A DNA stretch of 59,465 bases, filler included, from Catajapyx aquilonaris (taxonomy: Eukaryota), in the NCBI GenBank assembly GCA_000934665.2. It is 3 parts of 3 records of this genome, joined end to end, with 100 filler letters (N's around TTAATTAATTAA, not from the genome) between each part and the next. Parts side by side here need not be neighbours in the genome. Positions count along the whole stretch, not along the records: positions 39,666 to 59,465 come from JYFJ02006401.1; 2 more parts are not named here. One strand, 5' to 3'. This document shows, one piece after another, positions 1-59,465 of this stretch (position 1 is its first letter; the number at the start of each line of letters is the position of its first letter). The notes under the pieces are model-generated. The model was not told where the DNA came from. It did not search any database and was given only the letters and a program-made list of their open reading frames with translations. A program made the position numbers and the translations under genes.

Positions 1-188
1 CGCTGGCGGCCATGTTGGGCCAGCATGTAGCCCTCCCCTTTCGTACCTGTAAAGTTCAGCCTTAGTCCGGTAGGGTCGCCACATGATTGCTCTGGGAAAT
101 GTCTCGTGGCGGTGTCAAGGGAGCACCCGGTGCGTAATCCCTCGGCAGGTGATAAGCCCAGAAGATAGGGGTAAGTGTCCGTGGGCTG
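1..188. mobile_element. Right half of a palindromic non-autonomous DNA element, cut by the window edge; same family as 34907-35287
   Basis: 1-188 aligns with the reverse complement of ~34907-35092 (gtacctrtaaagttcagcc..agtccggtagggt; tcggcaggtgataa) and ends in gtgtccgtgggctg, matching the CAGCCC terminus. Confidence 0.75.
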
Positions 189-229
189 CATGGGAGTATG
201 ACTTCGGACCGAAGCAAAACTAAAATTTT

Positions 230-620
230 CGTGCCCAGGAATTCGTCTCCTCACATTAGCACCAAGGTGAAAGTAATATCTCGCGAAACTACGTGCGAAT
301 ATCAGTGGAACGGTTTTACACGTATGTGCACTCCTTGGAGTTTCTAGGTGCCGTTTTTATTTTTTAAATAATTTATGCAATATTATCTGATTTATTACGA
401 CTTTTTATGTCAGCCCATTGCTTTTCCCGTAAGCACGAGGTGAAAGCAATATCTCGGTGATAAATGCACCGATTTTATCAAGATAGGTTTGTCACAAAGT
501 TTGGAGAAATGTCCAGGTGCTGGTTTTTAAAGTTTTACTAAAATGTCTTTTTTCACCGCGTTGTCGTCAGTTTAGTGATGGGGCCGGCTCAGGGGGTGAG
601 GAGACGAATACCTGGGCACG
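230..620. mobile_element. Non-autonomous TIR element, superfamily unassigned
   Basis: 25-bp inverted repeat cgtgcccaggaattcgtctcctcac (230-254) vs gtgaggagacgaatacctgggcacg (596-620), one mismatch; two internal degenerate direct repeats beginning aggtgaaag-aatatctcg. Confidence 0.6.
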
Positions 621-3099
621 TTCAATATTGTGCATAATTATCATGGAGACAGAATGATATGCCGGATATGCCCGTTACCTACGACCATTCTACATCCCAA
701 ACTTTGAATCATTCATATCCCTTGGCATTAGCAATGAAACTGAGAACCGTTTCAATAAAAAATTTAATCTCTTTGGTTCGATGTCTTTCCTGATAATGCT
801 ACAATGCCGTTCATTCATCAAAACATATTGCATTACATTTTGCTACAGATATGACGTGAATTACAGCAGACACTAATAATGATATACTATTGGCGCTTAC
901 GTTTGGCTGGTAACATATTTCAGAATTGCTTCTCTTTATACTGGTTGCTGGAATAAACAATTTGTACCATTCCTCCCTATCTACCTTTGAACTATAGGGA
1001 TTTAGGCAGTGCACCAGTTTGTATGAATACACATATAGTCACATATAGTGACAACGAATTGCTACACTAAACCAGTTCTGTATGTTGTTAAACAGAAAAA
1101 TGAATCGGTGGAACTCCTTTTAAGCCCAGCAACACTGAGTATTATTCGAGCAAACAGTGCAGTGGTGGGTAGCTAGCATAATAAGAGCAAAAATTCCTCC
1201 CTTGGGTCATTATTTTAGGAATGCTCAGTTAGGCCGCCACAAAAGATGAATGGGAAACAACTCGGTCACCTATGCATGTGTTGCGTTTGGAATGTGACAC
1301 ATTGTATAGCCCGCACCTACAAATTACTGGGGCGGAGTAGAGGTTTATTATACGTACCCGCACGTGGATTTGCAGGCCCAAACTCTACTACTGCGGAATT
1401 AATCACAATGCAGAGACGAAAACGGGGCCTGGTAGTAAACAATTGGTGGCGCAGCGCACACAGGGACCCAGACAACACATGACTGTTTTTTTTCTATTTC
1501 ATTTCGGAATAAAAGGAGCGCAGACAAAGCGTGACTCTTTTCTTCATTAGAATTTCAATTAAATTGGGAAATTGAACCTTTTTTTGCAGATTCCGACACA
1601 TCTGTGCGATGGTCTGGCTGAAATGACATTCCAGGAAATAATTACAAATTCTTCCAGCTGTGGAGGTGTCCTGCTACCTATACAACTGCTCCTTGCAGCC
1701 TATGCCAAGGAGTTTCCATCATGGCGCTGGAAATGTTATTTGCCTCATGATGTATTATCAGGCCTCATCGGGAGCTCGTTATTGATTATAATTATATGCT
1801 GACACTTTTACGTCACATTCAACATGCAATAGATTACGTGGCTACATCTCCAAACTAAACTTATTTATTTACCCAGTCATGTTGGAATCAGGACCATTAT
1901 GTACCAAGTTAACAGTAGGTTGACAATTATCTGTACACGACTGTGCACTGCCCTAGTCCGCAGTTCAACAACAGGGTATAGGTGATGAACTTATTGATTG
2001 TTTACCCCCAGCAACCAGTTTAAAGAGAAACAACAATTCTGACAAGTGAATGTGGCCCCGATTATTTCTTCCAGCGCAGCGGGTTGCTTCTCCTGAACCT
2101 GGTTGCTGTTATGTAATAATTGCAATTCTCGGCCTGGATGAATGCTTTTATTTAACATACTATATTATAATATTATGACAATCCTTTAAAGTAGACATAC
2201 CTGTTATAAAATAACTACTGCAACAATATTAAGCAGATTCATGCCAGAATATCGTTAACCACTAACCACTTCAAATGCGACACACAGTATTAGAAAAAAA
2301 TATTCACCAGACAACACACCTTCTTTTCTATCCGCACTAAAACATCAGTAATGTTCATACTGCAGAAATGATAAATAATTATACTTTAGTATATTATAGA
2401 GGTGATTAATAACTGAATAATTCGTATAACTTTATTGGTGTTGCCTGCAGGAAAGGAACAACTTCAATTCGCAGTCTTGTGTATGAACTATAAGGTGTTA
2501 CCATAAAACCCGTTACTCTTAATAAATTAAATTTTATTTAGGAAACATTCATTCAGAATATTTCTTCAGTAAATAATGTGAATATTTTTTATGTGCATAG
2601 ATGATATTATGTGAATTCAGTCCAATTTTTCCCCACTTCAAAGAGGAGAAGGCTGTTAGAGATAAATGCAGGAAAAATAATCCATATTTGATTTATTTTC
2701 ATCAAGCATTCCAGGCCTCCTTTAAGAGAGGGACAGTTATGGATTGCTTACACCAGTAACCAGTTGAAAGGGAAAGCAACCTGTACGAAAGGACAATTAT
2801 TATTAATGATCCACATTAAGTTATGCACACTGGGCGGTGTGAATATGACGTTTTTCATGCAGTATTTCGGCATAGGCAGAATCGAGTCTGCGAATAGTGG
2901 TGAATAACACTTGGAATCTAAATACACGGACGCCAGGAGACACCCTATAATTATTTCCCATAAGTTAATAATTTTAAAAAAAATGTCATCATCGTAATGA
3001 TACTTGGCTCAACAATCATATTTTATTTATATGAATATTTTATTTAAATATGAAGTTGAAGGTGCATTTAATTGCAATTTTTATTGGTTAGTGAAGATG

Positions 3100-3145
3100 A
3101 ATTAGGCTCTGAGGTGTGTACATGTTCACACCTCAGAGCCTAATT
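3100..3145. repeat. Short near-perfect hairpin
   Basis: 19-bp arms aattaggctctgaggtgtg / cacacctcagagcctaatt around an 8-nt loop containing the palindrome acatgt. Confidence 0.9.
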
Positions 3146-3332
3146 AATAATTATTGTCCGTGGCCCCATGCTGAAGAGGGAGTAAGGTAAGAACTGCTCA
3201 ATCTCTGATTCTGTGGAATCTACAGTAGCCTATAGGTGTGTGATATAAAAGTACAAGGGCACCTTAAGGAAGATGTATTTTTATACAGGGTGTTCCAAGT
3301 GGCAGTGTCGTTTTCAGTTACCGGTACCACTA

Positions 3333-3600
3333 CTCCCTAAAAAAAGTAGAGTTAAAAAAACTCAATAAGAGTTAAATTAACTCTTTTAAACCTTGAAAGT
3401 GGTCATTACCAAAAATGAGTTAAAATAACTCTTTTAGTTCATTTCATCCTCCGAAAAGAGTTATTAATTCACTCTTTCGGAGGATGAAATGAACTAAAAG
3501 AGTTGTTTTAACTCCAGCAAAGAGTTATTATAACTCATTTTTGGTAATGACCACTTTCAAGGTTTAAAAGAGTTAATTTAACTCTTATTTTTTTAGAGAG
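3333..3600. mobile_element. Foldback-type MITE built of AAGAGTT/AACTCTT modules
   Basis: Almost wholly palindromic; termini ctccctaaaaaaa / ttttttagagag, flanked by TA on both sides. Confidence 0.75.
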
Positions 3601-4928
3601 TAATATCGTCTGAATTAGTTATTTTTGTGTAGCTTGTTTCGCAGTCGTTTATGTTACAACCTTAAGATTGCGGCAGTCGTAGTGGGGTGTGCTTCTTTTG
3701 GTAAGTGGAATGTTCAAATGAATATTTTTCTTATCATTTCTTTCTTCCATCTACCCACTCCTCACTTTTTCTCGCTTCCTTGGTATTCGAACTTCTTGTC
3801 GAACTTGGCAGTTGGTCAAGGGAAGCAATGACCCCCAACCGTCAGTGTTACTCGACGATAGGCATCTCTATATTGTCTGTCTGCTGCAAAGCTAATCGTC
3901 TCACAACTTCCTCTATTCGTCTCCCGAAAAAGCTGCGGTTACTGGCCCAGTTGGCCACTTTCGCCTCGAAAACAGGACCTTGAGGCCTGCTTTGGTCACT
4001 CTATATCCACACTGATAGCTACCAAGACTCTTAAACACAGGCTGCGTACGTTTGGGGGCATTTTCACATGCCTTAAAATATAATATGCACTAAATAAAAT
4101 TATCTCGTCATTTTCAATATTATAAAGGTCACTTTCCTCAGCCTTCGTATTTGTGTCATCATTTAATTTCTCCAGAAGCAGGATGTTACGAAGAAAAATG
4201 CAAAGCCATACCACGAATACACCATGCCTGATAAGAAAACCTAAGAGATGCACGATTATGATTCAATTTTTCAACTCCAATTCGACAGGTCAGTGGCCGA
4301 AGATCATGGCTTAATAGAAGTTGGAGGTAGTCAGAAAGGGCCAAACACACCCCTCCGATGTTGCCGCCGAATAACAAACGCATGTAACCAGAATTTTATA
4401 GTTGAAAATAGGGAGACAATAACGTGTTATGGCTCTGTTCTAGGTGGCCCCAAAGTGCCTGCTTGCTCTATAGCTGTGTGACGGCTGAGGTTCCTGGGAA
4501 TCAAAACGCGGGAGTTGCACTGGCTAGCTGGCCAGCCACAACACCAGCCATAGCAGGTCGTGCTTCTGCTCTAGTTAGGATTTTGTAAATATTTAGTTTA
4601 GCACTCGTGTTAAATTCTCCGCCCTAGCAAATCAGCTGCATAACAGCATGTGTGCCAGCTCAGAACTGCCCACTTCCAGAACAAGATTCCCAGTACAGAA
4701 CTATTTCATTGAGACATCAGTAGACCTATTATACTGTATAGCACTATTGGGTATTAATATAGTTAATAAGGCTTATTTTGTGACTACTGATGTTTACAAT
4801 AATAAAGTAACAAAACCTTGATTGTCATAATTTCGCAAAGTCTTTGATTATTAATTATTATCAAGTTACTAATTATTGTGAAATACTGCTTTCACGATTT
4901 TTGGCCGATATTCTACTTTTATTGCATT

Positions 4929-5253
4929 CACTCAAAAATATAAAAGTTGAACAAACCAAAAACATGTATAATTCAACCAAATAGGAAGGTTAATATAGAA
5001 CCTGCTAAAAATTTGGTTGAAGTAACCAAAAATATTTGGTTGATGTAACCAACATTTTTGTTGACATGGTGTACATTTGGTTGTGGTAGCTAAGGTTTTG
5101 GTTGAAACGATCGCATAGGCCTTCCACCAAAATGTTTTGGTTATACTTCAACCAATTCTGTTTTTTCAATTCAGCTAAGATTTTGGTGAAAGCAACCAAA
5201 TCTCACTCAACCAAATAGTTTTGGTTACTGTAACCATTTGGGTTTTTTCAGTG
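4929..5253. mobile_element. Foldback-like element with modular AACCAA/TTGGTT repeats
   Basis: Termini cactcaaaaa / ttttttcagtg; many aaccaa and ttggtt motifs in both orientations. Confidence 0.6.
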
Positions 5254-5897
5254 TTTGGATTTTAAATGTGCGCTTTTTTGGAGTTTCCTGAATCCAAATT
5301 ACACTCAAACTAGCTTTCCCTGTATCGTGGTTATAGGATCAGCTATTGTTTTCTTGCTCTTGGAATCCAGGATCTTCTCCCATAATGTACGCGCAGTAAA
5401 TAATTAGGCGTGCTCAGTATCATGGCGTCATTAATTTCCCCTTTTGTATACATTTATGGACCTATTGGTTTATGCGAGTCCGGCAAATGGGAAGCCTTCG
5501 GTTCATTGCATCATCCGGAATGGGGAGGGGTGTGAGGGAGGAGATGGTCGGGCAAACCGGAAGGTAATTTGCAATAAAGTTCTAGGGTTGGTGAGAGGGC
5601 ATCATATGAGCATATAAAAAATTCCCCCTGTATATGGAGTGCTATAGTCAGTATTTTCAATGCGGTACAGAATGTGAGCACATAATTATCTAGCCCTTTG
5701 TCTTCACACCCTGCGGAAGTTGGCCTGAAAAGCTATAAGTTAGCTCTCGTAGGCTACTTTTTATAATAGCTTTGCACTACAGTATGATTCAGGGAAATGG
5801 GTAGGTTGCTGGTAGACGCTATGAAAAATAGCCATTTAATTTTATACAACAGAGTGATCAAATATACTTGACAGACAAGATTGTGTTAAGTTGATAA

Positions 5898-6375
5898 AGG
5901 GACACGCCACTCAAAATACAAGTTGGGTTCTAAAACTCGGGCAAAAAATCCTGATTCCGAGGGTATAAGCAGTTTTTCTGAGAGACGAACGGTAAGGCCA
6001 GTGTGAAAGCTGGAAGTGTGTCGTTCGAAAACCGCGCGCGGGGCGGTGGGCAACGCCACCAAGTGGAACCGGGTGGAACTAGAGCCGGTGCCTGGCGCGG
6101 CCAGGGTCCCCTACATGGTTGCCTCCCCCACCCTAACTGTCTAACTGTCTAGGTGGGGGAGGCACTCATGTAGGTGACCCTGGGCGCGTCTCCTTCCCTA
6201 CTTCTCCGGTTTGACGCGGGATGCTGTTGTATCGCCCTTCTTAGCAGACGACGTGTGTAGATACATTATTTTCCATGTTACCGTTGGGCGTAGGAAAAAA
6301 CCGATTGCACATTCGGAATCAGGATTTCTTGCCCGATTTTTGGGGGCCAACTTGTATTTTGAGTGGAGTGTCCCT
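5898..6375. mobile_element. Kolobok/T2-type MITE
   Basis: ~95-bp imperfect TIRs (agggacacgccactcaaaatacaagttgg / ccaacttgtattttgagtggagtgtccct) flanked by ataa/ttaa; internal hairpin at ~6101-6183. Confidence 0.7.
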
Positions 6376-6971
6376 TTAAGTGCTACCAGCAACTGAGAGA
6401 TTGATATATCCAGTTTAACTTCGTATGAAAGAGAAAATACTTTCCCGCACGTGTAAATACTCATGAATATCAAGCAAGTAAAAGCAATAAAAAGCTGTAG
6501 GCCTATACCTGTTTAGCGTAAATGTGTCAGATTTTTGTGGCTGTGAATCTCGCGTAGTCACCTGACTCAGGTTGCTACAAGTACTCCTGCAACAGTACTT
6601 ACACCGCAGTACAGACCCAACCAAGGTGCCAGTATATAGCTCGGGAACGGCTACAGTACTCGAGATTTCGCAGATATGGATAAGAGATTTTGACCTTATA
6701 GTGTCGCTTAATATCAGTTCAATTTCTTCATCCGGAAAGCACGAAGGCATGGCCTGCCTTAAAGTTGGTGAATTGTACAATGCCTTTTTGTAATGCCTCC
6801 AGCATGATATCGTCGACTTGCTAGCTGCAATCCTCATGTATCGATTCTGATATCCTCATGCAAGTCTTGCTCCGCCTGGAGCGAAAGGCAATCGCTATAG
6901 GCGAGGCTCTCCATTCTGCCCGGACACCATCGCATAAAATGCCTTAATTTATAGCAATGTCGGCTAACATA

Positions 6972-7373
6972 CAGTGTGTCAATGAAATAAGTGCGTTTTT
7001 CTCTCGAAATGATAGAGTGACTCGAAAGAAACATTTTTTTTACCAATACACTTGGTGACCCAGACGAGTCTTAATGAAGTCAGAAAACGAGGGATTGTCA
7101 CGCGTCGCACAAACACGTCATACACTTAGTAACCACAGTAATACCAAGCTGCTACAACAGTCGTTGTCTGGTGGAACGACTGTTGTAGCAGCATGGTAAC
7201 CATGGTATTACTATGGTTACTAAGTGTGTGACGTGTTTGTGTGACGCGTGACAAACCCTCGTTTTCTGACTTAAAGACTCATCTGGGGCACCAAGTGTAT
7301 TGGTAAAAAAATGTTTCTTTCGAGTCACTCTATCATTTCGAAAAAAAAGTGCACTTATTTCATTTACACCCTG
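6972..7373. mobile_element. Tc1/mariner-type MITE, ~400-bp near-perfect palindrome
   Basis: Termini TA-cagtgtgtcaatgaaataagtgc / gcacttatttcatttacaccctg; arms pair to a short loop near 7165-7172. Confidence 0.8.
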
Positions 7374-7929
7374 CGTAGACTAATATATTGTAAGGTAGGC
7401 TACCTGCACAATAGAAAATCTTCAGGAACTCACAATTCCCCCAGTTAGCTATTACACAAAATATGACTGCTGTATAGTTTGGAAGTTCAAACCTTCTCCT
7501 AAATTATGTAAGCAAGTAGTAAATAGAAAAAGAATTCACTGTGGAAGTATTTTAATAAGAATATCAACTATACGTACAATCAATTTCTGCTCAGTTGACC
7601 TGGTGTCAGTAACACCCAAGTAAGTAAGTAACACCCAAAAGAGCGGATCTGCTGCCACGTTGAGGTCGCAGTGATGTTTTAGTTATCATTTTCAATCAAT
7701 TAGTGACTGGAAAAATAATAAAATAATAATATAACACAAAGAAAATATACAGAGCGATAAATAAAAGTTAATAATAATATTGGATGTCGTCCATGCTGGG
7801 GGGAATGTCCCCCGAAAGGCCAACTAGGCCATTAAGGGGTAATCAAAAAATAAAAAATAAAAAAAATTATATGAAAATATGAAATACCGCAAGTGGGGAT
7901 GAAATTGTGACAGTTTAGAGGTTTTTCGC

Positions 7930-8066
7930 AGCTCGAGACATTCCATATTATCAAAGATCCTCCGCAGCATATCCTCAGCAAGAGTCGGGATTGCGGCACC
8001 GATGTTGCTTTCCAAGGCTTCCAACCTCGAGGCGTTGATGTAAGCACAACTCTTCAAATATCCCCA
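7930..8066 (-). pseudogene. Tc1/mariner-superfamily transposase C-terminal relic
   Basis: Translates as WGYLKSCAYINASRLEALESNIGAAIPTLAEDMLRRIFDNM, resembling the WGYLKSxVY...L.ELK..I segment that follows the catalytic motif. Confidence 0.65.
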
Positions 8067-8717
8067 TTCGCGGCTCTTTATCCGTTAGAAACAGAATACC
8101 CAGTTTCACGTGACAAACGTGGTAGTGACATTTTAGGTGATGCCATTAGCCTGATGGGCTTCACTTGTTCTATTTTTTCTTCCTCTACAGGAGGTCATCT
8201 GTCACTACAGTATATTGGTCCAAAGCATTTTGTGCATAAATCCGGAATCTTGATGTTGATATGCTGTGGAGGGCATTCGATAACAGGGAGCGTCGCGTCG
8301 AATCGCGTTCGAGTGCGTATGGAGGTCAGTGAAGGTCAATTTCAGCATTCATTGTGAATAATGCTACATTCACACGAATTAAGGTAAGTTTTAAACCAAA
8401 CATCATGTTTCTAGGTAGGGTAGGAAGAAAAATACAGCTGGTCTTTGGGGGGGACTACCTATTGAAACACCATGTATTACGGTAGGTAACTGTAGTGGTA
8501 GCGTATATCTCGGCGACATTTTCAGTGCCGTAGTCGAAAGTATGAAAAAGTACCTTTTTTACCGCATGGTCATAATTATGTCCTCCAATACCAGTTATCC
8601 TAACAAGTAACAACCATGCCAGAAAACAATAATGTAAGCTAAGTAGGGCTATTTTGTAAATAGCCGTTTATGATTAATAAGAGCCAAATTAACTTTCCAC
8701 TATCAGTGTCAAATGGG

Positions 8718-8790
8718 ACGCCACTTTCAGGAAATAACTTATTCATGTGTTGCAGCAACACATGAATAAATGATTTCTGGAAAGTGGTGT
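8718..8790. repeat. Imperfect hairpin with ~36-bp arms
   Basis: ccactttcaggaaataacttattcatgtgttgc-a-gcaacacatgaataaatgatttctggaaagtgg. Confidence 0.85.
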
Positions 8791-9805
8791 TCTCGAGTTC
8801 TACGATTTCTTATTAGTCTCATCTTGTAGCTTCAAAACAATACCGCAGATAGTAATTGTGGTGACAAAATGTTATCCCACCCCATCCTAAATTAACAAAC
8901 CCAAGCGCATGAAAATGAATGCAATAACACTTCTCTGCTGCAGGCTCAAAGAGAAGCATTTTCATTCATATGAAATTCATCTGTTCTTTGATGCACATTG
9001 GCCAACTTATTTGCAGGTCCGTACCTTGAGCTCAAAAATTACAAAGGAGCCTATAATTATGAGCCTTTTTGAGCTTTCCAACGCTATCAACCAAAATATT
9101 TGAGCTCGCTTCGTTCCCGAGATAAGAATATTGTGGTGCCAACTTCACGTCTACACCACCACTTTGAGCTCAAAATTTATACGCGTGCCCATAATTATGA
9201 GCATTTTATGAGCTTTCCAACGCAATCTATCACAAATTTTGAGCTCGTTTCATTCTCGAGATATGGACGTCCAAGTGTGCTGGGAATGGCGGTGCCAACT
9301 TCACGTCAACACCGCCACTTTGAGCTCAAAAATTACAAACGTGCTCATAATTATGAGCTTTTTTTGAGCTATTCAACGCAATCAAACAACAGTTTTGAGC
9401 TCGCTTCGTTCCCGAGATATCCACGTGCTAAGAATGTTGGTGACAACTTCACGTCAACACCAACACTTTGAGCTCAAAATTCATACCCATGATGTCCATG
9501 AAGCTGGCCCGACCCATTTATAATCCTGGTTAGATAAAAGAATACATATATCATTTGTTTTTTTGTTTACGTTTGTTTTGATGAACAAATCGTTTGCTTC
9601 GGAATGGATCCTTTGTTTTAAAAGAAAACACTGGGTGCTGCTAACTTCACGCAACCCGACCCATTCACTAAACTGATTTATGTGCTTCCGCAGTACTTTA
9701 GGGAAGATATCTTGGTTGCCCTTCTGTGGGAGCGACATAAGATACCCTGCCCATACTCCTTTGATCGGGGTAGTGTTTCTATAGACGCCTCGAACAGGGA
9801 ACAGT

Positions 9806-11930
9806 ATGTCAAAGTCGAAGCCCATTGTGTCGGCTGCGGTGCTACAGGTGTGTGAAAATTACTTCACGAGCCAGAGCAGGGTGACCCGGGTGTTACTCTG
9901 GAGTGGAGAGCTGAAGACAGGAGGGGAGACACCTCACTGGACACTGCAAAGAGCAAGTTGCGGAGGAAATAGTTCAGGCATCAGCAGCGGTATATCGTCA
10001 ACTGTAGGCAAATGATCTTATGAGGGACGGGGGCATGCAGCCACCCTAGCTGTACACGGCTGACGTCCTTCGTAAGGCGAAGCAGCAATACAAAGACTTA
10101 AAAGATGATGTAATTCATGGTTCGGACCCAATATATTATGCGTATTGAGCTCATGAAACACTGTGGCAGTATTCACGTTATCGGGCAAGATACGTTTTAC
10201 TGGGCAGCATTCAATGACAAAACCATCAGAAGATTGAAGGACTTTTATATTGGCGATGCCTATAGGCAGAGACTTGGAAGAATACGAGCAGAATTTGCTT
10301 TATACTCTTACTTCGGTTCTTTCAGAATCAGAGGGACAATACAAATGTGGCTCTTTATTCCCTATGGAAGATTCTCTGAACTTTTTGTCCCAAAAAATGA
10401 AGGGGATTGGAGTTCTGGAGAATGCCATTCAATAAACTAGCCAGACATTCAGCCTGGACAACATCTACCTGATTGTCATGTGCCAGAGTCACTGACAAAC
10501 GCACCGGATTGCATCAAGTAGGTAATGGGTCTGTGATATTAGACAAAGGGCGGAGGAGAGATGCACGAACTCCTTCGACCACGGAGGAAGAGCAAGCGCT
10601 TACTACTCGAGAGATGTCGCCGGAGAGTTTCTGCGCATTAGGGTGGAGCGAAAGACATGAAAATTGTCCGATTAAGTAGCACGGGGTGTCAAAAGTTGTA
10701 TATGGACTAGTATAACGCTGGTGATTTTTTTTGTAATTTTCGTACTTCATCTTCATTCGCCGCAAGAGCCTTCAAGTTTCGCAATTTTTGCGAGAACAAC
10801 ACAATATATTACTGGTACCAGTGACCTGAGGAACGTGGAAATAGCGACGAATTTCCATGGACAAAAATCCTGTTGCATAATGTAATATATTGTGTTGTTC
10901 TCGCAAAAATTGCGAAACTTGAAGTCTCTTGCGGCGAATGAAGATGAAGTACGAAAATTACAAAAAATTCAGCAGTGTTATACTTGTCCATACACAACTT
11001 TTGACACCCCGTGCTATTTAATCGGGACAACTACTTTCATCTTTTTCGCTCCACCCTACTGCGCATAGTACTTGACTTCACCCAATTGTCTGCAGTGATG
11101 GTGAAACACTTCAAATCACCATGCATCACTGCAACTTCTGCTAGGGTAGAAGGAGAATTCGAAGACTGAAGCACAGGGTCCTGAAAGTGGAAGCAAGGTC
11201 ACTGCAGGTTCACAAGCTGGTAGCGAATAAGCATATATTTCTTCCATAGCTGTGTGTATGAAAATTGCAGGGCCATTATGTAACCAGTTTGGCAAGAGTT
11301 TCTCGCGATGAGGATGACTCCGGATCGTCAACAAATGAAACAGAAGAGAATGATGGTGACGTGAAGTCGCAGCCTGATTGTAGTGATCATATTGTCGATA
11401 TTGAAATGGAATCAAAAGATGAGATTGCAGACCTCTTCAGTAGTGAGAAACTGAGGCATCCTGAAGATTCCAGCTCAGAATATATTGTCTTCAAAGGTTT
11501 CAGATGAAGGCACTGCTCCGCGTGATCTCAACGCATACGAGAACTGGAGGAATATGAAAGGACACAGAGGGCTCGCAGAAACAAGAAATCCAAATACTTT
11601 ATATAGTGACACCATGCCCATAGAACTTGATGCTGCTCTTCATGGACAGAGGATGAAGCAGCCTCAGAAGAAATTTCTCATAAATGGTAACAAGACAGGC
11701 TTTGTATACTAACAAACGATGGAAGGGTGGTAACAGTATCCAACACATGCACATTCAACGCAATGGCAACAGTAATCGCCAATGGATACATTGAGGTGGA
11801 AGAGAACAGGGCGTTTTAGACGGATCGAATAATCCTCTGCTTCAGGCCGCAAAGAACCAAGCTACTGTACATTGGACGCTGTCAAATCTACTTATAAACT
11901 GCGTGCTGAGGTTCTAGCCATGAGTCAAGA
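9806..11930 (+). pseudogene. Decayed NOF-FB-like (MULE-related) transposon protein
   Basis: Frame fragments LYTADVLRKAKQQYKD, ELMKHCGSIHVIGQDTFYW, YENWRN, FLINGN and VSNTCTFNAMATVIANGYIE resemble NOF-FB family motifs as I recall them; in-frame stops, frameshifts and a MITE insertion. Confidence 0.65.
10639..11058. mobile_element. hAT-type palindromic MITE inserted in the NOF-like ORF
   Basis: TAGGGTGGAGCGAAA / TTTCGCTCCACCCTA termini, ~180-bp arms, perfect 8-bp TSD ctgcgcat (10631-10638, 11059-11066). Confidence 0.9.
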
Positions 11931-14900
11931 TCTTCAATGCACGGTGCTCTCTTTAAATTCGAAACAAACCATTTGTTCACCAAAACAAATGTAAACAAGC
12001 GATAAACAAACGATGTGTGTACATATAGTTCTATAAGTACACACATCGTTTGTTTACGCTTGTTTTGATGGTCCCGTCGTTTGTTTCGGAATGGATCCTT
12101 TGTAAATTAAAAAAACATTGTGGGTGCTTGTGAGTTTTAATTTACAAAGGATCCATTCCGAAACAAACGACGGGACCATCAAAACAAACGTAAACAAACG
12201 ATAAACAAACGATGTATGTACGTATTTATCGAACCAGGATTATAAATGGGTCGGGCCAGCTTCATGGACATCATGAGTATGATTTTTGAGCCCAAAGTGT
12301 TGCTGTTGACTTGAAGTTGGCACCAACATTCTTAGCATGTGGATATCTCGGGAACGAAGCGAGCTCAAAACTGTTGTTTGATTGCGTTGAATAGCTCAAA
12401 AAAAGCTCATAATTATGGGCACGTTTGTAATTTTTGAGCTCAAAGTGGCGGTGTTGACGCGAAGTTGCCACCGCCATTCCCAGCACACTTGGACGTCGAT
12501 ATCTCTAGAACGAAACGAGCTCAAATTTTGTGATAGATTGCGTTGGAATGCTCAAAAAAGCTAATAACTATGGGCACGTTTGTAATAAAAATTTTGAGCT
12601 CAAAGTGGCGGTGCTATCTTCCTCTTATTTGCATACCAGTAAGTTACGTCTCTTCGTGTAAGAGATTAACTTTACACTCATAATACCAACTTTTTAATGC
12701 CGAATTCATTTTGCAATCTTCGTTGTGTAACAGTGTCCAAGTAATACATACCACCACCTGCTTCACTTTGTTATACTGTATTTAAAATGAAAGCACGTGA
12801 CGCAGACACAGACAGCATAAAAATTTATTTGGTATCTTTAGTTTTTGTGGCAATAATAATATTGATAAGGTGCCCTTAACTCTCGTGTTTCTTCCGATCC
12901 AACTTCTTAAACTGTAGAGACATTTGAAAAAGAAAGCAATAAATTATTGCGTTCAACCTGATGGACCCAATGTAATTATGTGATTGGGAGTTACCAGCAA
13001 CTGGCTCAAAATGACAAGGTTGCCAAATCCATTTTTCCAGGTTTTACCACGATTCGGATGAATGGGCGGTGAAAAATCAATATTGAAGGGTTGGCTGAGA
13101 GGGGAAAACTCCACCTTTGTACTTTTCAAGAAAACCAGAGAAAATTTTTGCTTTCACACCTTTTGCATACAAACCGAGACTTGAAAACTCTAACAATGTA
13201 AGGTGACGATTACATTTCGTTCATATAGTATTATTATGGTGCTTGAATTCTAACAATTTCTAAATATGAATCGATTTAGAGTGATATAAGTTTAGACTCT
13301 ATATCGACCCCCGAACGTACATACAGGCAATGCTGCAAGATGGCATGTGTCACGGTTTGTGAAGAAGAACTCCCTTATTCTACATCCTCAGATCTTGTGG
13401 GAAAGAAAAAAAACACAACGGCGGACTGTGTGCTTACGAATTACAGTCCCCCCCCCCCCCACACACACACACACATGCTCAAATGATTTTAATGGTATGT
13501 TTTATCCTAGCATATGCTTATTGCTGAGCTCCATATCCATTAATTTTTAAAGTAAAGGAAATTACAATTAAACGGGTAGAAAAATCAGACAGAAGAAAAA
13601 TTATTGCTGTTTCATGAACATACAATAATATATCTGTAGGGTAGCCAGAGGACCACCCTGGACAGAATGAAAATTTTCCCTGAGCAGTATACTCGTACGT
13701 ATGTGTCATAGTAGAGTCACAGTATTATGTCACAGTCAGCAGAAGTGTTGTGGTCCCTGACTGTCCTTCCCACTGAGTCCCGTATTCCTCATCCATGACT
13801 ATCCCTTCGTCTCTACCTCTTCCACCCCCCCCCCCNCCCCCCCCCCCTTTCACCCCCACCCCTCCTAGGCCCATCTCCCTGGGCGCTCTTTTATCTGAGG
13901 GCCGGCCCCGATGCCAACGCCAGAAGCGGAGAAGGCGGCGAGGCAGGCGGCTCCGGCCATTATCATGCAGATGCTCTTGTTGCGGAGTTATTGCGATCAT
14001 AAATTTGGGAAGCCGGGGAGGGATTGAGACAACAGGGTCAATCTGCTGCCTCTCCACATCGGCATACTCTCGGAAAGCTTGGGGGAGAAGCTGCGGCGAA
14101 TCACACGCTTTGGCTATCTTATCATGCTCTTCTACTCTTCTAACTTTTTTCTGGCCTTCTTGAATTTTTTTTTTGCGCATTTCAAGTTTTTTTTTCTTTA
14201 AAAATTCCACCTCTTCCACTTTTTCAATTTGTGAAAGTGCAAATATTATCATTATTAAGAAAATCGGCCCAGGAACAGAAGCATAACATAATTACGGATA
14301 AAGCTGGAAAATATTTAAAGCATATAACTTTCCAAAGGCACGCCACCCGTCCCCCCACATTAGATGGTTGTTGAATACAATTTGCAGTATTTTAATAAAT
14401 AAATCAAGTAATTATCATAAACACGAACCAGATTATATCGCATGGTTTACGGCCCCATAGAGAGCATAACATTATTGACTCACAAGTAGTGGCAAGGACT
14501 CCTTTGCATTTGAGGCACCAAGGGACCTAGGCACACCTGGAACCAGTCGCGCCGGAGCGCAAGAGACGGGTAAAGTTTACGGTGGTACGGCCAATTAGTC
14601 GTTTCGAGCAGAGACCGGAATTGTTCCGAGCACAAAGATGGCGACCACTAGTTTGGCTGTTAGGTGAACACAAGTAAACAAGGAATTTACATTTTATATT
14701 GCATTATATTGTGTACAAGGGAAGACTTTTACAGGTTATGTTGTGGCCTGTTTTATTCGGTTAAAATAATAATAACTATTGTTTTACACACTGTCCTCCC
14801 ATTATCTTTCTCTCTACCAACCTTCTTTTATCATTGTGGCCTTGTATACAGTATAATTATGGCTACGAGAATCAATCCATGGCATTCTTTATCTTGTTAA

Positions 14901-15087
14901 TGCAATACCAGGCGCCTTGTCGTTGTCTTTTCTTCTTGTATGTACAGTACATAATTTTATGACTGTGAGTATGAGGAGCGGGAAGAAGGAAACTAATCCT
15001 TCTACCGAACTCTTTCCAATGTTATGCACGTACGACAACAATACATGGTTGGGTGTAGTGTCAGCCTATACAGTAGTACGGTGGATC

Positions 15088-15339
15088 CCCCCGATCGTGT
15101 TCATTGGCTTTTTCTCAATACACCCAGAGGGGAAGCATATAATTTGTATAATTTTTTTGCTAATGTCATCAAGAGAATTAACATGTTGCAGATTGAACAC
15201 TATAGTAGCTTGGAAGACTGCTGTCCCCCGAATGACTATCACCTATACCGTTTTTTTCTGTTTACTTGTATCCAGAGCATGTCCCCCCAAAAGGATAAAG
15301 CCCTCGAAAGGGATTTCATAATAAATAAATAAAAATAAA
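15088..15339 (+). mobile_element. 5'-truncated non-LTR retroposon 3' end
   Basis: 14-bp TSD tagtacggtggatc (15074-15087, 15340-15353); ends in a stem-loop-like segment and an (AATA)-rich tail. Confidence 0.75.
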
Positions 15340-17116
15340 TAGTACGGTGGATCTAGGAAAATGACAGCCCAGAATTACAAAATGTATCATGCGTAATATC
15401 AAATGAGTTCCTTTTCACAATTCACACTTACCAGTCGAAGATCCCTCTGTCAGCGTACTCGATGTCCCAGAACAACTCTAAAATGTATGGGGGAGAAATG
15501 TCGAGGGATCATCCGGTGACACGGTAGACGACCAGACACATTTGCCGTCCCCTAGACACACGTAACAAGCCACATTACAGCGAAAGGCAGGATAATCGCC
15601 GGTAAATATGCAGGAATTGCCTAGGGAGCAGGGTATGAGTGATACCCTTAAATATTGTTGCCGAACAAGAGGTGATGCTGTTTACAAGATCCTCTAATGA
15701 GCATTAACCATTCTGACACTCAAATCCCGGTTGTTTTGCTTGATGCCTTTGGTGTGGGTTGCCGTCTGTGTCAAGGGGCAGAAAATGTCTATGGTCGTCC
15801 ACCTTTTGTTACTGATTGGTTCCTCGCCCTTTATTTTTGCTTACATTGGGCCAACGATTCCGCTGTCGACTCGATCTTTCGCTACTAACTAACACCTTGT
15901 CCGTAGGGTGGTGAGTAGGTCTATAATTCCCGGTTTGCCCCCGTTTAGGACAATCCTTTATTATCTTGACCTATTTTAAGACCAAAATACTCCACATAAT
16001 ATTTGAAAGTGGGGCATAATATATTAATAAGGCGTGCAACACCACTACTTAGAAGTATATTGGGGACATGAACAGGTAATATCTGGTTAGATGACACAAC
16101 ATTCATAGGTAATTGCTAAACCATCACGCACCGCACCGGCGGGATATCCCCTATCTATTATACACATTCGGACAGTACAAAACTTAATTGCCATCGCTAA
16201 TCGCACTTCCTCTCCGCAGCCAAAATTGGTGCAGATTTGGTCTTTGAATAGGCCAAGTAATCACTCTACCTGAAGAAAAATTCGGCGGTTAGGCCACTGA
16301 ATACTCTCCATTGTAGACTAAATTCTCTTTAATGTGATTTTGAAGCTAAATCAGCTTAAATGAGCTACTACTAGACAACACAATAGTACCAAAAACTGCA
16401 GCTAAGCATTCGTTTATAAGATGCTGATATGGGCCTAAGGCAACAAAGATTCCTGTGTACTAGCTATATAGCCTACGACCCTACGTAATACCTTTGCCGG
16501 ACCTGCACGAGAGTACCGCTCTGACCGTGTCTTTTAAAAAATTTACAGCACTGGCAATTTGGAGAATTGGATCAGTTCATCAATAGTGGGAACCTTTTAG
16601 CTGATTGACTTTATCTCATATAACAGCTACATTGGAGTGGCCCATATAGAAGGATGGGTTACATTGGAATGAGATTAGAGAGCAAATGTACAGCAAAAAC
16701 TTGCAACTGCCTTAATGCGGCACCTTCACCTTCATCTAAAGAAAGTGTTCTGGATTTTCGAACTCCCCTACTTCTTTCCCCAATCTATCAATCCCGCAAA
16801 TCAATCAGTCCTACTGAGAAATAGCTCAGCTTTTCACTTGCTCTTATCTCTTCTGGTGATTTATGACAACATTCGTGGGGTAGGCAGCAGAGCCACTTAT
16901 CAACAAATGCTCCACAATATAAAAATATACAGCAACGATATTCAGTCACAGTTAGCACTGATGAGTGTTCACCGTCGGAGGTCAAAAATCTTCCAGAAAA
17001 GCTTTACAAATGAAGTGAAATAGGCCCTAATTCAAATATCTTGATAATGCAGAAAGACGACGACGAAGAAGAGGAGGAATTTTAATATAACTCAAACATG
17101 CACGCTCAAACTCGCA

Positions 17117-17437
17117 TGAGCTTACTTGATCTCCCCCACCGAGGGGGGTTTGCCACGGACGGCGCTAGAGTCAAGTGCCGAGATAGGTGGCGCCTTACCT
17201 AGCGGCCAACTCTGAACCATTTTGGCACACTCCGATTGTCTGGGGTAGTAAAGGCCTCTTATACTACCCCAGCCAGTCAGAGTCGACCAACATGGTTCAG
17301 AGTAGGCCGCTAGGTAAGGCGCCACATATCTCGGCACTTGACTCTAGCGCCGTCCGTGGCAAACCCCCCTCGGTGGGGGAGATCAAGTAAGCTCACGGGG
17401 GTAGCAATGTACTGGTATAGGGAGTGACTGGGGGCTG
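17117..17437. mobile_element. Palindromic MITE; same family as 34734-35467
   Basis: 17117-17396 is a near-perfect inverted repeat (gagcttacttgatctcccccaccgagggggg...); the right end ggggctg resembles the 35467 end. Confidence 0.8.
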
Positions 17438-17443
17438 GCAAAG

Positions 17444-17655
17444 ACATTGTACTGCACCTTGCACAGCCCCTCCCTGTCACCTCGCCCGTGGACCAGGGCG
17501 TCAAGCAAAATGGTTTCATTTGTAACCATTCACCCGACGTTAATAACAAAGGTCCATGCGACATACCCCATGATGGTGAAAGCACTGCCCGGATTTATTA
17601 TTATTATTATTATTGTTGTTGTTGTTGTTGCTGTTGTTGTTGTTGTTGTTGTTGT
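17444..17655 (+). mobile_element. 3' half of SINE family 1 with (ATT)n(GTT)n tail
   Basis: tgcaccttgcaca..cctgtcacc..cccgtgg and aaaggtcc..gcactgcccgg match the reverse complement of 47805-48000. Confidence 0.75.
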
Positions 17656-18312
17656 TAAGTCGATGTGAGCCGGGTTTTTTTCACTTACAACCCGACGTCA
17701 TATACACTTAAAATGAGTGCAAAAAAGATGTCTCAATTTTAAATATTTTGGCGGTTTTAAGTGGAAAGTCTTCTCTCACTTATTACAAGCATAGAGAAAA
17801 GTGATGATTCTTTTCCACTAAGTTGAACCTGCAGCAGAGCGTACATTTAGAGCTATCAATTAGGCAGTTCTTGTAGTCGTGACACAATTTTTGCGTAGTA
17901 AACCATTGAGAATATAATTATTATGAAGAGAACTGGTCAACAAAGCTAAGGAACCGGTGCTGTCACTGACGAAAATGAATCACCACCATTTGACAGATGG
18001 CGTTCAACATCTTCCACCTCGGTAGCCAGCAAGTTCCAACCTTGGTGACCGTATAATAAAATATTTCCAACGCTCTAAGTAACAACAGAAATTCTTCCAC
18101 TATATTTTGTCTACATATTTGGGCCAACTCTCAGGGAGTTACTTGGGGAGGTTTTGTCTCTTCTGTTATCTCAACTCTCGTCACAATAGTTGAGCCATTT
18201 TCTCACAACTGCACATTAATAATATTTTGCAAAGTTCGTTCCTGAAATTTTTGGTTCGTAATAAAGGCTATAATTATGATTACTTGCAATGACATACAAT
18301 AGGTTATGTATA

Positions 18313-19057
18313 CGAGGGCCATAAATGATTTACAATTCATATTTTGCCACAAAAACAGTGCCCATGCAGGTCGGCAGATAGTGACACATTATATATAAGA
18401 GCCCTCCTGGAGCCTAAGTACCACCACAGGTGTGTCCACCTATCCAGGCCCTCCATGAACCACTTTTTGGAGGCTCGACGCCCCACCACCAGACAACTGC
18501 TCACAGTCAACAACATTACTGTAAACAATATCCTCTAAATGGAGTCGGCGAAGGGTTTTTTTCCTGGATCTGGGTTTGAGTGCTTCCACACCCACCGTAC
18601 AGTTCTGATCATACAGTATATCGAGGCAACCGCCAGCGACATTTTCCGAAGCGGCAGAAGAAGGAATCTTGCTCGCCCATGCTTAAAGTATGCTTATTTT
18701 CGATTCCTTCTTCTGCCGCTTCGGAAAATGTCGCTGGCGGTTGCCTCGATATATGACCAGAACTGTGCTCACCCGACATGGCACCGAGTAACTTTCACCT
18801 CTTCAGAGACACGAAAAAACCCCTTCGCCGAGGCCATGTCGAGGACTTTGTTGACTGAAAGCAGTTGTCCGGGAGTGGGGGCACCGGACCTCCAAAAGGT
18901 TGTTCCTGGAGGGAACGGAGAGGTTCCACACCCATGACTTCTGTGTATTCGGCTCCAGGAGGATTGTATCGATAATGTGTGCAGATCTGCCGACCTGCAC
19001 GGGCACTGTACTTGTGGCAGAAAATATATTGTAAATCATTTTAGTATACGGCTCTCG
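18313..19057. mobile_element. Mariner derivative made of two inverted 3' ends (3'-3' MITE)
   Basis: TA-cgagggcc...ggctctcg-TA termini; after removing the inner MITE the centre reads (with one frameshift) GFEC-LPHPPYSPDMAPSNFHLF; both arms encode the mariner C-terminus. Confidence 0.8.
18600..18765. mobile_element. Tc1/pogo-type MITE, family of 38859-39018, nested in the mariner relic
   Basis: Arms tatatcgaggcaaccgccagcgacattttccgaagcggcagaagaaggaatc and complement; TA left, TG right. Confidence 0.85.
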
Positions 19058-19243
19058 TATCTTACAAAGAAAGTGTGAATGAAACTTGGCACAATAATAT
19101 AGGCAGGTAAGTTATTAAAGAAAATGCAAACAATTTAGGCGGATGCCCACAAGGTCAAAAGTTATGACCTCTCGAACTCACAAGGGACACTTTCCAAGGT
19201 CTCACCGATGTTCTTGGAATTCGGTGCATTGGTAGACCACCCC

Positions 19244-19423
19244 AGGGATGAAAAACGCACCTAAGGTGACCTGCTCAAAATGACCCGGTGACCCCTTTTT
19301 GGGGGGCAGAGGTCAACTCTTAAATGCCGAAAACTCACCGATTTCTTGAAATTTGGTGCATTGGTAGCCCCCAAAAAGGGGTCACATTTTGAGCAGGTCA
19401 CTTTAAGTGCGTTTTTCATCCCT
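19244..19423. repeat. Inverted and direct subrepeats of an unassigned element next to the gap
   Basis: agggatgaaaaacgcac..gtgacctgctcaaaatg vs cattttgagcaggtcac..gtgcgtttttcatccct; direct repeat ctcaccgat..ggtgcattggtag. Confidence 0.6.
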
Positions 19424-19730
19424 TACGGCCGAAGTTTCAGATGTCGCACTCAAAAACGCAGACATTTTATTGCATCACTGGAAAGGGAAAATTACTATGA
19501 TTACAACGAGCTATATTGCTAGATCGCAGCCATATTTTAAAAAGTCGCTTCTGAATGTGTTCGAAAAAAAAAATCTCAAATTACGTGCCCGATTGGCGTC
19601 AAATCCGGCTCTTGGAAAATTCAGAAGATCAAGTTCTCTCATTTGCCCCCTTACCAAAATTTAACTTAGCCGCGAGCTTGCCGCTAGCTCGCCAGAAGCT
19701 GGCGAGCTCGCCTCAGGATAGCCGCCACGT

Positions 19731-19830
19731 NNNNNNNNNNNNNNNNNNNNNNNNNNNNNNNNNNNNNNNNNNNNTTAATTAATTAANNNNNNNNNNNNNN
19801 NNNNNNNNNNNNNNNNNNNNNNNNNNNNNN
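19731..19830. other. Assembly gap with artificial spacer
   Basis: 44 N + TTAATTAATTAA (stops in all six frames) + 44 N. Confidence 0.97.
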
Positions 19831-19927
19831 TTCAATTCCAACTATCATTAGGTCTCATTAGTCATTTGGCAGTAGCAAGGTGATCGAAATGTTGTATGCT
19901 GTATCTGCGTCTTAGGTGTCAGAGTAA

Positions 19928-20423
19928 AGGTGGGTTTATACTCCGCCGTAAGGGGCACTACGGCAGCTTACGGCACGCTGCTGCGGTATCGCCAGCGCAC
20001 TACGGCGTGAATTTCAACTCCCTACGGCCGCTGCAAAAGTTGAACGAAATTCAACTTTTCAGCTACGTCATAAGGCCACTACGGCAAAAAAATGGTGGCT
20101 CCGCAAAGCGCCGCAATGCTTGCCGTATGTGTCCGAAAGCTGGCTCATAAGGCATATTCCCAGAACGATTTGATTTTTGGCCAGCTAATATGATCATTGC
20201 CGAGACCCATGGACGTTTTTAGTATTAAAAAATTTAAGTCCAAAATCCGTGGCAGACCGGAGCTGCGGACACCTGGCGGACACCGCGGGTACTAGGAATC
20301 CGGCAATGCTTGACATACAGTACACATACAATAGCTAGTATAAACCGCTTGCAGTAGCAGGCTCGCTTTCTTTACGGCGCTACTGCTGCTTCTCGCCCCT
20401 TACGGCGGAGTATAAACCCACCT
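19928..20423. mobile_element. PIF/Harbinger-type MITE
   Basis: Perfect ~29-bp TIR aggtgggtttatactccgccgtaaggggc with 3-bp TAA TSD; internal tacggc repeats. Confidence 0.85.
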
Positions 20424-21599
20424 TAACGAGGCTGGCGAATACAAATAATGACATATACCTCAGAAGTTTGTCTGTATCAATATGAACCGCACTGCATAAA
20501 ATTTGTGCAAAGAAGAATAGTTAATCTGTGTTTCCCCAACAGGTAGCTTTTAAACTCTGTTTAAACTTCATTCGTAAATCAAATAAAAATAACACTGTAA
20601 GCGTTTTTTAGAATTTACATACCCTATCAAATATGCCTGCTCCCGATTGGCAATATACAGTATTCAGGGGCATAAAGCGATCACGCCATGTAATGTGCGA
20701 CGTTTCCGGCATGATGGGTCATCGGATGTATATGTGACCGCCATGTTAATCCCACCGAAGTCCGCGAGAGAGGACATAAAAAGTAGCACTTGTCGCACCA
20801 TGAATTATTCATGGCCAGGTCTCCAAACTCGCAGTCGACAACACATCTCCCAAGGCAAATGCAAAATACCTGGAGTACCTTTTTCAGCTAGTGAATATTA
20901 TTCCAGCACTTCCATCCACCGAATCAACTACCTAGACTGCAAATGATGAACATTCCTGATCGATCCTTTTTTTGGAAAAGCGAGGGGATGTGCGGGAGGT
21001 TTTACCCCACCTATAGTGATAAGAATTAAACACCTCCCCCTATAATGGTTGCGAAATATATTGGCAGGCATTTTGGAACTGGGTGCCATCAATCATTTCC
21101 AAAAACCGTAAATCAATACTTCAGGAAAAGCTCGATTTGAAATGCAACCGGGGGGAGAGGGGAGGGGTGGGTGGCCGGTTGTTTACTCCCGGCGATTGAT
21201 TTTCTCCGGCGATACACAAAATCGGGGGCAGGGTTTGCTCGGGACCCAATCAAAGTGAAAATGATTGGCCGTATTTTATGAGACTCCCAGACTAAAGACC
21301 AGTTTTCCAAGACGGAGCCTTTGAAGATGTCGTATAACTCACCTTTTTTACACCAAAGTAAACAACAAACTTTAGGACGCGTGTTCATTCTTTATTATTA
21401 ATGGGACTATCTATTGAGGGGGGGAGGTTGGGGGGAGGAGAAGAAAGAAGTGTCCTTCAAGTATCTCTATCATGTACAGTGCCACAAAACTGGCAGGGGC
21501 TATGAAGTGTCAGTCAACATTCTTTTAAGTGATAAAATATAACGATATTAAGACATGAAGAAATGAATGAGATTGTTAGTAGTATACACATCCTTAGGC

Positions 21600-21765
21600 A
21601 CCTTGTTATAGAAATTCATAGATTCTGGTAAGAGCAGACTGGGAGAACCCCGAGAAAACCCACGCAAACACAGAGAAAACACATCGATACTCTTTCCATG
21701 TGAAAAATTCCAAGGATGGAACTCAGCAGCTGGGGTGGAAGGCTGTGGAGCTAACAGTGCCACAA
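21600..21765 (-). mobile_element. Degenerate SINE family 2 (tRNA-like head plus CORE/V-like central domain)
   Basis: Minus strand tgtggcactgttagc... followed by gtgtttgcgtgggttttctcggggttctccc. Confidence 0.55.
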
Positions 21766-22048
21766 GTTACAGTAAGCTATATGACTGTTATAATAACCCT
21801 TGATATACAAGGTGCTGAAATTTATCATACCTTCGCTTTGGGGGATGGTAGATGGGTTCTAGAGTATCTAGAGATTCTAGACGATCATTTTATGTATAAG
21901 CATCATGGATGGATCTCCGCAGCATATTTGCATAGATTTTTAAACGACACTAGATAACTGGCATTAAATAAAGAGTGCGTTATATCAACTTCTCTGTCAC
22001 GAATACAGCTTACGACACTTCCATCGTCTGGCGCAACGCCTGCTTCAC

Positions 22049-22050
<2 letters not shown>

Positions 22051-22132
<82 letters not shown>

Positions 22133-22275
22133 GATACCCCGTGATAGGTCCTCTTGGGCCTTTTAGGGGATCGTCTTTTAATTGAACGTCTTTAATTATA
22201 TTGCCTATCTTATTATGAATTTTGATTGTGGGAGGAAACGGGAGAATCCCGAGAAAACCCACGCCAACACGTCAA
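22051..22275 (-). mobile_element. SINE family 2 3' part with (ATT)n tail
   Basis: Minus strand gcgtgggttttctcgggattctcccgtttcctcccacaatcaaaattcat, a 3' stem-loop, then ~27 trinucleotide repeats. Confidence 0.65.
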
Positions 22276-22369
22276 AAATGACTATCGCACGGCGCCCTCC
22301 CTTGGGAACTTCCCCTTCCCCCGTAAGAGGGCCTCGAGCTCTTTCACGGGGTAACGGGAAAAAAACAAC

Positions 22370-23061
22370 AGGAAAGGTTCAGTGATTTTGCATGGGCTTC
22401 TAAGATCAAGGAAGACTCCCTGATTTTTTAAAAAATGTGGTCAGTTTTTGAATCTGACGCCGCGTAAGCAAATGCCATTAGGTCAAAGGCGCAATCCGGT
22501 ACGGTATTCGATACTGTAATATCGTACAGCTAGCGCCGCGCCGCCCGCGGAGATCCCGGTAACCTGCAAGGACTAGGACCCAATGAGGTTGGCTTACCCG
22601 GAAAGGCAATTTTTGAACTATGAAGTGGATGGATGTGGGCAATGTATTCCTCGTTTCTCTCCGGATTATACCTCGCGACGCTACTCGTCTTGGTAAGTCT
22701 AGAACTGGTACGGAAGTATCCCGCCGTGTATGGGCATCACTCGGCCGCATGTGCCGATCACTCGTCCTCCCTCCGCCGCGCCGGTCCTTGGCACCCAGGG
22801 CAGGTTCCGCTCGGGTCGAAAACACAAAAACCTGGCTTGCACGTGGTATGTCGCTATGGAGGTCAGACATCTTTTCCCGTGCTTAGAGCTTCCATCCTTG
22901 CAGCAAGAGGGAACCCGTGATCGGCGCTGATTTTTTAAAAAATGACTTTGACTTGTTTTACGATAATGATGCATTTGCTACCAAAGAAGACCGGATATTC
23001 AGAATCAGGGAGTCCTTCTTGATTTTTGAAGCCCAAAAATCAAAATCACTGCACCTTTCCT
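22370..23061. mobile_element. Kolobok/T2-type MITE
   Basis: TIR aggaaaggttcagtgattttg / caaaatcactgcacctttcct, followed by TTAA on the right; GC-rich interior. Confidence 0.7.
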
Positions 23062-23617
23062 TTAAGCACATTTTCTAGGTAACTATGCTGCTGAGGCCCA
23101 TGATTGCCTATATATAAAATGATCGCCTAGAAGCTATAGAACTCATGTACGATCCTCCAAAGCGAAAGTACGATATATTTCAGCACCCTGTTGCGCACAA
23201 ACTGAGGAATACACTCATCTTCTCAACTCCACACTGGGACTCATTTTATATTTCAGGAATTTTTTTCTCAACGAGAAAGCTTTTTCGGAATATCTTTTTC
23301 CGGCAGATAGGAGTTTCATGACATTATTTTTGCCTTTTTTTCGATAATAATGCTTTAGTACATGAAAAGGTGGACGGCAACAAAAATCTCTTACCAAAAA
23401 GAGAGAGAAAGTGACAGCACTCTTTCATATTATAATCACATAACACTTTCAAAAAGTGTATGAATGCCTACGACTAATAGAGGCGGCATTTCTACATTTA
23501 GACTGCTAAAACTATTAGCGACTTCAGTAAGCCTCTCTTCTACCCTGCCCCCATGACGCAAGTCGAAAAGTTCTAGGTTCTACGCCTGCATGACTGAATA
23601 TTCAGTAATGCGGGCGC

Positions 23618-23925
23618 TAGTGACGTAGCCAGGATTCCAGTTCGGGGGAGGGGGGGGAGGCCCGCCGTAGGCGAATTTTTTTGGGTTCAAGGTCACACGA
23701 GCTCAGGTGAAAGTGGGAGATTTGAATTCATGTGTCTTTGATGAAATTGGTAGCACTATTTCCAAAAAAAATCATGAATTAGTAATTTGAAAACATTATT
23801 TTTTTAAAACATTTCTCTATGGAAGCATTGGAAAGTTAAAACACTCATTTTATCTAGTGTAAGTCGAAAAATTTCGGGGGGGGGGGGGGGCTCGAGCCGC
23901 CTGCCCCCCCCTGGCTACGTCCCTG
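23618..23925. mobile_element. hAT-type MITE inserted in a hairpin
   Basis: TIR tagtgacgtagccagg / cctggctacgtccctg; 8-bp TSD gcgggcgc / gcgggcgt; poly-G tracts. Confidence 0.8.
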
Positions 23926-26900
23926 GCGGGCGTAGAACCTATAACTTTTCTATTTAGACGTAAGGCTGCAGAGAGGAAAGAATCATTCTTACTGGAATAA
24001 TAATAATAAGTCAGAGAGCATTATTCCTACTCGCCCCCTGTCTCTACAGTGCGTGTCCTTTAAAAATTTACTTAGAAAATTAACGACAACTTAGACTACC
24101 GCACTAATAGAATATTATGTATCTTATGCACACCCTTCGTAGTGTACACCTACATGAGTACGTCCTCGTCCTCGGAAACTGTTAATGAGGGGTGGTTGAT
24201 ATTTTACAGCTAGATAATCAAAGGTTAATCCACAAGCTTCTTTGTCCTTAAGTGGTCTTCGAGTTTGGTTTTTAACGATAGCCTACTTCATAATTATAAT
24301 GAAACGAGATATTGTCCTATGAATACCATTGACAATATAGGTAATACCTGATGCAGAGGAGGTGAATGATGGTTATCAATATCAAACTAGAGATAAAACT
24401 AATGAAACATAAATAGCCAGCTTGACAAGTTGGGGATATTACCCGGGTACAGGTATAGTGGAAGAGGTGATACAGTCATGTATCCTCCCCTCCCCTTTTT
24501 AAAAATCTATGAACAGCGACAGGTAATGGTTGTGGAGTGTGAGCCTAGGCCTAAGATGGCTTTGCATCTATTATCGTATGACAATACGGACCAATCAAAT
24601 GGTCATGTACTACTTTATTCCAAGCAGCAAGTATATCTGGCACAATAATGGCATATATTCCATCCTGAGGGACACCTCCTCTGCAGTATAGGGTGTGCCC
24701 TAACGTCACAGACAGGCAGTCATTACTTATTTTGGCAGAGACAAACTGCAAACATTAGCCATGGCTCTCAAAATTGTGCGCACGCCTATTTCTGATGAGA
24801 AGATGGGACGGCGGAAAAAAACAGGAACCGAAAATGTTCCCCAGCACGAAAAGACAATTGTGAAATCGATGCCACAAAAGACTGTCTTGTTTCCAGGCTC
24901 GAAACGGAGCAGATAAAAGGCTTAACAAAAGCATATATACAGTACCTGCAGTAACTTTTATATTGGCCGATCATCTCCCGGCAACGATCGAAATAACTAC
25001 CTGCTCAACATGCAGTTAACTTAGGTTCCTTTTTTGTGTGCTATTCGAACTCCGAACAGCAATTTGGGGGTTCGATTTTTCAAAAAAGGACCACTTGCTG
25101 GTAATCACAGTGGTTGTAGAGTGATTCATATTTAAAATCCTCCAATCAATGATATACCCTTCAAACGGTATCTTCCCAAAATCATAGCGTATATGCATGT
25201 ATATGGATTGCATAAATCATGTCAAAAGTAACTTATTCACTTAATGCTCGTGAATGTCGTCACAGAGGTCTTGCCCTAAATGGCAGAAAAAAATCGGTTA
25301 TACCTTGTATCTATCATTTTAATAATAATGTTCAATACTTTTGTTAGAAAACCTCCACACTTTCACCACAGTGGCTTGAGTGAAAAATAATAAATCATTG
25401 CAATTCTTTATTCTTTTGTGAGTGTTTTGAAAATGCTCCATTGTGCCCAGCAAACTTCTCTCTCGGTGAAGAGGACATTCTTGTTGGAAGAATCGGCCAG
25501 CTCAGGTGCTGTGCTGCCATGTGATTATAATAATTGCTGAGGTCGTCATTTGAATGACATTGTAAATCTTGTCAGGTGGTGGTAAAATGGCGTAAATATC
25601 TAGGGATGTTATGATACACTTTCTTTCGAACTTGTCATTTTTCTCATTGCCATTTAAATGCATTTGATAAGAAGCAATGTTGCAATGCTTATTTACCCTG
25701 GCACTTGAGTTACCAGTGTAGCCCGTTAACACACATTAACCGCATGGTACTCACCACTTCGTCTGCAGTGATGATATGCATGTTGCCAGTCACGGTCTAA
25801 CTCTCCGAAGTAATATCTACCTCTGATTTGCGGCGAAATGGGGCGATGATATGGCTCTCGTATGGCGATGATAGTTGATGATAGTCACATGGCTACGGAT
25901 TGTCTCATGGTTCGTTTCCTCCTGCTATAGAGTCGTGCTGTTTGAGTGCAATTCAATCCCCTCCTAACACAATTTTTACAGCCGTTCAAAAAGGGCTTAA
26001 GAATTATTCGTGAATTCGTCTGAGATAAAATGCAAAAAGCATGTTGGCCGACCCTCCCAAATCATATCAAACACCTGTGGCAAATTACTACTGTGTCCTC
26101 TATTTTTCCAGTCTCATGTTTCGGAATGGAAACCTTTTCCGCTTCTCGGTAGTACAAAACTATTCAAGGGAAAATCGATAAATGTGGATATATTGTAGGT
26201 GGGTCAAAACAATGGCATTTAACGTCCAGTTCAGTCGAATTTAGCTGCTAGATCAGCTCCAAGATGGTGACAATATTAGGAATATACTTGAAGAGGAATA
26301 CAAAAGAATAAAGGATTTCCAGGGAATCTTAATATACTGGGAATTTCAGATAATCATTAACTCCTCCCGGAATGTGTAGTAACACAGGTGTTGCGATGGA
26401 TTTAAAGTGATTACCGAGAATCCATGCAAAATTGTTACAATATCCAAGCGTACTTTTTCTCCCTCGAGATTGTGCCTCTGATGGCATGTTACTAAATGAT
26501 GCAACACACCATTAGTTTCTTTTACTTCTTTTAGATTAAAATAATGATGGAAACGTAATAGTGAGAGATACAGACAACAAACTGGTGCCTAGGGAAAGAC
26601 TGCAATAATTTACTTTGCTTTCTGTACAAATGAACGTCAGTTTTTTTACGCCTCCCTGGATACTTTGAATTAAAAGTCCTAGGAACTCATTTTTTGTTAT
26701 AGTGTGGCTCAAAGGTTCTAATGCGTTTGTGTGGGAAATTATTTTCTTTGTGACAAACTTGCGACATTCACACAAACGAAATTAGATTTAGGACATTCTT
26801 ATATTAGTAGAAAGCAAGTCATGATGGTAATTGCTGCGCCTTGTTTTTTACTTCAAATAAGTGGGGTTTTATATGCATACCTGAACAGTGAATAATTACT

Positions 26901-27899
26901 TAGGGGACTGTAAAGCTCGTTGGAGAAATGCCTATTGAACATATTTTACCGTTGCTACTCAAAGGAAACCAAGCAAATGGAAAATAATAAAAAATCAGCT
27001 ATAACACATACTGTAGTACTGAAATTAAATATATTGGAAGCCCCCTTGTTACTCGTATATCAAATAAATTTCTGCACCCATGTGACTTTTTGGAAGGTCT
27101 TCCTGACAAAAGAGTGAGATCTAAAATATTAGATGCCGACCTGTAGGCGTAAATATGTCCCACATTCACCAATCACATCATACATAGCTGGAAAGGCAAA
27201 GTTCACTTCGAGACTAAAATATTACTACCTGTTGTTGACAGCTTGACATTGGAATGTCAGTATACAAAATTTCCTAAAGTAGTGGGTTCACAACTTCTAG
27301 CATACTAAAGATAATTTATATACACGCAGTTGCAGAAACATTCCTGTGAGCACAGGTCAAGGTAGCACAAAGACTAATTACCTGCAGTGTGTGTGTGTGA
27401 AGTCTAGGAGAGAAGTCAGTGGCAGTGATCAGAAGGTCAGAGAATGATAACATACTACAGTCATAAATTCACAGATTGAGCATCATCTGCTTCCAACAGT
27501 GCAAATCGATTACTGCATGGCAATTGCAGTGTTGGATGGAAGTTGTCATTGATGGTGTGATCAATGCCAGTGGCGTCTCTGCCGGACTTCTCCAACTCTT
27601 CAGTTAGGCCTATCTCTCAGTATTACCTCAATTTTTTCACTAAAGTACAACTGTGTGAGCATGTGTTTATACTAATCTTCTATAAGAACTGAACCGACAA
27701 AAAAAAATTAAATAATTGGTTTGATTGGTCTAAAAAAATGTGTCTCATAAACACAAATAATTCTGACGGTCCAAGTCAAAATCCCGTATCTCGGTTTTTG
27801 TCATTTCGAGATACAAGTATTCTCGTTTGAAGGTTTTTGTTTCCATTGTAGATGGAAGGGCATGATCAATTGGCCAAAACTTTCCGAGGGTTGTTTCTA

Positions 27900-28340
27900 C
27901 AGCCACGGGCTTTGTACCAACAGGTGTGGCTTGCAAAAAAGAGTGCAATATATGGTGCATTTATCCCCATTTACGTGCCATTTTCGAAGATACTGGGTTT
28001 TAACTTGGGTCGTTTCCACAGGCAGGTATACACTATACAGTTAAATTAGTGATTAAGAAGGTTGGCCCGACATTGCCTTTCAACTTGGTAGGTATACACT
28101 GTATAATTTTCGTGAATAAGTGGCATATTTACTTCCGCCGAGAAGTATTGCCACCATTTTTCATCCTCGTTCATCGACCACCAATTCTTCAAATTTTGCA
28201 AAAAAGAGTTCGTGTAGTCAAACAGCATGAAACAAAGGAGGTCAAGGTAAAGGAGGTTTATGTGGGTGATGAGCAGGAAGGGGAATGCAATTGATAAATT
28301 GCACATCCACATTGAGAATATGATTTTCTTAAGCAGTGTC
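27900..28340 (-). pseudogene. Possible piggyBac transposase C-terminal relic
   Basis: Frame pieces KKIIF / VDVQFINC and a Cys/His-rich CTIYCTLFCKPHL segment loosely resemble the piggyBac C-terminus; heavily decayed. Confidence 0.3.
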
Positions 28341-31300
28341 TTTATAGAAATTATAAAAAGTATTAAACGAGTAAAAATGTAATAGAAGATCCACAACAAC
28401 TACAAAGCGTGCTAAAGAAACAAAAATCGTAAGTTAGTCCTGGATAGTGATCTTCGCATCTGATGAATGGAAGGTAAGTGGGGGAAAGAAAAGAACAGGT
28501 GGTGTGGATGTGTGCGCCCAAGTTAAGATCTTTCATGTTGCCTTTCCCTTAATATACTATTACTACCGAAATGTTAGCAACAGGCAATTCATTTGCTGCA
28601 CGAGGTTCCCTGGCTTGTCGTACGAAATCGAACACGACAAGAAACTCCTAATGCAAAAGCCGAAGTTACAGCAAAACATAAAACATAAAGATAAAACTGC
28701 AGCGTTTAAGTTCACTTCCATCGAAGACTGATTGGCATTTTCAGCTGTAGATTAGGTCAGCACCCTTTGAATGATGTCATATATTACGGTAACACATCAG
28801 CAGGAAGTAACAAATTGAAAATTGGTTCGTACAGACGAGTCTTTAAAAGATGGCTTCCTTTTCCACTCGGTGTCCAATAATAATAATAATAAAATGCCGC
28901 AGGACGCATGCTGCACTATATTTTGAAGACGAATTTCTACCTGGATCCCAAAGCGTTTAGCCCGTATTTAATTGTATTTCGATTCTCCCTCGTGCAATTA
29001 CACTGGGGGTGGGAAGGGAGAAAGCGTCACTCGAGATGACATCATGCACCACATCCCTTCATTCAAAATAGAGTCTCGATATTCGGGCACATTCGGGTGC
29101 ATAAAAACTAGCGTCCATGATTGTACTCGGAATAATTTTGGGGCTCAAGCGTGGGTTGAGTTTAGGGACCGAAGGTGGAGTTGATGAACCCTTAATCTTC
29201 CCTCCCGGCCCACCCACTATAAGATTCATCCTGGCAGAATTTGGCAATTTGATGGCCCCGGTTGTGAGACCAAAGATTAGACCTGTAAGTGGCAATGTCA
29301 AGGTTGAAAGGGGCTTATAGGAAAGAGACGTGTCCTGTTCGATCGCATAACATCGATTTTAGGCCCGGAGAAGAGGGTGTGGAAGGGGGGAGGGTGCGGT
29401 TGAACAGGTAGGCTTAGAAGGGAGTTTTGGGACCCCCACAGGATGCTTATAAACACAAATCCCTTCGGACATGACTAATCAACTTGAGCCAGTTTTCAAA
29501 AGCCCGGTGTTTCCTGGACCCCCAAAAAAACCCTGCACGCGAAAAACTCTCCAGACAAGTTTGAAGGAGTGGGGAAATAACTTAAAGTGGCCAATTACCA
29601 TGCCCGGGTGGAACTGGGGCGTTGCTATCGCTAGCCTTTTAAAAATGTGGTTGGTCGCAACACGGATTAGAGAATGGAACTATATTTTATCACGCCTGCA
29701 TGCTTTCATAACTGATGGAGGTAAACGTTCGGTGATGGTTATGAAAACGCTTATTGCAAGCCGAATTGTTGCGGAGGTCATCACGTCATCGAGTTTTTGT
29801 TCAGTTATACAGCTGATTTTTATCCGCGAAGTGTGACAAGTTCATGCATTCAATCTTTTAATTTTTTACGTCATCACACTTGTAATAGAACTTAGGTGAA
29901 GCTAGAACAAATCACAAATATTAGAACCAATATACCGTATTCAGTAGGCCTATATATGTCTCATTCTGTGATCCAGAATCACAGTTTTAGAACGGAATGA
30001 ACATTATTTTAGAAATGTTGAAATGAATGTATTACTGCCGTTATTATGGTAATGGAAAATTACTTTCATTATTTGATTTGCAAGTATTGGTGGCGGGAGG
30101 ACATTGAAAATTATACTACCACTTTAATTATTTACAATGCCTGCGTGTCAATACAATTTCGCGATGAGAACAATATAATGCGAGAATAATTTAAATATTT
30201 GCAGTTTATATTTCCGCAACAACATATCACGTCAATGTCATAATAGCTGACATGTCACAGGAATTTGTTTTAAAAACAAAATAAAAATATTTATCAGTTT
30301 TGGAATGGCAAAAGTGGCATAATTCCTGAAACTTATTCGAAAAATGCGAGCTAATCAAACACGTTCCGAGCGTCTTTTTTGCCAACAAGTTAATTAAGTA
30401 ATGTAATTATTTATTTATTTTCATTGTCAATTAATCACCCGTTATGTCATTGCAATATTAATTTATCGTGCCGGAACATATACATTATATAACGTCACAA
30501 CTGGTCTACCCAGTTAGCCACAGTACTGTTTTATTGGGCCATAATCTAATATTAGTTCATCTCTGAATAAATGGGCGTAGAAAGTAATTTCCATGATCGG
30601 ATAAACTGTTAAAAATAATAGATATTAAATTATTTCGGCTACATTTGACACATTTAGTCACTATGGGTCCTAATCGTCATGCACGACTATTATTGTAAAC
30701 CAATATCAGGTATTTATTGGAATATATGCCCCGCATTCAGTGTCAGTCCTCATCAAAACAAAGCAAAAGAAAAATGCCACATTTCCAAACAAAGTGTAAC
30801 AAGTAGTTTTCCAAAACCGAACCAAATCGCCGAACAAATATCGCATTGTGAAATTTCCACAACCATAAAACAATCATCACCAAAGTATGAGCCGCCCTCC
30901 ATCAACTCACACCGTAAACAAACAGGTGGGCACGACGTCTGATTGAACCCGAATTTTGAGACATTCCACCGTCACAAAAATTCGGCCACGACTAAATCAA
31001 CCGCTCCGCTCTCATCCCTCCCTCTAACCCCATTCTGATTTGCACCCTTGAAAATTGACCCTGACTCAATCCCGATGTCAACACCCGGCAAAAACTGTCA
31101 AAGCACGCTCACAGGAGGAAAAGCCGACCAGGGAACGAATCCGGACGCCGACTGGCGGGACTCCGGGACCCCCTCCCCACCTTTCCATTTCGCCCCCCCC
31201 CCTCCCTCCCCGGCATCTCTTACGTCCTCCCCCCACCCCCTCCCACTCTGGAATGACGCAAGTGCGCAGAGTGCCCCCTCACTTATCCAAGGGGCGCAAA

Positions 31301-31569
31301 AATCGCAACAATCCTCGAAGGAGATGTGGCCAAATGGAGGTTGTAATGCGGAAGTTCAAGGGGATCGTAAGAGAATAAGATGATCGACAGTAGGTGGAAG
31401 CACGGCGCTGGAGACATCCGGTGGCGCCAAGGTGGACATACTCAGGATCAGCTGGGTGTCACTTGGTCCAAATAACTCACAATCTAGATGTTCGATATAA
31501 ACTTTTGCAATAATTCCAGCTGATCCAGAGAGAGGGAATTGTAGTGGACAAGTTTCTCGACGTCGCATG

Positions 31570-31571
<2 letters not shown>

Positions 31572-31652
<81 letters not shown>
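31572..31652. repeat. (ATT)n microsatellite
   Basis: ~27 perfect repeats. Confidence 0.95.
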
Positions 31653-31653
<1 letters not shown>

Positions 31654-32060
31654 TCTAACATTTTCATGATGTAACTTGGATGCGATGGCCTTGATGCCAA
31701 AGATGATTCTGATAGAGATCAGCACAGCTGAGCAACATTCGTTAATTAGGAGGCTTTCTTGGTGGCCCAGCTTAAAGGAGCTATTTTACTAATTAGGGAT
31801 GTAATAACTAGTTCGGACACTTATCATACCGTTTTGATCAAGATCTATAAAGGCATAGATCAAACTCACGCCTTTGTCAAACTAAACCATCAAGAACGTG
31901 CACTTAATTGGCAGCCAAAATTAGTCAAGACTAACCATCAAAGGACCTAAATTGCAATCTGAGGTCCTCTCTAAAGTACAGTACTCTCTAGCAGTACCTA
32001 TGCTGGGAAAAAGTTCTGACGACACTATCATTTGAGAGGCTCCATAATTCCACGCACTCG

Positions 32061-32071
32061 TAATAATAATA

Positions 32072-32124
<53 letters not shown>

Positions 32125-32160
32125 AATAATAATGATAATAATAATGATAATAATAATGAT

Positions 32161-32219
<59 letters not shown>
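32061..32219. repeat. Compound (AAT)/(GAT)n/(CAT)n microsatellite
   Basis: Read directly; source of the spurious poly-D/N/H and poly-M/I ORFs. Confidence 0.95.
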
Positions 32220-32438
32220 CATTTGGGTAGTCAGCGATGACGGGAGCCACAAGCTAACCCAAAATATTAACTTAATTAAAACTTGTAAAAATAAACCTAT
32301 AAACAACCCGTCCCGTCCCCCACCCCTGCCCATCTCAGACGACAAACACTCAATATTAAATTTAAATATTACACTATACAGAGCGGTACTCCAGAAATCA
32401 AGTCCCCCCCCACCTGAGAGATGATCGGGAGAACCGCA

Positions 32439-32439
<1 letters not shown>

Positions 32440-32519
<80 letters not shown>

Positions 32520-32861
32520 TGCGGGTAGTGCTTCTGACCCCTTGGGTACAAACACTTTGACCTTTATTTATTTTTTATTGATCGATGTTACATTTTGGTG
32601 CCTATTCATTTGAAACGCCCGGGCCCACGGGATGACAGGAGGGGATGTGCAATGTGCAGTGCAAAGTTTCCATGATGGTACATAATTTGTGAACTCCCCG
32701 GGTGGATATGTCTAGCCTCTAGCGGAAATACCACCCGAGACAAAGCCAGAAACGACCCAACTCTGCCCTAGATGAAGGGGGTGTCCTCGGGCTGGGATCG
32801 AACCCGGGCCCTTAACATCCGTGGGTGCATACGTTACCGCAGCGCCACTCCGTCTCCCTCC
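32440..32861 (-). mobile_element. Full-length tRNA-derived SINE, family 1
   Basis: A box gtggcgctgcggtaac, B box ggttcgatccc, body shared with 47805-48184, (ATT)n tail. Confidence 0.85.
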
Positions 32862-33009
32862 ACACACTTATGATTCATCATCCCATTCACACTTAACACA
32901 AGTAGTCCTACTGTTTTTCATGGGCAAAAATGATGCCTAAATCGAAGTTAAAACTACTGTACTAATAAAATTTTCACTAATATTGCCTCTTGTAGTTTGA
33001 ACGTTGAAT

Positions 33010-33052
33010 CAGGGAGCATATACTACATGTAGTATAATTATTATGCTCCCTG
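33010..33052. mobile_element. 43-bp minimal TIR element
   Basis: cagggagcata / tatgctccctg with 7-bp direct repeat gttgaat on both sides. Confidence 0.7.
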
Positions 33053-33363
33053 GTTGAATCGGGTATCGCAAAAAAAAATCATATAAAGGTGGTCAATAAC
33101 TCCCGCATTTGCTGCACGTCGGACGAATGCTTGAAGAATACTCTGTAACATATTTACTTGTAGTTGCGAAGCTTAGCTTATGATTTATATTAAATATTCT
33201 TGATGACCCTATGTACAGTACATCCATAGAAGGCATGCCCTGGTGATCACACCACCTAGCTAACACCTATGAGAGTCGAGTAGGCCACCTGGCAGGATAA
33301 GACAGTGTCGTCTTGCACCTCAAGCGATAAGTATAAAGTGCCCAAAAGTATTTTAACCCGATA

Positions 33364-34238
33364 GTACATACATGTAGGATACAACTTTGGTAACTGGGAC
33401 TTTAATCGTCTTACATGTAGCCGTCGAAATAATAAATTTTGCATTTTCAAATGCATGTAAAATCAAAAGGGCGTGAAACCACAGGATGCATTTTTTTCAA
33501 GAACTCTGACTGCGAGGGGATCCAGCTGTGGTAAAAGCGTTATTAGCTCTTGGTAAAAGAAATTCGGGGTTGCAAGCCCTTCTGGCCGATTTTTAGGTCA
33601 GACATTGGAGAATTTTCGAAATTTGCATACTTCAAGGTCAAATATCTCTAAAAGTGTAATTTTTCAAAAATTGACATTTTGAATACTAGTTCTAAAGTAA
33701 AAAACCGCGAATAAAACTTTGGGATTTTCACTTTTCTGCCGTCCCGCCGCGTCGTGAAGCGCCCGATTCCCGTAGCCACTAAGGGCGAAAGTCGCGTACA
33801 GGTGCTGCATCCATCCCGCTGGGTTAGGGGGGAAGGTTGCACACGACTGTCGCCCTTACGGGCTACCCGAATCGGGCGCTTCATGGCGGGACGGCAGAAA
33901 AGTGAAAATCCCAAAGTTTTATTCGCGGGTTTTCCGTGGCCAAAATTGCAATTTTTTAAAAAATACAACTTTTTGAAATATTTGACCTTGAAGTACGCAA
34001 ATTTCGAAATTTCACCCACTTCTGACCTAAAAATCGGCCAGAAGGGCTTGCAACTCCGAATTTATTTTACCATGGCTGGATCCCCTCCCAGTCAGAGTTC
34101 TTGAAAACAACATCCCTGTTGTTTCAAGTCCTTTTGATTTTATAGGCATTTGAAAATGGCAAAATTTATAATTTTGGCGGCTATATGTAAGACCAAATTT
34201 CAGTACACATTTACCAGTTTTATCCTACATGTATGTAC
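33364..34238. mobile_element. ~875-bp palindromic non-autonomous DNA element
   Basis: Arms pair from gtacatacatgtaggata / tatcctacatgtatgtac inward to ~33800-33840. Confidence 0.8.
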
Positions 34239-34733
34239 ATAATCTGAAAGGCCAAGACCTCTACTTTCAAGAAGTGAAACCCAGAACATCCTATCTCGAA
34301 TAGACACCAATCAGTAGCCTTTTTTCAGAACCCTTGCAAATGCTCGTTTTTGCTCGCCGCGGTGAAGAAGAATTAGTATAAATCCAACATGATGGTAGAT
34401 AAAAAAATTAACAAAATTAGTTTTGAGCAAGTCAATATCAAGGCTACCTGTGGTGAAAATATAAAAAATTAACTAGATGGTCGAGCAACCACCCTTGCCC
34501 ATTTCACATGGAATGACTCTACTGCAAGTACAAGCTCTCATATTTCTGCACTTTTTTGGCATTGCGCTCGCATTTAACATGATTTATAGGTGCGCTTCAG
34601 CCAGTAAGGCTGTCATTATTGGCCATAATGAAGTATATTGTGATAGCACTCAAGTTATCATCTACTTTTAAGGCATCAGTGGCACTTGGCACGTCTATAG
34701 TGTAGGACTGTAGGCTATAGTATTGGTACATAC

Positions 34734-35467
34734 CAGGTGGCTGACACTCCCCGCTATTTTGAGTGAGCTTAGCTCTGCTCCCCCACCGAGGGGAGTTGCC
34801 ATGGGCGACGCTAGTCTTGGTACCCAAGACAAGTGGCGCCTTACCTAGTGGGAAATTCTGAACCATTTTGGTCCTGTGGAGCAGTAGAGTCCTGTACTAC
34901 TCCAGCCAGCCCCCGGACACTCATACTACGTTCTGCTGTTATCACCTGCCGACGCGTTTTGCTCACTTGAGAGCGCCATGAGACATTTTAGTCTCCGGTC
35001 AAGTGACGACCCTACCGGACTAGGCTGAACTTTATAGGTACAAAACTAACAAAAGGGAAGCGCTACATGCAGGCCCAAAATGGCCGCCGGCGCCCATGGG
35101 TCCACCAATGTAGCGCTTCCCTTTTGTTAGTTTTGTACCTATAAAGTTCAGCCTAATAGTCCGGTAGGGTTAGGTTAACTTGACCGGAGACTGAAATGTC
35201 TTATGGCGCAATCAAGTGAGCAACTTCTGCAGAACACGTCGGCAGGGGGTGGGTGGGAGTGACCAGACCTTATCTTCTATGGCCGTGACTCCAGCCAATC
35301 GGAGTCGACCTATATAGTTCGGAATATCCCGCTAGGTAAGGCACCACTCGTCTTGAGTACCGAGACTAGCGCCGCCCGTGGCAAACCCCCCTCTGTGGGG
35401 GAGATCAGCCTGCGGAGCTCACAGGGAGAGAAAATAATGCACTGGTGTAGGTAGTGTCAGGGGCCTG
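34734..35467. mobile_element. hAT-like palindromic MITE (outer element)
   Basis: CAGG...CCTG ends; TSD gtacatac / atacatac; arms homologous to 17117-17437. Confidence 0.75.
34907..35287. mobile_element. Palindromic MITE nested near the centre of the outer MITE
   Basis: 8-bp TSD actccagc (34899-34906, 35288-35295); long internal inverted repeat; second copy at 1-188. Confidence 0.75.
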
Positions 35468-37119
35468 ATACATACTGTAGGCTATATGAATATCGGTCTA
35501 TCGCTACCAAAATGAAGCATTTCTATTGCACTCCGTAACAATTCCCTGCAGCCAAAAATTATGTCTATTTTCGTGCAACACAGGGCTGGGGATAAGCAGT
35601 AGGCTAGCTTACTAGTTTATTTTTACACTATTACAGTGACATTATTTTGACGAATATGAGTTACTTGTTACGATAAAATAATGATTTGCAGAACTTATCG
35701 GAAACGTACAGAGTGTTTAAGACTGGTTTAAGATAAGTTCAGATTGTACTGTAGTATGGAGACGATACTATGAGCCGGAGCTAGGCTGTTTCTGTTTTGG
35801 GCACAGTAGAGAGCAAATTAACTCTGACATTAATGTGCGTGACGACAATTCCGGGCGAGAATTCTCACCTCTAATCCAATAGGCGAGGAATAGTCCGACG
35901 AGTGGCGTTACCCTAAACGAAACTACATAGTTCTAGAGAAGAGCCGTCTCTATACTATGACAGTAGAGAAAAGGTCTAGTGTAGTGTCTATCAGCGGCGG
36001 AATTTCTCGCCGCTGTGTGACGGCCCTGAGTGGACCAATCATGTGGGATCAAACTCGCAGGTGACAGAATGCTCACCACGACAAGCCCTGGAAATTCGAA
36101 ATAGTATAAGGTCGACCTGTTAATCCCGCTGGAACAAGTAGGTATATAAAAAGTGTCATTCAGAAACGTAGAACGGGCTTAAACCCTCCTACTCCGGGGA
36201 TAGAGTAAAATAATAATAAAAAGTTATCTGACCAAGGTGGAACGTAAAATAAGGAGGAATAAATCGTATAAAGTCATTCGCTGGTTATTATTCTCAACCT
36301 CACCTCTTAGCCAACTGGCAAGGGAGACAGAGGCACGATGGCTACACGGGGTATGATGGCACAGTCAAATTTGTGAAGCGGCTATTATAGGTTCACGGAC
36401 TTGATGCGTATGTCGTAGGTGCAGATAGACATGCTCCACCATTACCTATTTTCAATTCAATCACAAAAGAATGTCGGCGGCAGCACCGATTTTTTCTGTT
36501 TTCGACCGTCTGAGTATTTCCAATTTTCATTTCTTTTTCCTTTTCTTCCAATGGAAATGCTAGATCACTGAGACCAATGATGCGTTTGTAAGGCGGAATA
36601 TCTCTCTACAAAATGACTGCATAAATGGCCACTTATTATTTATCACTCATAAGTAGGAGGGCTCGAAAGGTCAAAAAATGCCTGTGGGGCACGATGGAAC
36701 ATTTTGCTTGGGGGACGTTGGCACATGTGCCTACCAACCTTGGCGGACCATGGCCGCTCCCTGTCACTCATTAGGCCGGGATCTTACGCGAGTATGGAAA
36801 AGTCTCTGACGTCAAGTCAACTCCGACCTTTGACCGACTCTTTCTCCCTTATTACGCCCAAGCCTGGGGATAGCTTATTCCGCCCTTATCCCGGCAATAG
36901 AGACATGTCTCTGCATAAGATCATTTGCAGAGTTCATCTCAGTAGATAGTTTGAGTCATAATGAAAAGCCCTAGGAAAAGCCTTTACAGTACGCTAGAAG
37001 CTTCTTAAAGCATTAGGCTTCCCAGGGTGTGTGGCATTCATATAAGGAGGTGGATGTAATTCTTGAAGACCTGAACTGCAGAACGATCGGGGTCGCATAT
37101 TGTTCCAAATAAGGCTAGA

Positions 37120-37335
37120 GTACTACGGGACGCATAAAGAATGTCCGGGGAGATTCTTCGTTCAGCCTGGCGGAGGCAAACCATTGCACAGGTGTGTACA
37201 CACACACTTGTGTGTACGTCCATGCTTATCTGCCGAGTTTTTTCCCTCCTCCCTTAGCTACCCAGGTGCAATGGGTTGCCTCCACAAGGCTGAACGAAGA
37301 ATCTCCCCGGACATTCTTTATGCGTCCGATAGTAC
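37120..37335. mobile_element. MITE with ~70-bp inverted arms
   Basis: ggacgcataaagaatgtccggggagattcttcgttcagcct and its exact complement. Confidence 0.7.
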
Positions 37336-38536
37336 ATGCTAGAGTAGGTTATCGCGTCACCACAGACGGCCGGGGAGTTGGTGGTGGCTGTGTCGCAAAA
37401 ACGGCAGCAGGCAGGCTGAAGGATAGACGTGTATCCTCTGAATATAGGTCTGTATCCACAAGGAAGGAAAGTTAGGTTAGGTTGGTACAGCATACCCCTT
37501 CCCAAATCCAAAAAACCAAAATCCAAACTAATAATCAATACTTGCGCCCTTGCGTTTGCGACACAGCCACTGCTCCGTCCACTAGTCACCCTCCCGATTT
37601 TTGCGATGTCTCTCTTCCCTACTACTTCCCAAAATAATTGAGTTAGGTGTAGTTTAATCTAGTTCTCCCAGGGTATTTTCAGATACGGATATTACAATTT
37701 CCTAGGGAAAAATTCGAAATCATTCTTATTTTCATTCCATTAGGGATTTTAAAAGCCTTTAAACTTCAAACCCTCATAATTATCTCAAAATTTCTCAAAG
37801 GTGACGTTGATCATCCTACATTTCAGTTCTTCATATGTAAAGACCCATCAACAAAACCGTTATTTTTTAGTAGATGACGTCGAATGGGAACTGATGCGTC
37901 AGATAAATGAGTCTGTGCCTGCTGTGGTTTGAAAAGCAATATACAGCAATCTACCATTCGAGCAAGCACTCCGCTTCTAAACTGTAATCGAATCTAGTCG
38001 CCAGTTATTATGTCAAGTTATGGTAACTGTATATTGGTAATACTAATACACCTATCTAATTTCTACAAAGCAGTGCGTCTAAATACATAAGAGGTAACCT
38101 GCGGCCCAAACATAGTGCACGCATCCCCTTCCCCTCCTGCCTTCACCATTGACGACGCCGTTCTGCATGCATGAGCTGACGGTTACTAACTGGCTAAAGA
38201 TTACTTTAGGGAAAACTGGTTTACGGGAGACATTTCCACCAGGACGTCATAAACTTTCCTATTTACCGATAATTAAACTTGCAATGTCATCAAATCCTCG
38301 TCATGAGAGCGTTGCGCACCCTCTAAGTGGCTTTTCTGGAGAGGCAATGTGGATTCAGGCTGCAGCAATCAGATTGAAACTCCTGTCCAGATTAATTGTC
38401 ACCCTTATAGGCCTACCTTGTATTGCCTCTAATAGCCACAGCGGCAACTGCTTTTTAGGGCTTCTGAAATGTGGCACAGAAGACTGTTGGAATTTCCGCA
38501 AAATACGTACTACCGTAATATAAATTATGATTTAAA

Positions 38537-38795
38537 GGGGAGGCGGAGTGGCGCTGCGGTACTAACGTATGCACCCGCGGATGTAAGGGTTCCGGGTTCG
38601 ATCCCAAGCCCGGGCTTTCCCCCCTTCATCTCATGCATAGTTGGGTCGTCTCTGGCTTCGTCTCGGGTGGAATCTCGGACAGACTAATCCATCACCCGGG
38701 GGAATTCACAAAATGTACCGTTTGAGACACTGCACTTGCACTTTGCACATCCCCTCCCAGTCACCCTTCCCTCGCTCGTGGTACCCGGGCGTTAC
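38537..38795 (+). mobile_element. SINE family 1, 3'-truncated
   Basis: ggggaggcggagtggcgctgcgg head, B box ggttcgatccc, conserved body, no tail. Confidence 0.8.
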
Positions 38796-38858
38796 GGAAA
38801 AGGACCAACGAAAAGCTTGTAGGCCTACACCTTAAAAAGCAATAAAGGTACTGTAGTA

Positions 38859-39018
38859 CAGTGTTGGTCATATATCGAGGCAACCGCCAGCGACATATTC
38901 CGAAGTGGCAGAAGAAGGAATCTTGCTCGCCCGACTTGAAGTATCCTTATCTTCGATTCCTTTTTCTGCCGCTTCGGAAAATGTCGCTGGCAGTTGCCTC
39001 GATATATGACCAACACTG
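38859..39018. mobile_element. Tc1/pogo-type MITE
   Basis: TA-cagtgttggtcatatatcgaggcaac...gttgcctcgatatatgaccaacactg-TA. Confidence 0.9.
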
Positions 39019-39061
39019 TACCGTGACAGATGCCCATTAAAAATGGGCTGTGCACTAACCC

Positions 39062-39062
<1 letters not shown>

Positions 39063-39143
<81 letters not shown>

Positions 39144-39374
39144 TTTTGTTATTTTTATTTTATTGATACCCCGTGCTCGAGCCTTCGGCTCGTTTAGGGG
39201 GGTGGCATACCACCATCAGTTTTCTGTTTTTTCTTCAATCTCCGTGCAAGGGCTGGTTCAGGATATAGGGTAGGGAAAGGGATTGTTGGGGAGGGGACAC
39301 TTGTGCAGGTGCATTGTCCTATGGCTTTTGGGCCATGTGCAGTCCCCCAGGAGGTTAGGTTGCCAGACACCTCC
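39063..39374 (-). mobile_element. Retroposon 3' end with stem-loop and (AAT)n tail
   Basis: Minus strand cccctaaacgagccgaaggctcgagcacggggtatc resembles the 3' end at 22132-22170; A-rich then trinucleotide tail. Confidence 0.5.
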
Positions 39375-39497
39375 TTGGTGCAGCCTTTCACCTCTGAGGT
39401 CCCGAGTTCTATCCCCGGGTCGGACGGAGGACTTATGTGGACAGAGTTTCGATGGGTTCTCTCGTTTCATCCCGCAATCAAAATTCATCACAGCGCA
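39375..39497 (+). mobile_element. SINE family 2 fragment
   Basis: B-box-like gagttctatccc; tgggttctctcgtttcatcccgcaatcaaaattcat matches the reverse complement of ~22215-22262. Confidence 0.55.
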
Positions 39498-39565
39498 GGC
39501 AATGATTAACCCTTTGATGACGGAGTTTTTTTTCCCCCTTTTCCGGAAATTTTATGACCTAGCCG

Positions 39566-39665
39566 NNNNNNNNNNNNNNNNNNNNNNNNNNNNNNNNNNN
39601 NNNNNNNNNTTAATTAATTAANNNNNNNNNNNNNNNNNNNNNNNNNNNNNNNNNNNNNNNNNNNN
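39566..39665. other. Assembly gap with artificial spacer
   Basis: 44 N + TTAATTAATTAA + 44 N. Confidence 0.97.
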
Positions 39666-40153
39666 GCTTCCCCACCTTGGTCACATCCCGAAAGCCACCC
39701 TTCCGCACCGCCTCAGGGACGACCAATTTGATTTTCTGAGAAATCTCCGGGTCTGGAACCTCATCCACAAAATCGACCACCGCAGGGAACGACGGCTCAG
39801 CCCGCGGCAGGGACGGAAAGGCCCGAGCCACGTCGCGTCGGCGAAGGACGGTCCCACCCCCGGACCGGACACCTGGCGCTCCAACTCGCCCACCGCCGAC
39901 TGCGTACCCGCCGGACGGGCCCCAGCCTCCGCCATCCGATCCAGATCCCTGTTGACCTGTTGGGCATTCCGCAACGTCGCTGCAATAGCAGACAGCTCGG
40001 CCAACTTAACCTTGGTATCCGCGTGGGCCAACCTCTCCAAGCCCAACTGCTTCTCCCCAGCATGTACCCTGCTGAACATTACGGACATCAGGTCGCGAAT
40101 ACCCCCCAATGCCTCCAAAACCACAACTCTGTCTTCCAGGGAGAACGACACCT
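39666..40153 (-). mobile_element. 5' part of a non-LTR retrotransposon (ORF1-like), running into the gap
   Basis: Abrupt GC-rich segment with a coiled-coil-like ORF (39681-40151) and an apparent frameshift near SFAD; begins exactly at the 14-mer 40154-40167 inside a cadherin exon. Confidence 0.7.
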
Positions 40154-43100
40154 AAAAGCATTGGTCTGCGAGATAATTTCGTATCCAATAATAGAGTAGT
40201 TTCCTGGGAATAAGTAACATTATACTTTACATTTACACCATATTATACTTCCAAATGAAATAATCCAAGGGAATACGAAAAGGACTTTAAGTAATAGTAA
40301 ATTAATTTTAGAACCATATAAATTGCTATTGTTTTGGATTAATTTTTCAGGTTTAGTTGTCGATCTGCAGTAATTGAAACAAATCATGCTGATTATTTAA
40401 TCTGGGCAAATTTCAAATGAGTTAAACTCAGTCGACTGTTCTGTGCGCGTCTGCTGATTGTTGCCCGGTTTTGGCTTACTGCACCTTGATCCTTGTCGGT
40501 GGCTTGAATTTGAGTCAGGGAGGATCCATTGTTAGGATTTTCGTATATGCTGAAGTGAGTTTTTTCAGTCTCGTTGAAAACGGGATAATTGTCGTTCTCG
40601 TCATTTACAGTAATGTTGATCTGTAAATTAGAATGGAAGCAATTAGTTGATTAGATCAGTATGGGACTCGCATTATCTATCTAATAAGTTTTGATGGTAG
40701 ACCCTACTGGTATAATATACAGTACGGCACGTCGTAAACGTGATTGGACACTGGCCATTTCATGCGTAGAAAATAATTGTGCGGCCTTATGATTGAACGC
40801 ATTGTCATCCTTAGTTTCCCAGACAGGTTACATTCACATTTTGATGTCAGTATTTTGCCATTACAAGAGTAATCATATACCTGGACAGAATCCTGATATT
40901 TTCCATCCGACACGGTGAGATTGTAACAAAGGAAGGCGAATGTCTCCCTGTCGATGTTTGCGGCCACGAGGAGGTCAGCTGCGGTCTTTTTCTGGCTCAC
41001 TGTCAGCTTGACCAGGGAAGAGATATCCCCGGATGATTCGCAATCCTCGATTGACCAATCCAGATTCGGCTTTTCATCCTTGTCACTCGCTTCGAATGTG
41101 AAGATCTTCTGACCAACAGGGGAATTTTCGTCCACGTTCAAATCCTTCGCGTTGAATGACGATATCACCGGGGGGTTGTCGTTTATGTCGTCTATTTTTA
41201 CAGTCAGTGTACCTGCCAAATTAACGAGTAACCTTAATCACATAATTACGATTGCATGTTTGCAAGCCCGCATTATATAGCTAAGATAATTATTTCGTAT
41301 TATTTTCAACTGTTGCTTTCTGGTTGCTTTTGTAAAATTTTGCAATGGAATAGGTTAATCAATAATCATGCCTTTTCACTCGACAAAACCGGCTGTAAAC
41401 TTATGCCGGGCTTTTGTATGCAACGCAGGATATAATAAAAGTATATTGCCGTAAGACGAATGTAAGTATTACCGGTAACTGGCTATAGATTACCTGTAGC
41501 GGATGATGTCCCCAACACAGTGTTTTCATCCCGTACTTTTATGACTACAACGAGTGTATCTATTTCTTCCCTGTCCAGTTCAGGATTCAAAGACGTCATG
41601 ACTATTCCCTTAGCTTTATGTAGTCCATATTCTGAAGTTTGGTCTTCTGTCTTAATATCCACGCTCCTGTAATGGAATAATGTCAGTCCATGATGCTGAC
41701 GACGATGATCATTGTTGTCTTACCCTACGTAATTGCAGGTAGTGTTGTCCACAACGTCTCCTTGTTTAAGAGCATACGTGTGTGTCCAATCTATCGAGAA
41801 CATCAGTTTTGCTTCTGTGTCTTGGTCAGTAGCAGTGATACCGTCCGTGACAGTGTCCTCACTTGTTTGGTTCTCCTTCACGTGGAATTGAGTGTACGGC
41901 TGAAACATGGTGGCACAATTTTACCATCAATGGTCTCATTTATGATTTAAATGGTGCCTGTTAGTCTACGCGGTTTCGACCATTACCACTTTTATAATAG
42001 GCTGGGTGTCGTCCACATCTAAGGCGTCGATTATCAACTCCACTGAAGAAGACAAGCTTCCGGCTAGTCCATAGCTGTCTTTGGCAAGGATGGTCAACCG
42101 CATTTGTCTCATTGACGGTGTTTCGTAGTCAAACACGTTGTCTTGTATCACGGTGATTATTCCGGTTTTGTTATCAATTCCGAAGTTATCGTTATCCATC
42201 AGGGAGAATCTGCAAAAAAAATTATTGACGTTACATGCTAGGATGTTATTCAATCATGGCGAATCTGCTTAATAAAAGCACTAATAATATCACTGCTTGA
42301 GTAAAGGTTACACCATCCTGTATAATTGCAGTTCTGTAAAGAGTAGCGTACATGCAAGAAGGGCATATCATCAGTGAGGACAGTTCGCTACAATTGTGGT
42401 GTGATGTACACCACTTACCATCTTAAGCCGAAAATATTTATACGGATATTTAAGAATGGCTCTTGAGTATATCGGTACCCCTTTAAATGTTAGTTTCGAA
42501 TACCCTTATATCTTTATTAATGACCAACCCAAAGCACTTGGTTGATATTTGCAATCATTTCGCAACACTAAACAACAGGGATACAACTTTTTTTGGGATA
42601 AAAATGCACTAGGGACTCAGTCAATATTCATGACCTCGTTTTTCGAGAAAGTCTGGTATAAAATACGAATAGCATAACTTTGGTAAATGGAAACAGATCG
42701 TGAACGTGATCGTCTCACAAACACAGGAATACAGATAAACCAACAACTGTCACCTGATGCTGCTATTTCCGAATGTTTGGGTAGAGTCTCTGTCCATAGC
42801 AGACACCTGGAAGACTGTGCCTTTGGTGATGCTCTCGTTCACCTTCGTATCCTGATTTATCACAGCCCAAGAATTCAGGGGGGTTGTCGTTGATGTCCGT
42901 CAGGTCAATGGTCACTTCAGCTTCGGCTGTATGGCTACTGCTTCCCTCTTCTACGAAAACCATCTGCAAATAAAAATGGCATATGCTATACCTTGGACAG
43001 TGCAAGTGGAATGATGACCCACTGACTCTGAAAGTGATGTGTCGCCACTCTTCATCTTCGTAATCGAGCAGGGAGCTATTGATCACATTGAGAGAGAATG

Positions 43101-45220
43101 TGGCAGTGTTGAATCCGGTTGGGGGACTGATTTGAAACGCTGCTGTGTAGTCTGGACCGTCTGTATTTGTCTTCTCTAAGATGGCTTGAAAAGTACCGTT
43201 GATTCCCTGCATAAACGTGAAAGGTACGTAAGACATTTGGCCAGAGAAACGTACGGCACGGTTGATACTCACTGTGTCTGGATCCCACACAGTGACGGTC
43301 TTGTTGAATGGAATCGCAGACGAGAACTTCTCTGGTATGGTGGATGAAAAAGTCTCCTCCGTAGTGTGGTTAGGCAGGAACACAGGAGAGTTGTCGTCAA
43401 TATTTAGTATAGTAATTGAATAAGTAATGCTTATATTGTGAATAGGAGCCTCTATCTCAGCATAGGCCACCAGAGTCAAGGTGATGGCGGTCGAATTCAT
43501 GGTGTCAGCATCAATGTCCTTTGCCACGGTGATCACTCCCTCTGTAGGAGTACTGTTCAGGTAGAAGTAGTCCTCCTTGTTTCCTGAAAGTACAGAAAGT
43601 CTGATAGGAGTTGCACCTTTTGTGATTAAGAAATTAGCAATCATTGTTTATCAAACCTGCGCTTATGAAGTAGCCGATGGCGTAGTCCAATTCCACGTCG
43701 CCTCGCACTGCTTGTATAGTTGCCACTTCAGTACCCTGTCATTACAATGGAATATGTCATTGTGTAGAATGTTGCTTATTTTTTAAAATGTATGTACGAC
43801 CCTGATGCTGCGTGTGAATGTATAGTGAATGTTGAGCACAAATATTATGCATTTTGCTTATTATTTAATTCAGTAGTAATTGAGTAATGCTACTACCTGC
43901 TAAGACTTGGAAGACTCACATGGTGGGGTTTTCCATTCATTCGAATAGCACAACCTCAATAATCGAGTGTTCCCAACAATTACTCTCTCTCTATATTTAT
44001 GTACTGCACACGCACTTTAACCTGTAAGTCTGTAAGATTACTTACCACCGGTGTATTCTCAGCAACCATCACTGCAGGCTCGATGTGTTTCCACGTCGGA
44101 GGCATGTCTGGCTCGTCTTGCACCGACACAGACACGTCCACTGAGATGTTATGCAATTCTTGAGAGTCCTGAAAAATGAATATTTAGTTAGTTGTAACAA
44201 CCACAATTGTTATTAACAGACTGTCACATGCTCCATTCAACTCACAAATACAGTGATGTGCAGGAGGTGAAACTGTGACGTTTCGAAGTCCAGAGGTTTC
44301 ACAACACTTAACCATCCAGTGGAACTGTCCAGATGAAAGCAGTCCATCTCGCTGTCTTCCTCCTGAAAATACCAATAATACATTTGGCGAACGTCATCAA
44401 TGGAGATGTTCAAACGCTTCGTCCGTCTCCTCCATCGGGGAAAAATTCCACTTACTTTAAATGTAAGGCTGCACGTCAGATGCTTGTCCATGGTGTCAAC
44501 GTCAGTCGCTATGTACTGTACCCACTTAATAATTTTCTGCAGGAAAATGTGGAGATATGTAAAATAATCTGCTGTGTTTTACTATTGGACTCGACTCACT
44601 TGGTTTTCGTTAATTTTGAGGTTATTCTCGGATGACACCCACTGCGGCCGGTTGTCGTTTATGTCTTTGATATCTAGCCCAAAGAAGTCAATATGAGGAT
44701 TGAAGCTGACTGCAAAAGTCTTATCTGCTTGGTATTCGTAGTCGAGAGGTTGGCATGTCAAGCTCATGTTCGTAAGAACCGATAAAGTGTGACTAGGGAG
44801 CGGTCCACCATGATCTATTCCAGAGATGCTCGTAACAGTTGGAATATTGCCTGTAAATTGTGCGAATATGAGAAGAAACATCAAACCAGATGAAAATCAC
44901 TGTCAACCTCAGGTTTTTAAAAAAGCGAGTCTGACCAGTGAAATTTAACTTTGCCACAATCTTTATATCCAGGTCTTCTGGGATTGTGATAGTTAAACCA
45001 TCCTTGCTTATCGTGACCCCTTTCTCCGCAGCTTCAGGATCTTCTACGATCGGCGGGTTACCCCATTTAACTGAAACCACAGTAAATTAGCCACGGCTTC
45101 CCAACACTATGGTATTCAACACTTCCTCTACGTACATGGTTCGGCTTCACATCCGATCACAACAACGAGGCAGCAACACGCCAACACAAACCGACTTCCT
45201 CCAGCCATTGTTGAGGCCAT
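40154..45220 (-). pseudogene. BtR/Cad88C-type cadherin, 5' half (signal peptide plus EC repeats); frameshifted and LINE-interrupted
   Basis: GT-AG exons 45220-45136, 45070-44936, 44850-44600, 44536-44456, 44362-44246, 44168-44046, 43735-43657, 43583-43273, 43206-43027, 42963-42754, 42209-41987, 41899-41724, 41666-41494, 41212-40881, 40620-~40485, 40203-40154; DINDNPP, LDYE/LDRE and ATDxD motifs; phases agree except exon 10. Confidence 0.85.
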
Positions 45221-46996
45221 GGATTCCGTCACTATAAAGAGAAACTATATCTCTTTATGTCACCATCAAAACGCGTCAACCATTTAGAACGCACCTGAAG
45301 CTCTTGACGCACCAGGAAAATTTGCAATCAGTGTCCCTTCTTATCATCCTGTTTTGTTCACCTTGCTTTCACATATTGGTCAGACATGCACTCTGATAAG
45401 ATGACCACATTGCGGCAGATATTATTTGTTCATTCCATCTCAATTCAGTAAATTGTCTGAAAAGTTGTGGCTCGACCCCTTCCGATTTAACTGAAAAAAA
45501 TCTTGTAGGTTGCGATCCGTATCTTATTGCGAAATCCTAAAGTGGCGGCCGTTGGAATCAAATTTCACGGAGATATAGCAATGGAAATTTCAGCAATGAC
45601 GTCCATAGAAAGTATTTTTATCTGTTCATACCGTTCTCCCAACACCCACATGTTATATATTAAATGGAAGGTAATGCAGAGCGGAATAAGATGGTTACAA
45701 AATATTCTCCCTACCTCTACAAACGAAGTCGAAAATAATTCACACATTTATGTTCAAATCACTCTATATTCCCGATAGCCGTAACTCATAACATTATGAT
45801 TTTAACGAAGTGATATTTAGGATGTAGGGCAATCACCGTTGCTGATATGCACATGCAAAACTTCATTGTATGTACTAGGTCACGCTGGGCTGGAAATTTA
45901 AAAATCTCGAAAATACGAATCACCGCATTTTGCCTATATTCGACCTCAGATTCCCGATGTGGGACTAGACCGATTTTGACTTTGGTATGTCAATCGATTC
46001 CTTGGATCATCCCCTATTCAGAAATGCATAAACCATTCCTTACCCATGAACGATACCACCATGGAAACACTTATAATTCTCAAATCCAGTTTTTCTTACT
46101 GTCAATAATGGTCACAGTACTTTCAATAGGATAATTTGATCGTTTGTAAATATATTATAAGTGGTGTATCAATGTAAAACGTAACTACCGGAGAAATCAT
46201 TCGTTCCGATTCGTTCTCGGATTAAATGCGACATTAATACAGACACAAATCGGGAATTTTCTATCACCTGACCTTTGTCCTATAAATTAAGGCACAATTT
46301 ATACACAAAATGGAAAATCACTTTAATAGTCTCGTTACCCCTACAAAAAATATTATTATATCTTTCTTCGAGATCGGCCTGCATGTGGGTATAGAGTAGG
46401 GCACTACACAAGTAAATGGTGGGATTTCTCCTTCAAAAAAGAGTTTTTTTGCGCCTCAGTCGCATGATTTTGTTGCAAAGTCATTGGGGTTGCCAGTTGA
46501 TATCAACAAACTCGCGAGGTGTTCCCATGTGAAGTCAGCTTTACATGTCAAGGGTCTCCTAGAAAACATGCATTATAGTGTCTCACAATCATTTGAATCT
46601 GTTGTTGATGAAAGGAATAGTGATACAGACAATGTCTGACGTGAGTGCAATATTTTAAGTTTTATTAATAACTGGATGGACAATTACATATAGAAATATC
46701 CTGGTGATATGTTTGTCGTGTCAATACTACTGTGTAGTAAGTTTTTCGAAAAATCATGCTTACTCAGTGTCATTATCTCTGAAACTGATATGACCTTCAC
46801 CATTGCCATCCTCCACCATTGTGTCCTCTACCATTCCCATCAGAAGAGTACGTATCGTATTAATATTACCGAAGGAATCATAAAGTGACAAATTTTTGCT
46901 AGTATATGGAAGTGCGTTTTCGCCTTTTCCTGAGAAACTATAGAAATCATGATTTTTCCATACGATCTCTTCACTTGTCGTCAATCTTTAGTAGGC

Positions 46997-47801
46997 CTAC
47001 ACTACGTATATTGAACATGTCGTGCTGATATTCTGAATAGGCGCCTGTATCTCAGCATAAGCCACCAGAGTCAATGTGAATGCGGTGTCGGGGACAAGGT
47101 CCTTTGCCACGGTGATCACACCCTCTGTAGGAGTACTGATCAGCTGGAAGTAACCCTCCTCGTTTCCTGAAAGTACAGAAGAGAGAAAGAGAAAGAAGAG
47201 AGGAAGTACAGAAGAGAACCTTATGCAATGAGGAGTCAAGTGATCATTGTTTATCCAACCTGCTCTTATGAAGTATCCGATGCCATAGTCCAGGTCCACG
47301 TCGCCTCGCACTGCTGCTATTGTTTCCACTTCAGTACCCTGTCAATACAGTATAGCCGGGGGAGTTGGGAGGAATAATTGATATACCGTACACTGTACTC
47401 CCGATTATCCGTGCTAAATGAATGCACGGGTGTGCCCAGATAATCCAAAAATAGCTCTAGAAAAAGGAGCCATTCAGAGGCTTGAAATAAAATGATACAG
47501 TACATAGTCATAGTGTATACGTTGCTTTAAATCAGGTATAATCAAAATAATAAAACTTATCATATAGTTTTTTCCTGGATAAATCTGCTATATTTCTTTG
47601 TTTGCGAGACATACTGACATTCTTTCTGGCTTTTATTTCTAACTTTCGCTTTGTCGATGCACGGATAATCCGAACCCAGATAATCGGGATGACATTGTAT
47701 TTATAGTGAAAAGAAATGATGCAATTTTAGGCAAGTTTCCAGAGTGAATGTGGCAATGGTAACTGACAAATAATAATTAATATCATGTTTGTAGGCCTAC
47801 T

Positions 47802-47842
<41 letters not shown>

Positions 47843-49574
47843 CAACAATAATCCGGGTAGTGCACGAACTCATTACGAGTTATATGGCACGGACCTTTAT
47901 TATTACTCATATACAGTATACATTGGACCTGATGACGTAGCGCCCGGGCCCACGGGCAGGGTGACAGGCGGGGATGTGCAAGGTGCAGTGCAATGTCATT
48001 ATGTGGCCATTTTTAGTGAACTCCCCCGGGTGGTTTAGTCTGTTGGAAATACCACCCGAGACGAAGCCAGAGGTGACCCTGAACTCTGCACGAGATGAAG
48101 GGGGTGTCCCCGGGCTGGGATCGAACCCGGGACCTTAACATCCGTGGGCGCATACGTTACCGCAGCACCCCTCCACCTCCCCCATTTGTAGGCCTACTTA
48201 TGCGAGGTGTTACCTATATGCTGTAGTTACCGACAACTATACTGAGTCAGATTTTAAGTTATTTTGCCTGATTTATGCTTTCATTAGAAACGCATGCACG
48301 CAATAAACCAAGAGTATGAAATATGGTTCCACCTTTTTTGTAATTATTTCCATTTGTATAATAAGCCTGCGTAATAACCTTAGATTACTCACCACAGATG
48401 TATTATTAGCAATATTCACTGCAGGCTTGATGTGCTTCCAAATCGGAGACATGTCTGGTTCGTCTTGCACCCACACAGACACGTCCACTGAGATGCTGTG
48501 CAATTCTTGAGAGTCCTGAAAAATGAATATTTAGATAGTATGTTATAACAACCATAATATTATTAACAGACTGTCACATGCTCCATTCAACTCACAAATA
48601 CAGTGATGCGCAGGAGGTGAAACTGCGATGTTTCGAAGTCCAGAGGTTTCACAACACTTAACCATCCAGTGGAGCTGTCCAGATGAAAGCAGTCCATCTC
48701 GCTGTCTTCCTCCTGAAAACGCCAATAAATCCGGCGAACGTCATCAATGGATATGTTCAAATGCTTCGTCCGTCTCCTCCATCGGGAACAATTTCCACTT
48801 ACTTTAAATGTAAGGTTGTACGTCAGCTGCTTGTCCATGGTGTCAACGTCGGTCGCTTTGTACTGTACCCACTTAATAATTTTCTGCATGAAAATGTGGA
48901 GATACGTATGTAAAATAATCTGCTGTGTTTTGATATTGGACTCGACTCACTTGGTTTTCGTTAATTTTAAGGTGAGTCTCGAATGACACCCACTGCGGAG
49001 GGTTGTCATTGACGTCTTTGATATCCAGCCCAAAGAAATCTATCCCAGGATTAAACGTGACTGAAAAACTCTCATCCACTTGGGATTCGTAGTCGAGAGG
49101 TTTGCATGCCAACCTCTTGTCCGGAAGAACCCATAAAGTGTTACAAGGGAGCAAACTACCCGTATCTATTCCACTGATGATAGTAACTACTGGAGTATCG
49201 CCTATAAATTGCGAAAGCCTCATTAGCCAACCAGATGCAAATTCTCTGTCAATCGCAATTTTGTTTATAAAAAATGCTAGTCTGACCTGTAAAATTTAAC
49301 ATTGCCACAATTTCGATGTCCAGGTTTTCTGGGATTGTGATAGTGTCACCATACTTGTTTATCGTGACGCCTTTCTTCGCAGCTTCAGGATCTTCTAGAA
49401 TCGGCGGGTTACCCCATTGAACTGAAACCACCGTGAATTAGCCACTACCCACCGATACTATGACTGTAAATTTGTAATGCAATACTGCAAGTGCTTACAT
49501 TCTGCGGCCACACTTCCCAGCACAACAATGAGGCAGCACCAAATCAAGGCGACCCTAGTCTCTCCAACACCCAT
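46997..49574 (-). CDS. Truncated cadherin paralog, ~343 aa, signal peptide plus ~3 EC repeats, no TM (secreted form or pseudogene)
   Basis: Exons 49574-49499, 49421-49287, 49201-48951, 48883-48803, 48712-48596, 48515-48393, 47338-47260, 47166-46997; exons 2-7 have the same sizes as in the neighbouring copy; open frame to TAG at 46999-46997. Confidence 0.7.
47391..47697. mobile_element. Pogo/Tigger-like MITE in a cadherin intron
   Basis: TA-cactgtactcccgattatccg ... gataatcgggatgacattg-TA with subterminal gataatc repeats. Confidence 0.7.
47805..48184 (-). mobile_element. Full-length tRNA-derived SINE family 1 in a cadherin intron
   Basis: 17-bp TSD tttgtaggcctacttat (47788-47804, 48185-48201); B box ggttcgatccc and degenerate A box; (GTT)/(ATT) tail. 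Confidence 0.92.
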
Positions 49575-50212
49575 TGTTGTGGCAATGGATTTCTTCACTA
49601 AGGAGCAGAACCTTCTCCTTCCTTTCACCAGCAAAACATGCCAACAATTATTAGAACGCAGCTAGAGCAATAATAATTGATGATCCAGGAAAAAATGCGT
49701 ATCTGATATTGCAATCTGATATTTTCTTGTCAATATGATTGGGTCTTCTACGGTTTAGAGATACTGGCAGATAAGATGTAAATGTTCCAACATTGATTTG
49801 TGCAAAATCCACATTGTTATCTTTCATTTCCTGGTCACACGGAGCCTTGAGTTACATTACACTTTGCAATTATATGACAACTATCTGATAATGAAAGTTT
49901 ATCCTCTATGCAGAGTCTTTCAACTGGTGACAATGTCAGGGTTAATTGCTACAGTGTTCCTCCACCTAATATACAGGATAAGAGAGACAAATTTGAAATA
50001 TATCTTGTTGCTCCATCCAATGTAATCCATGCACCTTTCGGTCAGGTACCGGTATCTAGGGTAAAAGATATTCTGATGATCAAAAATGAAACAGCTGAGA
50101 AATTGCGTGAATTAATTGCGAGGGTTTCAGAGGCATCCTTATGAGTTACCCTCTCTGATAATATGTAGCCTACATTATGTTTCTTACGGCCTTAGAAGGA
50201 ATGATATTCGCC

Positions 50213-50296
<84 letters not shown>
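50213..50296. repeat. (ATT)n microsatellite
   Basis: ~28 repeats. Confidence 0.95.
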
Positions 50297-51040
50297 GGGG
50301 TGCTGGTTTTTATTTCCACTAAGCACATTTTCTTCAGCAATAATACATTGACCCTCTCTCCGAGTTTCTTCTCTGACCTTTTGAATTAGGAGACACCAAG
50401 GTCATATTATGAGTCAGTGGAATGACCCCTCATGCATTAATATTAATTGCCAGTGCCAGCGATTTTATCAGCAGTATTGTCAAACTGTCTCTCAACCGGT
50501 ACCGTAACGGTATTCTTTTTATCTTTAATATCTGACCTACACGTCAGGGTCCGAGAAGTTAGGTACAATGACCAGAGTTGACATTATTTTCTAATCGGTT
50601 TGATCCTATGAATAATTTATTTTTTAAAGCTAAGAAACATTTCAAGAAACATTCTCAAACTGTACGAACATTTTTACATGTATGGTCATGCCTGATTTGC
50701 GATGGAATTATTGTGATCTTCCTGTAAGTCCATTATGCTTGATTATGCTCTACGTTGATATAGTCAGGATATAGTCTACAGGTCACAATCATGTTAAGAA
50801 GGTACCGGTATAAGTCAGGATTGGGTATGATGATTTAAAAAATGATGCAAAATATGCTAGGCTAACGGCCAAGGCAAATGACCCTGTTGTCAATAAGTAT
50901 TCCCTATAGATACTACAGAGTTCCCATACTTCAAGCAGCTCGACAAGCAATTGAATTATTAAACCAAAGAGTCAGTGCACGAAGCAGTTAAGGTCAATGA
51001 TGAACATAAAAGGTGATGCCCTCCCTCTATTGGTAGTGTA

Positions 51041-51139
51041 CTATATCGCTCAAAAACATAGACGATTTTGCATTTGACTCAAGTGCAGCCTGAACTTGAA
51101 TCCTAAGCAAAATCGTCTCTATGTTTTTAAGCGATATAG
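51041..51139. repeat. Hairpin or small MITE remnant
   Basis: ctatatcgctcaaaaacatagacgattttgc / gcaaaatcgtctctatgtttttaagcgatatag. Confidence 0.75.
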
Positions 51140-51644
51140 GACATCGTCACCATAACAGCCAGTTTCCTTCAATGCAACTAACACACGCTGGAGGCACATC
51201 TGGAAATTTCACCCATTGTTGAAAAAACCCCGTCTAGACCGAATTTTGACACCCCCGTCTTTTAGGAAAGCATTTTCAACAGAAAGTTACTAAACGTACT
51301 AATTTTCCAGGAAAGCAATGCGTCACTAAAATGAATCGCGATAGATAAGCTCTGTATCACGGTTTCGTAATGTCTGCTCTCTGTACAAATATGGCAGGCC
51401 GAAAATGGAGGAAGATTGGCATGTTCATTGCACTTCACGCAGTATAAAGACCGCTACGATATCTACAGAGATCGTATCAATAATGCGTCACTCCAACGGA
51501 AACTATCGAACTACAAACCTAATAGTCGTGTCATATCGTCTAGGCTTCGACAGGTAGTTTCCAATAGACCGTCCAAACTTTGTCTACTTTTCAGAGGCCA
51601 TTACTCTATGAATTAGCTATTAGGCCATCAAAAGATCACGCGGA

Positions 51645-51680
51645 TATAAAGGGCTATTCTCTCTTGCATCGTGGCTCAGT
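51645..51680 (+). promoter_or_regulatory. TATA box plus arthropod-type initiator of the IR gene
   Basis: TATAAA 51645-51650 and TCAGT 51676-51680 at canonical spacing, 15 nt before the ATG, which is in a caacATGG context. Confidence 0.65.
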
Positions 51681-51695
51681 AGTCGCATCGCCAAC

Positions 51696-53633
51696 ATGGC
51701 TTGCAAGTGGGTTGTAATTCTGCTAACATACGTTTCTGCAGTCTCAGGGCTAAGTTTTAGTAACGAAATTCAAGAAGAGGAACATCTTGTGGCTGGACTG
51801 ATTGAAGAGGTGCATAGTCAACTAGGCGACTGCATACTTGTAGTTGCCCACGACTACACTGCACTTCCACCTCCAGTGGAATACATGATGAAACGAGTGG
51901 GAAAAACTGGGTCCGTGTTACCAATTCGGTGGACACCAGACACTCCACCTCCTCCGAGGAACAGAGGACCACCTCAGGACAGGGACTTTGAGAACTGGTT
52001 CTCTTGGTTGAACAGACCCACGGCCAAGAGAGTGTCTAACTGTGCAATGGTGGCCATTCTCTTCCGGTCCGAGGACCACTTGCAGCCTCTTCTGCACCAC
52101 ATGGCCAGCAAATTTCTGTTGAATACAGGATCAGACAAGTTCTTCTTCTGGAGCAGAGAGCCTGAAGTTGTGCGGAAAATCATGCTAGGTCCTGACACCA
52201 GCACTTTCTTGTTTCAACTTGGAGCAGAGAAGGACCAGGACTACATCAACATCCTGAGCAACTGCCATTACTGCAAGAAAGGCGAACCAGAGGTTGTGTC
52301 AGTTGGACAATTTCATGGAAAACACAAGCTGATGCTGTATGATGCTGAGATATACCCGGATTACACCAAGAATATGAACGGCAAACATCTGAACGGATCA
52401 TTTGTGTTTGACACGTCTCCTGGAGAAATTAAGTACTTGGTTGAGAGCTTCCTTCCCATGTTTCCGTTCCTGTTCTTTTTCGTGGATCTGGGAGAAGCCA
52501 TCAACTACAACTGGCATATGGAAGCTCCTCTTGAGGAAGAAGGTGTTGACCCTGAGACACAGCTGCCTGATGGAAACTGGACTGGAATGATGGGTTTGCT
52601 GGTGAACCAAAAATCAGAACTAGCTGGAGGAAGACCCTCAGCCGAAGCCTTACGAGTTGCAGATTTTCCTCAACCCCACATCATCACTTACATGTCTTTT
52701 GTCAGACGTGCATCTAAACCACTTTATTCGTGGAGACCTGTGATACAACCCTACACTCCTCAGATGTGGGGACTTATATTCCTGGCTATCCTAACCTGCA
52801 GTTTGTTCTTCTACCTTCTGCTCAGAGTGACTTACTTGATACGAAGCCCTGATGTCCCACCCCGTTCTCTAGTGTCATATTCGTGTCGCGTTGTGTTTTC
52901 CGCCCTCGTGGAGCAACATCCTGACAATTATCCGTCTGCTGGAGGACCTCGTGTCTTCGTCTGCTTTTGGTGGCTTTTCACCATGATCCTCATCTGTGGA
53001 TATGACGCCAGACTGATCGGGTTTCTGGCTCTGCCTGATATGGAGGTTCTTCCTAACGACTTCAAAGAAATGCTGGTACATCCTAACTGGCAGTGGGGAA
53101 TAGTTGGATTCATGAAGCCTTATTACCGTATGCTTGTGGAGGAATCGGAGTATAGTTCACACCATGAAATTACTCCCAAATTGCAGGACGGTGGGGATAT
53201 GCTGCAGTGCATGACACGGACTCTCAAAGAAGATTTCTCTTGCTTCGGAATCACAGAGTTGTTGGTGGCCATGTCGTACCAGTACATGGATCTGGAAGGA
53301 CGGTTTCCTTCTGAGATATCGCGTGAATCTTCACTCTTCTTGTTTGGAGGACTCGCTTTGCCCAAGCATTCTCTAATAACACCTATCGCGAACAGAATGG
53401 TTCTGTACAGTGGAAATTCCGGTCTGTATGTGAAGTACGACAATTACTTCAAGTACACGTGCATTTTGTTGGGAATGAAGGATGCCCGTAATGAGAACAG
53501 GTCATATAAATTTTCTATGGCTCTTCACTTAAGTCAGCTGAAAGGACCTCTGAACTTCTTCATGATATCCGCGTCTTTCGCTTTCCTTTGCCTTCTGTGT
53601 GAGATTTTCCATTATCGGGCGGCTAATAAGTAA
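51696..53633 (+). CDS. Divergent ionotropic receptor (IR, variant iGluR), intronless, 645 aa
   Basis: Signal peptide; S1 DGNWTGMMGLL..ELA; QPYTPQMW followed by TM1; RVFVCFWWLF..GYDARLIGFLALP TM; C-terminal LHLSQLKGP..LLCEIF TM. Confidence 0.92.
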   Translation: MACKWVVILLTYVSAVSGLSFSNEIQEEEHLVAGLIEEVHSQLGDCILVVAHDYTALPPPVEYMMKRVGKTGSVLPIRWTPDTPPPPRNRGPPQDRDFENWFSWLNRPTAKRVSNCAMVAILFRSEDHLQPLLHHMASKFLLNTGSDKFFFWSREPEVVRKIMLGPDTSTFLFQLGAEKDQDYINILSNCHYCKKGEPEVVSVGQFHGKHKLMLYDAEIYPDYTKNMNGKHLNGSFVFDTSPGEIKYLVESFLPMFPFLFFFVDLGEAINYNWHMEAPLEEEGVDPETQLPDGNWTGMMGLLVNQKSELAGGRPSAEALRVADFPQPHIITYMSFVRRASKPLYSWRPVIQPYTPQMWGLIFLAILTCSLFFYLLLRVTYLIRSPDVPPRSLVSYSCRVVFSALVEQHPDNYPSAGGPRVFVCFWWLFTMILICGYDARLIGFLALPDMEVLPNDFKEMLVHPNWQWGIVGFMKPYYRMLVEESEYSSHHEITPKLQDGGDMLQCMTRTLKEDFSCFGITELLVAMSYQYMDLEGRFPSEISRESSLFLFGGLALPKHSLITPIANRMVLYSGNSGLYVKYDNYFKYTCILLGMKDARNENRSYKFSMALHLSQLKGPLNFFMISASFAFLCLLCEIFHYRAANK

Positions 53634-54015
53634 TTTTGATTGATCTGCGGAAAATACCTGCATTATCACGTACACTGTTTTACTCGTAATGTACATGTAG
53701 GGATATGTGTTTTTCGACCTTTTCATTACCGCTTTACTTTTATCCCAAATTGAGCTTATTTTTGGATGGGAAGTGACAATTTTAAATAGTCGTATAGTAA
53801 ACATAATATTTTTAAATATGGTATATGAAAATTATTATCATAGAAGCACACTGTGTCTGTAGTTTTACTGATTAAATGTAGTGAAATAGATATTACCAGG
53901 AATTGCCGAATGAATATTTTACGCGAGAGAGGGCGACATTCGCGGGTACCATCTGCCATCTGGGTGAGTTACAATGAACCTGGCCTGTATGCAGTGTACA
54001 GAAACTTGTGTCTGA

Positions 54016-54021
54016 AATAAA
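54016..54021 (+). terminator. Candidate polyadenylation signal of the IR gene
   Basis: AATAAA ~380 nt after the stop, followed by T/GT-rich sequence. Confidence 0.5.
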
Positions 54022-55099
54022 AATGGTTACACATTTAACTGTCTTTTCTAATTTAATGCGTGTTTATTTTGTAACCTAGGGCATTGTGGTGTGCAGTATT
54101 GGCGTGCATGGTATGCTTTTACATATTCAGCTTCTTGATATATTAGTTTAAAGCATTACTTTTTGACAATATCATATAGAACCTGGGCGTGGATTATTTT
54201 TATGTGGATTTTACTTTCGGATTTTTTTGTTGGAAATATTGTCCACATTGTGGACAAATTATAGTGCCTGTCACTTTGGTCAATTTATATCATATCTGAC
54301 CATGATTCTAGGCAACTGTTTTATTTAAAAATTATTTTCCAATCCTAATAAAATGTCAATGATGATAATTAATACTGTCTCCTGTTTTAATTCCCCGCCG
54401 GTCTAATAGGCGCGATTGATTGAAATAGTGTGCTTATTTGCAAGTCGATATACAGTATAATTTATTAAAACTATTAGAGCCATGACGTCACATGACAGCA
54501 CTCTTGTGCTTATGATAAGTTTCATCGGGAATCAACGTTTTGGTGCCCGTTTAGTGCCGGATTGCATTACTGTAATGCAGGATTACTGTGGGTATAATGA
54601 TGTGATCCGCAATCTAATTTACGCGCAAGGTTACACATTATATTCGGTTACAAAAAGCCCCTTAATTTTATTATTAAAATAATGTTTATTTATACAACTG
54701 ATACAATACAGCTCTAAATTACGATAGTAAATACAATTTTATTTACATTTCATTTGAAAAGCATATGAATAGCATAATTAGGATAAATAATTACTAGATT
54801 ATAACCCTATTTAAAATAGGAAATGCAATATATACATGGAACCATATGCAAATCTGAATTTTCCCTTGATTTCATCTAGGTTGCCTCTGAAAATAAATAC
54901 AACACATTTTTCTCTGTTTTCTACCCATTTTATGACTCAGTCTCAAGAATTTAATGGATCACCCCCGTGATGAATTTCTATGGGATGCTTTGACGTGAAC
55001 TTACAGTATTGTTGTCAGATACATTCATGCAAAATACTTTCCACCAAAATACCAGCCATACACAATAATCAAATCAACTTATTTTACATGCCACATTTT

Positions 55100-58000
55100 T
55101 CAAAACAGAGTGAAATTGGAGTTAATTTCTCCCTCAGCTTCTTCAAAGTCATCTTGCGCGATCGGATTCACTGTGAAATTCCTGTCCATTCCAGGAGGCA
55201 GATCAGACTGAGCCATCAGGGGATTCATAGTAATCTGCCGGTTGTTCCCAAAACCAGGTGGTTCAGGCATAAAGTTGCCGTTGTCTTCGCGAAAACTTAA
55301 ATCTTGGCTGTCAGAATCGCCATCTGTTTGCGCCAAAGGATTTTTGTTGAATTTGTTTCCCATCCCAGGAGGCATGTCTGACTGGGAGTTGATCACAAGA
55401 GGGTTGTAAGACAACCTTCGATTGACAAATCCCGTAGGTTCGTCCTCATTACGCGTAGGTTCCTTCTTGTTCTTGTAGTTCTTGAACTCTGGGTTGTCTT
55501 CCACTCCAATCAGGACAGAATCTCCGCTGCTGATACTGAAAAGATAATGGGTTTAGTCCAACTTCCGACGTTACTTCATCTGTGACGTCAATTGTTCCTC
55601 TCCAGAAAATTCATCAGTAACAAAACGATCGTAATGACGTAAATTTGAATTTCTTAAAAATTGTGAGTTATTACCTGGCTGTGTCGAATCCTCCGCTCTT
55701 TTCATTTTGGTTGTAAACAGGGTTAGCTTCAATCGCATGTCTGTTGGTGTTTGGCAGGTTGACACCAAGTCTGTTCAGACCCGAATCCTGGGAGCCAAAA
55801 GTTGTTGTGGCCAGAGCTCGTACTCTTCTCTTCAACCTGGAATTGCAAGAATTAATCATATTCTTTGTGCACAACTTCAAGAGCAGTAACGAACATTCAT
55901 AATTTCCTGGGATTACGACAACTCTAATTACTCACTGGCTGGTTCTGAGGCAGTAGATCAGTATTAGAACAACGTCAAAGAGAGCGAAGATTCCACATGC
56001 AATGGCCAGACCCAGCTTCAAATCTAGTATGCTGTTAGACGTAGGAGGTTTGTGCTCGGGCTCGATATTGTCGTAAATCAAACCTTGACGGCTGAATAAT
56101 TCCGTCAGTTCAGACGCGGTTGTGCCTCCGTAGAATTTCCTGTCAACATCAAACAGTGTGAAAAAACACACATATTTGCAGATTAATGAAACTTACTGTA
56201 TAATAACCGAGGCGTCTATTGGTTTACTGGTGGACTTGTCGATGAAATGTATCTCGACTGAAGTCTTGGTGAAGTTTCCCCTGGATTCAATCTTGATGAT
56301 GTTGTCTACATCGCATGTTTCATCGAAAACTTTTTCCAAGATGTGAATGATCTGTATGGTATTAGAGTGATGTTAATGTTTGCTCCAATTGATTGGATTT
56401 CAGGTACTGATCTGCCTGTCTTAAATCAGCAAATTGTACAGGAACTATCAAAATATTGGATTTGACATCTCATTCAGTACATGCATACATTAAAGGCACG
56501 AAAAGCATACTTTCAATTAATAAGCTGCTCATTAGGAAACAGGCACATAAGAAACATGTGAACTTACATCCAATCGCTTGTTTTCGACCATTTGCAGCGA
56601 GTTTCTGAACGTTAGTAGTATTCGAGAGTCCACGTCGATGATGTATATTAGCACTTGCGCTGGCTTCTCGGACGTGTGGTTAGCTGGAATTATGCAGCAT
56701 TACGAGGTGAATTACATCCTAGCCATGATGTCTTTTACCTTTGTCAACTGCGGCAACGGAAAAGTTGAAGTGACCCTTCATGTCATTTTGGACGTAAAAA
56801 TGGAGGGTCACATAGCCGAACCCATTTGCTGACGACAAATTGAATGGCCTTTTTTCAGCAGCTTGGTCGTATCCTTTTCCTTGCCACTGAATTATGTCGT
56901 CAACTATGTAATATGTAGCTGAGTCGTTCAGATCAGGGTCGTAAGCCTGAGGTACAATAAATTTATTAGTGAATGTTAATACTCGATTGCGTCTTTGCAA
57001 ATAAATCAACTATGGTAAAATTCACCTTTATCTCCACGATTGGATGATCACTGTTCTGAGAATCGCCTGGAGCAACTCCTCCAGAAAACGTTTGGTTGAA
57101 GTAAGGAGGTTCGTCGTTTACGTCCTTAATCTAAAGGAACGAAGAATAATGAATTAATATCATTTTTTGCATGAATTTAAACTGTGTGAGTAATTTACAT
57201 ACTTTAATATGGACTAGGAGAAAACTGGAATTTGTAGAGTCGTATTTGGTGTGGTCTTTGCAGACACCCAGTTCATCACCAGAAGGGCAATTATTGCTGG
57301 CAAGTACTGCTAATTCATACGAGTCTTTTTTCTCTCGATCAAATTCTTGACTGTTGGTCAAATTTGTATTATGCAACGTGAAGTTCACACTGTCATTACC
57401 TGTAATGAAAAATAAAAACTGTAAAGAAGTCGCAAACAATTTTGGATTACTAAACTGTTACCTGTCATACAGTAACATACAATCTCGCCAGGGTTGGGAT
57501 CTTGTGCTTCCGGGATGTAGACGCTTTGAATTTCATTTTCTGAACAAAAAGAAAGCATTTAATAAAGCATTGTGTGTATGAGTATGTACAGTATATTATG
57601 ACATTTCTGACCTGTGATTTGCCTTGTAACTGAGCTGTCTACAAAATATGGGTCACTGGTTGAAGTGTTCAGAAGTAACAAGGTAAGTGCCGTGTAGTTA
57701 CTATATTGAATTTCAGTTCCATCATCCTTAACGATAATATTTAGCTGCAAAATTCAAAATACATAACTTAGAAGAAAATGTTATTACCAATTGAATTTTA
57801 TAGATTGACATTGATGAGTAATCTGACGATTCCACAAACACTTACTGCAAATTTGTTGGGGCCTATTTCTTCCAGCGACTTCGTTACAGTAATGGTTCCG
57901 GTGTTGTCGATCTGAAAGTAATTCCACGGGTCGAATCCCTCTTCTGAAATGACAATTGAAACATGAGTCGGTGCACTTTTAATCATCTATTGACAAGGCT

Positions 58001-58939
58001 TTTCAAGTGTTTGGCAAGGGAAAGCAATCTTTCATCCACCATTGACGATAGAAATACTGACCTGTATTGTTTCTGTAATAGTTGACTGTTCCGCCATCCT
58101 CGCAGTCTGCATCTGTTGCATGTATGGGAGGAACTATGTGTCCTTTCTGATCTGTCAGTGGTGTATTAACCGCATGTTCCTGTGATCAAGAAGGCAATGT
58201 CATTAATTTTCGATTGAATGTTTATTGTCACATATTAATTTTATAAGAGCACCAAATTACCCTTAGAATTGCAACTTCTTGATCAGGCGTCGATGGGAAC
58301 ACAATCTGTGGATAATTGTTGTTGATGTCATTCACTTTCACATGCTTTATGCAAGTTGTACTTTGCGACGGGGTACCTTCGTCTTGCAGCTGGAATCCAC
58401 TCAAAAATTTAAGTAAAAGTACGTGCGCAGAATATACAGTATTACTGATTGATGTTTGCTAGTAATGCAACTCACTTCAAGATAGATGTCGTAATTTCCG
58501 AAGCAGTTGAACACCTTCCCGGTGAACCAGATTTGTCCCACGTTTCCAGAAGTTGTGACCGTGAACACATCCTTTGCTTCCTCTGGTGGAATGTACTTGC
58601 CTTTGCATTTGGGATCCTCGTTCACAAGTGTCACTTTGCTTATGGAAAAGGTGACTGTACCGTTGTCTCCCAAGTCTGGGTCCGTGGCGTCAAGTGGGAT
58701 ACCGACTTGTGTGTGCTATTAAATCGAGTGCATGGACAATTATTTTTTAACTAATATGCGGAAGATGGAGGGAAACGTTCTTAACGATCTCCAAACAAAA
58801 ACACCCACCTCTGACGCGTCTTCTTGAACTCCTCCAAAAGTGTCGGTGCTGTTACAATCACTTAGAGAAGGAGGATTGTCATTTACATCCAGCAGGTATA
58901 TAAAGATTTTGGTCGTGTTTGTGTTGTGGGTACCTTAAA

Positions 58940-59022
<83 letters not shown>

Positions 59023-59158
59023 CCTAAATGGTGGTAATTGTCCGTGGCCGAAATTACTAGCGTCAGGTTAGGTTGTGTCTCCCGATCCAATGTCCCTCCA
59101 TTTTTGTAGAAGACGGTAATGTCTCCGGTGTCAGGATCAATGGCAAAAGCATTGGTCT
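55100..59158 (-). CDS. BtR/Cad88C-type cadherin, 3' half (EC repeats, membrane-proximal region, TM, cytoplasmic tail)
   Basis: Exons 59158-59024, 58933-58809, 58715-58476, 58389-58261, 58179-58062, 57943-57846, 57744-57612, 57539-57462, 57399-57203, 57130-57026, 56946-56739, 56683-56568, 56351-56197, 56139-55936 (TM), 55836-55675, 55535-55100; phases consistent; tail FGSQDSGLNRLG..PNTNRHAIEANPVYN..LIGVED resembles insect midgut BtR cadherins. Confidence 0.88.
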
Positions 59159-59465
59159 TAGTCAGATATTAACGGGGTTATTCCAGACCATGTAGGTCCT
59201 TAAACCCCGGGCCCCACATAGGGCCTATATCATCACTCTAAGTCCCTTTCATCGTGGTCCGCACAGGGGCGGACCACCCGTTCGCTTCCGAATCGAACCC
59301 AAGCCGTCATAGGGTCGAGACTCGACCATCGGGACGACACCCAGAGGAGCCGCCCGTCCCACGATCGATCCCGAACCCGTAAGGTCCGGAACTCGCCCCA
59401 ATCCCGTCCGACAGGCCTCTCGACTTCCGCCTGGTCACCCAGGCCTCCGTCGAGCCCCAAAGGGA
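59159..59465 (-). mobile_element. 3' end of a non-LTR retrotransposon abutting the cadherin exon
   Basis: GC-rich ORF end (stop at 59233), short 3' UTR with stem-loop potential, then the 14-mer at 59145-59158 identical to 40154-40167. Confidence 0.7.

Follow-up and report, generated by a model that had tools for sequence, protein, structure and literature searches.

Organization of the cadherin locus

The window is a stretch of 59,465 nucleotides of Catajapyx aquilonaris DNA. The part analyzed here, 39666-59465, is one entire 19.8-kb contig (JYFJ02006401.1, assembly GCA_000934665.2), bordered on the left by a 100-nt linker (44 N, a 12-nt spacer, 44 N) just before 39666 and on the right by the window end. 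The other two contigs of the window carry no cadherin or element sequence, have only microsatellites and small repeats in common with it, and were treated as presumably unrelated neighbors joined by linkers. The contig contains the following features.

39666-40153, minus strand: 5' part of a putative 5'-truncated LINE-like retroelement in cadherin sense, with an ORF1-like frame and a 5-bp duplication at ~39831
40154-40167, minus strand: left copy of the target-site duplication, 14 bp (12 bp if the last 2 nt are the element's own)
45220-40168, minus strand: cadherin 5' half, from copy A (exons 1-16a, codons 1-883), with a frameshift at ~42843 in exon 10
46997-49574, minus strand: short cadherin paralog, 8 exons, 343 aa
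50213-50296: (TAT)28 microsatellite with single-copy flanks (0.86-1.14x), an alternative mis-join point
51624-53633, plus strand: IR/iGluR-like ionotropic receptor gene, single exon, 669-aa stop-to-stop frame, single copy
59158-55100, minus strand: cadherin 3' half, upstream of the 5' half
54923-58269, minus strand: distal cadherin 3' part, which starts at the end of exon 20, includes the transmembrane and cytoplasmic exons and closes with exon 32 and the 3' UTR
58270-59144, minus strand: exons 16b/17-20, common to both cadherin copies, with the (ATT)27 intron at 58940-59020; presumed cross-over point
59145-59158, minus strand: right copy of the target-site duplication
59159-59465, minus strand: 3' end of the element

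The IR gene and the short cadherin thus lie between the two cadherin halves, as the initial annotation had placed them. The annotated order of the halves also stands; its description of the sequence as gap-free is true only within this one contig, where two (TAA)n runs of 81-84 nt, (TAT)28 at 50213-50296 and (ATT)27 at 58940-59020, were found to be bridged by no contig of the sequencing runs. The IR gene matches Pfam Lig_chan (E 1e-10) and Atlas clusters of arthropod ionotropic receptors at 0.97-0.98. The short cadherin has a hydrophobic N-terminus, ends ahead of any transmembrane segment and bears a SINE-like insert in intron 6; compared with copy A, it shows 74% amino acid identity over 345 positions and a dN/dS of 0.49.

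When the halves are joined at the 14-mer that ends both, a hand-curated exon model (30/30 introns GT-AG) gives 1,762 codons in 31 exons, one exon being split at the 14-mer (the 3' pieces are numbered 16b/17 to 32); the frame is broken only once, at ~42843 in exon 10, and is otherwise free of stops. The proposed ~1,760-aa cadherin with an exon-10 frameshift is thereby reproduced. The model contains 10 linker motifs by pattern search and one hydrophobic segment starting at 1537-1542, and has the layout of BtR/AgCad1-type cadherins (~1,700 aa, ~11 cadherin repeats, a membrane-proximal region, one transmembrane segment and a cytoplasmic tail). Its residues 1-1663 align colinearly with full-length homologs, identity reaching 30%; the homologs found are 25-31% identical. 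A HMMER search with the cytoplasmic exon returned 61 matches (E up to 0.001), of which 10 were looked up; nine were named, and 9/9 were arthropod (AgCad1, AgCad1-like, cadherin-23-like, Fat-like, hypothetical). A word-based homolog search with the same exon found nothing (6 candidates, 0 scored). In a profile comparison the joined order gave one domain and the assembled order two, in an alignment that included the model itself and is hence not independent. Judged by these comparisons, the predicted protein is of the arthropod AgCad1/BtR-like type.

The inserted element

The 14-mer shared by the two half-ends is present on the plus strand at 40154 and 59145 only, with 0 minus-strand copies, in agreement with the initial annotation; its identity extends on neither side, and the chance expectation in 19.8 kb is ~1e-4. 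Outside it lie the element end pieces, with a GC content of 62% (39666-40153) and 61% (59159-59465) vs. 40% in the core. These GC-rich ends are two sides of one insertion, as had been proposed; an empty junction has a single 14-mer copy. The 3' end is present at 55-100x baseline depth, whereas the 5' part is at 8-9x. Contigs of the family at 8-9x baseline continue 85-116 nt past 40153, so this copy is 5'-truncated; they are also without the 5 nt at 39831. Two characteristics of non-LTR retrotransposons were thus found, a target-site duplication of the variable-length kind (14 bp here, single copy at the empty site) and 5' truncation, with 3' ends far outnumbering 5' parts. A poly(A) or short tandem tail is typical of non-LTR retrotransposons, though not universal, and none was found beside 59159. 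The pieces present, the interior being outside the window, had 0 matches in Pfam, the homolog search and Atlas. The element is likely a LINE, an assignment made initially that holds as to target duplication and truncation and finds no database match or tail behind it. The same 3' end is also joined elsewhere to an unrelated SINE-like repeat (joint 47902>59157); given this joint and the ~55-100 copies of the 3' end, a cadherin-specific element was rejected.

Copy number in genomic DNA

The DNA evidence comprises the contigs of three runs from one sample, possibly the assembly's own source. Baseline depth was set by 14 values, taken from the 12 listed of 55 rows, for repeat-bearing contigs at other loci, all of which fall in one band (27.6-40.8 in X1), none near double. 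An empty, element-free junction, 59144>40154, occurs in 3/3 DNA runs and in X5, a run from a second sample; its joint jumps back 18,991 nt with a 14-letter overlap in 4/4 runs. The DNA depth of the empty junction is 0.87, 1.01 and 1.57x baseline, and that of the element-filled junction 0.99-1.41x.

Depth over 39666-59465, a check proposed in the initial annotation, is ~1.7x in the cadherin 5' half (1.68-1.74x), ~1.5x in exons 18-20 (1.5-1.6x over 58270-58929) and ~1x in the center, where the contig 51063-57726 (6,664 nt, 0-1 differences) stands at 1.09, 1.14 and 1.02x. The IR gene lies at 1.02-1.14x, three spacers at 0.86-1.21x (3/3 DNA runs), and the distal part (54923-58269), single-copy at 90% likeness, at 1.02-1.15x with 0 stops and 0 frameshifts. 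Exons 8-16 are present in two versions, as is intron 10, whose separate versions are each near 1x and sum to 1.97-2.30x; exons 18-20 show 0 differences in X1 and X3. The run contigs are short, DNA and RNA contigs both break or branch at 58270, and no DNA run contig spanning exon 17 to exon 21 was found. Depth is raised and differences are correlated in the repeat alone, the sequence between being at single depth, and partly aligning sequences wrap around the contig, as expected of a two-copy repeat mis-assembly.

The duplication is older than the insertion, or one copy alone was hit, since the empty junction is present and the depth profile is as described; what was duplicated is the first two-thirds of the cadherin from its 5' end, not the whole contig. 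At 20 listed exonic sites (among 40 of 196 difference rows), copies A and B differ by 14 non-synonymous and 6 synonymous changes, which are unassignable to a copy and in a ratio indistinguishable from the neutral site ratio (p = 0.42). The short cadherin, used as outgroup at eight A/B sites, was uninformative (3 as A, 2 as B, 3 neither or gap).

Transcripts in run X5

X5, a run not labeled as RNA, was taken as RNA because its record lengths equal exon sums (474 = 228+136+50+60; 576 = 91+125+240+120). Spliced X5 RNA crosses the empty junction with B letters, and over the 5' half X5 carries the non-window letter of the other version at 15/15 listed exonic sites covered. It is identical to the window in exon 19 and exon 32; a spliced record of 1,767 nt covers the latter together with the UTR and shows 0 differences there. 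The element-exon 17 junction also occurs in X5 (record 59085-59465), exon 17 being where the filled and empty RNA forms merge. Per exonic base, RNA depth is 2-6 across exons 5-15, steps up at the insertion site and holds level at 13-14 across exons 21-32; the empty (5.98) and filled (7.14) junctions together reach ~13-15. Two forms continuing into one shared set of distal exons would produce such a step; a 3' bias can produce it as well, and contig depth is a poor measure of expression. On the short cadherin, X5 records cover 48951-49200 (0 differences) and 46695-47165 (3 differences, 3 gaps), extending the transcript to ~46695, and this copy is expressed and apparently secreted. X5 leaves the IR gene and copy A's exons 1-4 uncovered, which is not read as silence.

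A model for the permuted order

The present data are likely accounted for by a model in which the permuted look arises from the assembler crossing from copy A to copy B within exons 17-20 of a tandem cluster. The locus is probably a normal cluster of genes without any circular rearrangement, and misassembly, which the initial annotation had itself set against its own reading, is now the leading explanation. The cluster would comprise, in gene direction, cadherin B (exons 1-32), the IR gene on the opposite strand, the short cadherin (exons 1-8) and cadherin A (at least exons 1-20), A and B being recent duplicates a few percent apart. The LINE-like element would have entered exon 16 of A only, with a 14-bp target duplication, A being frameshifted as well. 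Exons 17-20, near-identical in A and B, together with the long (ATT)n intron may then have formed a two-in, two-out node for a short-read assembler, which would have entered from A's element end, exited along B's distal exons and continued through the IR gene, the short cadherin and A's 5' half until stopped by the element's other end. A contig would result that starts and stops with opposite ends of a single insertion, their order swapped. The flanks of 58940-59020 are two-copy, and read pairs would thus be unable to tell the copies apart there, whereas the flanks of (TAT)28 are single-copy. We infer that the distal exons are physically linked to B's 5' half, and likewise the exact cross-over site. 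The distal 3' part would accordingly belong to copy B, which is without the element, and one full-length membrane-anchored copy (B) would be left intact. The opposite pairing, of the element side with the distal exons, fits the DNA depths equally well, a real link between the element and the distal exons would likewise agree with the RNA step at the insertion site, and the depth of exons 18-20, 1.5-1.6x instead of 2x, is a point against this model.

An unlikely alternative accepts that element-to-distal link as real and places the mis-join elsewhere. Copy A would then be a colinear, formerly full-length gene (short cadherin, A 5' half, element, A 3' half, IR gene), the wrong join lying between the IR gene and A's 5' half, either at (TAT)28 (50213-50296) or at a small repeat around 45500-46040 or around 51040-51140, the collapse of two flanking copies of a repeat having looped the locus out; B would be located elsewhere and end or diverge after exon 20. 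DNA depths are satisfied equally, 50205-50307 is bridged by no run contig, and read-through from the element into the distal exons would agree with the RNA step and with the X5 junction between element and exon 17. However, read pairs should properly join the single-copy flanks of (TAT)28 (0.86-1.14x), the wrong partner must be the opposite end of the same locus, and the only membrane-anchored copy would be lost, yet exons 21-32 are free of lesions.

It is quite improbable that A and B are instead alleles, with a heterozygous insertion, a hemizygous center and a contig that is a haplotype mosaic. Such a scenario suits the roughly equal depth of the filled and empty junctions, both of which recur in the second sample, and a divergence of a few percent; against it, 14/14 baseline values lie in one band with none near double, the 6,664-nt center has the 0-1 differences of a homozygous or haploid sample, and the swapped order still needs a further mis-join.

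Real circular permutation, through the circular intermediate that the initial annotation had listed, is very improbable. A circle excised after the insertion would have re-integrated by recombination with another copy of the element, giving the order element, 3' half, IR gene, short cadherin, 5' half, element, with the 3' half transcribed from the element and the sister copy supplying the first 20 exons only. This would explain all joins as assembled and the single-copy center; the 8-100 copies of the element family offer landing sites, and the RNA step fits an element-driven 3'-half transcript. However, it requires several extra steps: the circle must leave without a donor remaining and integrate again, and B must be a separate copy that no longer matches past exon 20. 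Published circular-intermediate duplications, as described in PMC7450558, retain the donor and have microhomology junctions, while no donor copy accompanies the arrangement here, the IR gene and exons 21-32 being single-copy at 90% likeness.

Least probable of all is the set of duplication readings proposed initially, namely post-insertion duplication of a ~20-kb unit, collapse of an array, or insertion into two paralogs at one site, which the contig geometry alone would fit and of which the tandem duplication as such is real; none of the three is supported, because each predicts at least two filled junctions, and the first two also a center at ≥2x, while the center stands at 1.02-1.14x and the spacers at 0.86-1.21x (3/3 DNA runs), filled and empty junctions are each ~1x with the empty one in 4/4 runs, only two versions of the 5' half were found, and the element 3' end is not specific to this exon (joint 47902>59157).

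Significance and comparison with known systems

If crossing between tandem copies is the true explanation, the locus records a recent tandem expansion of a BtR/AgCad1-type cadherin, of little biological import, in which one copy is decaying and a short one, apparently secreted, is expressed. It also carries a caution, as contig ends with the swapped sides of one insertion can arise from a partly duplicated gene; such contigs are exposed by an empty-site junction and a depth profile. If the permutation were true, it would be a retroelement-mediated circular permutation of an arthropod protein-coding gene with an element-driven half-gene transcript. A literature search found no relevant paper among those listed (one review); tandem copies of BtR/AgCad1-type cadherins may still be reported.

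Segmental duplication through circular DNA intermediates is reportedly exemplified by color-sidedness in cattle. The cases described in PMC7450558 share with this contig the conversion of an A-B order to B-A; however, they keep the donor and have microhomology at their breakpoints, whereas here the center is single-copy and the ends are a retroelement target duplication. Among assembly errors, the closest parallel is the repeat-collapse and rearrangement mis-assembly set out by Phillippy et al. (2008; PMC2397507), in which a two-copy repeat bounds unique sequence. As in that account, the sequence in between ends up in a contig of its own, while within the repeat depth is raised and differences are correlated; unlike in that account, the repeat is part of a gene, and the insertion in one copy closes both contig ends, mimicking circular permutation. 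Retrotransposon-disrupted cadherin alleles are described in Bt-resistant moths, with CR1-1_Pg in the r3 allele of pink bollworm and an insertion in Heliothis virescens (PMC4026531). In both systems a retroelement insertion disrupts a cadherin of the BtR/AgCad1 family, whereas here an element-free, expressed copy is present in the same sample and the insertion is without link to resistance or selection. The cadherin itself resembles PgCad1, BT-R1, BtR175 and AgCad1 (database names also include "cadherin-23-like") in length (1,762 aa vs. 1,735 aa in PgCad1) and exon number (31 vs. 34), according to the figures for PgCad1 in PMC4026531. A single transmembrane segment and conservation of the membrane-proximal cytoplasmic exon are further shared traits; it differs from these homologs in lying within a cluster of at least three cadherin copies with an IR gene between.

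Sequencing data and contig layout

Five sequencing runs contain the stretch. Four are of DNA from one sample, possibly the one from which the assembly was made; the fifth (X5) is from a second sample, and the agreement of its record lengths with exon sums points to RNA. Four of the five (X1, X2, X3 and X5) were aligned, as contigs and not raw reads, to the whole third contig at 90% likeness, and all DNA evidence comes from one sample. The single-copy baseline was taken from contigs that originate at other loci and overlap repeats of this contig. Of the 15 joint rows listed, the three belonging to the cadherin locus itself were set aside and the other 12 gave 14 values, with mean depths of 34.8, 21.3 and 32.4 in the DNA runs.

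The two linkers (19731-19830 and 39566-39665; 100 nt each, a 12-nt spacer between two blocks of 44 N) separate stretches of 19,730, 19,735 and 19,800 nt, suggesting unplaced contigs ordered by size, the first perhaps cut at the window start; the cadherin locus is the entire third contig. Six (TAA)n runs, each of 78-84 nt, lie at 22050-22131, 31572-31652, 32439-32519, 39062-39139, 50213-50296 and 58940-59020. Their uniform lengths suggest that the assembler limited run length and that no single sequences spanned the joins across them. The first contig carries a 156-nt tandem repeat within a 470-nt inverted repeat (9023-9616 and 12144-12613). The arms share 90% likeness and lie some 2.5 kb from each other, and the whole may be a transposon bounded by long terminal inverted repeats.

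The cadherin gene, its short paralog and the inserted element

The anatomy of the third contig proposed in the initial annotation was recovered in full, namely the 14-mer, the phase-consistent cadherin halves, the ionotropic receptor (IR) gene, whose identity Pfam and Atlas confirmed, and the short cadherin. Features of this contig are as follows.

40154-40167 and 59145-59158: the 14-mer, a target-site duplication flanking the two ends of a LINE-like element
42291-42417 (127 nt) and 42465-42659 (195 nt): intron 10 blocks present in copy A, the version with the element in exon 16, and skipped by the other version
about 45510-46040: small high-copy element with raised depth and an opposite-strand joint
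46695-49574 (-): short cadherin, with a hydrophobic N-terminus and without a transmembrane segment
47788-48201: SINE-like insertion (about 400 nt) within short-cadherin intron 6, carrying a (TTA)n tail and flanked by a target duplication of 17 bp; of very high copy number, with more copies at 32470-32858 and 38537-38796
51037-51143: small high-copy element, MITE-like, with 26-bp inverted arms
57697-57845: stretch around intron 22 with breaks in the DNA contigs at 57726 and 57816 and a modest rise in depth from one break to the other
58934-59023: cadherin intron of 90 nt, (AAT)n almost end to end between splice sites
59085-59465 (-): X5 record of 411 nt joining the element 3' end to exon 17, depth 7.14

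The 14-mer has just two occurrences, at 40154 and 59145, its match is not extendable (chance expectation about 1e-4), and reading phase is preserved across it. Joined there, the halves give 1,762 codons with no internal stop once unknown bases are placed at the exon 10 frame break (about 42843); all 30 introns are GT-AG in exons curated by coordinates, with a median length of 85 nt. The element lacks a tail, and its depth rises from 8-9x in the 5' part to 55-100x at the 3' end. Family contigs continue past the 5' end of this copy, while its 3' end recurs elsewhere attached to an unrelated repeat; the element is likely a 5'-truncated LINE.

The short cadherin, an open frame of 343 aa 74% identical to the cadherin 5' half, is spliced in X5 at depths of 8-18. 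Its dN/dS relative to copy A is 0.49, and it could represent a secreted fragment of a cadherin and not a relic. Copy A and the short cadherin (44046-44650 versus 48393-49000) are 85-98% alike in exons 4-6, introns included, but just 60-83% alike in most of exons 1-3, a contrast that suggests a gene-conversion tract.

Copy number along the locus

The empty junction, joining 59144 back to 40154 with the 14-letter overlap, was present in all four aligned runs, at 0.87, 1.01 and 1.57x baseline in DNA, and the filled-site contig, separate in two runs, had depths there of 0.99 and 1.41x. Intron 10 occurs in two versions near 1x apiece (sum 1.97-2.30x), and exons 18-20 lie at 1.5-1.6x. The IR gene and exons 23-32 share a single 6,664-nt contig, which shows 0-1 differences and depths of 1.09, 1.14 and 1.02x, and exons 21-22 and the spacers are likewise near 1x. 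Exons 8-20 thus exist in two copies: filled copy A, which is the 5' half present in the window, and empty copy B, whose version appears in RNA. Exons 21-32 and the IR gene exist in one copy only, at 90% likeness; exons 1-7 are probably also duplicated, judging from a summed depth that the short cadherin blurs.

These values rule against three explanations of the swapped order raised in the initial annotation. The single-copy centre and the empty junction beside the filled one speak against both a 20-kb tandem unit duplicated after the insertion and a collapsed array, and the element-free copy B speaks against insertion into two paralogs at the same site.

A probable chimeric contig

The component parts are real, whereas their permuted order most likely is not. 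Exons 17-20 form a node with two entries, filled and empty, and two exits, the latter marked by a break at 58270 in the contigs of DNA and RNA alike. We consider it quite probable that the copy B 5' half leads into the distal exons, which would give a plain linear cluster of B, IR, short cadherin and A, the contig being a chimera whose path switches copies, A to B, within or close to exon 17 and the (ATT)n intron. Against this count the node itself, which no DNA contig spans, so that the pairing of A or B with the distal exons is not directly seen; exons 18-20, which fall short of 2x; the likewise unbridged (TAT)28 run (50213-50296); the single sample behind the DNA evidence; and the element-exon 17 junction, itself present in X5, where transcription of the broken copy seems to proceed from the element or across it.

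Were the element instead to lead to the distal exons, the A 5' half would have to sit both upstream and downstream of them, which would demand either that single-copy flanks had been wrongly joined in a second, unlikely error or that the segment was truly excised and re-integrated, and no intact membrane-anchored copy would be left in the animal; it is for these reasons that we favor the pairing of B with the distal exons. The X5 depth step, in which empty and filled junctions (5.98 + 7.14) about equal the downstream value, fits the element-to-distal pairing. The pattern (2-6 per exonic base in exons 5-15, 13-14 in exons 21-32) would arise equally from 3' bias or from both forms continuing into one shared set of distal exons, and depth of contigs reflects expression poorly. 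X5 carries a non-window letter at all 15 listed exonic 5'-half sites covered, crosses the empty site in spliced sequence, and is identical to the window in exons 19 and 32.

Comparison with known systems

That the element mediated a genuine circular permutation and now drives a half-gene transcript is very improbable. In the circular-intermediate duplications described in PMC7450558, block order is reversed and the donor is kept, whereas a retained donor is absent from this locus. At E-values of up to 0.001, the cytoplasmic exon 31 of the cadherin matches 61 proteins, and of 10 checked nine were named, all from arthropods (AgCad1, AgCad1-like, cadherin-23-like, Fat-like or hypothetical); the joined model aligns over 600 aa with 26 of 28 fetched proteins, at best over residues 1-1663 with 30% identity. 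On the features tested, this cadherin belongs with the BtR/AgCad1-type cadherins, a family outlined in PMC10337751, and would resemble them in its working. Among them PgCad1, as presented in PMC4026531, is encoded by 34 exons and has 1,735 aa with 11 repeats, a membrane-proximal region and a single transmembrane segment, and moth members with retroelement insertions are already known from the same source.
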